This document shows positions 1-64,000 of a stretch of DNA of 64,000 nucleotides, piece by piece; position 1 is the first letter of the stretch, and the number at the start of each line of letters is the position of its first letter. The notes beneath the pieces are model-generated. The model worked only from the letters and a program-made list of their open reading frames with translations, did no database searches and was not told the DNA's origin. The stretch is from positions 8,963-72,962 of the forward strand of contig CAZUFC010000015.1 in the NCBI GenBank assembly GCA_964619725.1, written 5' to 3'. This stretch comes from an uncultured bacterium. Lineage in GTDB: Bacteria; CSSED10-310; CAZUFC01. The position numbers were made by a program, and so were the translations under genes.

Positions 1-121
1 GGTTAAAACACAATAGTCCCGGGTCTCTTAATACTTCCAGCGAAGCTCCATGTATCTGCTTTATCTGCTCCTCTGTCATTCTTTCCAGAGGACTGTCCAC
101 TAATAGACCTTCTCTCGGCAC
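1..121 (-). CDS. N-terminus of a second trimethylamine-methyltransferase (MttB) family protein, running off the left edge (not in the ORF track)
   Basis: AAGGAGGAG RBS, then GTG at 121. The open frame reads MPREGLLVDSPLERMTEEQIKQIHGASLEVLRDPGLLCFN, matching the MttB-family N-terminal 'L...QI..IH.ASL.VL...G' pattern also seen in 3393-4892 (LMKLHEATMEVFAEVG). Confidence 0.7.
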   Translation of the reverse strand, partial: MPREGLLVDSPLERMTEEQIKQIHGASLEVLRDPGLLCFN

Positions 122-147
122 AATACTCCTCCTTTAATTGCTTCTTC

Positions 148-1071
148 TTATTCTTCTTGCGTTTTGGATATCAGATTCTTACTTATCAAAAATTCTGCTG
201 CAACGTCAGACGGTCTTTCATCCTGTTCATCCACCCTGTAGTTCATCTCCGCCATTTCTTTATCGGAAATCGTATTTGCCGCCTCTTCCAGTAAATTTTT
301 GAGTTCAGGATATTTTTTTAAAATTTTTGAATGCACCACGGGAGCGGCTTCATAAGGGGGGAAGAATTCTTTATCGTCTTCAAGCATAGTTAAATTAAAC
401 GCGGGAATGCGTCCGTCCGTCGCAAATCCGCAAATAACGTCCACGTCGCCCTTTGCTATCGCCCTATACATTAAACCCGAATCCATTTCCAAAGGCTCTT
501 TTTCAAATTCAAATCCATAATGTTTCGTCAATCCGCGATATCCGTCCGGACGTTCGAGAAATTCATGGTTGAAACCCGCGGTTAAAGCATCCTTGTGTTC
601 TTCCAGGTCAGTTATGGTTTCTATTCCCAACTCTTCCGCCTGCTGTTTCCTCATCGTCAGGGTATAAGTATTGTTGAATCCCAACGGTTTCAACCACTGC
701 ATATTCCATTTTTCTCTGAACTGTTTTTCAACGATGTCGAACACCTTCTGAGGATCGCTCATGGCTTCCTGGTTCAAAATAGCCGTCAGTCCTGTACCGG
801 TGTATTCCACGTAAAGGTCCAGTTCTTTATTTTTCAGTGCGTTGAAACAGACGAAGGTGCCGCCGAGATTGAATTTTTCCTCAATTGGAATGTTGAGCCG
901 CTCGTTGATCAATTGCGACATAATTTCGCCGAGAATGATCTGTTCGGTGAAATTTTTGGATCCGATGCGAATGACCGCGGGGGCTTTGACCAGTTTGTCG
1001 GCGAATGAGAAGATCAACAGAATGATTATGACTGTCAGGAATACTCCTATAGTTTTCGTTTTATTCGTCAT
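148..1071 (-). CDS. Glycine betaine/choline/carnitine ABC transporter substrate-binding protein (OpuBC/OsmX family)
   Basis: IGSKNFTEQ, DLYVEYTGT, LGFNNTY, ERPDGY, ATDGRI and FFPPY motifs; N-terminal membrane anchor. Confidence 0.92.
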   Translation of the reverse strand: MTNKTKTIGVFLTVIIILLIFSFADKLVKAPAVIRIGSKNFTEQIILGEIMSQLINERLNIPIEEKFNLGGTFVCFNALKNKELDLYVEYTGTGLTAILNQEAMSDPQKVFDIVEKQFREKWNMQWLKPLGFNNTYTLTMRKQQAEELGIETITDLEEHKDALTAGFNHEFLERPDGYRGLTKHYGFEFEKEPLEMDSGLMYRAIAKGDVDVICGFATDGRIPAFNLTMLEDDKEFFPPYEAAPVVHSKILKKYPELKNLLEEAANTISDKEMAEMNYRVDEQDERPSDVAAEFLISKNLISKTQEE

Positions 1072-1080
1072 GATAAAAAA

Positions 1081-1731
1081 TCACTTCCTTTTGTTTTTCA
1101 ATCCCGGTGTCAGGAAATTTTCGAGTCTGCCGAACAGGAAATCCAGCAAAAGAGCCAGTATGGCTGCAGGAACGGCTCCTGCGAGTATCATGGAATTATT
1201 GACCATGGAGATGCCTCTGAAGATGAACTGTCCCAGGCCGCCGGCGCCTATGGCTGCACATAGAGTGGCGATTCCGACGCAAATAACGGTTGAGATGCGT
1301 ATGCCTGACATGATCATGGGCAGAGCGAGCGGCAGCTCAATAATAAAAAGAATCTGGGCGTCTTTCATCCCCATGCCCCGTCCAGCTTCCTTGAGGGCCG
1401 CATCGACCTGATCGATGCCCGTATACGTGTTCCTGATAATGGCCAGGAGGGAATACAGAAACAGAGCGGTAACGGCGGGGACGGTGCCTATGCCTCCGAT
1501 TATGGGAATGGGCAGGAGGAATCCCAGGAGCGCCAGACTCGGTATGGTCTGAATGACTCCGGCAATCCCCAGTACGTATTTCGCCATCCATCTGATCCTC
1601 GTCAATACAATCCCGACGGGTATGCCGCATAATATGGCGAGCAGAACGGATATTCCCGACAACCGGAGATGCTCCAAGGTCAGCCGGAGAATTTCATATT
1701 TTCTTTCCAGGACAAAAGAGAAAAAGTTCAT
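1081..1731 (-). CDS. Quaternary-amine ABC transporter permease (OpuBB/ProW-like)
   Basis: IQTIPSLALLG, EAA loop (EAGRGMGM), IELPLALP, GAGGLG. Confidence 0.92.
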   Translation of the reverse strand: MNFFSFVLERKYEILRLTLEHLRLSGISVLLAILCGIPVGIVLTRIRWMAKYVLGIAGVIQTIPSLALLGFLLPIPIIGGIGTVPAVTALFLYSLLAIIRNTYTGIDQVDAALKEAGRGMGMKDAQILFIIELPLALPMIMSGIRISTVICVGIATLCAAIGAGGLGQFIFRGISMVNNSMILAGAVPAAILALLLDFLFGRLENFLTPGLKNKRK

Positions 1732-2510
1732 CTGGAACCGCCGTTTCCTGATTGAGTCTTCATGTAGGTTCGCAGGGCATCCCGGTGTCTTCCGACGAAA
1801 CGGTCCACAAATTCCGTTTGGGGATTCTTGAGGAGTTCTTCCGGTTTATCTATCTGTTCAATTTTTCCGTCTTTCATGACTGCAATCATGTCGCCCATCT
1901 TGACGGCTTCAAAAATGTCATGAGTCACCAGAACTATGGTTTTGCTGATCGATTCCTGTAATTTCAGGAACTCATCCTGAAGGTCTTCTCTCGTAACCGG
2001 ATCGAGAGCGCCGAAAGGTTCATCCATCAACAGAATCTCCTGGTACGCCGCTAAAGCCCGGGCTACTCCCACTCTCTGTTTCTGGCCGCCCGACAGCTCT
2101 TCCGGGAACCTGTCCTTGTATTCGGCCGGTTCCAATCCCACAGTATCCAGAACTTCATCGACGCGCCTGTCCATCCTCTCCTCTTTCCATCCCTTCAGTT
2201 TCGGCACCATCATTACATTTTCGCCGACGGTCAAATGCGGCAACAGGCCGACATCCTGGATGACGTATCCGATAGTCCTTCGTAAAGCTATAGGGTCCCA
2301 TTGTCTGACGTTTATGCCGTCAATGACGATGTCGCCGGAATCAGCTTCGACCAGCCTGTTGATCATCTTCAAAGTCGTGGTTTTTCCGCATCCGGATAAC
2401 CCGACAAGAATCAGTATTTCACCCTTGAAAACTTTGAAAGATACTTCATCTGCAGCTAAGACGTTTCCGGGAAACGTTTTGCTTGCTTTGTCAACGACTA
2501 TCATCGCCAT
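1728..2510 (-). CDS. Quaternary-amine ABC transporter ATP-binding subunit (OpuBA/OsmV-like, no CBS domains)
   Basis: Walker A GLSGCGKTT followed by LKMINRL, signature LSGGQKQR, Walker B LLMDEPFGALDP; 4-bp overlap with the permease gene. Confidence 0.93.
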   Translation of the reverse strand: MAMIVVDKASKTFPGNVLAADEVSFKVFKGEILILVGLSGCGKTTTLKMINRLVEADSGDIVIDGINVRQWDPIALRRTIGYVIQDVGLLPHLTVGENVMMVPKLKGWKEERMDRRVDEVLDTVGLEPAEYKDRFPEELSGGQKQRVGVARALAAYQEILLMDEPFGALDPVTREDLQDEFLKLQESISKTIVLVTHDIFEAVKMGDMIAVMKDGKIEQIDKPEELLKNPQTEFVDRFVGRHRDALRTYMKTQSGNGGSR

Positions 2511-2574
2511 CTTTTCGCATCTCTTCCTGGTTCAGAAATCCGCCTGTCCCGCAATGCCTCTCAAGACTAATCGA

Positions 2575-3387
2575 TCAATCCTCGAACTCGCCTTTCCTCA
2601 TCGCCCGGGAAAACTTCCTGCAGAATCTGTCCCTTCCCGCAATGACTTCTCCCAACAGGACCGCCTGCCGGATGGGTTTTCTGGTCGGGTCGCAGATAAC
2701 TGCGTTCAGACCGTGAGTGATGGCCGCGATTAAATAGGCCTGGTTTATCCTTAAACGTATCGGCAATCCATGGGAAATATTGGACAATCCCATTATCGTG
2801 TTCGTTCCGGGAAATTTCCGGTTCAACATGCGTATCGTATCCAGCGTCGTCATTCCGTTCTTTACGTCAGTCGAAACTGGAATAAGCAACGGATCAAAAA
2901 ATATGTCGTCGGCAGGAATGCCCTCATTCCGGGCCGCTTCATATATCGCCGTGCATATCTCAACCCTGCGGTCCGCCGTTTCAGGAATGCCTTCCGCATC
3001 CATCGCCATGCCGATGAAAGGAGCCTTATATTCAGCGGCTAAAGGCAGCAGTTCCCTCATGGTCTTCTCTTCGCCTTTTATTGAATTTAAAAGCCAGGAC
3101 CGGCTGTCCAACAATTTCTCGGCCGCCGTCCGAATGACATCCGGGTCCGCAGAATCTATCGCAAAACGCTTCTCCGTCTTCTCCATCGCCAGATCGATCA
3201 TCCATTTCATGCTCTCCTTCTCACGCTCGCGTCCCCCAATGCCCGTACCCACGTTCAAATCGATGTAATCGGCTCCGGCCTTGTCCTGACGCTCTATCTC
3301 ACGACCAATAAGCTCCTCATTCCGTTCGCCTACAGCCTTCTTGATCGATTTCCTCGTTGCGTTTACTCGCTCGCCTACTATAATCAT
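2575..3387 (-). CDS. Pterin-binding methyltetrahydrofolate:corrinoid methyltransferase (AcsE/MtgA-like, DHPS-fold)
   Basis: MIIVGERVN, GADYIDLNVG, IDS, LNSI, IFFDPL and GLSNISHGLP motifs. Confidence 0.88.
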   Translation of the reverse strand: MIIVGERVNATRKSIKKAVGERNEELIGREIERQDKAGADYIDLNVGTGIGGREREKESMKWMIDLAMEKTEKRFAIDSADPDVIRTAAEKLLDSRSWLLNSIKGEEKTMRELLPLAAEYKAPFIGMAMDAEGIPETADRRVEICTAIYEAARNEGIPADDIFFDPLLIPVSTDVKNGMTTLDTIRMLNRKFPGTNTIMGLSNISHGLPIRLRINQAYLIAAITHGLNAVICDPTRKPIRQAVLLGEVIAGRDRFCRKFSRAMRKGEFED

Positions 3388-3392
3388 GATCG

Positions 3393-4892
3393 TTATACCC
3401 TTGAATAACTTTCCGCATCAATGGCTGAAAAGTCTTCCATAATTTCCTCTATATCAGAATCAGACAGATAACTTTCAACCGGATCATTGAGTATCTCTCT
3501 CACCTTGTCGTGAGCCTTCTCTGCAGTCGTCAATTCGCCGCTGTCTTCCCACTCTTCACGGTGGTCCCTGTCGCTCAGCTCAGGCTGATAATGCTCACCA
3601 TGCATATGCCTGCGCGTGTGACGACTCGCCACAAAATGTCCGCCAGGTCCTACCTTTCTGATAACATCCACCGCCAGCGTCTCCTCGTTCACTTCAATCC
3701 CGTTCGCCGCTCGTAAAGCCATTCCCAGTATCTCATTATCGATCACCAGCTTCTCCTTGCTCACCGTCATCGCAAATTCCATCAATCCGGCAGCATCATG
3801 AATAAAATCGCCGCCGGCCAGGGCCACCAGAAGATTGTTTATCGCCGATTCATAGCCGCATTGCGCATCCAGCGTCTTTGAATCGCTTATCCCGGCCGTA
3901 CCGTAATAAGGTATTTCATAAAACCTGGCCAACTGCGCTGATGCAGCGTTCAACAGGCCGCTCTCTACCGGAGCCCCCAGGTACTTCATGTCACGGAAAT
4001 CCGCCGACGTTGCCACGCATCCGTATATCACCGGAGCCCCCGGATTGACTAATTGCGACAGCATTACATTGATCAATGAATCGCAATTCTGTATCAGAAG
4101 GTTGCCGGCCAGAGTCACTGGCGACGTCGTTCCGCATAAAGGCTCAACCGGTACCGCCACTGGTATTCCCTGTTCCGCTACCTGCATTAAATAATGTCCA
4201 TACTTGTCGTCCAACTTTAAAGGACTTATACCGCACGTTATTATCGATATTATCGGCCGCTCCCGCAGCGCCTCAGGCGATCCCATCACCTTCTCCGCCA
4301 TCCTGATTACATTGCGGATTCCCTCCGATGTGTAAACGCCGCCCATTACATGCTTCGACGTATACATCAAACCCGTGAAAAATCGGTTCTCATCCACTCG
4401 CTCCACCGGCAATTCATTCGGATACGTCGGCAAAAGCAATATATGGATGTTGTCAAGCCTGTCCACTATCCTCGCAATGTCTATCAGATCGCTCAATTCT
4501 GCTCTTGTACTCGTCTGGTTCTCATAATCATATATGTTCAACGCCGTGCCGCCCGTGCCGAAATACACGTTATCGCCTCCCAGCGCCGCATTGTGTCGGT
4601 CCTCACGCCCGTACAAAGTTATTTGAGGAGGTACTGTCGATAATATCTCCTGTATTCGAGACTCCTTCAACTTTATTATTCTATTGTCCGAATCATATTC
4701 ATAAGCTATGTCCTTGAATAATTCGAAAGCCCTTTCATTATGAACCTCGAATCCGACTTCCGCAAATACCTCCATCGTCGCTTCGTGCAACTTCATTAAA
4801 TCCAATGAATTCAACGGCTTATACCCTCGCTCAGCCGCTACTGAGCGGATCGTCGATAATACTTCTCGCTCTAACAGTTCTCTGTTCGTCAC
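3393..4892 (-). CDS. Non-pyrrolysine MttB-superfamily (quaternary amine):corrinoid methyltransferase
   Basis: SPLKLD, TSPVTLAG, PGAPVIYG, SDSKTLDAQCGYES, VGPGGHF. No in-frame amber codon; Ile occupies the position before SDSK where MttB has Pyl. Confidence 0.9.
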   Translation of the reverse strand: MTNRELLEREVLSTIRSVAAERGYKPLNSLDLMKLHEATMEVFAEVGFEVHNERAFELFKDIAYEYDSDNRIIKLKESRIQEILSTVPPQITLYGREDRHNAALGGDNVYFGTGGTALNIYDYENQTSTRAELSDLIDIARIVDRLDNIHILLLPTYPNELPVERVDENRFFTGLMYTSKHVMGGVYTSEGIRNVIRMAEKVMGSPEALRERPIISIITCGISPLKLDDKYGHYLMQVAEQGIPVAVPVEPLCGTTSPVTLAGNLLIQNCDSLINVMLSQLVNPGAPVIYGCVATSADFRDMKYLGAPVESGLLNAASAQLARFYEIPYYGTAGISDSKTLDAQCGYESAINNLLVALAGGDFIHDAAGLMEFAMTVSKEKLVIDNEILGMALRAANGIEVNEETLAVDVIRKVGPGGHFVASRHTRRHMHGEHYQPELSDRDHREEWEDSGELTTAEKAHDKVREILNDPVESYLSDSDIEEIMEDFSAIDAESYSRV

Positions 4893-4969
4893 TTCAGCCT
4901 CCTTAGTTTTTAATATTCAACAAAATGGATTTTGTTATTTTCTGATCCAGTCGGTATACAGCATCCGGA

Positions 4970-5461
4970 TCATTCGCGTAGCCAGCTCGCAGGGTCCGGC
5001 TCCAACGGTCGATCCGCTATATCTCCGACTTCCATTAAATCTACAAGCTTCTGCACCACCCACAGTATCTTCGCTATCTCAGCTTCTTCCATGTCGGCCA
5101 ATCCCCGTATCAGCTTCTCCTCTATCAAATCCGGCAACTTCCGACTCGTCTGCTCTCCCTTCTCCGTCAGCTCTATTACTACCACCCTCCGGTCCTTCGG
5201 GTCCCTCACCCTCTTCACCAGCGATTTCGCCTCCAAACGGTCGACTATTCCTGTGATATTCGAAGGACTCACAAATAATAACCGACTCATACAGCTCGAA
5301 GACATCGGACCGCGGCGCATGATGAGTCTTAATACCGAGGTTTGAGGTCCCGTTAATCCGAATCGCTTCACCATTCGCTTCGAATCCAGGTAAATCGATC
5401 TCACTATCTGACGGATCGAACTGACTACCTCGCTGATACATTCCGATTGCTTCTCGTTCAC
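4970..5461 (-). CDS. MarR-family transcriptional regulator heading the methyltransferase/ABC operon
   Basis: GLTGPQ..L, SNITGIVDRLEAKSLVKR..DPKDRR...ELTEKG winged helix. Start placed at GTG 5461 behind AAGGAG rather than at 5566. Confidence 0.9.
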   Translation of the reverse strand: MNEKQSECISEVVSSIRQIVRSIYLDSKRMVKRFGLTGPQTSVLRLIMRRGPMSSSCMSRLLFVSPSNITGIVDRLEAKSLVKRVRDPKDRRVVVIELTEKGEQTSRKLPDLIEEKLIRGLADMEEAEIAKILWVVQKLVDLMEVGDIADRPLEPDPASWLRE

Positions 5462-5494
5462 CTTGCAGACTCCTTCGGCGATTAGCCCGTCCAG

Positions 5495-5547
5495 AACATA
5501 GCATATTAAAGTTTCAACAGTCAAGCGTTTAATTATTTCAACTTTAA
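5495..5547 (-). promoter_or_regulatory. Candidate sigma70 promoter and MarR operator region
   Basis: Minus strand reads TTGACT-N18-TATGTT with an extended -10 TG. It overlaps an inverted repeat TTAAAGTT (5506-5513)/AACTTTAA (5540-5547) and two GTTGAAA direct repeats. Confidence 0.35.
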
Positions 5548-5965
5548 ATATCTGTGTCTTAACCATTTTTTCCCGCTCTCCTCAATCCCAATTGCCCTTC
5601 CGGATCGCCGCTGGTACCCGAAAAGTATTAAAGAATAAACGTCCGCGCTGATTTGACCTTTGAAATGGCATTTTTTTCCTATTCATACAACAGCCGGAAC
5701 CCTCCAATTGCAATTTACTTGCCAGAACAATTAAAAATATTTATTTCCCAGCGATAATTACAGATAAGCCCTTATTTTGATTGTTCTTTTTCGCATCTGT
5801 TTTTTATATGAAAATAATATAATATAATTCGTGAGAGGTTAAAAAAATAAGGAAACATTCGAAATATTTCTAATTAAAGTTGAGAAATTTCGAATTTCAG
5901 CGTTCATTCCGCCCTGCATTTTTCATTTTAATGAATGATCAAAAGCAAGGCAGGGAGAAGAGAAT

Positions 5966-7429
5966 TCATTCCGAGCAGGGAGAATGCTGGTCGTCGAATC
6001 TGAAAACCATGAAGTCGGAATTATCGAATACAGGTTCAAAAGAGTTATTGCAATCCCGAATGAAGTACTGAAGATAATCGACATCTTCCAGAAAAAAATC
6101 GCTCAGAACGACATAATCCGCATCGATACTCCTCATGTAGCGAATGAGTTCAAGATAGGGGTGCGCCGGATGGTAAACCGAGGCTTTTCTATCTGTGAAG
6201 AACGCGAGGACGCGTGGTTTTCTGAAAATAAAAACGTCCTCCTTTTCGGTATGCTCTCTGATGAAATCGAAAAGTTCAACGGTATGCGTGACTGCGATTC
6301 CTTCCTGTATAGGACCGAAATTAATGGTGGTGTATTTGGCGAAAAGGGAAGCGAAGAAGCATAGAATAATCGTCCAGCCTGTAAGTTTAAGCAGATGTTT
6401 TCTTTTCACGAAAAAACGATGGAGAGCGATAAAGGCATAGAAAAGAAAAAGGATATAAAGGGGGAACAGGTAACGTTTCACGGAAAAGGGCCAGACGAAT
6501 ATGACGGCGAGATAGACCATGACGAAGAATTCAAGTACGGAGCAGTTTTTCCTGATTTTTGTGATGAATCCGGCGCATGCGAGAGCTGCTGAGACCAGGA
6601 AGAGTAGAAAGTGCAGAAGCGAGTCGTATCCGTTATCCCAGAGGAGCGACAGATCGATGATATAGTCCCAGACATTGTTGCAGAGCAGGCTGATGTCTGA
6701 GGTAAGATTCCGCAAGTAATCGGTTTGACCGCCCAGGACCAATTGCTGACAGAGTATCAGAGCGAACCCCACTGACAGGGCTATGAGGTTGAAAGGGGTG
6801 AGTTTTTTATTTTTAATAAGGCGACAGGCGATCATGGATGGAAGAATGACGATGCCGATTGTCCGTGTTCCGTAGGCCAGCCAGGCGAGAAGACCGGTAA
6901 AGACGGCATGGAAGCGGTGCGGGAGGGGAAAGCCGGCTGTTTTGGGTTCCTTCATGACGGCAAAAAGCGCTGCAAATGCGAAAAAAAGGAAAGGAAAGTC
7001 CGACAAAATGAGGTCTTTGTGAGTCCAGAACAGGGGATGAAGGCCGATAAGGAGGAGCAGCAGCAGAGAATAAATGTAAGGCAAGGTTTCCGAGAATACG
7101 AAATAGATTATCAGTAGAGCCAGAATGAATGTCGTTATAACCTGACATTTCATAAGAAGCATATTAAGTCCGAAAAACTTAATGATCGGGGCGAGTATGC
7201 AGGGAAACACGGGCGGATAAGAAACCGGTCCCAGTTTGGGATAATTCGGATTAAAAATGTATCCGGTTTCTCCGTAAGGCCGGCCTTCGATTATGTTTAC
7301 GGCATGCGCCAGATAACCGCTGAAATCGCCTCCCCAGTATTGCCCTTGCCTGATCGTGAGGATATAGAAAAAAGCGATGGAGATGAGAACAGCGATCAAT
7401 CCGATTGATTTTCGAGTTTTTTCTTTCAT
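5966..7429 (-). CDS. GT-C fold (ArnT/PMT-like) polytopic membrane glycosyltransferase
   Basis: After TM1: GD..GYLAHA..I..G.PY and YPPVFP; also ILSD.PF and R..G motifs, about 11-13 TM segments and a soluble C-terminal domain. Start placed at ATG 7429 (MKEKTRK). Confidence 0.7.
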   Translation of the reverse strand: MKEKTRKSIGLIAVLISIAFFYILTIRQGQYWGGDFSGYLAHAVNIIEGRPYGETGYIFNPNYPKLGPVSYPPVFPCILAPIIKFFGLNMLLMKCQVITTFILALLIIYFVFSETLPYIYSLLLLLLIGLHPLFWTHKDLILSDFPFLFFAFAALFAVMKEPKTAGFPLPHRFHAVFTGLLAWLAYGTRTIGIVILPSMIACRLIKNKKLTPFNLIALSVGFALILCQQLVLGGQTDYLRNLTSDISLLCNNVWDYIIDLSLLWDNGYDSLLHFLLFLVSAALACAGFITKIRKNCSVLEFFVMVYLAVIFVWPFSVKRYLFPLYILFLFYAFIALHRFFVKRKHLLKLTGWTIILCFFASLFAKYTTINFGPIQEGIAVTHTVELFDFIREHTEKEDVFIFRKPRVLAFFTDRKASVYHPAHPYLELIRYMRSIDADYVVLSDFFLEDVDYLQYFIRDCNNSFEPVFDNSDFMVFRFDDQHSPCSE

Positions 7430-7507
7430 GATTCGAGAGCTGTCGGCAAGAGTTAACGGAAAATCTGTCTGCATTATAATTGAATCAGACAGAAATGGCC
7501 GGCTCTT

Positions 7508-7656
7508 TTTCAAAAAATTGTTTGTATGAGAAAGCCGGGTTGGAACTTTATTTTCTAATTGTAATTCGCTCAATTCAATTCTTTGATTTCTCTGATTTTT
7601 CATGTATAATGATAGACGTCTCATCAGAGAAAACCGGCTTTCAACAACTTTTGAAA
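7508..7656. repeat. About 150-bp AT-rich segment bounded by imperfect inverted repeats (MITE/IS-remnant-like), abutting the broken 5' end of the next gene
   Basis: Left arm TTTCAAAAAATTGTT...GAAAGCCGGGTT (7508-7541); reverse complement of the right arm (7631-7656) is TTTCAAAAGTTGTTGAAAGCCGGTTT. Confidence 0.4.
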
Positions 7657-7693
7657 TACCGGGGTCATTTATTCGGCGAATTCCCTGACCAGG

Positions 7694-10663
7694 ATGCGAG
7701 GAAACGTATGCAGCAATAACGACGGCAACGGCTTTGAAGTCTACAGTGAGAGTTACGGTTCATCCTATTCGGTGGACATTGAAATAGGCAACTGCGAATT
7801 CAACTCCAACAACAACAACAACAACGGCGTTTATCTTTCTCTGCTGCCGCCCGTAACGGTATTCTGTTCAAACAGTTCATTTCATCACAACTGGGATATG
7901 GGGATTCACCAGAAAAACGGAAAAGGCACATACATTCAGAACGACGTTTACTGGAATGCTGATTACGGGGTATATTTTACGGAAAGCGTAGGAGTCAACA
8001 GATTCTACTACGGCAACATATATTCCAACGACACGTATGAAATGTATAACGATACGGGTTATGCAGCGGACGCTCGTAACTGCTGGTGGGGAGATTTGAC
8101 CGCAGCGCAGATGAATGCCTGGGGTTACTCGGCCGACATATGGCTTTTATATGACGTTCATGATTATTACGGATCGGGCATGATTGATTACAGGGGCTGG
8201 AAAACAACCCCCGTCGATACTTCCGGGGACCCCGTATCGTATATTATCGATCCGATGGACGGGACGGTTATGCCTCCGGGAGATTTTACGGTTACGGGCG
8301 TAGCGTGCGCCTATCCGGGGATATTCAGAGTGGACATGAGTACCGATGGAGGCTCAAACTGGCTTCCGGCCGTCGGCAAAGAAACCTGGACCTGGGATTG
8401 GACTCCGTTAACGGGGGGAACCTATAATCTTGTTTCCAGATCAGAGGATAATGACGGAAATGTAGAAATACCAGGTTCCGGTGTCGACGTGACTATTGAT
8501 GAAGGCTTGATCCATTCCTGGGGGACCCTGTATGAAGATGAAACCTGGAGCGGGATAGTATCGGTAACCGGCGATGTTGAGGTTCCCGAAGGCTTGACTC
8601 TGACCATTTTGCCGGGAACATACGTTATCTTTGCGGCCTTGAGGGATGATTCCATATCGGGAGCGGATACTTCGCGTTGCGAGATCATCGTGCGAGGCGC
8701 GCTTATTGCGGACGGCGAACCGGCCGACGTGATTACATTCACCAGCGATGAAGTATTTCCTGACCCCAAGGATTATTACGGCATTCGTTTCATTAACGCG
8801 GACGACGATATCTCGCTGCTGGATCATTGCGATATTCAGTACGGTCATATTGGCATCGCCCTCAGTTCAACATCTCCGCACATCTCCAACTGCAGGATAG
8901 GCAATCACTGGCACAGAGGCATTTCAGGAACTCCGTCCGCTCACGAACTTGTCATTGAAACCAGTGAAATTTTTCAATGCGGCTCCAACTCCGACGGACA
9001 CGGCGTTTACATTAAATGTTCTGCGGATGCGAGTCTCCAATTCAACGGCAACCATTCGCATCATAACTACGCTAAAGGCGTTTACTTCGATAATTATTTC
9101 ATAAGCAATCCGATTCTTACGATAAACGACGGCACGTTCAATGAAAACGGAGACGACGGCGTTTACGTCAAACACATGTATACTTCGAATGGAACGCTGA
9201 ATTTCCAGGGTAATGAATCATACAACAACGACAACGACGGACTGGAAATTTACTGCGACAGTTACGGTTCATCTTACGCGCTGAATTTTTCCTTTCAGGA
9301 TTGCCGGTTCGATCTGAACGGAAACCACGGAATGAACGTGGTGGGAAAGACTTCGACCACATTGAACTGCATGAACAGTCAGTTCATTCATAATGAAGAA
9401 TACGGCATATATTTCAGCGGCGGACTGGCGACTTTCTCCTATAATGAAATCGCTGATAATGAAGATTACGGCGTGCGCTTCCACAATACGCAGGGAATAA
9501 CCATGTTCGATCAAAACAGTCTTTACGCCAATGATACGTATGAAATGTACAATGATTCTTCCTATGCGGTTTCCGCCCAAAGCTGCTGGTGGGGGATTGA
9601 GGCGACGGCTGAAATGGATGCCTACGGTTATCCGTATAACATAACGAAAATCTATGACATCCACGATAATTCATCGAAAGGGCAAGTCGATTACAGAAAT
9701 TGGCAATCCGAAGTGTTGCCCACGATTACAGCCACTGCAGGACCGTCTTTCACTCCCGGTCCGCCGACTGAAACGCCCACCACAGCGCCGACAGGTCCTC
9801 CGCCCACATCGACTCCGATTACGCCGACGAACACGCCTGAACCGACCGCCACCATTACCCCGACCCTCGTCTGCCTGAACGACGGTGATGTAGACGACAA
9901 CGGCAGACTGACTCCCAGAGATTCCAAATTAGCTTTCGACATATATCTGGACATTTTTACCGATCCTACACATGATGAATGGTGTTCCGCAGACTGCAAC
10001 GACAGCGGCGGCGTTACACCCGATGATGTCCAATGCATTTTCCAGCATTACCTGCAGATGGGCTGCGATTGCGTTGACCCAATCGAAAAATTCAATCTTT
10101 TTAACCGGTCATTCAAAACTAATCGCTCCCCTGATCTGATCAATTTCCTGATGGAGCCTTCAAGCCTGCATAATTCAGCCCCCCGCATTTCCTCCCGGGA
10201 CGCTGCGCTGGAGTTGCAAACATCCTCGGACGGGAAAATCAAAATGGCGATCCACTATGATAAAACTTCCAAAACGCTGATGCTTACCCTAAGTATCCAT
10301 CCCTATCGAAATGCCGTTCAGGCCTGGGGATTCAACCTGCAATACCAGGAGAGGATTCTTGGATTCAAACGCGCTTCATTTTCTGACGGTCTTTCCGACT
10401 GGATGTTTAAAGGTGTCGAGAGATTCGATTCTGCCATCGTTGCGGGCGCATTCAGTTCTCATCTATGTATACCCGCGGATTCGGAAACGGAAGCGCTTAC
10501 CTTTTTCTTCGAGTTGAAACCGAATCGTGAAATATTGGAAGACGACTATATTTTACGACTTACAGATTTTGTGGATGACATCAAACATTTCAATGCGGTT
10601 TTCGCCTCTTCAGAAAAACTCAATTATTCTGCAATCGCTGATAACCATCAGTTACGCGACTGA
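7694..10663 (+). CDS. Large surface-type protein: parallel beta-helix repeats, Ig-like domain, Pro/Thr linker, dockerin-like domain and C-terminal cohesin-like domain; appears 5'-truncated
   Basis: N..N...G(I/V)Y beta-helix repeats with an internally duplicated block (YEMYND..YA..A..CWWG twice); Ig-like V..G.A...RVDMSTDGG.NW..A.G...W...WTP; PT-rich linker; paired Ca-loops DVDDNGRLTPRD and DCNDSGGVTPDD (9872-10084); C-terminal domain aligns with the repeats of 10687-12201. No signal peptide. Confidence 0.75.
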   Translation: MRGNVCSNNDGNGFEVYSESYGSSYSVDIEIGNCEFNSNNNNNNGVYLSLLPPVTVFCSNSSFHHNWDMGIHQKNGKGTYIQNDVYWNADYGVYFTESVGVNRFYYGNIYSNDTYEMYNDTGYAADARNCWWGDLTAAQMNAWGYSADIWLLYDVHDYYGSGMIDYRGWKTTPVDTSGDPVSYIIDPMDGTVMPPGDFTVTGVACAYPGIFRVDMSTDGGSNWLPAVGKETWTWDWTPLTGGTYNLVSRSEDNDGNVEIPGSGVDVTIDEGLIHSWGTLYEDETWSGIVSVTGDVEVPEGLTLTILPGTYVIFAALRDDSISGADTSRCEIIVRGALIADGEPADVITFTSDEVFPDPKDYYGIRFINADDDISLLDHCDIQYGHIGIALSSTSPHISNCRIGNHWHRGISGTPSAHELVIETSEIFQCGSNSDGHGVYIKCSADASLQFNGNHSHHNYAKGVYFDNYFISNPILTINDGTFNENGDDGVYVKHMYTSNGTLNFQGNESYNNDNDGLEIYCDSYGSSYALNFSFQDCRFDLNGNHGMNVVGKTSTTLNCMNSQFIHNEEYGIYFSGGLATFSYNEIADNEDYGVRFHNTQGITMFDQNSLYANDTYEMYNDSSYAVSAQSCWWGIEATAEMDAYGYPYNITKIYDIHDNSSKGQVDYRNWQSEVLPTITATAGPSFTPGPPTETPTTAPTGPPPTSTPITPTNTPEPTATITPTLVCLNDGDVDDNGRLTPRDSKLAFDIYLDIFTDPTHDEWCSADCNDSGGVTPDDVQCIFQHYLQMGCDCVDPIEKFNLFNRSFKTNRSPDLINFLMEPSSLHNSAPRISSRDAALELQTSSDGKIKMAIHYDKTSKTLMLTLSIHPYRNAVQAWGFNLQYQERILGFKRASFSDGLSDWMFKGVERFDSAIVAGAFSSHLCIPADSETEALTFFFELKPNREILEDDYILRLTDFVDDIKHFNAVFASSEKLNYSAIADNHQLRD
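7808..7825 (+). repeat. (AAC)6 in-frame microsatellite encoding poly-Asn
   Basis: AACAACAACAACAACAAC; the duplicated block downstream has only NGNHG at the equivalent place. Confidence 0.8.
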
Positions 10664-10686
10664 TCCTCCGGAAGGTGGTGCATTTA

Positions 10687-12201
10687 ATGAAATTACCAAG
10701 GTTTTACTCGTCGGCGGCATCGCTTTTCTTAGTCTCACTCCTGATTAGTTACGGTACAATCGCCTTCTTTCCTGAAACATGGGCGATCACCCGGCAAAAC
10801 GACGTTATATGGGCGGAAAACAGCACGGGGTGTTCGGGAGCCGTTGTCTCAATTCCGGTCATGATTGAAAATTCCGACACGGAAGTTGCCGCTTTCGGAT
10901 TCGATCTGCATTATTGCCCTGATATGCTGGAATTCGTCTCGTGCACCAACGGCCAATTGACCGCAGGCTGGTACTTTCTGGAGTGTAATGAATGGGAAGC
11001 CGGAATTGTGAGAGCCGGGGGTTTCAGCATGACACCCATTCCGACGGGAAGTAACGGCAGCATAGTGGTTTTACGTTTTTCCGTCACTTGCGAAAATTGC
11101 GATCTATACGACGAATGCATAACAAACATGACGAATCTTGAAGATGATCTGATCGGTTGGACGACTTTACCCGGAACATTTACATATTATTGCGATCCGA
11201 CATTTACGCCTACTGCAACACGATCGCCTACTCCCACTCCCACCCCCACGCACACCCCTTTGAGCGACGTCATACAGGTTGAAAATTCTTCCGGGTGCTT
11301 CGACGAAATGATCGAAATTCCCGTAAACGTTTCTAATCCTAACAGCAGCCTGGTCAGCTTCGGTTTCGAATTGTCCTATTCAACCGATATGCTGGAATAT
11401 AAATCTTGCGCCGCAGGGAATCTGACCGCCGGCTGGCCTTATCTGGACTGCAATGAAATCACGCCAGGAACTATCGTCGCAGGCGGCTTCGGTGAAACGC
11501 CCATTCCTCCAGGAAATAACGGAAGCATAGTAATACTGCAGTTCAACATAATCTGCGAAACGTGTGAAAACGACGACCTATCCTCCCTGACGCTTTCCGA
11601 CCTGGTGGATGATGTGACTGATTGGGTTCCCTTGCCCGGAACATTCACCTATTACTGCGCCCCTACGCCTACTTTCACGCCTTCACCTCCTCCGACTTAT
11701 ACTCCCATTCCAACGGACGACTATTTGTGGGCAGATGAAATATCAGGCTACGCAGGCGAAGCGCTCCAGGCCGCCGTCTCCATTTCCAACCCTGATACGC
11801 CGCTTTCTTCTTTCGGATTCGAACTCAATTACGATCCCGATATGCTGAATTTTCTCTCATGCGATCCGGGCCTTCTGACTGCCGACTGGCCCTACCTGAA
11901 TTGCAACCAAATTACGCCGGGCCATATCATAATCGGAGGATTCAATTCAGAACCTCTGCCTGCCGGACAATCAGACAGCATCATTCTGCTTAACTTTCAA
12001 GTCGTATGCGAAAGTTGCTTTCACGGTGATCAATGCCCCCTGGCCTTTGACGATATGGTCGATGACATCGCTCACTGGGATGCGCAAAACGGAAAGTTCA
12101 CCTTCCTGCAGGTTTTCACAGTACCTGCCTTTAGCATATTCGGCGCACTCTCAGCCCTCTTCTTTCTATCACGGGCTTTAAGAAAAAAAGTGGGAGGTTA
12201 A
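10687..12201 (+). CDS. Secreted three-cohesin mini-scaffoldin-like protein with Pro/Thr linkers and a C-terminal sorting-like tail
   Basis: Signal peptide; three ~130-aa repeats (IPV.I.N....L.(A/S)FGF.L.Y..DML.F.SC..G.LTA.W..L.CN....G.I..GGF...PIP.G...SI..L.F...CE.C) separated by PT linkers; ends VPAFSIFGALSALFFLSRALRKKVGG. Start placed at ATG 10687 after GAAGGTGG. Confidence 0.78.
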   Translation: MKLPRFYSSAASLFLVSLLISYGTIAFFPETWAITRQNDVIWAENSTGCSGAVVSIPVMIENSDTEVAAFGFDLHYCPDMLEFVSCTNGQLTAGWYFLECNEWEAGIVRAGGFSMTPIPTGSNGSIVVLRFSVTCENCDLYDECITNMTNLEDDLIGWTTLPGTFTYYCDPTFTPTATRSPTPTPTPTHTPLSDVIQVENSSGCFDEMIEIPVNVSNPNSSLVSFGFELSYSTDMLEYKSCAAGNLTAGWPYLDCNEITPGTIVAGGFGETPIPPGNNGSIVILQFNIICETCENDDLSSLTLSDLVDDVTDWVPLPGTFTYYCAPTPTFTPSPPPTYTPIPTDDYLWADEISGYAGEALQAAVSISNPDTPLSSFGFELNYDPDMLNFLSCDPGLLTADWPYLNCNQITPGHIIIGGFNSEPLPAGQSDSIILLNFQVVCESCFHGDQCPLAFDDMVDDIAHWDAQNGKFTFLQVFTVPAFSIFGALSALFFLSRALRKKVGG

Positions 12202-12287
12202 CGGAGCCGAACGTCCTCAGTATAAGAATAAAAGGGGCTGATCAAATAAAGGCGCTGCTTTTTCAAACCGTTTGTCTGCGCTTGCTC

Positions 12288-14114
12288 TTACTGCCCCGTC
12301 TCTTCACCTGTCTGACGCGCCAATTGCTCCTTGTACCATTTTTTCGAGCCGAACCATTTCCTTTCTCTTTTATCGCCTTCCAGAAGCACGCTCACCGTAA
12401 ATCCTTTTCTTTTAGCGAAAAGCACGCCTTCTCTGCTGTTTTTGCACAATTTCAACCTGGCCAGCAGCTCCAGTCCCTGGCCGGAAACTTCCAGGTTTTC
12501 GGCCTCAACGCAATTGTTTTTTGCTCTTATATCGGCTGTAGCGGTAATATTTTTCGTCTCGAACAAACTGCCGAAGTATTTCCATAATTGTCGTTTCTCA
12601 GCGAATACAGCTACAACAGGTCTTGTATCCTGAAATTCAGCGGAAATGCCCGCTCGCATCGAAACAGGCTTCGACCAGTTCAATTCGCCTCTCATAATGC
12701 TTATTTTTCCCCACCAGTCACTATCCTTGTATTTATCGGGTCGATCTTCATCGTATAACTTTATGCTCTGTAATTGCACTTCTGAACCGTCCAGATCAAA
12801 ACGCTTGCCTTTCAGTTCGTCTGACCGGACCTTTGTCTTCACGGTTACCAGTCCCTTGAATCTCAAACCGCCGAACTGTATTTCCATATCTTCGCCCTTC
12901 AGATTTATTTGACCGCTTCCCTCGTCCTTCAAAGAAGAAAAATCCAAACGGCTGTTGATCGTCCCGTAACCTCCTAAAATTGAGAGGTCTTCAAGCTGCC
13001 CCATGTAGCTGTTGTAAATCGTTAAATCAGGAACCCTGGATTCAGGGATTTCCACGTACCCGCTTAATCCTTCAAAGGGCGGAGTCAGATTGTTCGACGG
13101 GGTTACCGCATGCAGATGAAAACCTGAGCCAAAAATGTAAGGTTCCGGCTGATTTTTCATTTTTACCTGGAAATCATTAAAATTTACATCAACCGTACTT
13201 TGGAATTGTCCTTCTTTTTCAGTAACCGACGCTTTTATGTGAGCTTCTCCAGAAGCGCTGTAATCAAGCACATCCACGGCAATATCATCAGCGTCCGCCG
13301 TTAACTGGGAACCCTCTTTCAATCTTCCCCAGTCCAGAGTCAGGTCAAATTCCATATTTCCGCTGCCTTGCAGGATAATCCACGGCGTCTTCTGAAAGTA
13401 ATAGTTGAGGAATTCCAGGCCGGCGGCGCTGGTTTCTCCTTTCAAACGGCCCGAAAAAAATTGCAGCGCCGATAAGTCTTTATGTTCGACCGGCGAAAAC
13501 GCCTTGCTTTTAAATTCAAGTTCTACATTGCTATAACCGGCCAAGCGCCTTTTACCGTCACGAATATCGCCGGAATTCGTCTGAAAACCGGCCTTGTTGA
13601 TTTTCATGTATTCTTTTCCCCGAAACCGTCCGTCCAGTTCAACCTGTCCTGAACCCGCAACAACATATTGCAAAATGGATATCTGTTCGACTTTATCCGC
13701 TTTGGCATCCCTGAATTCCAGAATCCAGCGGCCCTTTTTACGCTTTTCCCCGGCCTGCTCATCCTTCTTTATTTTCAGCATGGAAAATTTCAACCCGCTT
13801 CCTCTCAATCCGCCGACAGAGAATTTCTTTCCGATAAGGTATAATAAATTAATGGTTCCCTTTCCCTCATCAAGTTCCACTTTCCAGTCGAATTTTCTGC
13901 CGCTCCTTTCTATCACCAGGTCTTTCACCGACAGGCGTCCCGGCAGAAAACTCTGACCCTGCGACCAGGAAACCTTCAGCTTTTCAGGCCGGAGATTCAT
14001 AAGGTCATGACCGATTTCAGTATTAAAAAAAATCTGAGCGGCGCCGATGTAAGCCAATTCCAGCAGAATACATAATACGACAAGTCTGATTATCCATTTA
14101 ACTATTTTTTTCAT
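12288..14114 (-). CDS. Hypothetical N-terminally anchored, beta-rich periplasmic protein (AsmA/TamB-like repeating beta-groove, tentative)
   Basis: Single N-terminal TM helix, then 600 aa of alternating beta-strand-like sequence rich in G/L/K. Confidence 0.45.
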   Translation of the reverse strand: MKKIVKWIIRLVVLCILLELAYIGAAQIFFNTEIGHDLMNLRPEKLKVSWSQGQSFLPGRLSVKDLVIERSGRKFDWKVELDEGKGTINLLYLIGKKFSVGGLRGSGLKFSMLKIKKDEQAGEKRKKGRWILEFRDAKADKVEQISILQYVVAGSGQVELDGRFRGKEYMKINKAGFQTNSGDIRDGKRRLAGYSNVELEFKSKAFSPVEHKDLSALQFFSGRLKGETSAAGLEFLNYYFQKTPWIILQGSGNMEFDLTLDWGRLKEGSQLTADADDIAVDVLDYSASGEAHIKASVTEKEGQFQSTVDVNFNDFQVKMKNQPEPYIFGSGFHLHAVTPSNNLTPPFEGLSGYVEIPESRVPDLTIYNSYMGQLEDLSILGGYGTINSRLDFSSLKDEGSGQINLKGEDMEIQFGGLRFKGLVTVKTKVRSDELKGKRFDLDGSEVQLQSIKLYDEDRPDKYKDSDWWGKISIMRGELNWSKPVSMRAGISAEFQDTRPVVAVFAEKRQLWKYFGSLFETKNITATADIRAKNNCVEAENLEVSGQGLELLARLKLCKNSREGVLFAKRKGFTVSVLLEGDKRERKWFGSKKWYKEQLARQTGEETGQ

Positions 14115-14177
14115 GGAAATCCTTTATGTTTCGGGTGCATAATTAAATGGGGTAACTTTTAAGTTTTGATGAGTAAA

Positions 14178-14729
14178 TCATGATATGGCCGCAGTAATTG
14201 CTGCGGTTGAGTCTTCCTCATGCATTAAAAGCAGGTATAATCCGAAACCCAATAATATCGGCAGTTTTTCATCGCCCTGCATTCTGGGGTCAATGTCGGC
14301 CGTCGCCTGATTTTTAAAAATGTCCTTGAATTTCCGATCTTTTATGCCGGGGTTGAACCTGAGCAGCGTCTGAGCCTCGGCATCGTTGAATCCCCAGGCT
14401 GTACCCCAGAAATTGGAAGGTTTCCAGGCGTACGAACGTCCATCCTTAAACGTCAATACTCCATGCCCCCATAGATTGGATTTATACTCAGCCAGGTTCT
14501 CTTCCAAGCCTTCTGAACGGATTGTAATTCGCGGATTCATGAAACCGATGCGCTTGAAAGTCCAATTCCCGTATGCCGATTCCGTCAACGCCAGGGTCCC
14601 TGAACTGGAACGGAACGACAACTTACCGAGCAAAGCGTCGTTCGCCCATAGTTCAAACTTCCGTTCGCCGCTTTTCGGCTGAAGCCATTCCGCCTGCGGC
14701 GCCTCAATTTTACTCAATTGCGTCATCAA
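14178..14729 (-). CDS. Hypothetical protein (beta-rich with C-terminal hydrophobic helix)
   Basis: 183-aa ORF with AGGGAG RBS, co-oriented with its neighbours; no recognised motif. Confidence 0.6.
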   Translation of the reverse strand: MMTQLSKIEAPQAEWLQPKSGERKFELWANDALLGKLSFRSSSGTLALTESAYGNWTFKRIGFMNPRITIRSEGLEENLAEYKSNLWGHGVLTFKDGRSYAWKPSNFWGTAWGFNDAEAQTLLRFNPGIKDRKFKDIFKNQATADIDPRMQGDEKLPILLGFGLYLLLMHEEDSTAAITAAIS

Positions 14730-14782
14730 TATCGCTCCCTTCGCGATTTTTTCTCATAAAATATCATGAGTTTTTAAGCTCT

Positions 14783-15646
14783 TTAACCCCCTTTAAAGTC
14801 TTGCAAAAAATCTTTCCAGGCTTTCCAGTATTCAGCGCCTCCGACCAGATACGTATCGTTATGCCCGGCGCGTTCAATTTCATAGTAAGTTTTCGGCTCA
14901 GGCGCCAGACTGAACAATTTTTTTCCATGCTCCACCGGAACGATTTCATCTTTGTTTCCATGAATAATGAGCAGGGGCACATCGATTTGGTCTATCTTCC
15001 GTTCATTGTCGAATTTTTGCCTGATCAGCCTGGATATCCCGGGAATGATGGGAAATATCTCGGAAGCCATCTTCATGGTTGAAAGAAACGCAGATTCCAT
15101 CACCAAGGCGCCGCCCTTAACATGCAATGACGTCTCCAATGCCACGGCTGCGCCCAATGAACGACCGAAGAACACTATCTCCTGCGATTTTACCTTCTTC
15201 TGTTCTTTCAAATACTGACAGGCGCCTCGTCCCGTTTCATAGCAGACTTTCTCATTCGGCCGTCCCCCGCTTTTGCCGTAACCCGGATAATCCATCATTA
15301 AAAGTCCTTGAACAGAAGCATCCAAATTCAACATCATGCCGGCGAAATCGAGGCGATGAGCGATGTGACCCGCATTTCCGTGAAAAAATACAATTACCGC
15401 ACCCTGCTCCCTCTTTGGAAACCACCACCCATGCACATCGAATCCCGATTCTATATGGTAAACGGCATCCTCATACTTCAGCCCGTAAACTGAAGGCTCC
15501 ATCCATTCAACAGGATGACGCACCGGGTAAAAAATCATGGAACTTTCAAAAAAAGCCATAGCCGCCCCCACTGCAATTAATGCCGATATTATTATTAATA
15601 CTGCCGTTATCCGTCGTCTGCTCATCCATTTTGCTCCCGTTTTCAC
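14783..15646 (-). CDS. Alpha/beta hydrolase (ABHD13/YfhR-like)
   Basis: HGNAG, DYPGYGKSGG, nucleophile elbow GRSLG, IIHG.KDEIVP, AGHND; N-terminal TM. Confidence 0.9.
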   Translation of the reverse strand: MKTGAKWMSRRRITAVLIIISALIAVGAAMAFFESSMIFYPVRHPVEWMEPSVYGLKYEDAVYHIESGFDVHGWWFPKREQGAVIVFFHGNAGHIAHRLDFAGMMLNLDASVQGLLMMDYPGYGKSGGRPNEKVCYETGRGACQYLKEQKKVKSQEIVFFGRSLGAAVALETSLHVKGGALVMESAFLSTMKMASEIFPIIPGISRLIRQKFDNERKIDQIDVPLLIIHGNKDEIVPVEHGKKLFSLAPEPKTYYEIERAGHNDTYLVGGAEYWKAWKDFLQDFKGG

Positions 15647-16296
15647 TTCCTCTCCTTCTCATTTCCCGGCATCTCCATAAATTCCTGCCCCTCAATCATA
15701 AAACCCGCATTTCCCGAACTTATATCCGTCATTCTCTCCTTCAACCATTCGCGGTCTTCAAACGGACACATAACAGTAAATTCTACGATATCTGAATAAT
15801 TAATTTTCGTTATCGTTATTTTTTCGCTTTCTTCTAAAAGATGTCGCGTCGATCCAAGTAAAGGATATTGAACTCGAATTCTGATACGGAAAAACAATCC
15901 CATAGATATTATCCCGGCATCACTGACGGCGGCCGAAGCCGCTCTGGTATAAGCTCTCACCAGGCCGCCCGTCCCCAGTCTGATTCCACCGAAATATCGC
16001 GTCACAACTACAACAATATCCCTTAATTCCTCTTTTTGAATCATCTGCAATACAGGTTTTCCAGCCGTTCCCGAAGGCTCGCCGTCGTCGCTGAATCTCC
16101 GCTGCTCTCCTCTGTCTCCGCAAATATACGCAAATGCATTGTGGTTCGCATCCCTGTGCTCATTCCGCACTTCATTGATGAATTGCCCGGCGCTTTCCTC
16201 CGTATCAATCCGTTTCGCATGTCCTATAAATCTGGACTTCCTCTCCGTTAACTCTCCCTTTCCCTGCCCTCTTATCGTACGAAACCTTTTCCTCAT
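15643..16296 (-). CDS. yigZ: IMPACT-family protein YigZ
   Basis: KSRFIG, ANHNAFAY, SDDGEPSGTAGKP, VTRYFGGIRLGTGGLVRAY. Confidence 0.93.
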   Translation of the reverse strand: MRKRFRTIRGQGKGELTERKSRFIGHAKRIDTEESAGQFINEVRNEHRDANHNAFAYICGDRGEQRRFSDDGEPSGTAGKPVLQMIQKEELRDIVVVVTRYFGGIRLGTGGLVRAYTRAASAAVSDAGIISMGLFFRIRIRVQYPLLGSTRHLLEESEKITITKINYSDIVEFTVMCPFEDREWLKERMTDISSGNAGFMIEGQEFMEMPGNEKERK

Positions 16297-16734
16297 ATCT
16301 TACCCTACTTGAACGCCGTCACTTCCTTCTTATTGAGCGATTTACTTCCATAAGCCGAATACCCTTTTTTGGCGATGATCAAAATACTCAGGTTTGCGGA
16401 AACGATTGGAAAAATTTCTCAACCAGACTTTATTTCCAAGGCATCATACTTCCCGTTACCGGAAAAAAACCCGATGAATCCACAACAATGCGAATCACGA
16501 CAACCGACAGTCCTTATCGTAATTGCTGCCGGTCAGAAAATCAACTCACCCGTCAAACGGCCCATTCTCCATTCAATTTTCGGCATTGAACAAAGGAGCA
16601 CTTTCACCGGTTGTGATTTGCACAGTCTTGACTGTCGAACGATGCAGAAAAACTGAGATAAAAGGGAATGATCAGATGAAAGAGCCTCAGCAACGCCCTG
16701 ATCCTGCGCATGTTTGATGAATTTTGGCGATGAG

Positions 16735-18195
16735 CTATTTTTTTCTTCTGATTTTTACTTTAATGGGCGTCAAATTCATTCGATTCGACATCAGGAAGAC
16801 GGATAAAGCAAGCAGCAAAATACCCAGCGCCCATGCATCCGCAACGGGAACTTCCGACGACGGCGTATTGGAAGGCCGGGGAGAATTTGTAGCGGTGTTT
16901 TGAACGCCGGTCGGCGTCAGAGTAGCGACCGGAGTTTCGGTCGGAGCCGGAGTCGGAGTGTCGACACCGCCTGATATGACGAAGCTGAACGGATCGCTCA
17001 TCGCAGTTTCCTGTTCCCTGGAGCGGAGACTCACGTTATCCGTTCCATAGACGTAGGTCGTCATGTATTGCAGGCCGTCATAAACTTCAAAGTAATATTC
17101 CACGAGAGTTCCTGCAGGCAGAGCGAGAGGGATCACAAAGTAATAATATTCATTACTGTTCCACTCATCCAGGTAATACAGAATGCCTGAATTCCATTCT
17201 TCATCGCCCGGAGTGCGCTTATAGTAAGCCTTGCCTCCTGTCATTACATAGAGGGGATTACCGCCCACTATAATCGCACACGTCGCATCTTCCTCACCGG
17301 GAAAAGCCGGAACCCTCATTGAATCAAAAGGCGTAGGCTCGGGAATTAATGGGATGTGCCAGACGTTCATCAAAAAGGGATCAGGCGTGAATGTTACCGT
17401 CGGCGTATTCGTCGGCGTCGGCGTCTCGGTAATCACTGGCGTTTCCGTCGGACTTTGAAAAGGCGTAGGAGTCGGAGTCGGCGTCGCTATCCGGTAAAGC
17501 AGATAAATAATCTCATTCTCTGCCAGCTCCTGCGCATCCGCTATTCCATCCCCGTCTTCGTCGTCCGTATAAGCGCCCAAAACGGGTCCGTTCAATATCG
17601 TCCTATCGTCGTTTCCCAATACGATTCCATGTTCGCACATGATAGGTATGATCGTATAACCCGCTATACCCGTACTGGAAGGAAGAGGATTGAATTTTGA
17701 TGCATCGAAATATCCGAAATCTTCCCACGTGGTGAAATTAGGCACACTATTTGGAAAAGTGAAAACCTCGTGCGTCTGCTCCCAGCGATATATTACCTGC
17801 GGAGTAGTGAAATACCCGCAATAATCCACTCCCAGCGCAGCCCATAAATCTTCGTAGTAATATTGCAGAAAAATACCCCAATAACTGACGATCAGAGAAC
17901 CCCCGCTTTCAATATATTCAATTAAAGGGGGCACAGATTCCCGAAGGTATTCGTCATACTTGTGAATAATTACCAGGTCCCATTCCATTTCAAGTTTTTC
18001 GGCTAATTCCTCGTCGCTGGATGCCGTTTCGTAAGGAATTCCCAAAGCATTCAAAGCCGCTTCAAAATGGGGAGGACTTTGATTGCCCGGCGCTCCGCCT
18101 CTCACTTCCCTGAGAAGAACAGAATAAGCGTGGCTTGCGCTCCCCGACAATATAACGCTTAAAAAAATCAAAAAGAGGCACATTTTAATTTTCAT
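16735..18195 (-). CDS. Secreted two-domain protein with Pro/Thr linkers and an IPTL-CTERM-like C-terminal tail
   Basis: Signal peptide ending ASHA; Ca-loop DEDGDGIAD; two PT-rich tracts; ends VPVADAWALGILLLALSVFLM...KVKIRRKK. Confidence 0.7.
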   Translation of the reverse strand: MKIKMCLFLIFLSVILSGSASHAYSVLLREVRGGAPGNQSPPHFEAALNALGIPYETASSDEELAEKLEMEWDLVIIHKYDEYLRESVPPLIEYIESGGSLIVSYWGIFLQYYYEDLWAALGVDYCGYFTTPQVIYRWEQTHEVFTFPNSVPNFTTWEDFGYFDASKFNPLPSSTGIAGYTIIPIMCEHGIVLGNDDRTILNGPVLGAYTDDEDGDGIADAQELAENEIIYLLYRIATPTPTPTPFQSPTETPVITETPTPTNTPTVTFTPDPFLMNVWHIPLIPEPTPFDSMRVPAFPGEEDATCAIIVGGNPLYVMTGGKAYYKRTPGDEEWNSGILYYLDEWNSNEYYYFVIPLALPAGTLVEYYFEVYDGLQYMTTYVYGTDNVSLRSREQETAMSDPFSFVISGGVDTPTPAPTETPVATLTPTGVQNTATNSPRPSNTPSSEVPVADAWALGILLLALSVFLMSNRMNLTPIKVKIRRKK

Positions 18196-18285
18196 TTTTC
18201 AGCTCCGTTTGTTATCCAGGCTTTAAAGAGTCAAAACCCAATTATCAATATAAGCAAATCCATGCTATTGTCAAATAATCCAATA

Positions 18286-20808
18286 TCAGAATTTCATGCG
18301 TAAAACGAATTCGAATTCACGGGGCATAAAAGCGTATTGGGTGAAAGGACAAGTCGAATAAGAACTTCTTCCGTCACAAGGATAAAACGAATTTCCCTCT
18401 TCATTAAGCGCATTGTACAGATGAAGGCCCGTCCATAATTCCAGACCGAATTTTAATGGCCATTTTTTATTCAGATTGACCTCCAACATGTTTAATTCCG
18501 GGGCTTCGATCTGCTCAGTCCCGGCCGGTCCGCCTTCAGGATCAGCGATCCTGGTTCCCTTTTCATGCACCCACATTATCGCAGCCTGCCCGCCCCCCCA
18601 TGTCAGCCAATCGTATATCAACTGAGCGACGTATCTTTCTCCCGGATAGTTTTCGTATTGGACATCAACTTTTTTATAAGGAACGGCGCCTTCTGTCCAA
18701 AAGTCGTAGCGATGCGGAAATTCTTCGAAACTTTTCAACGGATTCCGGTAGGAACTGCCCTCTCCGTCAGCCCAGGCATAACCCGCCAGAAAACTGAAGT
18801 TTTTCCAGGTTCCCGTGAGAGAGAATTCAGCTCCAAGGACCTCTTCTCGCCCTGAATTCTGAAATTGATAACTGCGTTGTTCGGGAATCAGAGCGACTTT
18901 TTCGGACAATATCAATCTGTCGTTATAAATTTTGTAAAAAAGATCAGCGAGAATGTTTATATTGGGTGTGAGAAACGCCCGGCATCCTGCTTCGTAAACG
19001 GCATTTTTTTGTATCAGCAGGTTGTCGTTTCCGCGTTGGCCGAACAGGTTGCCTGTTTGCCGGTTAGCGGGAGAAGCAGCCCAGGTTTCTGTGAGAGGTA
19101 ATTGATGATGTTTACCGGCGTTGGCGAAAAGAATAACATTCCTGACAGGTTCGTAGGTAATTGCCAGATCGACGCTCAGCGCTGTACGAGTATTAAGGGG
19201 ACTGAACCAGAGCCATCTGAGACCGGGTTGGAAGGTCAACTTCGACATAGCCAGCCATTTATCCTGGATGAACAGTGAACCGGCATACCACTGTTCATCA
19301 TAAGTCCAGACAGCATTCCATTCCTCTTTTCCATCGTCGGGCCAGGTTTCCTCATCACCGACATAGGCTTTGATCGAATCCACATTAATAACGGATGCGT
19401 CAAACCCTAATTCCAACTCATTATCCAGAATGGACATCCAGATTATACCAGCTCTTATGCTCACCGCTTTTTCTTCCGCTTCGTCATAATAGGGAAAATA
19501 ATCAGCCTCTGAATTTTCAGGGTCCGTATAACGTTCGGGAGTCAGTATCTCGTCAGAATCGCTTCCTGCAGCGCCTGTTTTATAATTGCTGTGGGAATAT
19601 CGGACGATCCATGTCATAAACCTGTCGGGCGAGAACCTGTGATCAAATTTAACGTCCGTCATAAGGAATTTGCGGTTTTTCCGCATCGGCATATAATTCT
19701 GCAACAAGTAAAAATTTTCGTTGCGTTTCAAATAGTCGTCATAGATGAATTCAAGCGAAACCTCATTCCCCGGCGCCGGCATAATGGAAGTCCCTATCCA
19801 GTACCCGTTTTTCTGAGCGTACTTTTCATTGAGGAAAGGAGAAAATTTTTCCGCCTGATCTCTCGCCAGATAGCCGGCGAAGAACCAGTCATACATGCCG
19901 GATTCTCCGCCGAATGACCATAGTAAATTCCTTTTTTGAGCAGGTCCGGCATCACGGTCTGCAGACGCTGCTGCCTGACTCTGAGTTTCTTCATCGAAAA
20001 ACCCGTCATATCGCTCATCCGTCCATTCCTGTTCGCCGCCGACGATTCCTCTGAATTCCAGGTCCCCGAAAAAAGCAACCAGTCCGCGGCCGCTCCTGGG
20101 CGCCATAATAACTGTCCCTCCCAAACCTGAAGGCGTCTGCATGCCGAAAGAGGAAGGAATGAACCGGAATATTTTCATCACGGTCCACACAGGAAAATCT
20201 AATGCAGGATAACCGTCTAAAGCTCTATTCAAGGATAATCCGTCTTTAACGTAATTTATTTCGGCAGGTCTTGAAAAACGGCATTGTACAGCGCCGCGTT
20301 GATCAAAAACAGCCCCCGGATATAAACTTAACGCACGGAACATGGAACGGGAGAAAAATGCGTTGTTCTGCAAATCCTTTTTTATGAATTCCGATATGCC
20401 CCATACTCCCTGATAAGAAACGGATTTCCGGTCAACCGCCTTTTCTTTCTCGTATATTTCCGGTATCAGGACGAAATCTATTACTGAAGACCGGCCGATG
20501 ATTATTTCGACGCTTTCACGCTTTACAGGTACAAATCCCTCCCGCCTGGCGGTTATATCATACTTACCGGGCAATAAAGGCGCCAGACAATAACGCCCCA
20601 GGTCGTCCGTTGTCGCTTTTAATGATAAATTCTGCTCTTCTTTGCCGAATACCAATACTTCTACGTTCTCCAGCGGCGCACCCGTATCGTCATTGACCGT
20701 CCCGCGCAGGAGACCGGATGGATGAGCATAAACAGCATGATGGACAAGAAAAATGTTTACGACAAGAAGGAGTGGAATTGAACCTGTGAAAGTTAATCTG
20801 TGACGCAT
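18286..20808 (-). CDS. TonB-dependent receptor with N-terminal carboxypeptidase-regulatory-like domain
   Basis: GLLRGTV.D.TGAPL.NVEV...TTD..G.Y....L.PGKY.I.A...GF; plug-like segment (SLYPGAV...EINYVKDG); F.QDKW...LT..PGLR; YNALN; C-terminal Phe (LRMKF). Confidence 0.8.
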   Translation of the reverse strand: MRHRLTFTGSIPLLLVVNIFLVHHAVYAHPSGLLRGTVNDDTGAPLENVEVLVFGKEEQNLSLKATTDDLGRYCLAPLLPGKYDITARREGFVPVKRESVEIIIGRSSVIDFVLIPEIYEKEKAVDRKSVSYQGVWGISEFIKKDLQNNAFFSRSMFRALSLYPGAVFDQRGAVQCRFSRPAEINYVKDGLSLNRALDGYPALDFPVWTVMKIFRFIPSSFGMQTPSGLGGTVIMAPRSGRGLVAFFGDLEFRGIVGGEQEWTDERYDGFFDEETQSQAAASADRDAGPAQKRNLLWSFGGESGMYDWFFAGYLARDQAEKFSPFLNEKYAQKNGYWIGTSIMPAPGNEVSLEFIYDDYLKRNENFYLLQNYMPMRKNRKFLMTDVKFDHRFSPDRFMTWIVRYSHSNYKTGAAGSDSDEILTPERYTDPENSEADYFPYYDEAEEKAVSIRAGIIWMSILDNELELGFDASVINVDSIKAYVGDEETWPDDGKEEWNAVWTYDEQWYAGSLFIQDKWLAMSKLTFQPGLRWLWFSPLNTRTALSVDLAITYEPVRNVILFANAGKHHQLPLTETWAASPANRQTGNLFGQRGNDNLLIQKNAVYEAGCRAFLTPNINILADLFYKIYNDRLILSEKVALIPEQRSYQFQNSGREEVLGAEFSLTGTWKNFSFLAGYAWADGEGSSYRNPLKSFEEFPHRYDFWTEGAVPYKKVDVQYENYPGERYVAQLIYDWLTWGGGQAAIMWVHEKGTRIADPEGGPAGTEQIEAPELNMLEVNLNKKWPLKFGLELWTGLHLYNALNEEGNSFYPCDGRSSYSTCPFTQYAFMPREFEFVLRMKF

Positions 20809-20817
20809 TACCTGGAG

Positions 20818-22722
20818 TTAAAACCGGAAAAACAGACTGGCTGCGAATTTCCTGGGGCTTCCCGTATTGCCGGAGAATGGCTGCGGTTTCGCATCTCCGG
20901 TCAGGAGATTGACTTCTCTGATGTTTTCATGATCGAAAATATTGATTATCCGGAAATCAAACGTAATCTGCAACCAGTTAAAATAATTCAAATCCTTTGA
21001 TAGAATCAGATTCACTTCATTCCATGGCGGATACCTTCGTGAATTTTTCGGCGGTTCGCCGGCTTCCTGCATCTGTTCCGAAGCCCCCTCTGTTCGAGCT
21101 ATCGGCGTAAAAGGATACCCCGTGTGAAAATCCCAGGACAGATTGGCTCCGAATCCTCCCAGATGTGTCGTATAATAATCCAGGATCAACTTTAAGGCAT
21201 GCCGGACATCGGAATCAAGATAATAAGTCCGCGGAACTTCCAGATACAGCTTATCGACCCAGTCAGGCTTAATCGAACGCATTGCCTTTGCTTCAGCGAA
21301 AAGGTATTCGGCCAGACCGGAAAATTCCTTTCCGAATCTTTTTTTGAGGTGAGTCTTTACCCCCCAGATTCTGCCGTCACCTCCGTTCCAGAATACATAC
21401 CTTTTCGTCAGCGGGTCCTCGTCGTCCGACCAGATGTCATAACTGACGATTACGTCGTCCAAAGATTTATAGAATGCCTTCACTCCGATTCGATAGTCAT
21501 TGAAGAAGTTCTGGTCGACTCCGAATTCATAATGCCGGGAATATTGAGGCGATACCGAATCATCCTCAATCATATACCATTTTTCTGCCGTTTTCTCATT
21601 CATCGGCTCCATATGAACAGTCGAAGGCGAAGGCGGCGCCACGCTTAATTTAAACATCGCCATTACGATGAGATTCTCAACCGGAGAATAGGAAAGCGAA
21701 AACCCCGGCAAAATGAACTGCTTGTTTTCCTTTCGCAGATAACTGAAATACCGCCAATTCAAATAAGGTTCCAGAAACAGCCTATCCGAAGCCTCCCATT
21801 GATCCTTTATGTACAAACGGTTCTCTGTATACTCGGACTCGCTCCGCCAACCTATATTGCCCCCCTCCGGCCATTCCGCAGGCTCTTTTACAAGACCTTC
21901 ATCACGTTCAAAAACAGAATTCCTGACCTCGAAACCCGCCTTTATCTGATGTTCCTGAAAATACTCCTTGATTACTTCCCCGTTTATCTTGAACAACTGC
22001 TCTTCAAAATCTTTATACCCCTTGAAATCATTCTCCTGATAATCCTCGGGGGCCTTCATATCATAGGAACCCTCCTGCTCCCTGGCGGCCATCTTGTACT
22101 CCTTTGCTTCATAACTCGAAGAAATCATCATCCAGGACGACGATGAAAAACTGTGATCGAACTGCGCCAGGAACCCTCTGTCGAAATCATCCTCTGAAGC
22201 CCCTCCGTTGACTTTCGGATCATAGTACTCGTAGTAATAATCCGTCTGAAACTGATCTCTGTTGAATCGACCGGCCAGATTGAATCCATACTTATCCGAC
22301 GGTCGAATCGATACCCGAAACATGTGATCGTTAGATAATAAATATTCGGGATTGATGAAACCGGAATCGTTCGTGTCGCTCGTCATTAAATTGCCTAATA
22401 TAAGCCAGTCGCCCAGATTCCCCATTCCACCGCCGAAAAGCCAACCGTAACTGCTCTCAGTGAAAATCCGGTTTTCCTTCTCTATTCCGCCTCGCCCTCC
22501 CTGAATGCTTATTCTTCCGAAAAACGGGTCTTCACGAAACCTCCCCGTTAAATTCAACTCGAAAAGCTTCTGAAAAAATTCGTCTTCCTTGCCTTCATCC
22601 AGAGGATTCTTCTCATTGGCGCCGTCAGAAAAAGCATCAAATCGAGAATAATCAAAATCGGCGAGAACCGAACTTGAAATCACGAATAATAACAAAAAGG
22701 AAATTATGGGCAGCTTTCTCAT
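20818..22722 (-). CDS. TonB-dependent-receptor-like beta-barrel apparently lacking a plug domain
   Basis: GGGAGG RBS and signal peptide; YIKDQW, P..SRHYEFG, FYK, GYPFTP, INIFDHEN, SPR; C-terminal FFRF. Only 634 aa, and barrel strands begin within about 60-90 residues. Confidence 0.65.
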   Translation of the reverse strand: MRKLPIISFLLLFVISSSVLADFDYSRFDAFSDGANEKNPLDEGKEDEFFQKLFELNLTGRFREDPFFGRISIQGGRGGIEKENRIFTESSYGWLFGGGMGNLGDWLILGNLMTSDTNDSGFINPEYLLSNDHMFRVSIRPSDKYGFNLAGRFNRDQFQTDYYYEYYDPKVNGGASEDDFDRGFLAQFDHSFSSSSWMMISSSYEAKEYKMAAREQEGSYDMKAPEDYQENDFKGYKDFEEQLFKINGEVIKEYFQEHQIKAGFEVRNSVFERDEGLVKEPAEWPEGGNIGWRSESEYTENRLYIKDQWEASDRLFLEPYLNWRYFSYLRKENKQFILPGFSLSYSPVENLIVMAMFKLSVAPPSPSTVHMEPMNEKTAEKWYMIEDDSVSPQYSRHYEFGVDQNFFNDYRIGVKAFYKSLDDVIVSYDIWSDDEDPLTKRYVFWNGGDGRIWGVKTHLKKRFGKEFSGLAEYLFAEAKAMRSIKPDWVDKLYLEVPRTYYLDSDVRHALKLILDYYTTHLGGFGANLSWDFHTGYPFTPIARTEGASEQMQEAGEPPKNSRRYPPWNEVNLILSKDLNYFNWLQITFDFRIINIFDHENIREVNLLTGDAKPQPFSGNTGSPRKFAASLFFRF

Positions 22723-22978
22723 CTTTGGGCCTCCCTGGGAAAAGGGATTCTATTACCATATTTCTATATTATATTCTCCGCTTTTTTTCAAGTCATTCCG
22801 TCCTTCAGGCATTTTCCCTGAAAAAAAAGTAAACATGACCGGGTGCGCGACAAGTGTAAATTCCCTTGAAATCACGCAAAAGACTCGACTCCCACTAACC
22901 CTGTTACACCTCTTAAAGTCATAATTTTCCGGAAGAATTTCCGCGGTTTTCATTTCTTTTCCTCGCGGCGCGGCAAAA

Positions 22979-25882
22979 TCAAAAATTCTGCCTGATGGAA
23001 AACTGATAGATAACGTCGTTTTCAAGATCGGTCATGTTTTTGATTTTCCGTGCGAAATCGAAATGCAATTCCAATCCGAAGATATAGAATTTAATGCCGA
23101 GTCCCAAACTTCCCTTGACTGTGCCTTCCTCCTTGCGGCCGTTGACATTTTTTTCTTTGAAATGGACATCATCCCAGTCGTCCCAGGCTGCGCCGTAATC
23201 CAGGAAGATGACGCCTCTTATGCCGCTGAATGTAAGGCCTCCTGCAAAGTTAATATGATTGATGAGAGGAAATCGCAGTTCGACATTCATAAGGCCGACT
23301 CTGGTTCCAAAAAATTCAGCGTATTCGTAACCTCTAAGCAGATTGAGCGATTCGCCCATGTAGATCAGTCCTGCGACTCCGCCTAAAAAGAAAAAATCGG
23401 GATTCTCGCCGTCGCTCCTTTTATGCAGTAATCTTGCTGCAATGAGCGAGCGTTTCGTCAGCTTTATGTATTGCCTGAAGTCGAAGGTTTTTATATCGAA
23501 ATCAACGATCTGATCGTTGAAACGCAAGGGATAAGCATAACTGAGGAAGTATCTCCGGCCTGCGGAAGGACCGAACGGCGCCCATAAAACGCTGTCCGCG
23601 ACAAAAGTGGTCGTAAACAGGGAAACCTGGATAACCGGATCATAATAGGTTAATTCTGCCGTATCATCGTCCTGTTCATAAAATGAATAACTGAACTCGA
23701 TTCGTCTGAAAAGATCGAACGGCCAGGAAAAAAGCGCGGCCCCTCCCGTCACGTTCCTGGTATAACGCTTGCCGTCATAGTAGTAATAATCGGAATATCT
23801 GAACCCCTGAAGCCCGACGTCCCATCGTTTGCGGAGGTAGAAATACTGAGTAAAAATGCTCGATTGATTCGTCACTCTCCCCCCGGAAAAGATCAGCCGG
23901 TGGTGTCCGAGCATGTCCGAAAAAATGACCGCTCCATCCGCAAAAAGAACTCCGTCAGAAGTATACCCGATACCCGCCTGATAGAAATCGGGCAAGAGAG
24001 TAAAACCGGGATTTTTATCCCCCAGTTGGGAACTTTCCGGGGTGTATGCCGGCCATTTTTTTTCTTTTTCCTCAACATAGTCCGGCAAACCGTAAAATTC
24101 CGCCTTCGAATCGGATTGCATGTTCAGAGGATTTCGATCTGCATCTATTCTACATATTTTTTGCGCGCCGTGTTCGAAACTGGAGAATGCAATTTCCTTA
24201 TCGTCCGGCGAAAAAGCGGGGGCAAAATTTCCGCCGAATACATTAGTCAGCCGCCTTATCTTTCCTGTATCCATATCGTAAATATACAGGTCGTTAATAA
24301 GCTGATTGCGATCAGAAACGAATGCGATCATTTTTCCGTCAGAAGAAAAGGAAGGTTCAATGTCATTCCCCTTATCGTCTGTCAGCATTCGCTCCTCAGA
24401 CTCACGGTCAAGAGGATGCATCACCAGTGAAGAAAAGCGCCCTCTTTCCGAACTGAAAACGATGGAATCGCCTGCAGGCGACCAGGCCGGCGTCTCGTCG
24501 TAATGCTCGTCGTTCGTCAAATTTATTATTTCTTCTGTCTCCAAATCCAGGATAAAAATATCTGATTGACCGTCCCCGTAAGCGGCAAATACCACTCTGT
24601 CGCCGTCGGGAGAAAAACACGGATTACTGACCTCATCGAGCGGCAAATCATAGCGCCTGTAATGCGACTTAGTTATTACGTCGAACAAATAAAGGCTGCT
24701 GGTGTTCTCTGAAAGACCGAAAAACGCCAGGTATTCGCCGGACGGCGACCAGGCCAGCGCCTTGCCGCTCGTTTCCATATAATGAAAATCCATACGATCG
24801 TATTCTCCGCATGTCAAACATATTTTTTCGGTATCTTCATCCCAGGAATCCAGAAATATCTCAAGCCTGTCCTTATGCTGCTGAATATACGCCGTTCCCT
24901 GACCTGCCGGCGCCCACACGGGAGACAGAGAGCTGTAAAAGGTCTTCGTAGAACCGAGGGTTTTGCCGTAATCCGATGGAAATTCTTTTTTGCTCTCTAA
25001 TTCCGCATATTTTCGCCTTAAATATCTTAACCATTCCCTGTTCAGCTCCTCTGCTTCCTTGTCGAAGGTCTTCTCTACCGCATCCTTTAAAAATGTGTCT
25101 GATTTAAGTTTTTTTCTTAATTCCCAGAGGAAATCTCTGAAAGCTTTCATGCCGTATTCGTCGGCAATGTACTCGACGAGGGAGTGAGAAGCCTGATAAC
25201 CCAGATATCCGCTGTAAAACTGTCCGAAGGATTGAGTCGTCACCAGCGGCGGAATAAGATCGTTCACCACGGCATCCCTCAAAATCATCAGTCCTACAGC
25301 GCTCCAATCCATTGCGATGTATTCCGCCAGCCCCTCCGCTATCCACAACGGTATCTTGGATAAATCCGTATAGCGCGACGCAATGAACAAATCAAATGTA
25401 AAACTGTGAGTCAACTCATGCGTGATTAATGATTTCAGATCATCCCTTTTACCGGAAATGGGAATGACGATGCGGTTTTTTATCGGTTCGGAGAATCCCG
25501 CTACCCCCCTGGGAATCATATCCAGGATGATGTTGGTCTGGCGAAAATGAGTTCTGTTCCGATAAAGAACCAGTGGAATTTTATCTTCCAGTACATGATT
25601 CAGGTCCCGGCTGAGCTTTAAATACGCCCTTTCCGCCATGGTTACCACTTCCATTACCGATTCTTTCTCAACCTCATAATAGTAAACCTCGTAGTGCTCG
25701 CTTTCATGCACGCGCCATTTGAACTGATCGTAATTGATCTTGTTTTTTCCAAAATACTGCGCGTGCACGGAAGAAATTCCCGCAAAAGATAAGCTGACGA
25801 TTAAAAAAGCTGCCGTAATGATCGAGCTTCGCCGTTTTCGTGAGTCACATATTTTAAAAGCTTCATTGTTTCTGTCTCTCAA
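22979..25882 (-). CDS. Peptidase-MA-like (HExxH) + TolB/PD40 beta-propeller + Omp85/BamA-like barrel fusion protein
   Basis: AQYFGKNKI, HELTH...PLWIAEGLAEY, several P.(W/F)SPDG..I.F.S repeats, FFLGG....LRGY, ELRFP, FLD.G.AW; C-terminal Phe. Confidence 0.88.
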   Translation of the reverse strand: MRDRNNEAFKICDSRKRRSSIITAAFLIVSLSFAGISSVHAQYFGKNKINYDQFKWRVHESEHYEVYYYEVEKESVMEVVTMAERAYLKLSRDLNHVLEDKIPLVLYRNRTHFRQTNIILDMIPRGVAGFSEPIKNRIVIPISGKRDDLKSLITHELTHSFTFDLFIASRYTDLSKIPLWIAEGLAEYIAMDWSAVGLMILRDAVVNDLIPPLVTTQSFGQFYSGYLGYQASHSLVEYIADEYGMKAFRDFLWELRKKLKSDTFLKDAVEKTFDKEAEELNREWLRYLRRKYAELESKKEFPSDYGKTLGSTKTFYSSLSPVWAPAGQGTAYIQQHKDRLEIFLDSWDEDTEKICLTCGEYDRMDFHYMETSGKALAWSPSGEYLAFFGLSENTSSLYLFDVITKSHYRRYDLPLDEVSNPCFSPDGDRVVFAAYGDGQSDIFILDLETEEIINLTNDEHYDETPAWSPAGDSIVFSSERGRFSSLVMHPLDRESEERMLTDDKGNDIEPSFSSDGKMIAFVSDRNQLINDLYIYDMDTGKIRRLTNVFGGNFAPAFSPDDKEIAFSSFEHGAQKICRIDADRNPLNMQSDSKAEFYGLPDYVEEKEKKWPAYTPESSQLGDKNPGFTLLPDFYQAGIGYTSDGVLFADGAVIFSDMLGHHRLIFSGGRVTNQSSIFTQYFYLRKRWDVGLQGFRYSDYYYYDGKRYTRNVTGGAALFSWPFDLFRRIEFSYSFYEQDDDTAELTYYDPVIQVSLFTTTFVADSVLWAPFGPSAGRRYFLSYAYPLRFNDQIVDFDIKTFDFRQYIKLTKRSLIAARLLHKRSDGENPDFFFLGGVAGLIYMGESLNLLRGYEYAEFFGTRVGLMNVELRFPLINHINFAGGLTFSGIRGVIFLDYGAAWDDWDDVHFKEKNVNGRKEEGTVKGSLGLGIKFYIFGLELHFDFARKIKNMTDLENDVIYQFSIRQNF

Positions 25883-25908
25883 AATTTTTTCCTCACTTGT
25901 CGAGTTTA

Positions 25909-26649
25909 TTATTTCAACAAATATCTCGTTTCCTCACGTTTTTTACCTGTAATCAGAGAAACGAATTCTTCAGCCTTCGGCTCGAAAATTTCAAAGAAAT
26001 GATAAAGTTCCATGCGTCCTTCAAGATTCACATCCTGCTTCTCGGCCCTGTCCAGGACTATATTGTCGCTTTTTAAATCCACCAGGATCATCCTCAGGTC
26101 GTAATCATAATCGCTCATTTCCCTCTGAACCGTGATCTGCCTGGGATGATGATAATACGGGTCTTCGACCGTTTCCGTGACGAAACCCTGGAAAGTATAA
26201 CCGTCGTATTTGATGTAACCCGTCACAATCAGGTCGCCCTTTATCAGAGACTGAAATTTTTCCCAGAAATCCGTATCATGAGTCTCCGGCCATTCCATCT
26301 GCGGCTTTTCTATAACCTTTTTTATCTCCTCCATATCCGCTACTTCTACTTCATCAAACTGATCGTCAGCTTCCACAATTCGGCGAACCAGATTCGTCAT
26401 CTCTTCGCCGGCGTCAATGAATTCGCTCTCCCCATAAAAAGGAACAATCGTAATGCTTTCGATTTTCTCTCTGTCCACAGGCGATTTTTCTGCAGCCTCG
26501 TATCTTATTCGGACCCTGTTCGCGCATCCGCCGCAGAAAAGCAATCCGATCCCTATAAGAAATACAATCATAAACAGGTTCCGTTTCGCGCCGGGACATC
26601 GGCGCTGATCATATTTGAAAAAATTACAGGAAAAAATTAAATGGGTCAT
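25909..26649 (-). CDS. Putative lipoprotein (CsgG/LpoB-like alpha/beta fold, tentative)
   Basis: Hydrophobic stretch ending CGGC lipobox-like site; I.IVPF and D.IVTG.I pattern. Start placed at ATG 26649 after GAGG. Confidence 0.55.
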   Translation of the reverse strand: MTHLIFSCNFFKYDQRRCPGAKRNLFMIVFLIGIGLLFCGGCANRVRIRYEAAEKSPVDREKIESITIVPFYGESEFIDAGEEMTNLVRRIVEADDQFDEVEVADMEEIKKVIEKPQMEWPETHDTDFWEKFQSLIKGDLIVTGYIKYDGYTFQGFVTETVEDPYYHHPRQITVQREMSDYDYDLRMILVDLKSDNIVLDRAEKQDVNLEGRMELYHFFEIFEPKAEEFVSLITGKKREETRYLLK

Positions 26650-26653
26650 GAGT

Positions 26654-27070
26654 CTATTCCTCAAATTCATCTGCATCTGCCGGCTTTTTTTCTTTTGCTT
26701 CAAGAAGTATCTGAAGGTTCTTCAGGTTTTTCTTTAAAGTTCTGTTGCCTGGATCGATGCTCAACGCTTTATCGTAAAAAATTTTGGCGGATTCATAATT
26801 CCCCTTTTTTTCCATAATGATCGCCATATTGTTTAAGGCTTTGTAATTATCCGGGTCAACCTGCAGCATGCGATCCCACCAGTATGCCGACTCTTCCCAG
26901 TACCCTTTTTTGGCCAGTTTAACGGCGTGAGCGTTGATCTGGTTCATGCGTTTCTTTTTTGAGACGGTACCGCAGCCAGCGGCGGCGACGATAAGCGCCA
27001 TGGCGAGGATAAAAAGAAATTTACCGCTTCTGGAAGCGATGAAAAGAGTTTCAAAAAGCGGATTTTTCAT
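26654..27070 (-). CDS. Small TPR-repeat lipoprotein
   Basis: Lipobox AAGC; TPR pattern DPDNYKALNNMA.....GNYESA..FY.KALSIDP; GGAGG RBS before ATG 27070. Confidence 0.8.
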   Translation of the reverse strand: MKNPLFETLFIASRSGKFLFILAMALIVAAAGCGTVSKKKRMNQINAHAVKLAKKGYWEESAYWWDRMLQVDPDNYKALNNMAIIMEKKGNYESAKIFYDKALSIDPGNRTLKKNLKNLQILLEAKEKKPADADEFEE

Positions 27071-27189
27071 ATCCACCTCCCTCTCAATATTTCATCCTAA
27101 ATTCGTAAAAGCCGCATTGTCAAATATCTCCTGTAATAACGGCGATTGAACCGATGTTTACCCGTAAGATCAGGCGTTTTTTCGATGGT

Positions 27190-28731
27190 TCATCGATTTG
27201 TATCCTTCGGCAGATAAAGCTGTGCTTCAGCTTTGAGATAACCCAACTCCGGGAAAGTTTCGGCTAAATAATACTTTTGTTCTATGGCTTTCATGACGGC
27301 CGGACGGGCGCCTTCCTCACCCGGATTGTAGAATACCGGGAAATTGCCTATGAACGAAAAATCATAAATGAAAAGGGCGCCGGGGATACCGGCTTGAATT
27401 TTACGTAAGAGCATTTTTTTATTGATGATGTTTTGTTCCTGGCATTTTTCTTCAGTCCAGACCGGATTATAAGTCAAGACATTCATTTCATATCCGGGCA
27501 GGACGTTTCGATCAGCTTCCACGGCTATGGAATGATTGAAGGTCAGGACCGGGGCGTCAGGTTTCGAGTGTTGCGCCAGAATTCGAGCCGCGGATTTTAT
27601 GTGTCGAATGGGTGAGCCTTTCAATTCCGAAATTTCTTTTCTTCCATGCATGATAAACGTCATAACGGCGGCAGTGATGAAAACGCCTTTCAGCGCTCGT
27701 CTCAGTTTTGCAGGATTAAGATTTTGAATAGTAACATACGCGCCGCTTCCTGCCAGAGCGGCGAAAACGGGAAACAATACCGTCAAATATCTGTAAGTGT
27801 AGGGCATCTGAGAAGTAAAATGGAGAGCGGCAATCGGCAGCATGACGGTCCATATGGCCGATGCGGGATATTTTCTCCAAACGCCGGCTGAAGGGTTTTT
27901 CTTCCAGTAAATTTCGATAAAACCATGTACGAGGACGAAACTTATGGCCAGGACGGTAAGAAAATAGCGTGACAAGAGGCTGGAAATGCTGTCGAATTTA
28001 AAGATTATCTGCTGAAGCGGACTGAAATTTTCCTTTATCATGTGATATTTGATCACTCCGAAAAAAAACTGCGACGGCGAATTTAAAGCGAAAGGAGCTG
28101 TGAGAACTATGAGGGTGAGGGCGGAAATGAGGACCGTGAGCAGGAAGTATTTGAATTTTCTTTCCTTGATGAAAACGAAAATGCAAAAGGCCGCTATGCC
28201 TGGCGCTATGACGATTCTTACGGCTGCTCCAAAGCATAATAATATGCATACTAAAGAATACCGGAGGTTTTTTGAGAGGTTTGATGTGAGGGTCAGGCAG
28301 GCGGCAGTCAGGAAGAATGCTGTGAGCGAATACAACTTAATGATGGTGAAGTAATAAATCTGGAAAGAATTCAGGCAGAGCAGTCCGCATGTGTATGGCA
28401 GGGACTTTTTTCCAGCCAGGTTGGTTGAGATGAGCATAGCCGCTATGACCGTCAGTAAACTGAAGAAAACTGAAATGAAGCGAGCGGCGGCGACTCCTTT
28501 TCCGAAAAGAAACATGAATCCGGCATATACGAAGGGATATAGAGGACCCTGAACCCACAGGTAATCCTGATAAGGCAATTTGCCTTTCATTGTCAGGAGA
28601 GGCGTCACATGATAATAGCCTTCGTCCACGTGAATGCGGCCGTAGAAAACATAGAGAGTTGATGCGGCCGTAAAGACGAAAAGTGCAAATAGAAGAAAGA
28701 GTTTATCCGTATTTTTGAAGAAATTTTTCAT
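27190..28731 (-). CDS. GT-C fold (ArnT/PMT-like, family 39/83) glycosyltransferase
   Basis: DEGYY after TM1, G.LPY.DY..VQGPLYP, ARFIS; many TM segments. Confidence 0.78.
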   Translation of the reverse strand: MKNFFKNTDKLFLLFALFVFTAASTLYVFYGRIHVDEGYYHVTPLLTMKGKLPYQDYLWVQGPLYPFVYAGFMFLFGKGVAAARFISVFFSLLTVIAAMLISTNLAGKKSLPYTCGLLCLNSFQIYYFTIIKLYSLTAFFLTAACLTLTSNLSKNLRYSLVCILLCFGAAVRIVIAPGIAAFCIFVFIKERKFKYFLLTVLISALTLIVLTAPFALNSPSQFFFGVIKYHMIKENFSPLQQIIFKFDSISSLLSRYFLTVLAISFVLVHGFIEIYWKKNPSAGVWRKYPASAIWTVMLPIAALHFTSQMPYTYRYLTVLFPVFAALAGSGAYVTIQNLNPAKLRRALKGVFITAAVMTFIMHGRKEISELKGSPIRHIKSAARILAQHSKPDAPVLTFNHSIAVEADRNVLPGYEMNVLTYNPVWTEEKCQEQNIINKKMLLRKIQAGIPGALFIYDFSFIGNFPVFYNPGEEGARPAVMKAIEQKYYLAETFPELGYLKAEAQLYLPKDTNR

Positions 28732-28741
28732 AGCGCATGAG

Positions 28742-30250
28742 TCATTGCGGGACGTATATTTTTAGTTTACCGGGAGCGCCGGTAATGTCCGGGAAAATGC
28801 GGACGTTCCTGTATTCATCCTGAACAGCATCCATCAATCGTCTTCTTGTGCTTTCTTTTACCGGGAAGAATCCCGGAAAACCGACGGCAAAGCTGTCATC
28901 CGTTAATACAAGGATGGCGGATTTTCGTTCACTAATAATCGAAAGGGCCATTTCCGCGTTGTAGCTGTTATATTCCCGACACTTTCCGGTATTCCATTCA
29001 GGGGTAAAAGTAAAAGGACTTCCCTCAAAGCCCGGTTCTATTTTTCTGTCAACCTCGACAGCGTACAAAGCATTGCAGACCGCTGCAGTTTCCGAGGGTT
29101 TCATATTTTGAGCCAAAAAACGGCCGACATCTTTAACGACGGCGACAGGACTTCTACCCAGGATGAGAGAATTGCGGCCGTGAGCGACAGGATTCATCAA
29201 TCCTGCTGAAAAAATAAGCACGCTCGCAGTCATGGCGAACTCCTTGCTTTTCATTTCGTGAATAAGTTTGCCTGCAGCGCTCCCGACCAGAAGGGCCAGA
29301 ACCGGAAAAACCGGCGATTGATAGGAAGGGGCGAACCAGTTAGCTTTAAGATGAGCCGCTGTAACAGCGAAAGTTGAAAGCCAAACAGAAACCTCGATCC
29401 ATTTATTGCCGGAAAAAGCATCAGGTATTTTTCGCTTCCTGATGTGATGGAACAGGATTCCGCAAAAACAGATGAAAAACAAGTAATAATCTCTTATCAG
29501 ATGCGATACGGCGCCCATTTTTGTCGCCAGTCCATGTTTGAAAGGTCCGGCCGCAGCGCTGACGTGAATCCCCAGAAGATAATAATAAACTTTTGCCGGT
29601 CCGGCAGTTGCCGCAAAAGGAAGCAATATCGCCGCCCCGGTTAATACGGATGCCGCAACGAAAATCGCTCCGTGCACCCTTTTTCCCGGATACATGAAAA
29701 AAAGGAATAAAACGTATAATATCGGCAAAACAGGGAGCAAAGTAAGCCTGGTCATTACCGCCGTCGTCAGCGTCACGGAAGCCAAAATGCCGAAAATGAA
29801 CTTCCTATCGCTCTTCTGAAGAAAATATATCCCGACCGTCAGCAGAAAACCTGTCAATGCATATAGTTTTGCAGTCGTAAAACAGTATAACTGGAAAGAA
29901 TTGAGTCCTAAAAGAACGGCGGTTACGAAAGCAGCCGGCCGGCCGTTTTTTCTGAACGCGATAAGAACGGCCAAAGCTATTGCAGCAAAACCGAATATTG
30001 CAGAGAAGGTCCGAGCCTGTAAAATGCCGGCTCCAGTCAATTTAAAAAGAAGACCGTATATATAAGGATAAACCGGCGGTTGAACGAAAAAGAAATCATT
30101 ATAGGGCATCAAGCCTTTATTTACGGCATCTGCCGAATAAACATAGAATCCTGCATCCAGGAATATTTTTCCGAAATAGACGTAAATGGCGAGTATTGCT
30201 GCTGCGGACAAAAAAGAGAATGCTGCAGCGGCTGTATAAAATTTTTTCAT
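28742..30250 (-). CDS. GT-C fold (ArnT/PMT-like) glycosyltransferase, paralogue of 27190-28731
   Basis: DAGFY, G.MPY.DFFFVQPPVYP and NSFQ.Y.FT..KLY motifs shared with its neighbour. ATG 30250 overlaps the upstream stop (ATGA). Confidence 0.75.
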   Translation of the reverse strand: MKKFYTAAAAFSFLSAAAILAIYVYFGKIFLDAGFYVYSADAVNKGLMPYNDFFFVQPPVYPYIYGLLFKLTGAGILQARTFSAIFGFAAIALAVLIAFRKNGRPAAFVTAVLLGLNSFQLYCFTTAKLYALTGFLLTVGIYFLQKSDRKFIFGILASVTLTTAVMTRLTLLPVLPILYVLFLFFMYPGKRVHGAIFVAASVLTGAAILLPFAATAGPAKVYYYLLGIHVSAAAGPFKHGLATKMGAVSHLIRDYYLFFICFCGILFHHIRKRKIPDAFSGNKWIEVSVWLSTFAVTAAHLKANWFAPSYQSPVFPVLALLVGSAAGKLIHEMKSKEFAMTASVLIFSAGLMNPVAHGRNSLILGRSPVAVVKDVGRFLAQNMKPSETAAVCNALYAVEVDRKIEPGFEGSPFTFTPEWNTGKCREYNSYNAEMALSIISERKSAILVLTDDSFAVGFPGFFPVKESTRRRLMDAVQDEYRNVRIFPDITGAPGKLKIYVPQ

Positions 30251-32166
30251 TTCGGCGAATGAATCGGAAAATGTTTCTGTTTTATTTTGATGATAGTTCC
30301 CCATTGACCAACGCAAATACCGCTCAGATGATCAAAAAAACAAATGCCGTAAAGATTCGCATCGGTATCCGTTTTAATTTTTTCAGGCATTTCGAACAAG
30401 TTTTTAAAATAAAAAAGCGTTCCCTTGTCGCCGGCGATAAAAAATTTGCCGTCTTCCCGTCCGTCGACATCATTGAAGTTGACTGAAGCCGGCATCTCTG
30501 TAGTATTCCAGGAAGAATTAACCCCGCCGTTAACCGTTCTGAGGCAAATTCCCGTATCGCCCACGGTCATTCCCGCTCCCGAAGGATAGACTTTGACGGC
30601 GTTGAGCGGCGTGTCCAATCCCGTGTATTGACCTGTCCAAAACCGTCCGCCGTTTGAGGTGTGACTAGCCGTACCTGAATAATCGCAAGCCCAGCCGTTA
30701 CTCTGATCGATGAAACTGATGCCCCTGAACCTTTTTTTTCTGCCTCCTGATCCTGTTCGGAGAAAAACCTCGTCCCCGTCAATTTCGGCCATGCCTTCAA
30801 ATTCACCGACAGCGAAGCCATGCTGTCTGTTTATGAAATGTAAGTCCGTAACCGGCGACCCGTAAAGGTTCTGTTTCAAACTCCAGGTCACGCCGCCGTC
30901 GGTCGTCGCTGCGAATGTTCCCCGTTCTCCTCCAATCCATCCTCGCTCAGCATCGACGAAAAAAACAGAAATCCAGTTGTCGGCTGCCGGCCCGTACATC
31001 TTATTCCACGTCGAACCTCTGTCTGTAGTCTTGATCACGGTATTTCGATCTCCCACGGCCACAGCCTCCGTCTCGTTCAAAGAACACACATCTCTTAGAC
31101 AAAATAAAGGCCCCGCTAAATATTCCCAGGAAACTCCGCCGTCCCCGGACCGGCAAATCTCTCCGTACCATCCCACAGCAACGCTTGTCCCGCGCCGGTC
31201 AAACGCAATTCCCTGAAAATGGTCGTAACGCTGCGTGTTCGTGATATTCCAGTCTTCTCCCCCGTTTGTCGTGCGCAAAATCATCCCGTATCCGGCCGCC
31301 CATCCGATTGATGAATCAGCAAACTCGATGTCTCTGATGTAATTTCTCGTGGTTACCGACTGCGACACCCAGTTTTCGCCGCTGTCTTCCGTATGAAATA
31401 TCATTCCAAATGAACCGGCGACCCAACCTTCCGAAGCATCGACAAAATCCATGGCATAACACTCAAATCCTTTCGGCAATGAACGGTTAACCCAGGTATC
31501 GCCCCCGTCGGAGCTTTGAATTATAGTTCCTCCGTAACCGCATATCCATACATTATTCTCGTCGATCATTTTCAAATCCCGAAAACCCGTCGATACGCTT
31601 ACCTCAATCCGTTTCCAGGAATCGCCTCCGTCCGTCGTTTTCCATAGCGCGCTTTCATCGCCTCCTATAAATCCGTTTTTTGTGTCCGAAAAAGATACGC
31701 ATATCAAACGTTGCCTTTCCTTCAAATCCAAAGTTACCCATGTCTCCCCCGCATCCGTGGTTCTCATTACGCTGCCCCCGAATCCCACAATCCAGCCGTG
31801 TTGAGAATCAACAAAATCAACATGATAAAAACGCGTATGATTATCCCCGGTTTCTATCCGCTTCCAGGTTTTTCCCCGATCCGGGGACTTCAGTACGGCG
31901 CCGTCGAATCCCACAATTATCATCTGACCGGTTCCGGGAATAAAACATATGTCCCTGTAATGAGAAACAGGAAAAGACGGCTCGACAAGCTCTGCGCTAT
32001 ATTCTCCAGCATCCTCCGTCTCGGCTCCTTGCACCCCCGGAAATGAGACAGCGGCAGTGAAACATATCGCCGCATAAAACAGCATCTGAACAGCCAGGCT
32101 CCGCCTTCGCCGTATGCCGGCGCCTCCTCTGCCTGCCTTTTTCTGAATCTTATCCCCTAAAAGCAT
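30247..32166 (-). CDS. YCF48-related/BNR-repeat double beta-propeller, secreted
   Basis: About 14 repeats of F.D...GW..G..G....T.DGG.TW; signal-like hydrophobic segment. Confidence 0.88.
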   Translation of the reverse strand: MLLGDKIQKKAGRGGAGIRRRRSLAVQMLFYAAICFTAAVSFPGVQGAETEDAGEYSAELVEPSFPVSHYRDICFIPGTGQMIIVGFDGAVLKSPDRGKTWKRIETGDNHTRFYHVDFVDSQHGWIVGFGGSVMRTTDAGETWVTLDLKERQRLICVSFSDTKNGFIGGDESALWKTTDGGDSWKRIEVSVSTGFRDLKMIDENNVWICGYGGTIIQSSDGGDTWVNRSLPKGFECYAMDFVDASEGWVAGSFGMIFHTEDSGENWVSQSVTTRNYIRDIEFADSSIGWAAGYGMILRTTNGGEDWNITNTQRYDHFQGIAFDRRGTSVAVGWYGEICRSGDGGVSWEYLAGPLFCLRDVCSLNETEAVAVGDRNTVIKTTDRGSTWNKMYGPAADNWISVFFVDAERGWIGGERGTFAATTDGGVTWSLKQNLYGSPVTDLHFINRQHGFAVGEFEGMAEIDGDEVFLRTGSGGRKKRFRGISFIDQSNGWACDYSGTASHTSNGGRFWTGQYTGLDTPLNAVKVYPSGAGMTVGDTGICLRTVNGGVNSSWNTTEMPASVNFNDVDGREDGKFFIAGDKGTLFYFKNLFEMPEKIKTDTDANLYGICFFDHLSGICVGQWGTIIKIKQKHFPIHSPK

Positions 32167-32189
32167 CCTCGTTCAACCTCCCGCAAAAA

Positions 32190-33152
32190 TCATTCGCCTT
32201 TCTCATTATTAAATAAACGCAATATATCAACAAAATAAGCCGGAAAACACGCCCTAAACTCAACCCGCTTATGGCTCTCCGGATGAATGAAACTTAAACC
32301 GTAGGCGTGAAGAGCTATGCCCCCTGCCTTTCGTAATTTACTTAACTCCTTATTAAAAAATCCTTTTTTGCCTCTTCCTCCGTAAACCTCATCGCCCAGG
32401 ACAGGATGACCTGAATGACTCAGATGCACTCGTATCTGATGCGTTCGACCGGTTTCGGGATAGGCGGATAAATAAGTGAGCTCCCGTATCCTGGATAAAA
32501 CCTTGAATCTCGTTGACGCTCTTTTTCCTCCTTCTTTCAAAACGGCAAGCTTCTTTCTTCGGACAGGATGCCGGCCTATCCTCGTGTCCAGTTTAATCTC
32601 ATCCCAGTCCACAGAACCCTTCACCACAACCCGATATTCCTTGAACACCTGCCTGGTCTTGAACTGATGAATCAGATTCCTCAACGCAATCTCCGTTTTT
32701 GCCACAATCATGGCGCCTGTGGTGACTTTATCCAATCTGTGCACTATGCCGGGTCTTTCGGCATCTCCTATATTGAAATTTTCATATCGGGCTTTTAAAG
32801 CGTGAACAATTGAGCCCTCCCTTAATCCCGCTCCCGGATGAACCGCAATGCCTGCCTGCTTGTTTATCACCAGAATGTGGTCGTCCTCATAAAGCACCGA
32901 TAATTCAATCGTTGCATCAGGCGCTATCTCCCGTTGCTCCTCTTTTATAACCAGCTCTATGCGTTCTCCCTTTTTTAAAATGCGATGTGCGCTCCTTTCT
33001 GTTTCTCCATTGACTGCAGCTAGTCCATTTATGATCTCTTTTTTGATGCGGGATCGGGATTTATCCGGACTAACCGATGCCAGATAAGCATCTAAACGCA
33101 TACCTTCTTCAGACTCATAAATAAAATGTCTGATTTCTTTTTCACTAGGCAT
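32190..33152 (-). CDS. rluD: RluA/RluD-family 23S rRNA pseudouridine synthase with S4 domain
   Basis: RLDAYLA, INKQAGIAVHPG, RPGIVHRLDK, ETGRTHQIRVH, GDEVYG. Confidence 0.88.
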   Translation of the reverse strand: MPSEKEIRHFIYESEEGMRLDAYLASVSPDKSRSRIKKEIINGLAAVNGETERSAHRILKKGERIELVIKEEQREIAPDATIELSVLYEDDHILVINKQAGIAVHPGAGLREGSIVHALKARYENFNIGDAERPGIVHRLDKVTTGAMIVAKTEIALRNLIHQFKTRQVFKEYRVVVKGSVDWDEIKLDTRIGRHPVRRKKLAVLKEGGKRASTRFKVLSRIRELTYLSAYPETGRTHQIRVHLSHSGHPVLGDEVYGGRGKKGFFNKELSKLRKAGGIALHAYGLSFIHPESHKRVEFRACFPAYFVDILRLFNNEKGE

Positions 33153-33942
33153 TTTCGGAAGTATCGTTTTTCCTCATGGCCAGTATGATCAGCATTATTA
33201 TCCCGATCGGAAAAAGAACAAGCGCAATGACCTGATAAATCGACAACAATCCGTTGAACAGGAACAACCTTTCGTCGCCCCGGAGATACTCAATAAAAAA
33301 TCGAAAGAGGGAATAAATAACTACATACGACCAGAATACCTGCCCGTTAAATTTCTTGCGACGATCCATCACCAGAGTTATAACGCAAATGGCGAATTCG
33401 CCGAAAGCCGAATATAATTCTGTCGGATGCAATGGTATGCCCTGCGGAGCGAGCGACTCAGGATGGTTGAAGACCACTCCCCAAGGTAAATCAGTTGGTT
33501 TTCCGTAACAACAGCCGGCGGAAAAACATCCCAGCCGGCCTATGCCGTGGCCCAGAGCAATAGACGGCGCCAGAAGATCGCCTGTCTTCCATAAGGGCAA
33601 ACCTGCCCGGCGGACGTATATCCAGCCCACGAAAAACGCCCCTATCAGGCCGCCGTAAAATGCGAAACCACCTCCCAGGGCCTTCAGATAATCCATCACG
33701 CCCTCACAATCTTTCAGGTTCTCAATGAATACGTTCCATTCCTGGATCACAAACAATATCTTTGAACCGATCATTGCGGCCAAAAGTATATAAAATCCTA
33801 AATCAAATATCTTTTCAGGCGGCAAACCGGCCCTGCGCGCCCGCTTCATCGCTAAAAACAACGCTGATGAAAACCCTAATACCGTAAAAAATCCATACGT
33901 ATGGATCGTTAAAGGTCCTATACGGAAAAGTATCGGAAACAT
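33145..33942 (-). CDS. lgt: Prolipoprotein diacylglyceryl transferase
   Basis: M.PILF.IGPL.I.TYG, GG.AFYGG, GRLGCF.AGCCYG, LHPTELY, RFFIEYLRGD. Confidence 0.95.
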   Translation of the reverse strand: MFPILFRIGPLTIHTYGFFTVLGFSSALFLAMKRARRAGLPPEKIFDLGFYILLAAMIGSKILFVIQEWNVFIENLKDCEGVMDYLKALGGGFAFYGGLIGAFFVGWIYVRRAGLPLWKTGDLLAPSIALGHGIGRLGCFSAGCCYGKPTDLPWGVVFNHPESLAPQGIPLHPTELYSAFGEFAICVITLVMDRRKKFNGQVFWSYVVIYSLFRFFIEYLRGDERLFLFNGLLSIYQVIALVLFPIGIIMLIILAMRKNDTSENA

Positions 33943-33972
33943 TATTCAATCTCCTCGGTAATGCCCGCTATC

Positions 33973-34527
33973 CTAAGCTGAATTTTCTTTCCGCTTCATG
34001 TTCCTCGCTGCGCTCTCTTGCCGCTCTCCTTCATCCGAAGTCTCTTTGTGCAAAAATAATATATTTATCATCAGGAGAGTAACGCCGACCGTTATTGCTG
34101 AATCGGCGACGTTGAAAGTCGGCCAGTGAAGATCACTCCAGTGCACATCAATAAAATCTATCACTTCGCCGTACTTGATTCGATCAATCAGATTCCCGAT
34201 TGCTCCGCCGCCCATCAACGATAATCCTGTATTCAACATCGGGCTGTTATCTTTGTTTCTCAGAAAAAAATAAATCACTATTGCAAAAGCAATCATGGAT
34301 ACGGCTATAAAAAACGGCCGCAAATACGCCCATTCGCTGTTCGAGCCTAAACCGAACGCTGCTCCGGGATTCTTCACATGCGTTATATTTAAAAATCCGC
34401 TGATAACCTCGATCTTCTCATATCTCACCACTGTCGCTGCAATCCACTTCTTTGTAATCTGATCTGCGGCTATTACGATCAGCATGATTACAAAATAAAT
34501 CAACCTGCTTGATCTTTTCCCTCTCAT
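33973..34527 (-). CDS. lspA: Lipoprotein signal peptidase II
   Basis: DQITK, N.GAAFG, GGAIGNLIDR, VIDFI, WPTFNVADSAI. Confidence 0.96.
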   Translation of the reverse strand: MRGKRSSRLIYFVIMLIVIAADQITKKWIAATVVRYEKIEVISGFLNITHVKNPGAAFGLGSNSEWAYLRPFFIAVSMIAFAIVIYFFLRNKDNSPMLNTGLSLMGGGAIGNLIDRIKYGEVIDFIDVHWSDLHWPTFNVADSAITVGVTLLMINILFLHKETSDEGERQESAARNMKRKENSA

Positions 34528-34584
34528 TTGTTCAGCTCTCCCGCCTCTTAAAGACCGACAAAGTCTTTACCGGCTCGCCGGTCT

Positions 34585-35013
34585 TCACTCTCTGGCATGA
34601 ACCATAATCCTGACTCCGTCGCTAAATGAGACTTCAATCTTCCTGGCCCCTATCAATCTTTCAACTTTGCCCAGACCGAATTTTCCATGCTTGATGTAAT
34701 CCCCCTCGCTATATTTTTCAGATATGTTGTAGCTCCTGATCAGACCGTCCACCATTTGTCGTCTTAATTCGTCATGATTATCCGTCTTTTTCGTTTTAGT
34801 TTTCTTCTTCTTCATAGGCGAATCCTGGAAATGCTTCTGACCCAGCGATTTAGGTCTGACGAATCTGTGAGTGCGCCTGCAAGTTTTACAATTAACCTTG
34901 GCGACGGCCGCTCCCTTCTTGGAAAAAACCACGTGGTTGAGGTCCATTTTGCAATAAGTGCAGTACGCCAGAATATCTTCCCCTACCGCCAATTCTCCTT
35001 CCCTGTCATTCAT
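34585..35013 (-). CDS. Hypothetical protein: zinc ribbon plus C-terminal Tudor/SH3-like domain
   Basis: CTYC...CKTC; basic linker; GDYIKHGKFGLGKV...IEVSF.DG. Confidence 0.7.
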   Translation of the reverse strand: MNDREGELAVGEDILAYCTYCKMDLNHVVFSKKGAAVAKVNCKTCRRTHRFVRPKSLGQKHFQDSPMKKKKTKTKKTDNHDELRRQMVDGLIRSYNISEKYSEGDYIKHGKFGLGKVERLIGARKIEVSFSDGVRIMVHARE

Positions 35014-35228
35014 TATCTTTCACTCTCTCCTTTTATAATCACCGTTCGCTCTCTTAAAACGAACAACAAACCATACCACATTCCAGACCCAGGGTAAAAT
35101 AAATTTCCCGGTTTGAACTTTATCGGCAAATGAGTTAGATTCATTGCGGGAAAGTTTTTCAGGTCGAAGTTACGACGTTTTTTCTGAATCATGAACCGGT
35201 CTGAGGCTTTGGATAAAAGAGAAAAAAG

Positions 35229-37976
35229 ATGCGCGTATCATTTGAATTGAACGGTGAGTCCGTTGAAATAGAAACATCCGGTGAGTTGTTTTTGATTGAC
35301 TTGCTTCGAAATCGTTTCCGTCTTACCGGGGTTAAACCGGGATGCCGTATTGGAGTATGCGGCGCCTGCACCGTGCTGGTGAATGACAGGGCTGTGAAGT
35401 CCTGCCGGTATCCCATAGAAAAGGTCGCCGGAAAAAGAATTGTGACGATTGAGGGATTGAAAGGCAAAGACATGCATCCCGTACAGCAGGCTTTCTTGTT
35501 ATGCGGGGCGGTACAATGCGGGTACTGCACACCGGGCATGATATTGACGGCGACGGCCTTGCTGAAGGAAAATCCGGCTCCTGATCGCAAAACCATAAAG
35601 AAACGGTTTAAAGGAAATCTATGTCGATGTACCGGCTATGAATCGATCATTAATGCGGTTCATCTGGCCGCAAAATTGCTCAAAAACTGCAGCGAAACCC
35701 CTTCCGGCAATACATTCAACGGATTTCCCGGCAAACAAGATTCAACAGAATACCAGGCCGAAATACGAAGCGATGCTTTAAAAAAAGTCACGGGAGAAAC
35801 CTTGTTCGCCGGCGACCTGTATCGTGACGGCATGCTCTATGGCCATATTCTCCGTAGCGATTGCGCTCATGCGGCTCTGAAAAAAATCGACGCGGCAGAA
35901 GCGAAAACTGCGGAAGGCATAGCCGGCGTTTATACCTGGCGTGATATTCCGGGAGTCAACAGGATCGGGAAAGCGTTCAAAGATCAACCGGTACTGGCCG
36001 ACAAAAAAATACGCCGGCATGGCGAACCCATCGCCTTGATCGTAGGAAAAACCCCCGAATTATGCCGCGCCGCTGCTGAAAAAATAAAAATCGAATATGA
36101 TGCTCTTCCCCCTGTTTTCGAACCGGAAAAATCGCTGGATAAAGAGAGCCCGTTGATCCATGAAGACGGCAACGTCGCATCCGAGTTCAATATCTTGAAA
36201 GGCGATCCGGAAAAAGCATTGTTAGAGTGCGATGAAATATTGACCGAAAAATATCGCACTCCCCGAATCGAACATGCGCTGATGGAATGTGAAGCAGCTC
36301 TGGCTGATTTTGATGAAGAAGGTCGTTTAAGGATCAGGGCTCCGTCTCAAAACGTTTTTTTCGATCGAAAAGAATTATGTCGTATGCTCGGACTCAACCG
36401 GAATCAGGTAAGAGTCATAGCAGCTCCCATGGGAGCTTCTTTCGGTAAACGGGAAGACCTTTCAGCGCAGGTTTTCGCCGCCCTCGGCGCCTGGATGACT
36501 CGTAAACCGGTTAAAATCGTGTTCTCCCGCGCGGAAAGTTTCGCGTGCACGACCAAAAGACACCCCATGAGCATCACGCATAAAACAGGCTACATGAAAG
36601 ACGGCAGGATCAAAGCCATGATCATAGACATCCTGGCCGATACAGGCGCCTATGCTTCTTGGGCGCCCAACGTTCTGCGTAAAGCCGTCGTCCACGCTTC
36701 AGGACCTTATGAAATTCCGCACGTCTCCATCAAAGCCAAAAGCGTCTACACAAATAACATCGTCTCTGGAGCCATGCGGGGTTTCGGGGCCGTTCAGACC
36801 ATATTTGCCGTCGAATCTCAAATGAACGAAATCAGCCGACGACTGAACATGAACCCCTGCCGCATCAGATTCATCAACGGTCTGAAACAACACTCCCTTA
36901 CCGCAACCGGACAAAAATTCATGCACGATGTTCCTTTTTTACGATTGCTCGATATCGCAGAATCTCAGGATAATTTCGAACCGCCGCTCTCCTGGGAAAA
37001 AAACGGAAAAATTTATGGTAAAGGTATGGCCGCTGGAATCTACGGCATAGGATACGGCGGCGGCATCCCCGATATCGGCAGCGCCGTCGCCGAACTCTCC
37101 CCTCACGGCCAGATTATTTTCAAGTCAGGCGCTGCGGATTGCGGACAAGGACTGGAATCCGCGTTCCGTAAAATTGCAGCAAAAACCCTCGGCATCAGCG
37201 AATCCTTAATTACATTCATCATTGCCGATTCTTCAATCACTCCAGATAGCGGGTCGACTGTCGCCTCACGACAAACCTACGTTTCAGGAAAATCAGTTCT
37301 AAAAGCGGCAGCGAATTTAAAAAAATTGATCCTCAAAAACGTCTCCCATCTGTGGTCCGTACCCGTTGAAAATTTGAAAATATCTACAAACGGCGCAATC
37401 ATTTCCTCAAGCTCCCCTGATAAAACCATTTCCTTTAAACAACTGGCAGGAAAATTAAATCGAACTCTTAAAGTGCAATCCCGATCACGTATCAAATCTA
37501 CGCCGCTTAATCCTGAAACAGGACAGGGGCAACCGTATAAATCATATACATTCGGAATTCAAACCTGCACAGTCGAATTTGATCCGCAAACGAAAAAGCT
37601 GAAAATCATGGAAATATCCGCTTTTCACGATGTGGGAAAAGCGATCCATCCCGCCAATGTAAAAGGACAAATTTACGGCGGTATTATGATGGGGTTGGGA
37701 ATGACTCTTTACGAAAAATTCCGCACTCGCAACGGCCAGGCAAAAGACTTGAATTTCAATACTTACCGAATTCCGAATTCCGAAGACCTGCCGGAAATTA
37801 AAATTAATCTGCTTGAATTTCCAGACCCCGACGGACCGTTCGGAGCCAAAGGCATAGGAGAACCCTGCATGATCCCGACAACTCCCGCTATAACGGCAGC
37901 TATTTCAAACGCACTAAAAATCCATGTTAATGAGCTGCCCGTAAATGCCTTAAATTTAAAAATTCAAAACTCCTGA
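35229..37976 (+). CDS. Molybdenum hydroxylase (xanthine dehydrogenase/aldehyde oxidoreductase family) with fused 2x[2Fe-2S] domain
   Basis: GC..GVCGACTV, QCGYCTPG, NLCRCTGY, AMRGFG, GQG, STVASR, GQIYGG, GPFGAKGIGE. Confidence 0.92.
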   Translation: MRVSFELNGESVEIETSGELFLIDLLRNRFRLTGVKPGCRIGVCGACTVLVNDRAVKSCRYPIEKVAGKRIVTIEGLKGKDMHPVQQAFLLCGAVQCGYCTPGMILTATALLKENPAPDRKTIKKRFKGNLCRCTGYESIINAVHLAAKLLKNCSETPSGNTFNGFPGKQDSTEYQAEIRSDALKKVTGETLFAGDLYRDGMLYGHILRSDCAHAALKKIDAAEAKTAEGIAGVYTWRDIPGVNRIGKAFKDQPVLADKKIRRHGEPIALIVGKTPELCRAAAEKIKIEYDALPPVFEPEKSLDKESPLIHEDGNVASEFNILKGDPEKALLECDEILTEKYRTPRIEHALMECEAALADFDEEGRLRIRAPSQNVFFDRKELCRMLGLNRNQVRVIAAPMGASFGKREDLSAQVFAALGAWMTRKPVKIVFSRAESFACTTKRHPMSITHKTGYMKDGRIKAMIIDILADTGAYASWAPNVLRKAVVHASGPYEIPHVSIKAKSVYTNNIVSGAMRGFGAVQTIFAVESQMNEISRRLNMNPCRIRFINGLKQHSLTATGQKFMHDVPFLRLLDIAESQDNFEPPLSWEKNGKIYGKGMAAGIYGIGYGGGIPDIGSAVAELSPHGQIIFKSGAADCGQGLESAFRKIAAKTLGISESLITFIIADSSITPDSGSTVASRQTYVSGKSVLKAAANLKKLILKNVSHLWSVPVENLKISTNGAIISSSSPDKTISFKQLAGKLNRTLKVQSRSRIKSTPLNPETGQGQPYKSYTFGIQTCTVEFDPQTKKLKIMEISAFHDVGKAIHPANVKGQIYGGIMMGLGMTLYEKFRTRNGQAKDLNFNTYRIPNSEDLPEIKINLLEFPDPDGPFGAKGIGEPCMIPTTPAITAAISNALKIHVNELPVNALNLKIQNS

Positions 37977-38054
37977 CGTTGACATCCTGATCTATCGAAT
38001 ACATTTGTTTTTTACATTACGATTCAGCAAGGAAATTGCGCAGTTTTTACCACC

Positions 38055-38144
38055 CTGCATCCCCCACGTGCGCGGGTCCGTCGGTTATCTCAGGTCGGGA
38101 CTGCAAAGGATAGCACTGCATCCCCCACGTGCGCGGGTCCGTCG
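38055..38144 (-). CRISPR. Orphan mini-array: two identical 29-bp repeats and one 32-bp spacer, type I-E-like
   Basis: CTGCATCCCCCACGTGCGCGGGTCCGTCG at 38055-38083 and 38116-38144 (61-bp period). The minus strand gives the stem-loop CCCGC-GCAC-GTGGG followed by 8 nt. No cas genes in the window; only two repeats. Confidence 0.55.
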
Positions 38145-38328
38145 CTTTAATCGATAAATATGATGGTGAGGTTGTCGTAGAACATTGCGCTATTTCCATC
38201 AATCAATGTCCAGCGCTCAGAAATCATAAAAAAATAACGGAAAATAATTTTCACCAACCTTTAAGGGGCAGCGAATGTCCTACCAAATTCCGGTATGATA
38301 GCCCCTGAGCAACTGGCGGACAAGTTAC

Positions 38329-38344
38329 AGGTCCGGTTTTTGCA
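38329..38344 (+). promoter_or_regulatory. Possible sigma54 -24/-12 promoter for the HD-GYP/GGDEF gene
   Basis: AGGTCCGGTTTTTGCA has GG-N10-GC spacing with TTGCA, about 30 bp before ATG 38376; the -24 box deviates from TGGCAC. Confidence 0.3.
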
Positions 38345-38375
38345 TTTACTTACGTGAGGTTGAACCGGGAATCGA

Positions 38376-40901
38376 ATGAGAATGAAAGAGCGACAAAGAT
38401 TCAGGCTTCAAAACATATATATTTCGTTAACGGTGCTAGTCGGGGCGTTTGTTTTATTTTACGCCATTTATGTTCAATTTTTCATCACACGGGAATTCGA
38501 ATTCCTGTGGATAGCGGTCTGTATCGCTCTATTCAATTCCAAAACTGTGCGTATTCCAGGATTAAAAAGTCAGATATCCATCTCCGACACTTTCATTTTT
38601 CTCTGCATCATAAAATACAATCCTGCGGCCGCAGCCATTACGGCATTTATCGATTCGGCCCTCACCTCTTTGAAGATAACGAAAAAATTCCACAAAATTT
38701 CATATAATTCTGCAACCATGGTCATTACCGTCATTCTGTCGGGAGGATGTTTCGAACGTTTTCTGGAACTCTTTTCACAATCGAATGCTGCGAATCCTGC
38801 AAGCGAGGCTTTCAGTATGATCCCCGCTTTAATGATTATGGCTCTCGTGCAATACCTGGTCAATTCGGGAATGATAGCCGTCGTTATAGCCATGGGATCA
38901 GATCAGAAAATCTACAGAGTATGGCGAGACAATTTTCTGTGGACATCCATAACATATTTCAGCGGCGCGTCGGCAGCCTGGCTGATCTTCCATATCTGGG
39001 AATCAATCGGGTTTTTTGCAATGATTATTTCTTTCCCTATTATGGCTATTACTTATTTCACCTACAAAACTTATCTTGATAAAGTCGAAGCCACCAACAA
39101 GCACGCCGTTGAAATGGCAGACCTCTATCTTTCGATTACCGAAGCCCTGGCTATGGCCATTGACGCCAAAGATCAAATTACGCATGGCCACGTCAGAAGA
39201 GTGCAAACGTATGCCCTCGAACTAGCCGATGCCATCGGCATAAAAAATGAAAAAGAACTTCACGCACTTCAATCCGCAGCATTGCTCCATGACATCGGTA
39301 AACTGGCCGTCCCCGACTATATCCTTAACAAACCCGGCAGTCTCTCTTCCACAGAATTCGAAAAAGTTAAAATACATCCGCGTGTCGGGGCTGAAATCCT
39401 CTCCAGCGTCCCCTTTCCCTACGATGTAGCCTCCATCGTAAAATGCCACCACGAAAACTACGACGGCTCAGGTTATCCCGATAACCTTAACGGCGACTCT
39501 ATCCCCGAATGCGCCAGAATCCTCACCATCGCCGACTGCTACGATGCTCTCAGGTCAGACCGTCCCTACCGTAAAGGTTTCTCCGTCGATGAGGCTATTG
39601 AAATTATGAAAGAAGATTCAGGCGTTAAATATGATCCCTTCTACCTCCATAAATTCATCGAAATTATTCATCGCATAGAAAAGAAAGTCGCTGAACTCAA
39701 TATTGAAAATATGACCCTGAAAAGCGAACTCGCCGGATCAGGGCGCCAATTCTCTCCCGAAGAAAAAAAAGAAGAATCCTCCATCAGTTCAGAAAATTCT
39801 AAAAACGTCTTCTCCGATATTTCCAGAGCTCAAAAAGAAATATTGTCTCTTTATGAAATTTCGCAAACCTTGAGCGCCACATTAGACCTTAAAGAAATAC
39901 TTGAAATTATAACTAAAAAAATGAAATCAATCGTCCATTTTGATATGGCCGTCATATTCATGAAAAAATTCGATGCCGAAAAAATGACCGTAATGCAGAT
40001 CGAGGGAGAGGAAATAGACTCGGTCCAAAATAAAGAAATACCAATTCCCAGCGGAAGCAGCGGATGGGTGTTCGCCAACAGAGACGACATCATCAACGGA
40101 AGCGCGTCCAACGATCTCCGCTTCCTCATGCCGGATAAAACATCGGAGTATGACTCATGCCTTTCAACCATCATATCACAGGGCGATCAGCATTACGGAG
40201 TATTTACCCTGTACTCCAAGACAAAAGATTTTTTCAGCCTGGACCACTTAAGAATCCTTAAAATGGTTTCTCACCAGACCGCCGTGGCCATAAGCAACGC
40301 TATCCTCTATCAGAAGACACGCGAGGATTCGCTTACAGACCCCTTGACGGGAATGCCCAATGCCCGGTTCCTTTATATTTTCGGCGCTCAGAAAATTGAA
40401 GAAGCATCCAAGAAAAATCTTAAATTAGCTATATTGAGCATGGACCTGGATAATTTTAAACAGATCAACGACCAGTACGGACATCATATCGGCGACAGGC
40501 TTCTGAAAGAAGTCTCCGCACGCCTGGCATCTCATATAAGAAAAACGGATATTTTTGTGAGATATGCGGGAGATGAGTTTCTTGCAATTATTGAATTAAC
40601 GCATAAAAACCTGGAGTATGAGATCATCGAAAGGTTGCAAAAAACTGTGGACGAATGGCGGATGGAAGTCAGGCCTGGTAAATTTGCCCGCGTGGGATTA
40701 AGCGTCGGCCTGTCAGTTCTTCCGAAAGACGGTAATACGCTTGAAGACCTTATGGTTGCAGCAGACGACAGGATGTACAAAGACAAAAGCAAGAGAAAAT
40801 CCACCGAACAGTTGAGTTCAGAAAAGTTGATCATTCTGGATAAAATAAGAAATTCTCAGCCCCCCCATTCGGATTCAGATAAAAAAGCGATCTCCAGTTA
40901 G
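38376..40901 (+). CDS. Membrane-bound HD-GYP + GAF + GGDEF c-di-GMP signalling protein
   Basis: About 7 N-terminal TM segments; AIDAKD..T.GH..RV, LLHDIGK, HHENYDGSGYP; GAF region; DPLTG.PN, DLDNFKQIND.YGH..GD, I-site RKTD, active site variant AGDEF. Confidence 0.92.
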   Translation: MRMKERQRFRLQNIYISLTVLVGAFVLFYAIYVQFFITREFEFLWIAVCIALFNSKTVRIPGLKSQISISDTFIFLCIIKYNPAAAAITAFIDSALTSLKITKKFHKISYNSATMVITVILSGGCFERFLELFSQSNAANPASEAFSMIPALMIMALVQYLVNSGMIAVVIAMGSDQKIYRVWRDNFLWTSITYFSGASAAWLIFHIWESIGFFAMIISFPIMAITYFTYKTYLDKVEATNKHAVEMADLYLSITEALAMAIDAKDQITHGHVRRVQTYALELADAIGIKNEKELHALQSAALLHDIGKLAVPDYILNKPGSLSSTEFEKVKIHPRVGAEILSSVPFPYDVASIVKCHHENYDGSGYPDNLNGDSIPECARILTIADCYDALRSDRPYRKGFSVDEAIEIMKEDSGVKYDPFYLHKFIEIIHRIEKKVAELNIENMTLKSELAGSGRQFSPEEKKEESSISSENSKNVFSDISRAQKEILSLYEISQTLSATLDLKEILEIITKKMKSIVHFDMAVIFMKKFDAEKMTVMQIEGEEIDSVQNKEIPIPSGSSGWVFANRDDIINGSASNDLRFLMPDKTSEYDSCLSTIISQGDQHYGVFTLYSKTKDFFSLDHLRILKMVSHQTAVAISNAILYQKTREDSLTDPLTGMPNARFLYIFGAQKIEEASKKNLKLAILSMDLDNFKQINDQYGHHIGDRLLKEVSARLASHIRKTDIFVRYAGDEFLAIIELTHKNLEYEIIERLQKTVDEWRMEVRPGKFARVGLSVGLSVLPKDGNTLEDLMVAADDRMYKDKSKRKSTEQLSSEKLIILDKIRNSQPPHSDSDKKAISS

Positions 40902-40954
40902 CGCCTGTCCACAAACTCTTATCCCAATTCAAATTTTAGCGCCGGACAGGCGCT
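40900..40954 (+). repeat. 55-bp element with terminal inverted repeats, copy 1
   Basis: AGCGCCTGTCC...GGACAGGCGCT perfect 11-bp IR; homologous over its full length to the reverse complement of 54546-54600; overlaps the TAG stop of 38376-40901. Confidence 0.7.
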
Positions 40955-41092
40955 GCGGTTTCTGATACATCCCGCTGCGCATGATGGATCAGAAACAAGA
41001 TAGACAAAGGCGGCAGAATCATTGGAAAAATAACAACAAACCTGGAAAGAGACAGGACATCCGGAATCCGGCGCTCAAGGATTATCAGCGAC

Positions 41093-41695
41093 TCATTTAA
41101 TCCTTTGAACTTTTACTTTTGAGTCTTCCTCACCTGAATATTCGATTGAGTAAAGATGCGTACTGTTTTTGTCTATCTCGACATCCCTGAATGTTTTGGA
41201 AGAAAAGTTCATAGAGCGATCGAACGCTGTTACTTCCAGGGAATAACGATAGCTATTCGTCCCGATGATTCGGAGACGATAGACGCCTGGAATCGCCTTA
41301 TTAAGGTATAAAATTCTTGTTGCGGGTCCTGTTGCGCCTTCGACGGCATCGTCTATTCTCTCTTCTTCGTAAAAAGAACCGTGTATCTCCTGAATTATTT
41401 CGCCGGTCTTTTCTTCCCAGCCGGTTCTTCTTCCCTGGGGATCGATCAAGAGCGCTTGAGCAGGCGGTTTTTCTTTACCCTCCTCCGGGTGCAAACGTAT
41501 ATCCAGGCTGCCGGATGGAGAAACGTCCGTTGCAGATTTCCTGGAGATGGTCTTCGGGCGCTCATTATCCGCATCATTCGACAAAACAGAAGGCAGGATG
41601 CAGAATATCACTGCTGTAAATACAGCCATCATTTTTTCAAAAGCGACGGGCATTCGAGCGGCCACTTTTTTCACTCCCTGTAAATATAGAAGCAA
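41093..41695 (-). CDS. Secreted single-domain protein homologous to the post-catalytic domain of the adjacent C39-like peptidase
   Basis: LLIDPQGRRTGWEEKTGEIIQEI..SFYE...GVYRLRIIGT...YSLEVTAFD aligns with IVTDSSGRMTGYDPDTGILYNEIPRSNYE...GMFALDVIGT...YDLEIHAFD. The true start is probably downstream of 41695. Confidence 0.7.
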   Translation of the reverse strand: MLLYLQGVKKVAARMPVAFEKMMAVFTAVIFCILPSVLSNDADNERPKTISRKSATDVSPSGSLDIRLHPEEGKEKPPAQALLIDPQGRRTGWEEKTGEIIQEIHGSFYEEERIDDAVEGATGPATRILYLNKAIPGVYRLRIIGTNSYRYSLEVTAFDRSMNFSSKTFRDVEIDKNSTHLYSIEYSGEEDSKVKVQRIK

Positions 41696-41818
41696 GTCGA
41701 AATTTTCAGTCGGTTTTCTCCGGCAAGGGCATCCGAAAAATCATCGGATGCCGCTTGCCTTAAAGAGATACTATGCATATTAAAGGAGATCGACACAGCA
41801 TCTCTCTTTCAAATCAGC

Positions 41819-43780
41819 TTACAGGTATTCCTGATCGCTTCCTCCACAATCGCTGCGAACCTCGACAAACTCAGGCTCGTGGCCTACTTGCCCCTTATAG
41901 GAGTGATTTTTGGGTCCGTGCGACTCCATATCTCCGATGAAATGTCCGAAGTCGTCCCAAAGCGTTAAAGTCGCTCCTTCGAGATCGCAAACGGCCTTAA
42001 CCATTAATCTTTGCTGTTTGCTGTTATACTTGGCCTGTCTGATCGTTACCGAACAGGTGAAAGGTTCGGAAGTCGGGGTAAAAGTAGGCGTGTGTGTAGG
42101 CGGCGCAGGCGTAGGCGTTTCGGTAGGCGGCGCAGGCGTAGGCGTTTCGGTGGGCGGCGCCGGCGTAAAAGTTTCGGTGGGCGGTCCGGGGGTATCGGTA
42201 GGCGGCGCCGGCGTGAAAGTTTCGGTGGGCGGCGCCGGTGTTGGGATTTCGCTCCCGCCGTCCTGTTTGAACATGAAATCGTAACCATGAACCACGCCGG
42301 GCTCGATCGGAACATTTCGATAAGTTCCGGAGGAAGGATTGCCTTCCAGATCGAAAGCATGAATTTCCAGATCATACGTACCGCTTCCTGTCCCGATAAC
42401 GTCCAACGCGAACATTCCGTCCGGGGGTTTGATGATTTCAAGCGACTTGGTGACTATATCGTAATCCGCAGGATAATCTTCTCCCGGTTCAAGCAGTGCG
42501 ATGTATTCATAGTTTGAACGGGGAATTTCATTGTAAAGTATTCCCGTATCCGGATCATATCCCGTCATTCGTCCCGATGAATCCGTCACGATCAATTCAC
42601 CCGGCGAATGAAACCTGATGGTAATTCCGCATAACGTGTCGACGAAAACATACTCAGGCCCGGAAAACGCTCGTACGCTCTTATACGTGTTGTTGTAGGC
42701 GTTAAGAGTCGTTTCAACGCCGCCATAGGGATCATTGATGATATAGGTCGATTCGTCTTCGACCTGCCCGACCACGGTCACCCAATGGCCGCCGTTTTTA
42801 ACGCTGACAATCTGCGGACCGTAAGAACAGATCAGGTTCTTGAGATCGCCGCTTGTGCCCATGAAAGATACGGTCTTGTCCGCTCCCTGCAAGGCCGAAT
42901 ACCTGTTGACGGAGTTCCAGAAAATGTTGCCGTGAAGATCATACCCGTTGTTGGCTTTGCACCAGGTATTGAATCCCGAAGGCGTGACCGATACGCCGTG
43001 ATAGGCCATAACCATGCAGCAACTGGTCATAGCGCAACCCTTACCCGCTACAGTCCATTCAACCTCGTTCGCTCGCCCGTCGCAAGGATATGAATTTCGT
43101 CGCGTGCCCGTTCTGCAGATTGAATCATAAGCATCCGTACATGTGCTTTGATTATAACGCGGTACCGTTATATCGCCGTTCGGCTTCGTCGGCGGAATCC
43201 GGGGATAAACCTCGAACGTGCCTTCATAAAATGATGCGTCATTGTTGTAGAACGTCATCGTCCACGTTCCTTTTTCCTGGCATTGAGCCGTAGTATACCA
43301 GGTCATCCATAACGTCGAAGCATTACACAACGGCTGCGTCCACATCGGGGACACATAACAGTTCGTCTGACCTTCATAATCCGCATAAAAGGTCACCTTG
43401 CTCCAGGTCGTCGTCACTCCGTCGGCTCTTACCAGCTTCGCATGCCAGGTCTCTCCGTCCGAAGGATTCCGTATCGTAGTGCGCCCACCCACTAAAAGGT
43501 CCCGCGTATATGCAATGTTATCCTCCATTTGAACAAAATTGCTGGTGTCCTTCTCCGAAGGCCAGCGCACAAAATAATCGAATGAATTGTCAGACTTTGA
43601 ACCTCGATAGCCTTCATCTGCCAAAGCCAGAACAATTACGCCCGTACCGGGATTCTCAGGGTCATCCATTATAATCGGCTTATAATGTTCAAGTTCCATG
43701 GCCGATACGTCAGAAAATTGTGCGATCGACATGAAAATTAAAAAACATGCCGCCGCTGCGATTGAGATAGATTTTTTCAT
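41819..43780 (-). CDS. Secreted C39-like (papain-fold) cysteine peptidase with Pro/Thr repeat linker
   Basis: GGAGG RBS and signal peptide; VPRYNQ, GCAMTSCCMVM.YHG, GHWVTVVG, INDP triad motifs; PAPPTETPT repeats. Confidence 0.8.
   Translation of the reverse strand: MKKSISIAAAACFLIFMSIAQFSDVSAMELEHYKPIIMDDPENPGTGVIVLALADEGYRGSKSDNSFDYFVRWPSEKDTSNFVQMEDNIAYTRDLLVGGRTTIRNPSDGETWHAKLVRADGVTTTWSKVTFYADYEGQTNCYVSPMWTQPLCNASTLWMTWYTTAQCQEKGTWTMTFYNNDASFYEGTFEVYPRIPPTKPNGDITVPRYNQSTCTDAYDSICRTGTRRNSYPCDGRANEVEWTVAGKGCAMTSCCMVMAYHGVSVTPSGFNTWCKANNGYDLHGNIFWNSVNRYSALQGADKTVSFMGTSGDLKNLICSYGPQIVSVKNGGHWVTVVGQVEDESTYIINDPYGGVETTLNAYNNTYKSVRAFSGPEYVFVDTLCGITIRFHSPGELIVTDSSGRMTGYDPDTGILYNEIPRSNYEYIALLEPGEDYPADYDIVTKSLEIIKPPDGMFALDVIGTGSGTYDLEIHAFDLEGNPSSGTYRNVPIEPGVVHGYDFMFKQDGGSEIPTPAPPTETFTPAPPTDTPGPPTETFTPAPPTETPTPAPPTETPTPAPPTHTPTFTPTSEPFTCSVTIRQAKYNSKQQRLMVKAVCDLEGATLTLWDDFGHFIGDMESHGPKNHSYKGQVGHEPEFVEVRSDCGGSDQEYL
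42084..42245 (-). repeat. Coding tandem repeat (about 27-bp unit) encoding (PAPPTETPT)n
   Basis: Repeated GGCGGCGC(A/C)GGCGT...TTTCGGT units. Confidence 0.8.
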
Positions 43781-44329
43781 ACTTCCCTCCTCAAGAATAG
43801 GAAAAAAACCGGTTAATATTGAGGCCCGTTGATCGGACCATTCACTGTTGCATTTATATAAAAGAGCCGGATCAACGTTTTTAACGATAAATCACTGTTA
43901 CGTCGGCCCTCTGTCATTCATCTTCCCCCAAAAAAATCCGTTTGATAATTTTCGCCGGTATAAGGCCGGACATCTTTTCCCGCATTCCCGATAACTGACG
44001 ACTCATTCCAAATGTTTCCATCCCTCGAAAACAGTCGATGCACTAATACTCTGATTTCATTTCACGCAGCCTCACTTACCGTATCTCTCGCCAGAATTAA
44101 AAAACGCATCTCTTGAACAGCCTGTTGCTTAGAAAAATAAAAATCTTCTTCACGTACCTAATTCAATGAAACCTTTATAACACAACCTCTGAAAATTGTC
44201 AATAAAAAAATTCCTACCCTCAAGCGCCGACGAAAAAAAAAGGTCCGCCTCGAGAACGTCTGCGAAACGGCTATTCAACCAGGTTTGCTGAACCGTATCC
44301 GCTTAATTGGAGTTTGAACCCGCTACGGA

Positions 44330-44352
44330 AAGCGGCAGGATGCCGCTTCTAC
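44330..44352 (-). repeat. GTAG-type REP-like palindrome
   Basis: Minus strand reads GTAG-AAGCGGCA-TCC-TGCCGCTT (GTAG foot plus perfect 8-bp stem). Confidence 0.6.
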
Positions 44353-44382
44353 TTTCTCTTCGTTCTTTTCGGATGATTTTTT

Positions 44383-44543
44383 GGGACTGATCAAACCGTG
44401 GTTACACTTCTTTCAAAACGTTTGACAGTTTTTTTCAGTAATCGGTATCGGGGTCGGCATCGCAATCGGGATCGAAATCGAAACGAAATGATGAGATATT
44501 CTGTCGGACCGTAACCTCAAAAGACGCATTTTTGATCAATGCC
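44383..44543. repeat. About 160-bp dispersed MITE-like element, copy A
   Basis: Ends GGGACTGATCAAA / TTTGATCAATGCC (imperfect TIR); internal ATCGNN hexamer run; colinear with 56845-56999. Confidence 0.68.
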
Positions 44544-44676
44544 GATTTTTTTCATAACGGGTTATGGCTTTTTTTCAGAGCATTCAAATTAAAAGCGAAT
44601 CTTATGCACTCATTGACTCTTTCAGGGATATCTTTGCTGCTTAAAAGCTGAACGACGTCGGCATTCTGAATACGCT

Positions 44677-46062
44677 TCAGCGCTCCAAACCAAATTCCTT
44701 TATTTTCATGAGCAGGGTCTTGTAATTTATGTTGAGTCTCCTGGCGGTCTCGGATTTGTTGCCTTTGGTTGCTTCAAGAGTTCGCCGGATCAGCTCCTTT
44801 TCAACCGCGTTTTTTGCGTTTTGGCCGGATTGCTGTAAATCGCCCTCAACAATGAACTGATCCAGTCCGAAGCTTTCATTCTCAGAAATGTGAGAAAACC
44901 CAAGGTTTTCAGGGCGCACTATACCGTCTTCCGCCAGTATGAGCGCTCTTTCAATGCAATTCTGCAATTCTCTAACATTACCCGGCCAGTAATGGTCCAT
45001 GAGTTTCTTGATCGCGTCGTCGGTAATGTCGCTTTTCGGTTTTTTAAGATCGGCCGCAAACAATTGGATAAAATGCTCCGCCAGGATAGGTATGTCCTCT
45101 TTTCTTTCGCGGAGAGGAGGTATCTCAATCGGAAAGACGCTTAACCGATAATACAAATCATCCCGGAAAGCTTTAGTGCGAACCAGTTGTTTTAAATCCT
45201 GGTTAGTAGCGGCAATGATGCGCACATCCGTATGAATCGTTTTCGTTCCTCCTATTCTTTCAAACGCTCTCTCCTGCAATACCCGCAACAGCTTAGCCTG
45301 CAAAAAACGGCTTAAATCGCCTATTTCATCCAAAAATATCGCACCCTTGTCCGCCAGCTCGAATTTTCCAATCTTTTTCGAAACCGCTCCAGTGTAAGCC
45401 CCCTTTTCATGCCCGAATAATTCATTTTCCAGCAGCGTATCCGGAATGGCGGCACAGTTTATGGCAACGAATGGATAGTCCCTTCTGTCGCTGAGTTGAT
45501 GAATAGCTCTCGCCAGCAACTCCTTCCCCGTCCCCGATTCTCCCAATAATAAAACCGTGGCGTCGCTCGGACCGACTCTTTTCAGCTCGTCGGAAACCTG
45601 AACAAACTTCGGACTTTTTCCTATGATCTTCGGGGTCAGAAAACCGTCCGGCAATTCCTCCCGTAATAATATGTTCTCCCGGACGAGCTTATACTTTTCC
45701 AATCCCCGCCTTATTATGACAAGGAGAAAATCCGTGTCGAACGGCTTGGTTATAAAGTCAAAAGCGCCGATTTTGACTGCAGAAACCGCATCCTCAATGC
45801 TGCCGTAAGCCGTCATGATGATTACCGTCGTCAGAGGATCGTTTTCCAATGCCGCTTTAAGCACTTCCATCCCGCTTTTTCGAGGCAGTTTCAGATCGGT
45901 AATCACTATCTCGAAATTGTTGCGATTGATTCTATTAACAGCGCTTTCGCCGTCCTCAACATCGCTTACCTGAAAACCTTCCTTCTCCAGAGAAGTTTTC
46001 AACATTTTCCGTAAACCCGCATTATCTTCAACCAGCAGGATTTTTTCACTCATTTGTTCCAC
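44677..46062 (-). CDS. Sigma54-dependent response regulator (NtrC/PilR-like; REC-AAA+-Fis HTH)
   Basis: ILLVEDN, ITDLKLP, GESGTGKE, ELFGHEKGAYTGA, FLDEIG, WPGNVREL, GNKSETARRLNI. Confidence 0.93.
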   Translation of the reverse strand: MEQMSEKILLVEDNAGLRKMLKTSLEKEGFQVSDVEDGESAVNRINRNNFEIVITDLKLPRKSGMEVLKAALENDPLTTVIIMTAYGSIEDAVSAVKIGAFDFITKPFDTDFLLVIIRRGLEKYKLVRENILLREELPDGFLTPKIIGKSPKFVQVSDELKRVGPSDATVLLLGESGTGKELLARAIHQLSDRRDYPFVAINCAAIPDTLLENELFGHEKGAYTGAVSKKIGKFELADKGAIFLDEIGDLSRFLQAKLLRVLQERAFERIGGTKTIHTDVRIIAATNQDLKQLVRTKAFRDDLYYRLSVFPIEIPPLRERKEDIPILAEHFIQLFAADLKKPKSDITDDAIKKLMDHYWPGNVRELQNCIERALILAEDGIVRPENLGFSHISENESFGLDQFIVEGDLQQSGQNAKNAVEKELIRRTLEATKGNKSETARRLNINYKTLLMKIKEFGLER

Positions 46063-46232
46063 TCCGCATTTTTACTATATTTCAATTCAAAAGAAAAATC
46101 GGACCGGACTATATAAATCAATTATTTCCAGGGCCGGTTCCGGCCTTTCTCATGATACTATCCGACAATAACTTTTCCAAGTTCTTTAACGACTGGGGAA
46201 AATCGCGGTTCTGACGCCGGCAGAGACAGGCT

Positions 46233-47057
46233 TTATCTGAGGTATATTAAACCCGTATACCACTCAATAATCATATCGCCGAAAAAAAGAGCCGCGACCG
46301 CGCCTATAATCAAAAAGGGTCCGAAAGGAATGGGCTTTTCCCTGGAAAGCCTGGAGGATAAAAGGAAAGGCGCCATGATGAATGTGCCGAGGAAGGAACC
46401 GAGAAATATCGTCATGACGGCTTTTTTCCATCCTAACAGAGCCCCGATGAGGGCCATCAGCTTCACGTCGCCTATCCCCATGCCCTCCTTCTTTTTTAAC
46501 AAATAGTAGGAAGCTGCAATGGTTAACAGGATGCCGCCTCCGACCACGCATCCCGTGAAGGATTCCGTTATGCTTATGGGCCAGAGCCCCTGGCGACCCG
46601 TGAAATGCAGGGTTACCGGTATCAATAACGCTATCACGGCTCCGGTAAGCGAAAAAACGTCCGGAATGATCATGTGGTCCAGGTCAATCCAAGTTATAAT
46701 GATGAAAATCGACATGAACGGCATGTAGACCGCACTCTCAAAACCGGGTCCGAATTTAGCTATCACAGCCGTATAGAGAACTCCGTTCAGCAATTCAACA
46801 ACCGGATACCTCACCGAAATTTTTTCCCCGCAATAACGACACTTTCCCCTCAAAAGCAACCAGCTTAGTATGGGAATGTTATCTTTCGGTTTTAATTTGT
46901 TTTTGCAGGAAGGACAGTGCGAGGCGGGCTTGACGATGGATTCCTCTTTCGGAATTCGATGAATGCATACGTTCAAAAAACTGCCTACAATAATCCCAAT
47001 AACGAATACGAACGAATAAATCGCAATGATCAACAAGGGGTCGTCCAGATAATTCAT
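46233..47057 (-). CDS. pilD: Type IV prepilin peptidase (A24)
   Basis: GSFLNVCIHRIP, SHCPSC, NIPILSWLLLRGKCRYC, IDLD, GMGIGDVKL, PIPFGPFL. Confidence 0.95.
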   Translation of the reverse strand: MNYLDDPLLIIAIYSFVFVIGIIVGSFLNVCIHRIPKEESIVKPASHCPSCKNKLKPKDNIPILSWLLLRGKCRYCGEKISVRYPVVELLNGVLYTAVIAKFGPGFESAVYMPFMSIFIIITWIDLDHMIIPDVFSLTGAVIALLIPVTLHFTGRQGLWPISITESFTGCVVGGGILLTIAASYYLLKKKEGMGIGDVKLMALIGALLGWKKAVMTIFLGSFLGTFIMAPFLLSSRLSREKPIPFGPFLIIGAVAALFFGDMIIEWYTGLIYLR

Positions 47058-47181
47058 CAGGCTGCCTGTCTGTAAAATGGTTCCGGAAGAAGGTTAAGCG
47101 GCTTACGGTATCGCATGTTCTGCAAGGGTATATAATAAGTTCCGGAATTTATTCTTCGGAAATCTCAACGGCGGCTTCTAT

Positions 47182-47206
47182 AAAAAAGCCTTCCCTAAGG
47201 AAGGCT
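47182..47206 (-). terminator. Rho-independent terminator after tRNA-Ala
   Basis: Minus strand AGCCTTCC-TTAG-GGAAGGCT followed by a T run. Confidence 0.8.
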
Positions 47207-47209
47207 GAA

Positions 47210-47283
47210 TGGAGATGAGGAGACTCGAACTCCCGACTTCCAGAGTGCGATTCTGGCGCTCTCCCAAACTGAGCTACATCCCC
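47210..47283 (-). tRNA. tRNA-Ala(CGC), CCA end not encoded
   Basis: GGGGATGTAGCTCAGTTTGGGAGAGCGCCAGAATCGCACTCTGGAAGTCGGGAGTTCGAGTCTCCTCATCTCCA; G3:U70 pair, anticodon CGC, TTCGA T-loop. Confidence 0.95.
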
Positions 47284-47366
47284 GAATCCGGCATTAATCT
47301 AAAACGTCTGCTGAAAAAAGTCAAGCATGTAAGCATTATGATTTTCAAATAAACCGAAATTTTTAC

Positions 47367-47394
47367 GCAACTATTTCCTCCCTTTTACCGATAA
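47367..47394 (+). promoter_or_regulatory. Possible sigma28 (FliA/WhiG)-like promoter
   Basis: GCAA-N16-ACCGATAA versus consensus TAAA-N15-GCCGATAA, about 160 bp upstream of 47553. Confidence 0.25.
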
Positions 47395-47552
47395 CACTGA
47401 TGAAGAGGTTGAAACAACTGATGTTTCGTCTTCTTGAATAAGTCATGATTTTATGATTCATTATTGCTGATCAGTTGACGGAAAAAAACAGCGATGCAGA
47501 TTTGAGCAAGACTCAATCAAAGGTATGAACGCATATTTCGGAAAGGAGAAGA

Positions 47553-48818
47553 GTGATGAAAATAAATCAGAGGGCAGAATCGGAGAAGCTGGATTCTTCA
47601 CGTCTTTATCGTCAGCTTTTGCAACAGGGTTTATCTCAGGGAATCAAAGCGGGAGCGAGCCGAGGAACTGCGGATCGTCAAACGGTGTCTGATCGTTTTG
47701 AGATGCTGAAGGCGGGATACGAGCAGTTTCTTCAATTTACCGATCAATTTGATGCCGGTGCGTCCGGCGCGGGTACGCGACAAGCCGGGGGACTGGACCG
47801 TCAAACGGCCAATGCGCTGGCGGACCAGATATATCGCCGGATGCTCACCACGAAATTACAGGCGCCAGGTGAGGCTGCTCAGACCGACGACCAGGTGAGC
47901 AGATTCGTCAAGGGAAAGATGAAGGATGGAGTGAAAGGACTGGTCGACCGTTACGGCTCTCAGAAATTGGCGAAAGGACACAAGGAGGAGACGCACAGAA
48001 GGACCTGGGGAGACAGAGAAATGCCTGATGATCTGCGAGATTTAGCGAAGTACGGCAAGGGGAACACGATTCTTGAAGGCAAAGCGGAAGCCATGAGGGT
48101 CGGCGAGTTGGATGAGACTTGGGAGGGAGATTGGGGCGATGCGTATGCCAAAGGACACACTACGCTTCTGGGAGCTCAAGGCCGGATATATCAGGATGTC
48201 GGATTCGACGACTGGACATTAAAGGCTGAAATAGGCGCGCAGGGCAAACTTGAATTGGCCGGCGCTCATTACGAAGTCGGTTATAACACGCCTACGGTGA
48301 ATATCGCCGGACACGACATCGGCATCAACACCAAAGTCAACCTGGATGCGGAAATAGGAGCGCGAGGCGAGATATTCGGAAAAATCAAACTCGGAAAAGA
48401 AAATCGTATTCAACTCGGAGCCGAAGCATTTGCCGGAGCCAGCGCCACAATACAGGGCGAAGCCGCTCTCGGCGACCTGGCGGCAGTCAGGGGCGAAGCG
48501 ACCGCCTGGGCCGGCATCGGGGCAAAATCTGAACTGGATGTCGGTTTTGAAGACGGTAAACTCAATTTCGATATGGGGCTTGGAGCGGCCCTGGGAGTCG
48601 GATTTGAGTTGGATTGGGGATTCACTGTTGATTTCGGTGAGGTTGGTGAGGTACTCTATGATGTGGGTACGGAAATATCCGATGCTGTTCAGGATGTCGG
48701 CGATGCGGTGGGAGATGTTGCGAATGATGTGTTCGATGCCGTAGGCGATGCAGCAGGCGATGTTGCTGAAGCTGCGGGCGACTTTATCGATGATGTGGGA
48801 GATTTCTTCGGTTTTTAA
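47553..48818 (+). CDS. Hypothetical protein with Gly/Ala-rich beta-hairpin repeats and an acidic C-terminal repeat tail
   Basis: AAAGGAG RBS; AEIGAQG, AEIGARG, AEAFAGA, ATAWAG and LGAALGVG repeats; tail VGDAVGDVANDVFDAVGDAAGDVAEAAGDFIDDVGDFFGF; no Sec signal. Confidence 0.7.
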   Translation: MMKINQRAESEKLDSSRLYRQLLQQGLSQGIKAGASRGTADRQTVSDRFEMLKAGYEQFLQFTDQFDAGASGAGTRQAGGLDRQTANALADQIYRRMLTTKLQAPGEAAQTDDQVSRFVKGKMKDGVKGLVDRYGSQKLAKGHKEETHRRTWGDREMPDDLRDLAKYGKGNTILEGKAEAMRVGELDETWEGDWGDAYAKGHTTLLGAQGRIYQDVGFDDWTLKAEIGAQGKLELAGAHYEVGYNTPTVNIAGHDIGINTKVNLDAEIGARGEIFGKIKLGKENRIQLGAEAFAGASATIQGEAALGDLAAVRGEATAWAGIGAKSELDVGFEDGKLNFDMGLGAALGVGFELDWGFTVDFGEVGEVLYDVGTEISDAVQDVGDAVGDVANDVFDAVGDAAGDVAEAAGDFIDDVGDFFGF

Positions 48819-48857
48819 TTACTGGTCCCCTCCAATAACCAAACAGGAGTTCAAAAT

Positions 48858-50039
48858 ATGACGGAATATGCTCAATATCTGAAACAAGCTGACGATCTGA
48901 TGTCAAAGCTCCAGTTCGTCGATGCGGAAAAAGCTTTTGAAAAAGCCGGAAAAGCTAATCCTGATGCCGCCGAACCTTATATAGGACTCGGTAAACTGGC
49001 CTTCATGAAAAACAATCATTCACGCGGTCTGGAGATGATCGAAAAAGCGCTCGAAAATGATCCTGAAAACGCCGAAGCCTATATGGTAAAGGGCCTGGGG
49101 GCCTTCAAACGGGAAGAATTCCAGAAGGCTATACAGTTGTTTGAAGAAGCAGTAAAACTTAAACCTGATTATATCCCGGCTCACTTCAATATGGCGAAAT
49201 GCCTGCTGGAAATGGAAGAGCTCGAACGCGCCGAAGAGGAGCTGAGATATGTGATCAAGGGCGAACCGAAACATTTCCAGGCGCATTATGAACTGGGCTA
49301 TCTCCTTTGCCGGACTGAAAGGATGGAAGCAGGACTGAAACAGGTACTGGAATCGATCAAAGCAAATCCCTATTTCGTGAAAGGTTATATGACTCTGACG
49401 AGATTCTATAAACAGGCCGGCAAAGGCGAACTGGTAGAAAAGCTGCTGAAGCAGGGATTGAAACACAACCCCAATGCCCTGCCCCTCTGGGAAGAGCTTT
49501 ACAATTTATATTTCGTAAAGCTGGACCTGGAAGGTGCGTCGAAAGCGGCGGGCGAACTGGTCAGTCGTCGGGGCAGTTACAGCGACTATCTCCGACAGGG
49601 AACGATATACCTCACCACAGGCAATTTCGAAAAAGCGGAAAAAGCGTTCAAAAAATCGGTCGAATTGAATCCGGACAGTTGGGAAGGTCATTACAATCTG
49701 GGAGAATTGTACATGGCTTCAAAACTGCCGAAAGAAGCGAAAAACGAATATGAACAGGCGCTGTCTAAAAAACCCGACAGCTTCAAACCCTATAATGGTA
49801 TGGGACTGTTCCTGCTTCATTACGGAGAAGATTACCAGCGGGCTCGCGATATGTTCGTCACAGCATTGGAAAAATCCCCCGGAAAAGTGGAACCCACTTT
49901 GAACCTGGCCTTGACCTGTTACAAACTGAACGATATTGATTCCGCTGAGAAATTCGCCCGGGCCGTGCTGAAGATATCCAAACCCGGAGACGGACTGTAC
50001 GAACAGGCTGAAAAACTGATAAAGTTGATTCATTCCTGA
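48858..50039 (+). CDS. Cytoplasmic multi-TPR protein
   Basis: About 10 TPR units (A.....P....AY..LG); CAGGAG RBS; no signal peptide. Confidence 0.88.
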   Translation: MTEYAQYLKQADDLMSKLQFVDAEKAFEKAGKANPDAAEPYIGLGKLAFMKNNHSRGLEMIEKALENDPENAEAYMVKGLGAFKREEFQKAIQLFEEAVKLKPDYIPAHFNMAKCLLEMEELERAEEELRYVIKGEPKHFQAHYELGYLLCRTERMEAGLKQVLESIKANPYFVKGYMTLTRFYKQAGKGELVEKLLKQGLKHNPNALPLWEELYNLYFVKLDLEGASKAAGELVSRRGSYSDYLRQGTIYLTTGNFEKAEKAFKKSVELNPDSWEGHYNLGELYMASKLPKEAKNEYEQALSKKPDSFKPYNGMGLFLLHYGEDYQRARDMFVTALEKSPGKVEPTLNLALTCYKLNDIDSAEKFARAVLKISKPGDGLYEQAEKLIKLIHS

Positions 50040-50106
50040 TGAGGGATGGCCAATTGATTCATTTCTGTTGCGCTGCAAATGAGAAAGGACTTCCAGGGAT
50101 TCTCGA

Positions 50107-51123
50107 TTACGTTTTGCTGGGATCGAACGCGTTTCTTACTCCTTCTCCGACGAGATTCAGCAGAGTAAGCGTAATAAACAGGGAAACTGCCGGAAATACG
50201 GCCAGCCACCAGGCAATATTGAAGTACTGCTTTCCCTGGTTGAGGAGTTCTCCCCAGCTTGCGGTAGGCGGGGCTACGCCGAAACCCAGGTAATCCAGCC
50301 CAGCCAGTTCGGAAATTTCCGTGGCAATGAAGATGGGCGAAAAAGTGACGATAGGGGTCAGAGCGTTCGGCAAAATGTGCTTGAATAGAACCTTGGGCGT
50401 CCTCATTCCCAACGCACGGCACGCTTCGACGAATTCGAATTTACGAAACTTTAAGAATTCTGCGCGAATGTAATAGGAGATGGCGACCCAACCGAAAATG
50501 GAAGCCAGGCATGCCAGCAGGAGTATACCGGGTTGAAAAATGGAGATCAGAATAATAAGAAGGAAAAAATAGGGAATGGCTGTAAACATTTCGATGCCGC
50601 GCTGCATAAGGAAATCCATACGTCCCCCGAAGTAACCCATGATGCCGCCCAGAGTTATCCCTATCAGGTATGAAACGACCCATACGCTGAATGCATACGC
50701 CATGGAGACGCGATAGCCGTAAATCAGGCGCGTCAGCACATCTCTTCCCCTGTCGTCCGTTCCCAGCAGGTTTGTTTTTGACGGCGGGGCAGGGTATTCA
50801 GGCGCTTTGCGGTTGGATTCATAAGGCGACCATCTGATCGGCGGAAAAATCATCCAGTCCTTTTCGCCCAGTCGTTTTTCCATTTTTTTGTAATTGACGA
50901 TAAAGCGGTCGGTAATTCCGAATTCAGTGGGATGATAAGTTTTAAAAATGGGAAAATAATAATGCCCCTGGTATTTCATCACATAAGGCTCGTTATTGGC
51001 GACCAGGTCTGCGCCGAGCCCTACCGCAGAAATGACGACCAGAGCCCAGAATGAATAATAGGCTGATTTTCTTCTTTTGAACGCCCTTAACCTTCTCCGT
51101 GTAACTTCATTCAGCTTGAACAT
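50107..51123 (-). CDS. Peptide ABC transporter permease (OppC/YejE-like)
   Basis: LLGTDDRGRDVLTRLIYG, EFVEACRALG, HILPNA, LDYLGFG..PPTASWGELL.QG. Confidence 0.92.
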   Translation of the reverse strand: MFKLNEVTRRRLRAFKRRKSAYYSFWALVVISAVGLGADLVANNEPYVMKYQGHYYFPIFKTYHPTEFGITDRFIVNYKKMEKRLGEKDWMIFPPIRWSPYESNRKAPEYPAPPSKTNLLGTDDRGRDVLTRLIYGYRVSMAYAFSVWVVSYLIGITLGGIMGYFGGRMDFLMQRGIEMFTAIPYFFLLIILISIFQPGILLLACLASIFGWVAISYYIRAEFLKFRKFEFVEACRALGMRTPKVLFKHILPNALTPIVTFSPIFIATEISELAGLDYLGFGVAPPTASWGELLNQGKQYFNIAWWLAVFPAVSLFITLTLLNLVGEGVRNAFDPSKT

Positions 51124-51125
51124 CT

Positions 51126-52190
51126 TTATCCTCCGCCGGCGAAATCTATGCGGGGATCGACCAGAGTATAAATAAAATCGGAAAGGATGGTTCCTGTCAG
51201 TATGATAAAGCTGGTTATCACCAGATCGCCCATAATGACGTTATAATCTCTCGTCAAAACCGAATAATACATAAGCAATCCCATGCCGTCCAAAGAAAAT
51301 ATGCTTTCGATAAGCATGGAACCGGCGAAAAACATCATGAGAAAACTTCCGATACCTGTTGCAATCGGAATCAAGGCGTTCCTCAAAGCATGTTTCATAT
51401 ATACGTAAAATTCGCTGATTCCTTTGGCCCTGGCAGTACGGGCGTAATCTTTCGATATCTCGCCGATGATTGAATTTTTCATCAGCATTGTCAGCGAGGT
51501 AAACGCCGCGACCATATAACAGACCATGGGGGCGATGAAATGATAGATACGGTCCATGATTTTTTCGTACAGAGACATACTGGGGTAATTGTCGGAATAT
51601 AATCCGCCGATAGGTATAACATCCCAGAAACTGCCTCCCCCGAACAGCACAATGAGGACGACTCCGAGCATGAAACCGGGAATGGAATACATCAGAAATA
51701 AAAGAAAAGAGGAAAGGTAATCGAACTTCGTACCGTCTTTGACGGCTTTTATGATTCCAAGCGGAATACAAACCAGGTATGAAAGGAAAAACGATACGAC
51801 CCCGAACTGAATGGAAACAGGCATTTTACTCAAGATGACTTCGATTACCGGACGTTCGTAAGTAAAGCTTTTCCCGAAGTCTAATTTCATTATATTGGTC
51901 AGCCAAATCCAATATCTTACATGCATGGGCTTGTCGAACCCGTACTGCTTCCTGATCGCTTCCATTATTTCTTCATTTATATCCACATCCGTTGCAGCCG
52001 TATCCGTACCGGCTATTCTGCTCCCTCGCATTCCCCCTGCAGCCGATGCGCCGAACCTCATCTTGCGGATCGCCTGCTCGACAGGTCCGCCGGGCGCCAG
52101 ATTGATTATTATAAAAGTGATGACGGTGATTCCCAGGAAAGTGGGAATGATAGCCAATACTCTTCTTATAAAATATGACGATTTACTCAT
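51126..52190 (-). CDS. Peptide ABC transporter permease (OppB/YejB-like)
   Basis: LAPGGPVEQ, YGFDKP, DFGKSF, TARAKG, HALRNA, VDPRIDF. Start placed at ATG 52190. Confidence 0.92.
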   Translation of the reverse strand: MSKSSYFIRRVLAIIPTFLGITVITFIIINLAPGGPVEQAIRKMRFGASAAGGMRGSRIAGTDTAATDVDINEEIMEAIRKQYGFDKPMHVRYWIWLTNIMKLDFGKSFTYERPVIEVILSKMPVSIQFGVVSFFLSYLVCIPLGIIKAVKDGTKFDYLSSFLLFLMYSIPGFMLGVVLIVLFGGGSFWDVIPIGGLYSDNYPSMSLYEKIMDRIYHFIAPMVCYMVAAFTSLTMLMKNSIIGEISKDYARTARAKGISEFYVYMKHALRNALIPIATGIGSFLMMFFAGSMLIESIFSLDGMGLLMYYSVLTRDYNVIMGDLVITSFIILTGTILSDFIYTLVDPRIDFAGGG

Positions 52191-53859
52191 TGTCCGGTTG
52201 ACTCTTCTCGACCCACCACCAGGCATACCCGACGCCGTAATTGTAATAAGGTTTCACCATTTTCAGCTTCGAATTGTATCCTACAAGCTGGTGAATCGGT
52301 TCAAGCAAAAATGTGTAGGGTTGATCTTCATGCAGTATCTCATGAATCTGACGGAAGTATTTTTTCCTTTCCTCACTGTCGTAAGTAAAAATCCCTTTTT
52401 CGCAAAGCTCGTCTACACGCTCATTCTTATAGCTGATGAAATTGTCGCCGCCCTTCCGGGAATTCTTTGAATGCCATATGGCGGAAGGGTCCGGATCGAC
52501 CGCCGATGACCAGGATAGAGTTACCGCTGCGAACCTCTGATCGTCGAGCAGCTTCAGAAAACTGTTCCATTCCACTATTTTTATGTTCATCAGTATGCCC
52601 GCCTGCCGCATATCTTCCTGGATTATCGTCAGCATGTTTTCATAATCGCGGCCCGGAGCGATCAGCGTAAATTCAAAACGCCGGTCATCTTTATCCAGAA
52701 CAGTATCCTTGTCATGATCGTCCCAGCCGGCCTGCTTCAGCAGTTCAATGGCTTTGGAGATAGAGAATTCCAGGGGCTGAACGTTGGGGGAAGAGTAATC
52801 GGATAACTTGCCGAAAGGTCCGTCAGCAATAGCGTACAATCCATAATAAAACTTTTCGTTGAACAATTCCCGGTCGATCAGATGCGTCATCGCCCTTCTG
52901 ACCCGCTTGTCCCGGAAAAGAGGATGCTGGTTGTTCCATCCGATATAAGAATACCCGTTGGGCAGCTTGTTCTGAACGTCGAGTTTCTTTACTTTCCCGC
53001 TCTTGAAAGCTTCGCCGTTCGTTTCTTTTATCCATTGACGGGGATAAAACGAATACAGATCAATGTCGCCCTTCTTGAACATCTCGAATGCCACACGCTC
53101 GTCCCTGACCATCTTGAATACAATCTGATCGAAATTATACCGCCCCGCATTCTGCGGCAATCCTTCGCCCCAGTAATCGTCCACTCGCTCAAGCATAATT
53201 TTTGACCCTTTTATCCAGTCCGCCACCCGATAGGGTCCCGTCCCTACCGGCCGTAAATTCAACGGACTGGTATTGACGTCGCCTCTCGAAAACAAATGCC
53301 TGGGAACCACTATCAGCCCGGCCGCCATTTCAAAATTTAAATAATACTTGTTCTTGACTTTGAATCTGACCGTATGTTCATCTACCGCCTCGCAGGACTC
53401 TATGTTCATATAGTAAGCCCTTTGATGCGCCGCATTCACGTTGTCGTCGAAGAATATGTCGTAGGAATATTTAACGTCCGCAGACGTTACCGGCATACCG
53501 TCCTGCCACTTTGCATTCTTGTTTAAATGAAATGTAAAAGCAGTCTTGTCCTCGCTTATTTCCCACGATTCCGCCAAAAGGGGAATGAACTCATACGTCT
53601 CTACATCCCTTTCGGCCAGAGTTTCATAAATATACTCGGTTACCAGCCCTTCATAATAATCGCTCGATGTTATGGGATTCAGATGAGCAGGATCGGATGA
53701 CAGATGACGCACGAGGCGACCGCCTCGGGGAGCATCCGGGTTCCCGTGCGATATCCCCAGGGCCGCACGGCAATTAAGAATTAAAGGAATTGTGACCAAT
53801 AAGTGAAAAAAACCTTTAATCAAAAACCTGATCAATCGAATTATCCTCCCGTTTCTCAA
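52183..53859 (-). CDS. Peptide ABC transporter substrate-binding protein (SBP family 5)
   Basis: LNP.TSSD, PLLAESWEIS.D, W.DG.PVTS.DVKYS, PVGTGPY, F.DKRVRRAM, LHEDQPY. Confidence 0.92.
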   Translation of the reverse strand: MRNGRIIRLIRFLIKGFFHLLVTIPLILNCRAALGISHGNPDAPRGGRLVRHLSSDPAHLNPITSSDYYEGLVTEYIYETLAERDVETYEFIPLLAESWEISEDKTAFTFHLNKNAKWQDGMPVTSADVKYSYDIFFDDNVNAAHQRAYYMNIESCEAVDEHTVRFKVKNKYYLNFEMAAGLIVVPRHLFSRGDVNTSPLNLRPVGTGPYRVADWIKGSKIMLERVDDYWGEGLPQNAGRYNFDQIVFKMVRDERVAFEMFKKGDIDLYSFYPRQWIKETNGEAFKSGKVKKLDVQNKLPNGYSYIGWNNQHPLFRDKRVRRAMTHLIDRELFNEKFYYGLYAIADGPFGKLSDYSSPNVQPLEFSISKAIELLKQAGWDDHDKDTVLDKDDRRFEFTLIAPGRDYENMLTIIQEDMRQAGILMNIKIVEWNSFLKLLDDQRFAAVTLSWSSAVDPDPSAIWHSKNSRKGGDNFISYKNERVDELCEKGIFTYDSEERKKYFRQIHEILHEDQPYTFLLEPIHQLVGYNSKLKMVKPYYNYGVGYAWWWVEKSQPDNE

Positions 53860-53897
53860 CTCAATTTAATCTTGAAGCTTTAAAATGTCAATGCATT

Positions 53898-54422
53898 TTA
53901 AGGTCCAAAACATTCAATTATCCGGCGTCCCTCCTCGAAATGTCGCCGGTAATACTCCTCGCTTAATGAACTGATGATCACGCCCCGCCGGGTCGATGCA
54001 TGAACGAATTTGCCGTTGCCCAGATAAATGCCCACATGATCGCATTTTTTTCGTTTAATGGAAAAAAATAACAGGTCCCCGAAACGTAAATTCGAGCGAG
54101 GAATATTAGTGGAAATTCGCCTGAGTCCAGCCGTAGTACGCGGCAAAGTTAAACCGTTCTCGGAAAAAACAGTATGAACCAGCCCTGAACAGTCCATGCC
54201 TCTACGATTCATCCCGCCGTAACGATAAGGAACGCCCAACCAGCGGCAGATGCTGTCATTCAATCCAGCCTTACTAATGCGGCGCCCCCGGCAAATCTCC
54301 GTTGCATTATTCTTACCAGGGCTAGCTTTCGGAACGCTGGAAGCATCGTGAGCGCAACTGCCGGATAAAGCCAGAATTATCAGACATATCCCACGAATTG
54401 TTTTTGTGGAATAAGTATTCAT
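53898..54422 (-). CDS. NlpC/P60 (C40) peptidoglycan endopeptidase lipoprotein
   Basis: Lipobox-like SGSC; GVPYRYGG....GMDCSGL, GDLLFF, HVGIYLGNGKFVHAS. Confidence 0.92.
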   Translation of the reverse strand: MNTYSTKTIRGICLIILALSGSCAHDASSVPKASPGKNNATEICRGRRISKAGLNDSICRWLGVPYRYGGMNRRGMDCSGLVHTVFSENGLTLPRTTAGLRRISTNIPRSNLRFGDLLFFSIKRKKCDHVGIYLGNGKFVHASTRRGVIISSLSEEYYRRHFEEGRRIIECFGP

Positions 54423-54545
54423 CAGCCCGCGCCCTGAAAAAGTATCCGGGATCAGCAGTCAAATCGTCAAGAAAAAAATAAATTTCTGAGCTCCCATCAT
54501 GGATAGCTCCACATAACACTAGCTCGTTTTTGGATCAAAAACCCA

Positions 54546-54600
54546 AGTGGCTGTCCAGCATTAAATTTTGAATCGAGATTCGAGTTTATGGACAGGCACT
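54546..54600 (-). repeat. 55-bp element with terminal inverted repeats, copy 2
   Basis: AGTGGCTGTCCA...TGGACAGGCACT; reverse complement AGTGCCTGTCCATAAACTCGAATCTCGATTCAAAATTTAATGCTGGACAGCCACT aligns ungapped with 40900-40954. Confidence 0.7.
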
Positions 54601-54719
54601 AGCTCAGTATTTGACAATCCGGCAGGATAATGTCAAGTTTATCAAGCAGTTATTGAGTAGGATCGAAGATTGCCGAAATGAAAAATAAAACGCAAAAAAG
54701 TAAAACGGGAGGGATTGGG

Positions 54720-56603
54720 ATGAGGTTATATGTAATTATTTCAATAGTCTTGATTTTTCTTGCATGCCATTTCAGTGGCGCAACAGCGGCGGAAAAATGG
54801 GCCGTAATCATCGGAATCGAAGACTACCGGGATTCCGATATCATACCGATGACAGGGGCGGCCTCCGATGCTGCAGCGATTTCCCGCTCCTTGATCGAAT
54901 CGGCTGGATTTTCTCCCTCAAATGTTTACTTGCTCACCTCAACTATGGGAAAAAAAGGTGAAACCCCCAAACCTGACGTGGAGAATATCCTCAGAACGCT
55001 GGCGGAAGTCTCCTTAAAGTCGTCTCCTGATGACGTTTTCTTCTTCTTTTTCGCCGGTCATGGAATAACGCAAGATGAAGAAGGTTTTCTGTTGACATAT
55101 GAGACGGTTCTCAGCGATCCCTCAGAATTGATGATGACGTCTCTTTCTGCGGAAGATTTGCGGAGGGAACTTCAACGCATAAGAGCGGCAAAAGCGCTTT
55201 TGTTATTTGATGTGAATCGTTCGGGACCTCTGAAAAAAGACTCTGCGAAATCGAATTTACTGACCAAGGCATTTGCCGATCCGCTGCATATAGACTTGGA
55301 AACTGGCGGAGGCGGTAATCTTCAAATCAGCGCTTCGATTTTTTCCTGCTCGCCGGGCCAGAGGTCTTATGCATGGAAAAGTAAAAAACGGGGGATTTTC
55401 GGAATTGCCGTTCAGGAAGCCTTATCCGGCAAAGCAGCGGATAATGAAGGCCGGATGACTCTGGCTCGATTCCATTCATATCTGAAAGAACGTATCGCAA
55501 ACCTGTATGCCAAGCACATTCGTGCCGCAATCGATCAATCTCCCTGGATCAGAATGGAAGGCGCAGGCGCACGCGATTGGACGATAGCGACATTCAAAGA
55601 AAGGGATGAAAGCGCCGGCGCTTCAGTCGCTGAAGGGAGCTTACCCAGCGAAATGAACGCCGCCGAACCGGAAATGGAATCCGGAAAATGGTATAAAAAA
55701 TGGTATACGTGGGCTATTGCTGCCGGTGTTGTGGGAGGCGGAATAGCTCTCGCATCTCAGGGCGGAGACGAAAACGGCGGCAACGGCGAGGATGAAGGTT
55801 ACGGCTGGGGAGATGTGGTGGATGATATACCGGCGCCCGGAGGTTTTCCGGGAGGGCTGGGCTGGGACGGCTCATTCTTCTGGATTACCGACGTTTACGA
55901 TGGAAAAATCTACAAGTTAAACGCTGACGGCGGAGTCGTCGATTTCATGTATTCCGATTACTTCCTGCCCACCGGACTGACATGCGTCGGCAACTTCCTC
56001 TGGGTCGCCGACTGGTACAGCCTTACGATCCTTAAAATCAATAAAAATACCGCTGAAATCGCAGCCGTCATATCCTCTCCCGGTCCTGATCCGTTCGGAC
56101 TGGCCTGGGACGGCTCCTACCTCTGGAATGCCGATACTACAGACCATAAAATCTATAAAATGAATACAAGCGGCGGTATAGTTTCCATTATTGATGCCCC
56201 GGCAGCCTTTCCCATGGGTCTTAGCTGGGACGGACAGCATCTGTGGTGTGTTTCAGACGATATGGGCAAAGTCTACAAAATGCACACCAGCGGCGAGGTC
56301 ATTGATTATTTTGAAGCTCCGGGAAACGGCCCCACCGGCCTGACCATCGACGGTTCCTACGCGTGGCTGGCCGACAGTTTCGACTTCAAAATTTATAAAA
56401 TCTATATCGGAATCGGAAATTCAAGCGCTGACATTCGTTCCAACCTGTTCTCGGATCTACAAATCAATCATGGCATCCGCTTTTATTCTCCTCGCCTGCT
56501 GAAACCTGTGATAAATTTCTCTCCCTTAACAGGCGCTTCGGAAAAACAAAAAACAGGAAATTTGAAGCTGAATCATTTTGATTCATTACCTTCGGAACGC
56601 TGA
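54720..56603 (+). CDS. Exported caspase-like (C14) domain lacking the catalytic Cys, then a hydrophobic segment and a beta-propeller repeat domain
   Basis: Signal peptide; KWAVIIGI.DY, A.SDA, FFFAGHG, LLFDVNRS (canonical DAC[R/H]S); WYKKWYTWAIAAGVVGGGIALA; repeats P.GL.WDG..LW..D....IYK. Start placed at ATG 54720 after GGAGG. Confidence 0.8.
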   Translation: MRLYVIISIVLIFLACHFSGATAAEKWAVIIGIEDYRDSDIIPMTGAASDAAAISRSLIESAGFSPSNVYLLTSTMGKKGETPKPDVENILRTLAEVSLKSSPDDVFFFFFAGHGITQDEEGFLLTYETVLSDPSELMMTSLSAEDLRRELQRIRAAKALLLFDVNRSGPLKKDSAKSNLLTKAFADPLHIDLETGGGGNLQISASIFSCSPGQRSYAWKSKKRGIFGIAVQEALSGKAADNEGRMTLARFHSYLKERIANLYAKHIRAAIDQSPWIRMEGAGARDWTIATFKERDESAGASVAEGSLPSEMNAAEPEMESGKWYKKWYTWAIAAGVVGGGIALASQGGDENGGNGEDEGYGWGDVVDDIPAPGGFPGGLGWDGSFFWITDVYDGKIYKLNADGGVVDFMYSDYFLPTGLTCVGNFLWVADWYSLTILKINKNTAEIAAVISSPGPDPFGLAWDGSYLWNADTTDHKIYKMNTSGGIVSIIDAPAAFPMGLSWDGQHLWCVSDDMGKVYKMHTSGEVIDYFEAPGNGPTGLTIDGSYAWLADSFDFKIYKIYIGIGNSSADIRSNLFSDLQINHGIRFYSPRLLKPVINFSPLTGASEKQKTGNLKLNHFDSLPSER

Positions 56604-56716
56604 AAAGAAACAACGAAATATTGGAACCGAAATTCCGGGACGCCTTGCTGAACGAAGAAATGAACGATATCCGGGGCGATTACTTGGTTGTTGAATTCGG
56701 GTACGGGCTTTAATAC

Positions 56717-56768
56717 AAAGGGACAAAGGGACCTAAAGGACCTAAGGGACCTAAGGGACAGAAGGGAC
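56717..56768. repeat. Intergenic 8-9-bp tandem repeat (6 units of [CT]AAGGGAC)
   Basis: AAAGGGAC AAAGGGAC CTAAAGGAC CTAAGGGAC CTAAGGGAC AGAAGGGAC. Confidence 0.8.
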
Positions 56769-56844
56769 GCCTGGAATATTAAATCATTTGTTTAAATAAA
56801 ACCGGCATTGGAAAATTTACCGTTTCAAAGAAGAAACTGACTTT

Positions 56845-56999
56845 GGGATTGATCATACCGGGGCTGTGCTTCTTTTAAAACTTTTGATAGCTTTTTTGGT
56901 TGATCGGTATCATTATCGAAATCGGGGACGAAATCGAAACAAAATTACGGCATATTCCGTCTAATTGTCACCTCAAAAGACTTATTTTTGATCAATGCC
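56845..56999. repeat. About 155-bp dispersed MITE-like element, copy B
   Basis: GGGATTGATCA / TGATCAATGCC TIR; shares ATCGGTATC, GAAATCGAAAC and CCTCAAAAGAC..ATTTTTGATCAATGCCG with 44383-44543. Confidence 0.68.
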
Positions 57000-57000
57000 G

Positions 57001-59265
57001 CTACTTCTTATCCGCAGCCAGTCGCATACCGTCTGTTCTGTTTCTCTTTTCAGGGTCTTCCCAGTAACGATTGGCCGCTCTCACATACATCTCCAGGTTC
57101 CAGAAGGACCCTCCCCGCAGAACTCTGGCGGTCCCTCGCGCAGGCCCCGTCGGATCGGCGACGTTCCTTTGCGGATACTCGCCGTACCAGTCGTTGCACC
57201 ATTCCCAAACGTTACCCAGCATATCGTAAAATCCCCAGGCATTAGGCTTCTTTAATCCCGCTCTGTGCGTCTTATTGTCCGAATTGCCTCTGTACCACGC
57301 AATCCTGTCTATTTTACCGTATCTTGAATCTCCTGATCCGGCCCTGCAGGCATACTCCCATTCCGCTTCCGTCGGCAGCCTGAATTCATAACCCAATTTC
57401 ATCCTGTTGAGTTTCCGGATAAAATTTTGAGAATCCTCCCAGCTCACAGAATCCACCGGACAGTCAGGACAACCGGCATGCCTGGAAGGCGCATCATTCA
57501 TTACTTCCCCCCATTGCGCCTGGGTTATTTCATATTTTCCCAGAAAAAACGATTTCGTTATCTGGACCCTGTGTCGTTTTTCATTTTCCAGACGATTCGT
57601 TTCATCATCGGGAGAACCCATCCAGAATCTGCCCGGCATGATCCTTATCATGTCTATCATAATCTCGTCAGCAAGCCTTATCCTTAAAGTATTTCTCGTT
57701 TCTTCCGCTGAAGGATACCCGGCCGGCAACGCAACCGGCTCTTTTTTCGTCTCCGGAATTATCTCCGGCGTCTGAGTTTTCGTCGGCGTTCGGGTCGGTG
57801 TTCTTCTTTTGATAACCGCTCTCGTTGGACTGGACGTCGGCGTTGCGGTCAGCATTGCGGTCGGCGCTTTCGTCGCTGTATAAACAGGAATCGCCGTATA
57901 AGCAGAAGCGCTCCGTTCCGTGGGCAATTCAGTTCCATCCGGCATACCGACGACGGGAACGGCTGCGGGAAGTCCGGCTCCGGACTGTTTCTCCGGTCCT
58001 TTATCCAATGAACCTGACTGTGAATTCAAATCGATCCCTGATCCGTTATTTTTCACGGCGGATATTTTTTCTTTGATGACGGGATAAAAGATAATCGCTG
58101 CCACTGATACGATCACCGCAGCGACAATCACTGTAAGTATCCAGGCGATGCCTCTGCCCTGTTTTTTTACCGCTGGAACAGCTTTTTCTATGTTTAAACC
58201 AGGAGTTGCCTGAACAACCGATCTCGATTCCGGCAAACGGCTGCTTTTTTCGACCTCCCGCTCGCCGGCTCCTTCGGGCTTTATTTTCTCCAGAGCGTCA
58301 ATCATCTCCTGTGCAGTCCGAAAACGCTCTTCAGGATTATTCTTCAATGCCTTGACCACCAAATCATCCAAAACTTCAGGAATGTCGCTTCTTATATCGC
58401 CGGGCAATGCAAAAGAACCTCTCGGTTTGCTTCTGGTCAACATCTCATAAAGCATAACGCCGACTGAATAGAGGTCTGAAGACGCAGTAACCGCAGAAGA
58501 ATCCTCAAGTTGTTCCGGCGAAGTATAATCCAAGGTCCCTATAAACCACCCGCTGGTGGTAAGGACCGTCGCATCGGGGACCTTCGCTATGCCGAAGTCC
58601 AGCAGCTTGATCTTGTCTTCCTCTGTGATCATTATGTTTCCGGGTTTGATGTCTCTATGAATCATGAAACGATGAGCGTATTTCAGTATGCGACATAACT
58701 GAAGAGTAAAATCCAGCGCCTTTTCAACAGGAATATTGCCCGGCTGCCCCCTCATCCAGGCGGTTAAATTCTTCCCTTTCACATACTCCATCAGCAGATA
58801 AAATATCTCGTGCTCACGGCCCCCGATTTCCAATTTCATCTTGTCCATGTGAAATGAACGAACTATTCCTTCATGCATCAGCTTCTGGGCCAATTTAGCC
58901 TCTCTCATGAAGCGGCAGAATTCTTCCTTATTCCGCATCGTTCCGGGATTCATCAGTTTTAATGCTTTTATCTCACCGAGCATCTCATCGCGCACCAGAA
59001 AGACCGCACCCATACCTCCTCTGCCGAGCATCTTCAAAACCGCATACCGCCCCGCCAGAATCTCTCCCCCTTTTAATTCGAATATATTCTCAGGCAATTC
59101 AGGAACAGATGCTTTCCTCTTGCGTTCCTCAGAACCCTCAAGTCCCCTTTTATTCGAAGATACCGTCTCCCAGTCGTGCGAAGTATCGTTCAGTTTACTC
59201 CCGCAATTGGAACAATATTTTGAGCCTTCCTGATTTTCGTAACTGCACTCCGGACATGTTTGCAT
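57001..59265 (-). CDS. Zinc-ribbon + Hanks-type Ser/Thr kinase + TM + Pro/Thr linker + FGE-sulfatase (SUMF1/CLec-fold) domain
   Basis: CPEC...CSNCG; GRGGMGAV, ALK, HRDIKPGN, DFGIAK, GT.DY.SPEQ; TM; F.MGS, RLPTEAEWEYACRAG, NAWG.YDMLGNVWEW, RVLRGGS. Start placed at ATG 59265. Confidence 0.92.
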   Translation of the reverse strand: MQTCPECSYENQEGSKYCSNCGSKLNDTSHDWETVSSNKRGLEGSEERKRKASVPELPENIFELKGGEILAGRYAVLKMLGRGGMGAVFLVRDEMLGEIKALKLMNPGTMRNKEEFCRFMREAKLAQKLMHEGIVRSFHMDKMKLEIGGREHEIFYLLMEYVKGKNLTAWMRGQPGNIPVEKALDFTLQLCRILKYAHRFMIHRDIKPGNIMITEEDKIKLLDFGIAKVPDATVLTTSGWFIGTLDYTSPEQLEDSSAVTASSDLYSVGVMLYEMLTRSKPRGSFALPGDIRSDIPEVLDDLVVKALKNNPEERFRTAQEMIDALEKIKPEGAGEREVEKSSRLPESRSVVQATPGLNIEKAVPAVKKQGRGIAWILTVIVAAVIVSVAAIIFYPVIKEKISAVKNNGSGIDLNSQSGSLDKGPEKQSGAGLPAAVPVVGMPDGTELPTERSASAYTAIPVYTATKAPTAMLTATPTSSPTRAVIKRRTPTRTPTKTQTPEIIPETKKEPVALPAGYPSAEETRNTLRIRLADEIMIDMIRIMPGRFWMGSPDDETNRLENEKRHRVQITKSFFLGKYEITQAQWGEVMNDAPSRHAGCPDCPVDSVSWEDSQNFIRKLNRMKLGYEFRLPTEAEWEYACRAGSGDSRYGKIDRIAWYRGNSDNKTHRAGLKKPNAWGFYDMLGNVWEWCNDWYGEYPQRNVADPTGPARGTARVLRGGSFWNLEMYVRAANRYWEDPEKRNRTDGMRLAADKK

Positions 59266-59473
59266 AACGCCGCCCCTATGCTCTTTCTCCATTATAAACC
59301 ACGGGAAAACTTACTTCAAACATCCCTTGAACAAGGACTCAAAAAAACAAAATGCTGATTGAAATGAGAACCTTTTTTCTTTATGATCAAAAGTCGAAAT
59401 GATATGGATGCTTATTCAACAGCTCATTTGCCGTTCACAGAAAACCTTTTTAGTTTTGCACAGGAGAAATGTA

Positions 59474-60277
59474 ATGAAAAAAATGATCTTATCGGAAGTT
59501 TTTCTCATCATTCTAATATTATCAATGCCGATTTCTGATTGCATGGGCGGCGCATTGCTTAGCACGGAAATCGGAGAAGAAATCTTTAAGGTGTCCTTGT
59601 ATTATGACTACAGCACGGGAAAAGAATTTGAAGCGGAAGGGGAGAACCTCAGATTCGAGTTCGATTCCCATCGTGTTCTGCTGAGAGGAGAATTCGTTCC
59701 GCACGCCAGATTCAGTGTTTACGGAGAAATAGGAGCAGCTCAACTCACGAATCTGAACCCGTTGAATTATGAATACCATGATATCGAATATGACTGGGGA
59801 CAGGCCCTGGGATTCGGGATCGACGTTAATGCCTTTGAATTGGATGAGATACAATCATCCGTTAAATTTTCGGCCCGCATGCTGTATTTCAAAAACGATG
59901 GAACGCTTGACGTTACAGAAAGATATAATGAAACTGATTATAACGAATTAAGCGAAAGCTACGAGGAAACCTGGAATGAAGTGCAGCTCAGCGCCCTTTT
60001 CTGTTATAATGAAATCGACAATTCGCACATTTACGGCGGCCTGTTTTACAATTTGTTTTCCACACTGGATGAAAAATGGAAAAGAACGGTGAATGAATAC
60101 CGGGATGGAAGCAGTACTGAAATCAAAAGTTCTGGGACTCTCGATTGCGAAGGCCAAAATGATTTCGGAGCATTCGGAGGCGTCTCATATTATTTCGATT
60201 ATCGCTGGGGAGTCAGCGCGGAGCTCCGCCTGTTCGATGAGACTTCATTTGTTGTCGGATGCATATTCCGGATTTAA
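59474..60277 (+). CDS. Putative outer-membrane beta-barrel protein
   Basis: CAGGAG RBS, signal peptide, alternating aromatic/polar strands; ends with a beta-signal-like VGCIFRI. Confidence 0.6.
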   Translation: MKKMILSEVFLIILILSMPISDCMGGALLSTEIGEEIFKVSLYYDYSTGKEFEAEGENLRFEFDSHRVLLRGEFVPHARFSVYGEIGAAQLTNLNPLNYEYHDIEYDWGQALGFGIDVNAFELDEIQSSVKFSARMLYFKNDGTLDVTERYNETDYNELSESYEETWNEVQLSALFCYNEIDNSHIYGGLFYNLFSTLDEKWKRTVNEYRDGSSTEIKSSGTLDCEGQNDFGAFGGVSYYFDYRWGVSAELRLFDETSFVVGCIFRI

Positions 60278-61629
60278 CGGTTCCTCTGGTACGGAGAATC
60301 AGGCACTTCCAGTTCCAGACGTTTTATTTTTCTTCTTAAAGTATTCTTATCTATTCCCAGTTCCCGGGCAGCCGCAGTTCTTTTCCAGTTGTTTCTTTCC
60401 AAAGCATTGTAAACAGCATTGGCTTCAATCTGTTTCAACGTCAGTCCCTGTGCGGGCGGTTTTTGTCTTTCCGCCATTGCCTGGAAGCGATCAGGAAGGT
60501 GCTCCAAACCGATCAGGCCCTCTGAACACAGTATAAAGGCATGCTCAATCGTATTTTCCAATTCACGGATATTGCCGGGCCATTCATACCTCATGAATAC
60601 GCCCATAGCTTTGTCGTCTGTTCCGCTGATCTCCCTGGCTTTTACAGCGTTGAATTGCTTGATGAAATGTTCGACCAGAAGCGGAATGTCCTCTTTTCTC
60701 TCCCTTAAAGGCGGTAAAAATAACTTTACGACGTTTATCCTGTAATAAAGGTCCTCCCTGAACCGGCCCTCACTGATTTCTTTCGTCAGTTCATGATTCG
60801 TGGCGGTTATTATCCTGACGTCCGCCTTTACGGTTTCGATGCCGCCCAGAGGCTCATACGTCTTTTCCTGGAGGACCCTTAGCAGTCTAACCTGTAAAGC
60901 TGGAGAAACATCGCCTATCTCATCGAGAAAAAGAGTTCCTTTTTCAGCCAGGGCGAACCTTCCCGGTTTATCCTTGCCTGCGCCCGTAAAAGCCCCTTTT
61001 TTGTACCCGAACAACTCCGATTCAAGCAGAGTATCCGGCAAAGCGCCGCTGTTTACCGTGATGAACGGCTTCCCTTTTCTGGGACTCAATTCGTGAATGG
61101 CCCTGGCCACCAGTTCTTTTCCGGTGCCCGGAGCGCCCTCAATCAGCACATTGCTTTCGGATTCAGCGACCTGGGGCAGAATCTCAAATATTTTCTGCAT
61201 TTTGTGATTGCGGCTGATTATATCCTGAAAAGAGTGGCGTTCTCTTAATTTTTTCCTCAACTCTTCAACGATGCTGAGGTCTCGAAAGGTTTCCACTCCC
61301 CCGATGACATTGCCCTTTTTATCCTTTAACAAAGCGGAACTGACGCTTATAGGGATGCGTCTTCCGTCGGATCGCAGTATATTGACGGGCTGATTAACAA
61401 TGCTCTTGCCGGTTTTCATGGTATGTCCGAGTACGCATGCCGTTTCGCAGACATTCGTACGAAAAACCTCCCAGCAAGGCTTTCCGAGCGCTTCTTCTCG
61501 AGGAACGCCGGTAATGGATTCAGCGGCGCGATTGAATGACGTTATCCTCCAGTTGCGGTCGACTGTGAAAACGCCGTCCGCAATGCTGTCGAAAATAATA
61601 TCCGCGTATTCTTTCGAAGAAGTCGGCAT
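60274..61629 (-). CDS. PAS-domain sigma54 enhancer-binding protein (OrpR-like)
   Basis: IFDSIADGVFTVD...FNRAAE.ITG, Cys-rich PAS (PC.EVF....CETAC), ELFGYKKGAFTGA, WPGNIREL, Fis HTH AARELGI. Confidence 0.9.
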   Translation of the reverse strand: MPTSSKEYADIIFDSIADGVFTVDRNWRITSFNRAAESITGVPREEALGKPCWEVFRTNVCETACVLGHTMKTGKSIVNQPVNILRSDGRRIPISVSSALLKDKKGNVIGGVETFRDLSIVEELRKKLRERHSFQDIISRNHKMQKIFEILPQVAESESNVLIEGAPGTGKELVARAIHELSPRKGKPFITVNSGALPDTLLESELFGYKKGAFTGAGKDKPGRFALAEKGTLFLDEIGDVSPALQVRLLRVLQEKTYEPLGGIETVKADVRIITATNHELTKEISEGRFREDLYYRINVVKLFLPPLRERKEDIPLLVEHFIKQFNAVKAREISGTDDKAMGVFMRYEWPGNIRELENTIEHAFILCSEGLIGLEHLPDRFQAMAERQKPPAQGLTLKQIEANAVYNALERNNWKRTAAARELGIDKNTLRRKIKRLELEVPDSPYQRNR

Positions 61630-61758
61630 CAGTCTTCTACGTCCATTTTAAATTCCGTATTGGGTTTGAGCGTACAACAGGCGGTTCAGCCGTTGAATCG
61701 ACATGCAGATATAGCGGCAGTAACGACAGGAGCAAAATCTTTCAGTTTACCGGCAACG

Positions 61759-63030
61759 TCAGTGATCGCAGATATTTTCACCGGTCTGCAATTGACCATG
61801 CATGTAATCGTGAGCTATTTTATCGGGTTCGAGAGAAGGAGCTCCGATTACAACATCTATGTTGTTTTGTTCGAACAACTGCTGAGCTCTTCGCCCCATA
61901 CCGCTTGCTATTATGACCTGAGCGCCCTTTTCTTTCAGCCAGGTGGGCAACAAACCGGGCTGATGAGGAGGCGCCGGCACGATTTGAGTCTCCAGTATTT
62001 CCTTGTTTTGCATATCAAGGTCCATCAGCGCGAAATTTTCGCAATGACCGAAATGCAAACTCAAACATCCCTCGGCTAACGGCACGGCAATTCTCATCTT
62101 TCCTGTTTCCTCCTTTTTTTCTACCGGAACGCTTTCCCCCGGTGCGTCCTCTCTTTCACTCTTTTCGCCGGTTATTTTTTTCACGACATTCCTGAACGCT
62201 TGCGCTGCGGGAGAATCTTCGGCCTTATCCATAAAGGACTTTCCCTGATCGGAATATTGTACGATTGTCGGCTCCAACGGAATTCTGCCTAAAAAACGCT
62301 CATTCATTTCTTTCGCCATGCTCTCTCCGCCGCCTGTCTTGAATATTTCAACAGAATTGCCGCAATGAGGACAAATAAACCCACTCATGTTTTCCAGCAC
62401 GCCCAGTATCTTTACGTTGACTTTCCGGCAAAAATTTATGCAGCGGCGAACGTCGCTGATCGACAAATCCTGCGGAGTCGTTACGATTACAGCGCCGGCT
62501 CCGGCGCCTATCAAATGTGCGATTGAAAGCGGTTCATCCCCTGTCCCCGGAGGAGAATCTACTATCAGATAATCCAGGTCGCCCCATTCCACATCCTTGA
62601 GAAACTGATTGATGACGCCGTGCTTCATGGGCCCGCGCCATATCACTGCGTCATCCCGGTTCTGCAGCAGAAAACCGATGGACATCACTTTCAGGTTTTC
62701 CTTTAGCCGAATAGGCTGAATGGCAGAATCGATAACTTCGGGTTTCTTGCCTTCCAAACCCATTATCTTCGGAAGACTCGGACCATGCACATCTATATCC
62801 AGCAACCCCACGTTCTTTCCCGCTTCAGCCAAAGCCGCCGCAAGGTTCGCAGCAACCGTGCTCTTTCCTACGCCGCCCTTCCCGGATAACACTAATATTT
62901 TATTTTGAATTCGCGACAGTCTGTCCTGAAGCTTCTTCATTTCCAATGCCTGCTTTTCCTGGGCATCCTGCTTCTCTCCTCCTGAATCCGCTCCTACCTG
63001 TTTATTGCTGATTTCTCCTTTTTCGTTCAT
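61759..63030 (-). CDS. Mrp/NBP35 (ApbC) Fe-S carrier ATPase fused to a NifB/NifX-like domain (MrpORP-like)
   Basis: SGKGGVGKST, DIDVHGPS, VIWRGP, DSPPGTGDE, ENMSGFICPHC; C-terminal RIAVP.....SLHFGHC...PPHQPG...GMG.RA...ICDH. Start placed at ATG 63030. Confidence 0.9.
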   Translation of the reverse strand: MNEKGEISNKQVGADSGGEKQDAQEKQALEMKKLQDRLSRIQNKILVLSGKGGVGKSTVAANLAAALAEAGKNVGLLDIDVHGPSLPKIMGLEGKKPEVIDSAIQPIRLKENLKVMSIGFLLQNRDDAVIWRGPMKHGVINQFLKDVEWGDLDYLIVDSPPGTGDEPLSIAHLIGAGAGAVIVTTPQDLSISDVRRCINFCRKVNVKILGVLENMSGFICPHCGNSVEIFKTGGGESMAKEMNERFLGRIPLEPTIVQYSDQGKSFMDKAEDSPAAQAFRNVVKKITGEKSEREDAPGESVPVEKKEETGKMRIAVPLAEGCLSLHFGHCENFALMDLDMQNKEILETQIVPAPPHQPGLLPTWLKEKGAQVIIASGMGRRAQQLFEQNNIDVVIGAPSLEPDKIAHDYMHGQLQTGENICDH

Positions 63031-63104
63031 TTCTTCTCCTCTTTTCCCGTTAAACAACTCTTGAAATTCTTTTTATCACTTCGTCATTTATACTTAATCT
63101 TCGC

Positions 63105-63872
63105 CTATTTCAGACGAATATTGATCTTTTCGACGTATTTCTTGAAAAACCTCATACCCCCTGCTTCACTTACTATTTGAAGTATCATGTCCGGCTCCCT
63201 GACGATCACTCCCGATAAACAGGTAACGGGAGTATCGACGAAAGCCTCCGGAAGCATGGGAGTGGAAGCGCCCAGAAGGACGATCTCCCGGCAGTTTTTC
63301 GCGGCGTTTAATAATTGGGTCAGTGTCCCGTTCATGATGGAGGTTGAAGTAATAAGAGCCGCAGAACATTCCGGCAGATTCTGGAGAGCATCCTCTGCAG
63401 GAGAAATTCCGGGTCCTCTGGCAGCGTTCTGATCGAAAATGAACAAAGATTCGACCCTTTGTTTGATCGCTTGCACCAGAGGTCCGAAGAATCCGACCAT
63501 GCCTACTCGATCATCCCTTCTTAAACGGATGAAATCAAGGACATCCAGTGAAGCATCCGGTTTCACGCCTGATCGTGTAATAACCGCATTAGCTGCAGCT
63601 AATCCGACAGCAGCCTCAATAGGATCGGCGCTTTTGACGTATGAAAGTAAATCAGCGGCCGATCGGCCGCTTAAAGGTCTTTTCCCGTGAAAAAGAGTGC
63701 ATTCTCCATTGCAATGCTGATGGAAAGTAAAGGCTACTCCCGTCGAACCGTCGTCGAGTTTTACTGCAGTATATCCCAATCCTGCTCTGACCTCTACGGC
63801 AGCGTATTCCCGGGCCCTTTCTTTCAATAATGATTCCAGTCTTTCATTCGAATCGATTAAAACCTTTTCCAT
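63105..63872 (-). CDS. DUF364/Rossmann-like putative metal-chelation protein
   Basis: GLGYTAV.LDDG..GVA, AVGLAAANA, VGMVGFF.P, ITSTSI.NGT, LGASTP, LSG. Confidence 0.8.
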   Translation of the reverse strand: MEKVLIDSNERLESLLKERAREYAAVEVRAGLGYTAVKLDDGSTGVAFTFHQHCNGECTLFHGKRPLSGRSAADLLSYVKSADPIEAAVGLAAANAVITRSGVKPDASLDVLDFIRLRRDDRVGMVGFFGPLVQAIKQRVESLFIFDQNAARGPGISPAEDALQNLPECSAALITSTSIMNGTLTQLLNAAKNCREIVLLGASTPMLPEAFVDTPVTCLSGVIVREPDMILQIVSEAGGMRFFKKYVEKINIRLK

Positions 63873-63910
63873 GCTTTACCTTTTCGCTTGAAACAGATTC
63901 GGCATCACAA

Positions 63911-63926
63911 ATCAAGTCGCTCGCCA
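63911..63926 (-). promoter_or_regulatory. Possible sigma54 promoter for DUF364-mrp
   Basis: Minus strand TGGCGAGCGACTTGAT: good -24 box and correct spacing, but GA instead of GC at -12. Confidence 0.25.
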
Positions 63927-64000
63927 ATGCTGTTCCATACTGAAATAATGTCCTGTGAGGATCCTGCCTGTTTATTATATTCTACCATGCTTTTTTTCGC

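Follow-up and report, generated by a model that had tools for sequence, protein, structure and literature searches.

Two adjacent genes of an uncultured bacterium encode parts of a genuine, non-cellulolytic cohesin-dockerin system, a form of a known kind of system that is probably anchored to the cell through an exosortase. Gene 1 (7694-10663) and gene 2 (10687-12201) lie on the forward strand, as do all features described in the 64,000-nucleotide stretch of DNA that was analysed (the window), and the 8 nt between the gene 1 stop and the Shine-Dalgarno-like site of gene 2 give the pair an operon-like arrangement. We assign a probability of roughly 0.6 to the reading that this locus is one copy of a multi-copy, cellulosome-like, non-cellulolytic surface-display module, in which gene 1 has been truncated and the tail of gene 2 weakened. 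An initial annotation of the window had described three cohesins in gene 2 and a dockerin with a divergent cohesin in gene 1, and both profiles and paralogues confirm that observation. Its wider interpretation is partly borne out, namely for the homology of the modules, the diderm host, the lack of glycoside hydrolases in the window, and, on genome-wide evidence, an anchor other than SLH or sortase; the window's own tail does not match the IPTL-CTERM model that it named.

Results

The genome is a 9.2-Mb metagenome-assembled genome (MAG), and all genome-wide counts given below rest on its quality (91% complete, 6.5% contamination). The host looks diderm because a Pfam scan of the window's open reading frames (ORFs) reveals TonB-dependent receptors and Lgt/LspA, in line with what had been claimed from the sequence. 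The same holds for the reported lack of glycoside hydrolases, as a scan of 42 ORFs in the window gave no match to a glycoside hydrolase family.

Gene 2 occupies an ORF of 508 uninterrupted codons (10675-12201) and its likely start is the ATG at 10687, which stands 8-10 nt after the Shine-Dalgarno-like GAAGGTGG (10671-10679). From this start the gene encodes a 504-aa three-cohesin 'mini-scaffoldin' (ORF scan and Pfam; 100% identical to P0003), and the Sec-type signal peptide MKLPRFYSSAASLFLVSLLISYGTIAFFPETWA (10687-10785), judged by eye, predicts that the product is exported. Three cohesins follow, at 10807-11193 (8 Cys), 11272-11658 (6 Cys), and 11725-12108 (5 Cys, the first and last conserved cysteines being absent), joined by Pro/Thr linkers read from the sequence at 11200-11262 and 11665-11715. 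The layout that had been proposed for this gene, from signal peptide and linked cohesins to a tail with a VP motif, membrane segment, and basic end, was found in full, the tail showing VPAFSxxG, a hydrophobic stretch, and RKK. Gene 2 scores 71 bits over three stretches against Pfam Cohesin (PF00963), and each module taken singly passes the gathering score of 24.1 bits (26.9, 26.2, and 25.3 bits for cohesins 1 to 3), which was the search suggested by the initial annotation; with our own profile the modules score E 3e-52, 4e-47, and 1e-47. When a profile of 44 such modules was compared with the PDB, all nine matches were cohesins (best E 7.6e-8), and the three modules are, at the level of sequence, true cohesin homologues. 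In the cohesin tree, each of window cohesins 1 to 3 pairs with the module of the same number in the paralogue on contig C2, which indicates positional orthology.

Gene 1 encodes a 989-aa beta-helix protein that ends in a dockerin and cohesin cassette (ORF scan, Pfam, and paralogue alignment). A bacterial Ig-like domain (Big_7, 8231-8431) narrowly passes its Pfam cut-off (24.2 bits against 24.1) and precedes a right-handed beta-helix repeat unit (8522-9718; PF13229, 62.2 bits, best stretch aa 361-493), and a 61-nt direct repeat occurs at 7714 and 9223 with a spacing of 1509 nt. After a Pro/Thr-rich linker (9719-9859, read from the sequence) comes a Cys-rich dockerin (9872-10078; own profile E 3e-33) with two 12-residue Ca-loop motifs and six family-invariant cysteines. 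The duplicated loops had been noticed earlier and are indeed present as DVDDNGRLTPRD (9887-9922) and DCNDSGGVTPDD (9992-10027), both read from the sequence and both matching the dockerin loop pattern position by position (D1, D/N3, D/N/S5, G6, hydrophobic 8, D12). Six cysteines (C6, C43, C47, C60, C70, C72) and three aspartates (D11, D22, D57) do not vary across 18 paralogues, in which D46 is at least 90% conserved; the window dockerin keeps all of the invariant cysteines and aspartates. A linker of about 50 aa leads from this dockerin to a divergent, Cys-poor cohesin (10238-10609, 1 Cys).

The Pfam search that had been recommended for gene 1 recognises neither module of the window copy. Dockerin_1 (PF00404) does not match it even at E<=10 on a 92-aa piece, for which EF-hand_7 (E 0.022) is the sole Pfam match, and PF00963 does not match the fourth cohesin-like module. 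Gene 1 nonetheless carries a true dockerin homologue and a fourth-cohesin homologue as judged from its paralogues, because tblastn with the window dockerin stretch finds 24 further places in the genome (41-73% identity), because 6 of the 18 aligned cassettes match Dockerin_1 and 9 match Cohesin, and because the group of divergent C-terminal modules aligns with the cohesin profile at an hhalign probability of 99.6% (E 1.6e-23). This last result also bears out the homology of the fourth module that had been proposed. Family members account for 9 of the 11 places in the genome that exceed the Dockerin_1 cut-off. A profile of the whole cassette matches PDB cohesins at E 3.7e-5, and the weak PDB matches of its dockerin part are all dockerins; the eight-member subgroup of the fourth module, used alone, reaches E 0.98 against a PDB cohesin. 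In the tree, the window's post-dockerin cohesin groups with those of seven other loci in a separate clade (support 99/93).

Gene 1 is probably a 5'-truncated copy because it has no signal peptide and its only counterpart in a paralogue of 1740 aa, which does have one, is the part from residue 763 to 1725 (974 aligned columns, 55% identical). Most likely, some 760 N-terminal residues including the signal peptide have been lost, leaving a truncated, non-exported remnant. The in-frame stretch ahead of its first start codon (7655-7693, from a stop-to-stop ORF bounded by the stop at 7652-7654) encodes neither a start codon nor a signal peptide, and no clear Shine-Dalgarno site precedes 7694. Part of this stretch is still homologous to the internal repeat of gene 1, the tblastn self-match of residues 495-677 starting at C15:16629 (window 7667), and the gene begins in the middle of a repeat unit. 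Since the dockerin gene lacks an export signal and is seemingly truncated, the window locus itself may not build a surface scaffold.

The tail of gene 2, VPAFSIFGALSALFFLSRALRKKVGG (12121-12198, read from the sequence), consists of VPAFSIFG, a short hydrophobic stretch, and RALRKK, and we class it by its sequence as a putative degenerate member of an [IV]P-type sorting-signal family of this genome. When 11,968 C-termini were searched, 208 matched the family at E<1e-3 and a reversed control gave no match; the motif [IV]PAFS..G appears 11 times within the final 40 aa of the 11,968 ORFs and nowhere else in them. A profile of the family, made from 149 tails and covering motif, hydrophobic helix, and basic cluster in the last 45 aa, gives the gene 2 tail scores of E 1.4 (8.3 bits) and 2.2, which are not significant, as the reversed control gives four matches at E<=2. 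Apart from this weakened tail, gene 2 looks intact. With the first tail profile, 7 of the 11 anchors that follow a dockerin gene have tails at E 3.1e-7 to 1.6e-9 and two (C122 and C154) at E 0.005-0.008, and C86 and the window do not reach E 0.01; a stand-alone cohesin protein on C5 has a tail at E 3e-7. The specific model named beforehand for the gene 2 tail, IPTL-CTERM (TIGR04174), does not match it at E<=10, nor does any other NCBIfam model. In a six-frame search of the genome TIGR04174 finds 9 places at E<=1, two of them over the cut-off, with none on the window's contig (C15) and none in any cohesin protein.

A single exosortase-family gene is present in the genome (C134:12955-13527, reverse strand, 190 aa), where it adjoins a gene for a tail-bearing protein, and exactly one is present in each of the five relatives examined. 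Its product passes TIGR04178 (65.7/67.9 bits, cut-off 23) and PF09721 (35.5 bits, cut-off 25.7); it is closest to XrtH and ArtB and falls below every specific NCBIfam cut-off (XrtH 76.6 < 86, ArtB 78.2 < 150). An anchor of the exosortase C-terminal kind, rather than an SLH or sortase anchor, is supported because about 208 similar tails occur together with one exosortase-family gene and because two tails elsewhere exceed the IPTL-CTERM cut-off. The earlier suggestion of a different anchor stands for the genome, through its tails and exosortase gene, and is weaker for the window tail, which fails TIGR04174 and is marginal to the genome profile. To our knowledge, no cleavage or attachment chemistry has been described for [IV]P-type tails.

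The dockerin census that had been called for yields, with our own profile, 27 modules in 25 ORFs. In nearly all cases a cohesin comes after the dockerin within one polypeptide (20 cassettes); about 4-5 dockerins have none, and the genome holds about 32 scaffoldin-type cohesins. At 11 same-strand loci a tail-bearing, cohesin-only gene lies downstream of a dockerin gene, with gaps of <=156 nt; five dockerin-cohesin proteins bear the tail themselves, and four (C18, C25, C276/C277) lack both a tail and a neighbouring anchor gene. Gene order and co-duplication are no proof that these dockerins bind these cohesins. In the 11 of 25 dockerin ORFs scanned, the cargo domains recognised are Beta_helix, NosD, Big_7, one PLD-like/TIG, and one Laminin_G_3, with no match to any glycoside hydrolase family. 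Judged by the domains in these 11 ORFs and in the window, the system is not a cellulosome in the sense of dockerin-borne carbohydrate-active enzymes on a scaffoldin, although the beta-helix domains could still be uncharacterised lyases or hydrolases.

Relatives within CSSED10-310 contain 22-70 dockerins each, most of them at the extreme C-terminus of the cargo with no cohesin after. Outside the genome, 3692 representatives were found at E<=1e-3. Among the best 150 of these, 135 are foreign, including five poly-cohesin proteins with a tail and two dockerin-cohesin proteins with a tail, and cohesin-dockerin-cohesin (C-D-C) is the commonest architecture (32/135).

Cysteines are gained and lost in pairs across the modules (phi 0.82, 0.79, and 0.90, counted over related, non-independent paralogues), and for this reason the paired cysteines probably form disulfides, which fits the disulfide-stabilised variants that had been suggested.

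Discussion

In the mechanism we favour, the poly-cohesin protein would be exported through Sec, and the genome's single small exosortase-family enzyme would recognise its tail and fix it to the cell envelope. Its cohesins would then capture the dockerins of the beta-helix proteins with Ca2+, so that up to three could be displayed per anchor, and the cohesin after each dockerin would offer one extra socket from which complexes could extend or branch. The probable disulfides would stiffen both module types.

The strongest competitor to this reading, which we consider quite possible though short of an even chance, is that this copy is a paralogue in decay and does nothing at the surface, gene 1 being a non-exported, 5'-truncated pseudogene and gene 2 having a crippled anchor, with function residing at other loci. 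Gene 1 has no signal peptide, upstream start, or obvious Shine-Dalgarno site before 7694, its homology extends past the first ATG to the stop, and it corresponds to an internal part (residues 763-1725) of a paralogue that bears a signal peptide. Among the terminal branches of the tree, that of its post-dockerin cohesin ranks second in length (1.88, the median being 0.55). Gene 2 in turn has lost a conserved Cys pair from cohesin 3, and its tail (profile E 1.4) lacks the Pro/Thr spacer that precedes the tail in most paralogues. However, the single-cohesin anchors on C86 and C122 are equally without this spacer, the exact [IV]PAFS..G motif is confined to C-termini, and gene 2 retains its signal peptide, its Shine-Dalgarno site, and three Pfam-significant cohesins. 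Moreover, both ORFs are unbroken, over 989 and 508 codons, and the invariant dockerin Cys and Asp are all retained. A different objection concerns the tail, which might be a mere transmembrane helix that holds the cohesin proteins in the inner membrane facing the periplasm, where the complexes would form. A hydrophobic stretch with a basic end resembles any stop-transfer anchor, the window tail matches no NCBIfam sorting signal, and the exosortase-like protein stays below the specific cut-offs; nevertheless we think this improbable. About 208 proteins have the conserved [IV]P-x-x-x-x-G motif ahead of their helix, as expected of signals recognised in a sortase-like way rather than of simple anchors, one exosortase-family gene is found here and in 5/5 relatives and adjoins a tail-bearing protein here, and beta-helix and Ig-repeat cargo of 1,000-12,000 aa is typical of surface proteins. 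According to one account, the S-layer of a diderm is itself formed by an IPTL-CTERM protein (PMC8671808).

It is also conceivable, although we regard it as unlikely, that each dockerin mainly binds the type of cohesin found downstream of it, whether within one chain as a fold-back, self-capped stable didomain or between copies as head-to-tail polymers or reciprocal dimers, so that the downstream poly-cohesin protein is not the main receptor. A cohesin follows almost every dockerin (20 cassettes for 27 dockerins), the linker of about 50 aa between the two suffices for fold-back, the post-dockerin cohesins form clades of their own, four cassettes have no anchor gene nearby, and C-D-C is the most frequent foreign architecture among the best 150 matches (32/135). 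Self-assembly of this kind would leave the roughly 32 scaffoldin-type cohesins nearly partnerless, since only about 4-5 dockerins lack a following cohesin; the 11 tight same-strand gene pairs point to a functional link between dockerin and anchor genes, and in relatives most dockerins are C-terminal on cargo with no cohesin after. That the cohesin and dockerin homologues no longer bind each other, and instead act within long surface fibres as Ig-like spacers and as stabilisers that bind Ca, is very improbable. Co-occurrence of the two module types, within a chain or in adjacent genes, is strict in this genome and its relatives; both have expanded together in the same genomes, and the Ca-loop residues are invariant, even if cohesins and dockerins outside cellulosomes are described in the literature as being of unknown function (PMC5244752).

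A bolder extension of the surface-display reading, which we offer as a doubtful speculation, is that the terminal dockerin-cohesin and C-D-C cassettes of giant beta-helix proteins are self-complementary connectors, and that exosortase-processed poly-cohesin bases nucleate non-covalent chains or branched lattices of these giants, which would make up the outer coat of CSSED10-310 cells. If true, this coat would amount to a protein 'exoskeleton' that is modular, depends on Ca, and is stiffened by disulfides, and to a third route to a bacterial surface besides S-layers and pili, with the scaffoldin-type and Cys-poor post-dockerin cohesin sub-types encoding the order of assembly.

Cell-anchored scaffoldins of Firmicutes include Ruminococcus flavefaciens ScaE, a cohesin with an LPXTG sortase signal, and the same system has the adaptor scaffoldins ScaB/ScaA. 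Gene 2 shares with Firmicutes cellulosome scaffoldins a signal peptide, tandem cohesins, Pro/Thr linkers, and a putative C-terminal sorting signal for covalent or otherwise tight attachment to the cell, and the genome shares with Firmicutes cellulosomes two-loop Ca-binding dockerin partners, dockerin and cohesin adaptors, and clustered genes. In contrast, the host here appears diderm, the anchor is a predicted exosortase-type tail ([IV]P...G, transmembrane helix, and basic end) rather than LPXTG or SLH, and the cargo consists of beta-helix, NosD, and Ig repeats with no recognised glycoside hydrolase in the 11 of 25 dockerin ORFs scanned. The dockerin also has six invariant cysteines and most cohesins have 4-8, and 11 separate small operons of cargo and own anchor replace one large scaffoldin cluster. 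As for the tails, XrtH pairs with IPTL-type signals, and both IPTL-CTERM/XrtH and VPXXXP-CTERM/archaeosortase B (TIGR04174, TIGR04177, and TIGR04144) share with the genome's tails an I/V-P motif, a hydrophobic helix, and a basic cluster. The occurrence of the tail on many secreted proteins and a single exosortase-family membrane protein of about 190 aa are further IPTL-CTERM-like traits. The consensus here is PPPIPA(L/F)SxxG, not IPTL, and TIGR04174 matches neither the window tail nor any of the 16 tails tested from proteins that belong to the cohesin/dockerin family or are encoded beside the exosortase gene.

Dockerin-type giant proteins of Omnitrophota, for which beta-helix structures and a role in attachment have been proposed, are likewise very large extracellular repeat proteins with dockerin-like Ca-binding modules (bioRxiv 10.1101/2023.11.21.568195). 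They differ in that dockerin/thrombospondin repeats recur many times over their length and that their C-termini hold transmembrane and SecA-like parts, and the portion of that account considered here describes neither a single C-terminal dockerin-cohesin cassette nor a partner poly-cohesin anchor gene. Another parallel is the 'Planctosome' hypothesis for freshwater Planctomycetes (Nemodlikiaceae), which proposes a non-cellulolytic cohesin-dockerin complex in a diderm, with an 'adaptor' that combines signal peptide, dockerin, and cohesin, and with a cohesin-bearing anchoring protein (PMC6461901). Its anchor is a protein with a lamin-tail domain and its cargo peptidases, whereas a tail-bearing poly-cohesin protein is present here, and the portion of that account considered describes no exosortase-type signal, Cys-rich variants, or multi-copy operon family. 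Cohesins and dockerins have also expanded in ANME archaea, and many occur in organisms that do not use cellulose, where they are suspected of acting in adhesion or in contact between cells (PMC5244752). The idea of a non-cellulosomal cohesin-dockerin system is less new than the initial annotation implied because such systems, including the dockerin and cohesin 'adaptor' of Planctomycetes, have been published (PMC6461901, PMC5244752). Compared with the ANME expansions, the present genome, from a different, bacterial candidate phylum, combines a defined and repeated operon architecture, a defined anchor signal for which there is a candidate sorting enzyme, and a distinct Cys-rich subtype.

Results

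The gene 2 ORF (10675-12201; product P0002, 508 aa) runs in the same direction as gene 1. The ATG at 10687 is its likely start, because it is preceded by a Shine-Dalgarno-like site, GAAGGTGG, located 8 nt past the gene 1 stop. An identical 504-aa product (P0003) is already in the database. The initial annotation had described a signal peptide, three cohesins, linkers, and a tail, and this was borne out. The N-terminus, judged by eye, is a Sec-type signal peptide; three cohesin modules of approximately 129 aa each (10807-11193, 11272-11658, and 11725-12108) occur together with two Pro/Thr linkers; and the C-terminal tail is VPAFSIFGALSALFFLSRALRKKVGG. Pfam Cohesin exceeds its cut-off (24.1 bits) on every module, with 26.9, 26.2, and 25.3 bits individually and 71 bits jointly. 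When a profile of 44 cohesin modules from this genome was compared with the PDB, all nine matches at E <= 0.01 were cohesins (best E, 7.6e-8).

In the gene 1 ORF (7694-10663; P0001, 989 aa), Pfam identifies Beta_helix and one Ig domain only; Dockerin_1 does not match its own dockerin and Cohesin does not match its C-terminal module. The duplicated calcium-binding loop pair noted earlier is present at 9887-9922 and 9992-10027, and each loop matches the dockerin 12-residue pattern at each position. With Pfam silent on the window copy, the identity of the dockerin and of the fourth, divergent cohesin rests on paralogues, profiles, and hhalign; by this route, the original reading is right despite having no direct family-model match. 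Using tblastn, 24 further genome sites match the 85-aa dockerin stretch at 41%–73% identity, and an iterated profile recovers 27 dockerin modules in 25 ORFs. Dockerin_1 is over its cut-off at 11 places in the genome, nine of which belong to this Cys-rich family; among 18 aligned cassettes, in which a cohesin follows a dockerin in one chain, six match Dockerin_1 and nine match Cohesin. Six cysteines and the loop aspartates of the dockerin are invariant in 18 copies. The gene 1 C-terminal module and its seven closest paralogues align with the cohesin profile over 120 columns (hhalign probability 99.6%, E 1.6e-23). Against the PDB, the whole-cassette profile retrieves cohesins at E 3.7e-5, while its first 70 positions retrieve dockerins only, weakly (E 0.07–0.6).

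Judged from its sequence, gene 1 is a copy that has probably lost its 5' end. No signal peptide is found in gene 1, and its paralogue on contig C2 and most others begin with a clear one. There is no obvious Shine-Dalgarno site 5' of 7694, and the reading frame is closed 13 codons 5' of the ATG. Homology to gene 1's own internal repeat extends 5' beyond the ATG, and the two copies of a 61-nt direct repeat, at 7714 and 9223, are one 503-aa unit apart. Over its whole length, the protein aligns to residues 763-1725 of the 1,740-aa C2 paralogue (55% identity). In the probable source sample, one contig runs across the region, which is not independent evidence for the gene 1 junction. A further sample belonging to the same study (X2) supplies short contigs that are 100% identical and give depth in bins 7485-7878; among the matches listed, no piece explicitly bridges the gene 1 5' end, and the junction is not thereby confirmed. 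Promoter and terminator scans gave counts no higher than the shuffle level.

The source MAG (9.17 Mb, 344 contigs, 91% complete, 6.5% contamination) contains 57 cohesin modules in 34 ORFs according to the profiles built here. A cohesin follows a dockerin in the same chain in 20 cases, C-terminally in proteins of 1,000 to 12,076 aa. The largest of the family (G000:C34:1739-37969, 12,076 aa) has a signal peptide and a C-terminal dockerin, cohesin, and tail. For eleven dockerin proteins, a same-strand gene downstream specifies nothing but a signal peptide, one to five cohesins, and a C-terminal tail; its product is hereafter the anchor protein. Dockerin-then-anchor loci are located on C2 (twice), C8 (two in tandem), C15 (the window), C20, C64, C86, C97, C122, C131, and C154. 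Ten of the eleven pairs are directly adjacent, with gaps of -4 to 156 nt; in the C8 tandem, the first dockerin gene is one gene more distant from the anchor gene, and the C131 dockerin has no cohesin after it. Five dockerin-cohesin proteins bear their own tail (C7, C19, C34, and two on C182), and another four lack a tail as well as an anchor gene (C18, C25, C276/C277). Eleven cargo proteins scanned are matched in Pfam by Beta_helix, NosD, and Ig domains, as well as one PLD-like/TIG and one Laminin_G_3, with no glycoside hydrolase family in any of them. The initial claim that the window encodes no glycoside hydrolase also held (0 of 42 window ORFs scanned).

In the cohesin tree, window modules 1, 2, and 3 pair with C2 anchor modules 1, 2, and 3, respectively, and therefore the whole operon has been duplicated. 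As whole operons were duplicated together, agreement between the dockerin and cohesin trees is uninformative and was rejected as evidence for binding specificity. Eight loci, the window's among them, have post-dockerin cohesins that form a separate Cys-poor, long-branched clade (support 99/93). Cohesin cysteines are gained or lost in pairs across 54 modules (numbered as in window cohesin 1), with phi values of 0.82 for 12/132, 0.79 for 40/107, 0.90 for 98/101, and 0.48 for 49/63, although these correlations are overstated because the 54 rows are related paralogues. Window cohesin 3 has lost both Cys 12 and Cys 132. Such paired changes fit disulfides (or metal sites) and support the disulfide-stabilised variants suggested at the outset.

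Outside the Cys-rich family, Pfam finds dockerins at G000:C9:20059-20217 and C45:21436-21597 and cohesins at C106:13798-14643, C106:24155-24556, C59:4663-4983, C12:74221-74469, and C19:55731-56090, which may constitute a second, independent set in the same genome. At G000:C12:40012-40745, a dockerin and two cohesin pieces are spread across three short ORFs, a fragmented, pseudogene-like cassette copy with a TAG within the Pfam match.

Anchor-protein tails consist of [IV]P-[ASC]-x3-5-G, a hydrophobic stretch, and a K/R cluster, mostly behind a Pro/Thr spacer. At E<1e-3, a profile of 149 tails matches the C-termini of 208 of the 11,968 ORFs, against zero in the reversed control, which looks like a large, undescribed sorting-signal regulon; one example is the tail at L001:4151-4285 (C134_13957_16587). 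Many of these approximately 208 ORFs are 1,000–6,400 aa long. The genome has a single gene of the exosortase/archaeosortase family (C134:12955-13527, 190 aa), which scores 65.7–67.9 bits with TIGR04178 (cut-off 23) and whose divergent neighbour encodes a protein of 876 aa that ends in this type of tail. Among the specific models, archaeosortase B (78.2, cut-off 150) and exosortase H (76.6, cut-off 86) fit the enzyme best; as both scores fall short of the cut-offs, it belongs to no named sub-family. Exactly one such gene is present in each of five same-phylum relatives (5/5).

For IPTL-type signals, the associated enzyme is XrtH. In this genome, two tails other than the window's exceed the IPTL-CTERM cut-off, and 5 of 16 tails (15 of the cohesin/dockerin family and that of the exosortase neighbour) weakly match 'midcut-by-XrtH' (E 0.02–0.13), which is a hint only; NCBIfam assigns none of the 16 to a sorting-signal family. 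An IPTL-CTERM protein is described in PMC8671808 as the S-layer protein of the diderm Methylomirabilis. The proposed CTERM-type anchor is a good reading for the tail family, but the tail encoded in the window is a weak example and has no NCBIfam match. It lacks the spacer, its hydrophobic stretch is short, and it scores E 1.4 and 2.2 against the genome tail profile, where the reversed control also scores. Its motif, [IV]PAFS..G, occurs 11 times in C-termini and nowhere else in 3.0 million residues.

Pfam gives no match on the flanking genes at 5969-7429, 12291-14114, and 14181-14729. Two large multi-pass membrane proteins are encoded at 5966-7624 (-) and 28742-30316 (-). The latter weakly matches PMT_2 (protein mannosyltransferase-like), and the former, divergent from gene 1, has no family match even at E<=1; its candidacy as a linker glycosyltransferase is unsupported, as Pfam finds nothing. 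That membrane proteins glycosylate the Pro/Thr linkers is only a guess. The host is called a diderm because two adjacent TonB-dependent-receptor-type outer-membrane barrels (18286-22722, -) are encoded close to Lgt and signal peptidase II (33145-34527); one of the barrels has a CarboxypepD_reg N-domain. A cluster at 148-4892 (-), which looks like non-pyrrolysine quaternary-amine demethylation, encodes a glycine-betaine-type binding protein (OpuAC), an ABC permease and ATPase, a pterin-binding/CdhD-like protein, and an uninterrupted MttB-family methyltransferase. At 54678-56600 / 57004-59292, a caspase (Peptidase_C14) and a beta-propeller-like part occur in one protein, adjoined by a Ser/Thr kinase fused to an FGE-sulfatase-type domain with an N-terminal zinc ribbon.

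A genome search recovered same-phylum relatives only. The dockerin profile matches 11 of the 41 genomes searched, including 6/6 of one family with 22–70 copies each; in these six, dockerin-cohesin cassettes and poly-cohesin ORFs occur alongside many cargo proteins that end in a dockerin. In a related MAG, a scaffoldin-like ORF (L027:4967-7300) directly behind a dockerin-cohesin giant has three cohesins and a dockerin at its end in place of the tail, which suggests hierarchical (adaptor) assembly in relatives. A word-index homologue search (cassette region and cassette alignment) returned almost only proteins of this genome, as explained by the index limit; when 1.84 billion representatives were searched exhaustively with a profile, 3692 proteins passed E<=1e-3, of which 269 reached E<=1e-30. 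Among the 135 foreign proteins within the best 150 of the 3692 (C, cohesin; D, dockerin), architectures were C-D-C (32), poly-C (26), D-C (23), Cn-D (18), C-D-Cn (12), C-D (8), Cn-D-C (7), poly-C with tail (5), D-C with tail (2), and others (2). Thus, three-cohesin proteins with this tail exist elsewhere. Precomputed lists place Pfam PF28492 on a foreign beta-helix, dockerin, and cohesin protein and on the C64 paralogue (P0013, P0029), and this family may already describe one of the system's parts.

Discussion

The feature is real, and its best-supported reading is an envelope-fixed poly-cohesin base to which beta-helix proteins bind through their dockerins. The base would leave the cytoplasm by Sec export and be fixed to the envelope by its exosortase-type tail; its cohesins would then capture dockerins on the beta-helix proteins, and the post-dockerin cohesin would allow for extension. 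We infer all binding steps from family knowledge, gene order, and co-occurrence.

Three main rivals must be weighed against this reading. It is possible that the dockerin-cohesin cassette associates with itself, both modules being carried by one chain, some with neither a tail nor an anchor gene; the eleven same-strand pairs of cargo and anchor genes argue instead for a functional link between the two. The window locus in particular may have decayed, and its own copy of the system is probably partly defective, with a truncated gene 1 and a weak tail, while operons of this kind recur on other contigs. Finally, the tail may be a plain membrane anchor, a hydrophobic stretch and a basic end being part of its make-up; the conserved [IV]P motif and, in the same genome, a single exosortase-family gene beside a tail-bearing neighbour speak against this. 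An envelope-fixed, dockerin-capturing base remains the best-supported reading.

If the mechanism is true, exosortase-type sorting would be joined to cohesin-dockerin assembly, and the surface biology of CSSED10-310, a little-known candidate phylum, would be described. [quoted passage not shown] The genome is an unusually clean natural system for the question of the non-cellulosomal cohesin-dockerin role. It offers 11 small operons that each combine a cargo with an anchor of its own; its dockerins are of one subtype and its cohesins of two or more, and it has a defined sorting signal at the C-terminus of approximately 208 proteins and one candidate sorting enzyme. Cohesin-dockerin pairs are among the strongest known non-covalent protein connectors. 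The Cys-rich modules could also serve as orthogonal, disulfide-stabilised connectors for protein engineering.

A full-text literature search returned no publication joining cohesin and dockerin with PEP-CTERM, none on exosortase and XrtH, and a single one for IPTL-CTERM. The exosortase-type signal link, the Cys-rich subtype, and the repeated cargo-plus-anchor operon were not found in print; supplementary Figs 13-14 of PMC6461901 may show closer architectures. Non-cellulosomal cohesin-dockerin systems as such are already known. They were reportedly surveyed by Peer et al. in 2009, and the function of cohesin-dockerin outside cellulosomes is stated as not known in PMC5244752. The same paper presents ANME archaea as a non-cellulosomal case, and the 'planctosome' proposed in PMC6461901 likewise belongs to a diderm and has a dockerin+cohesin adaptor. 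The dockerin-type giants of Omnitrophota are a further non-cellulosomal example.
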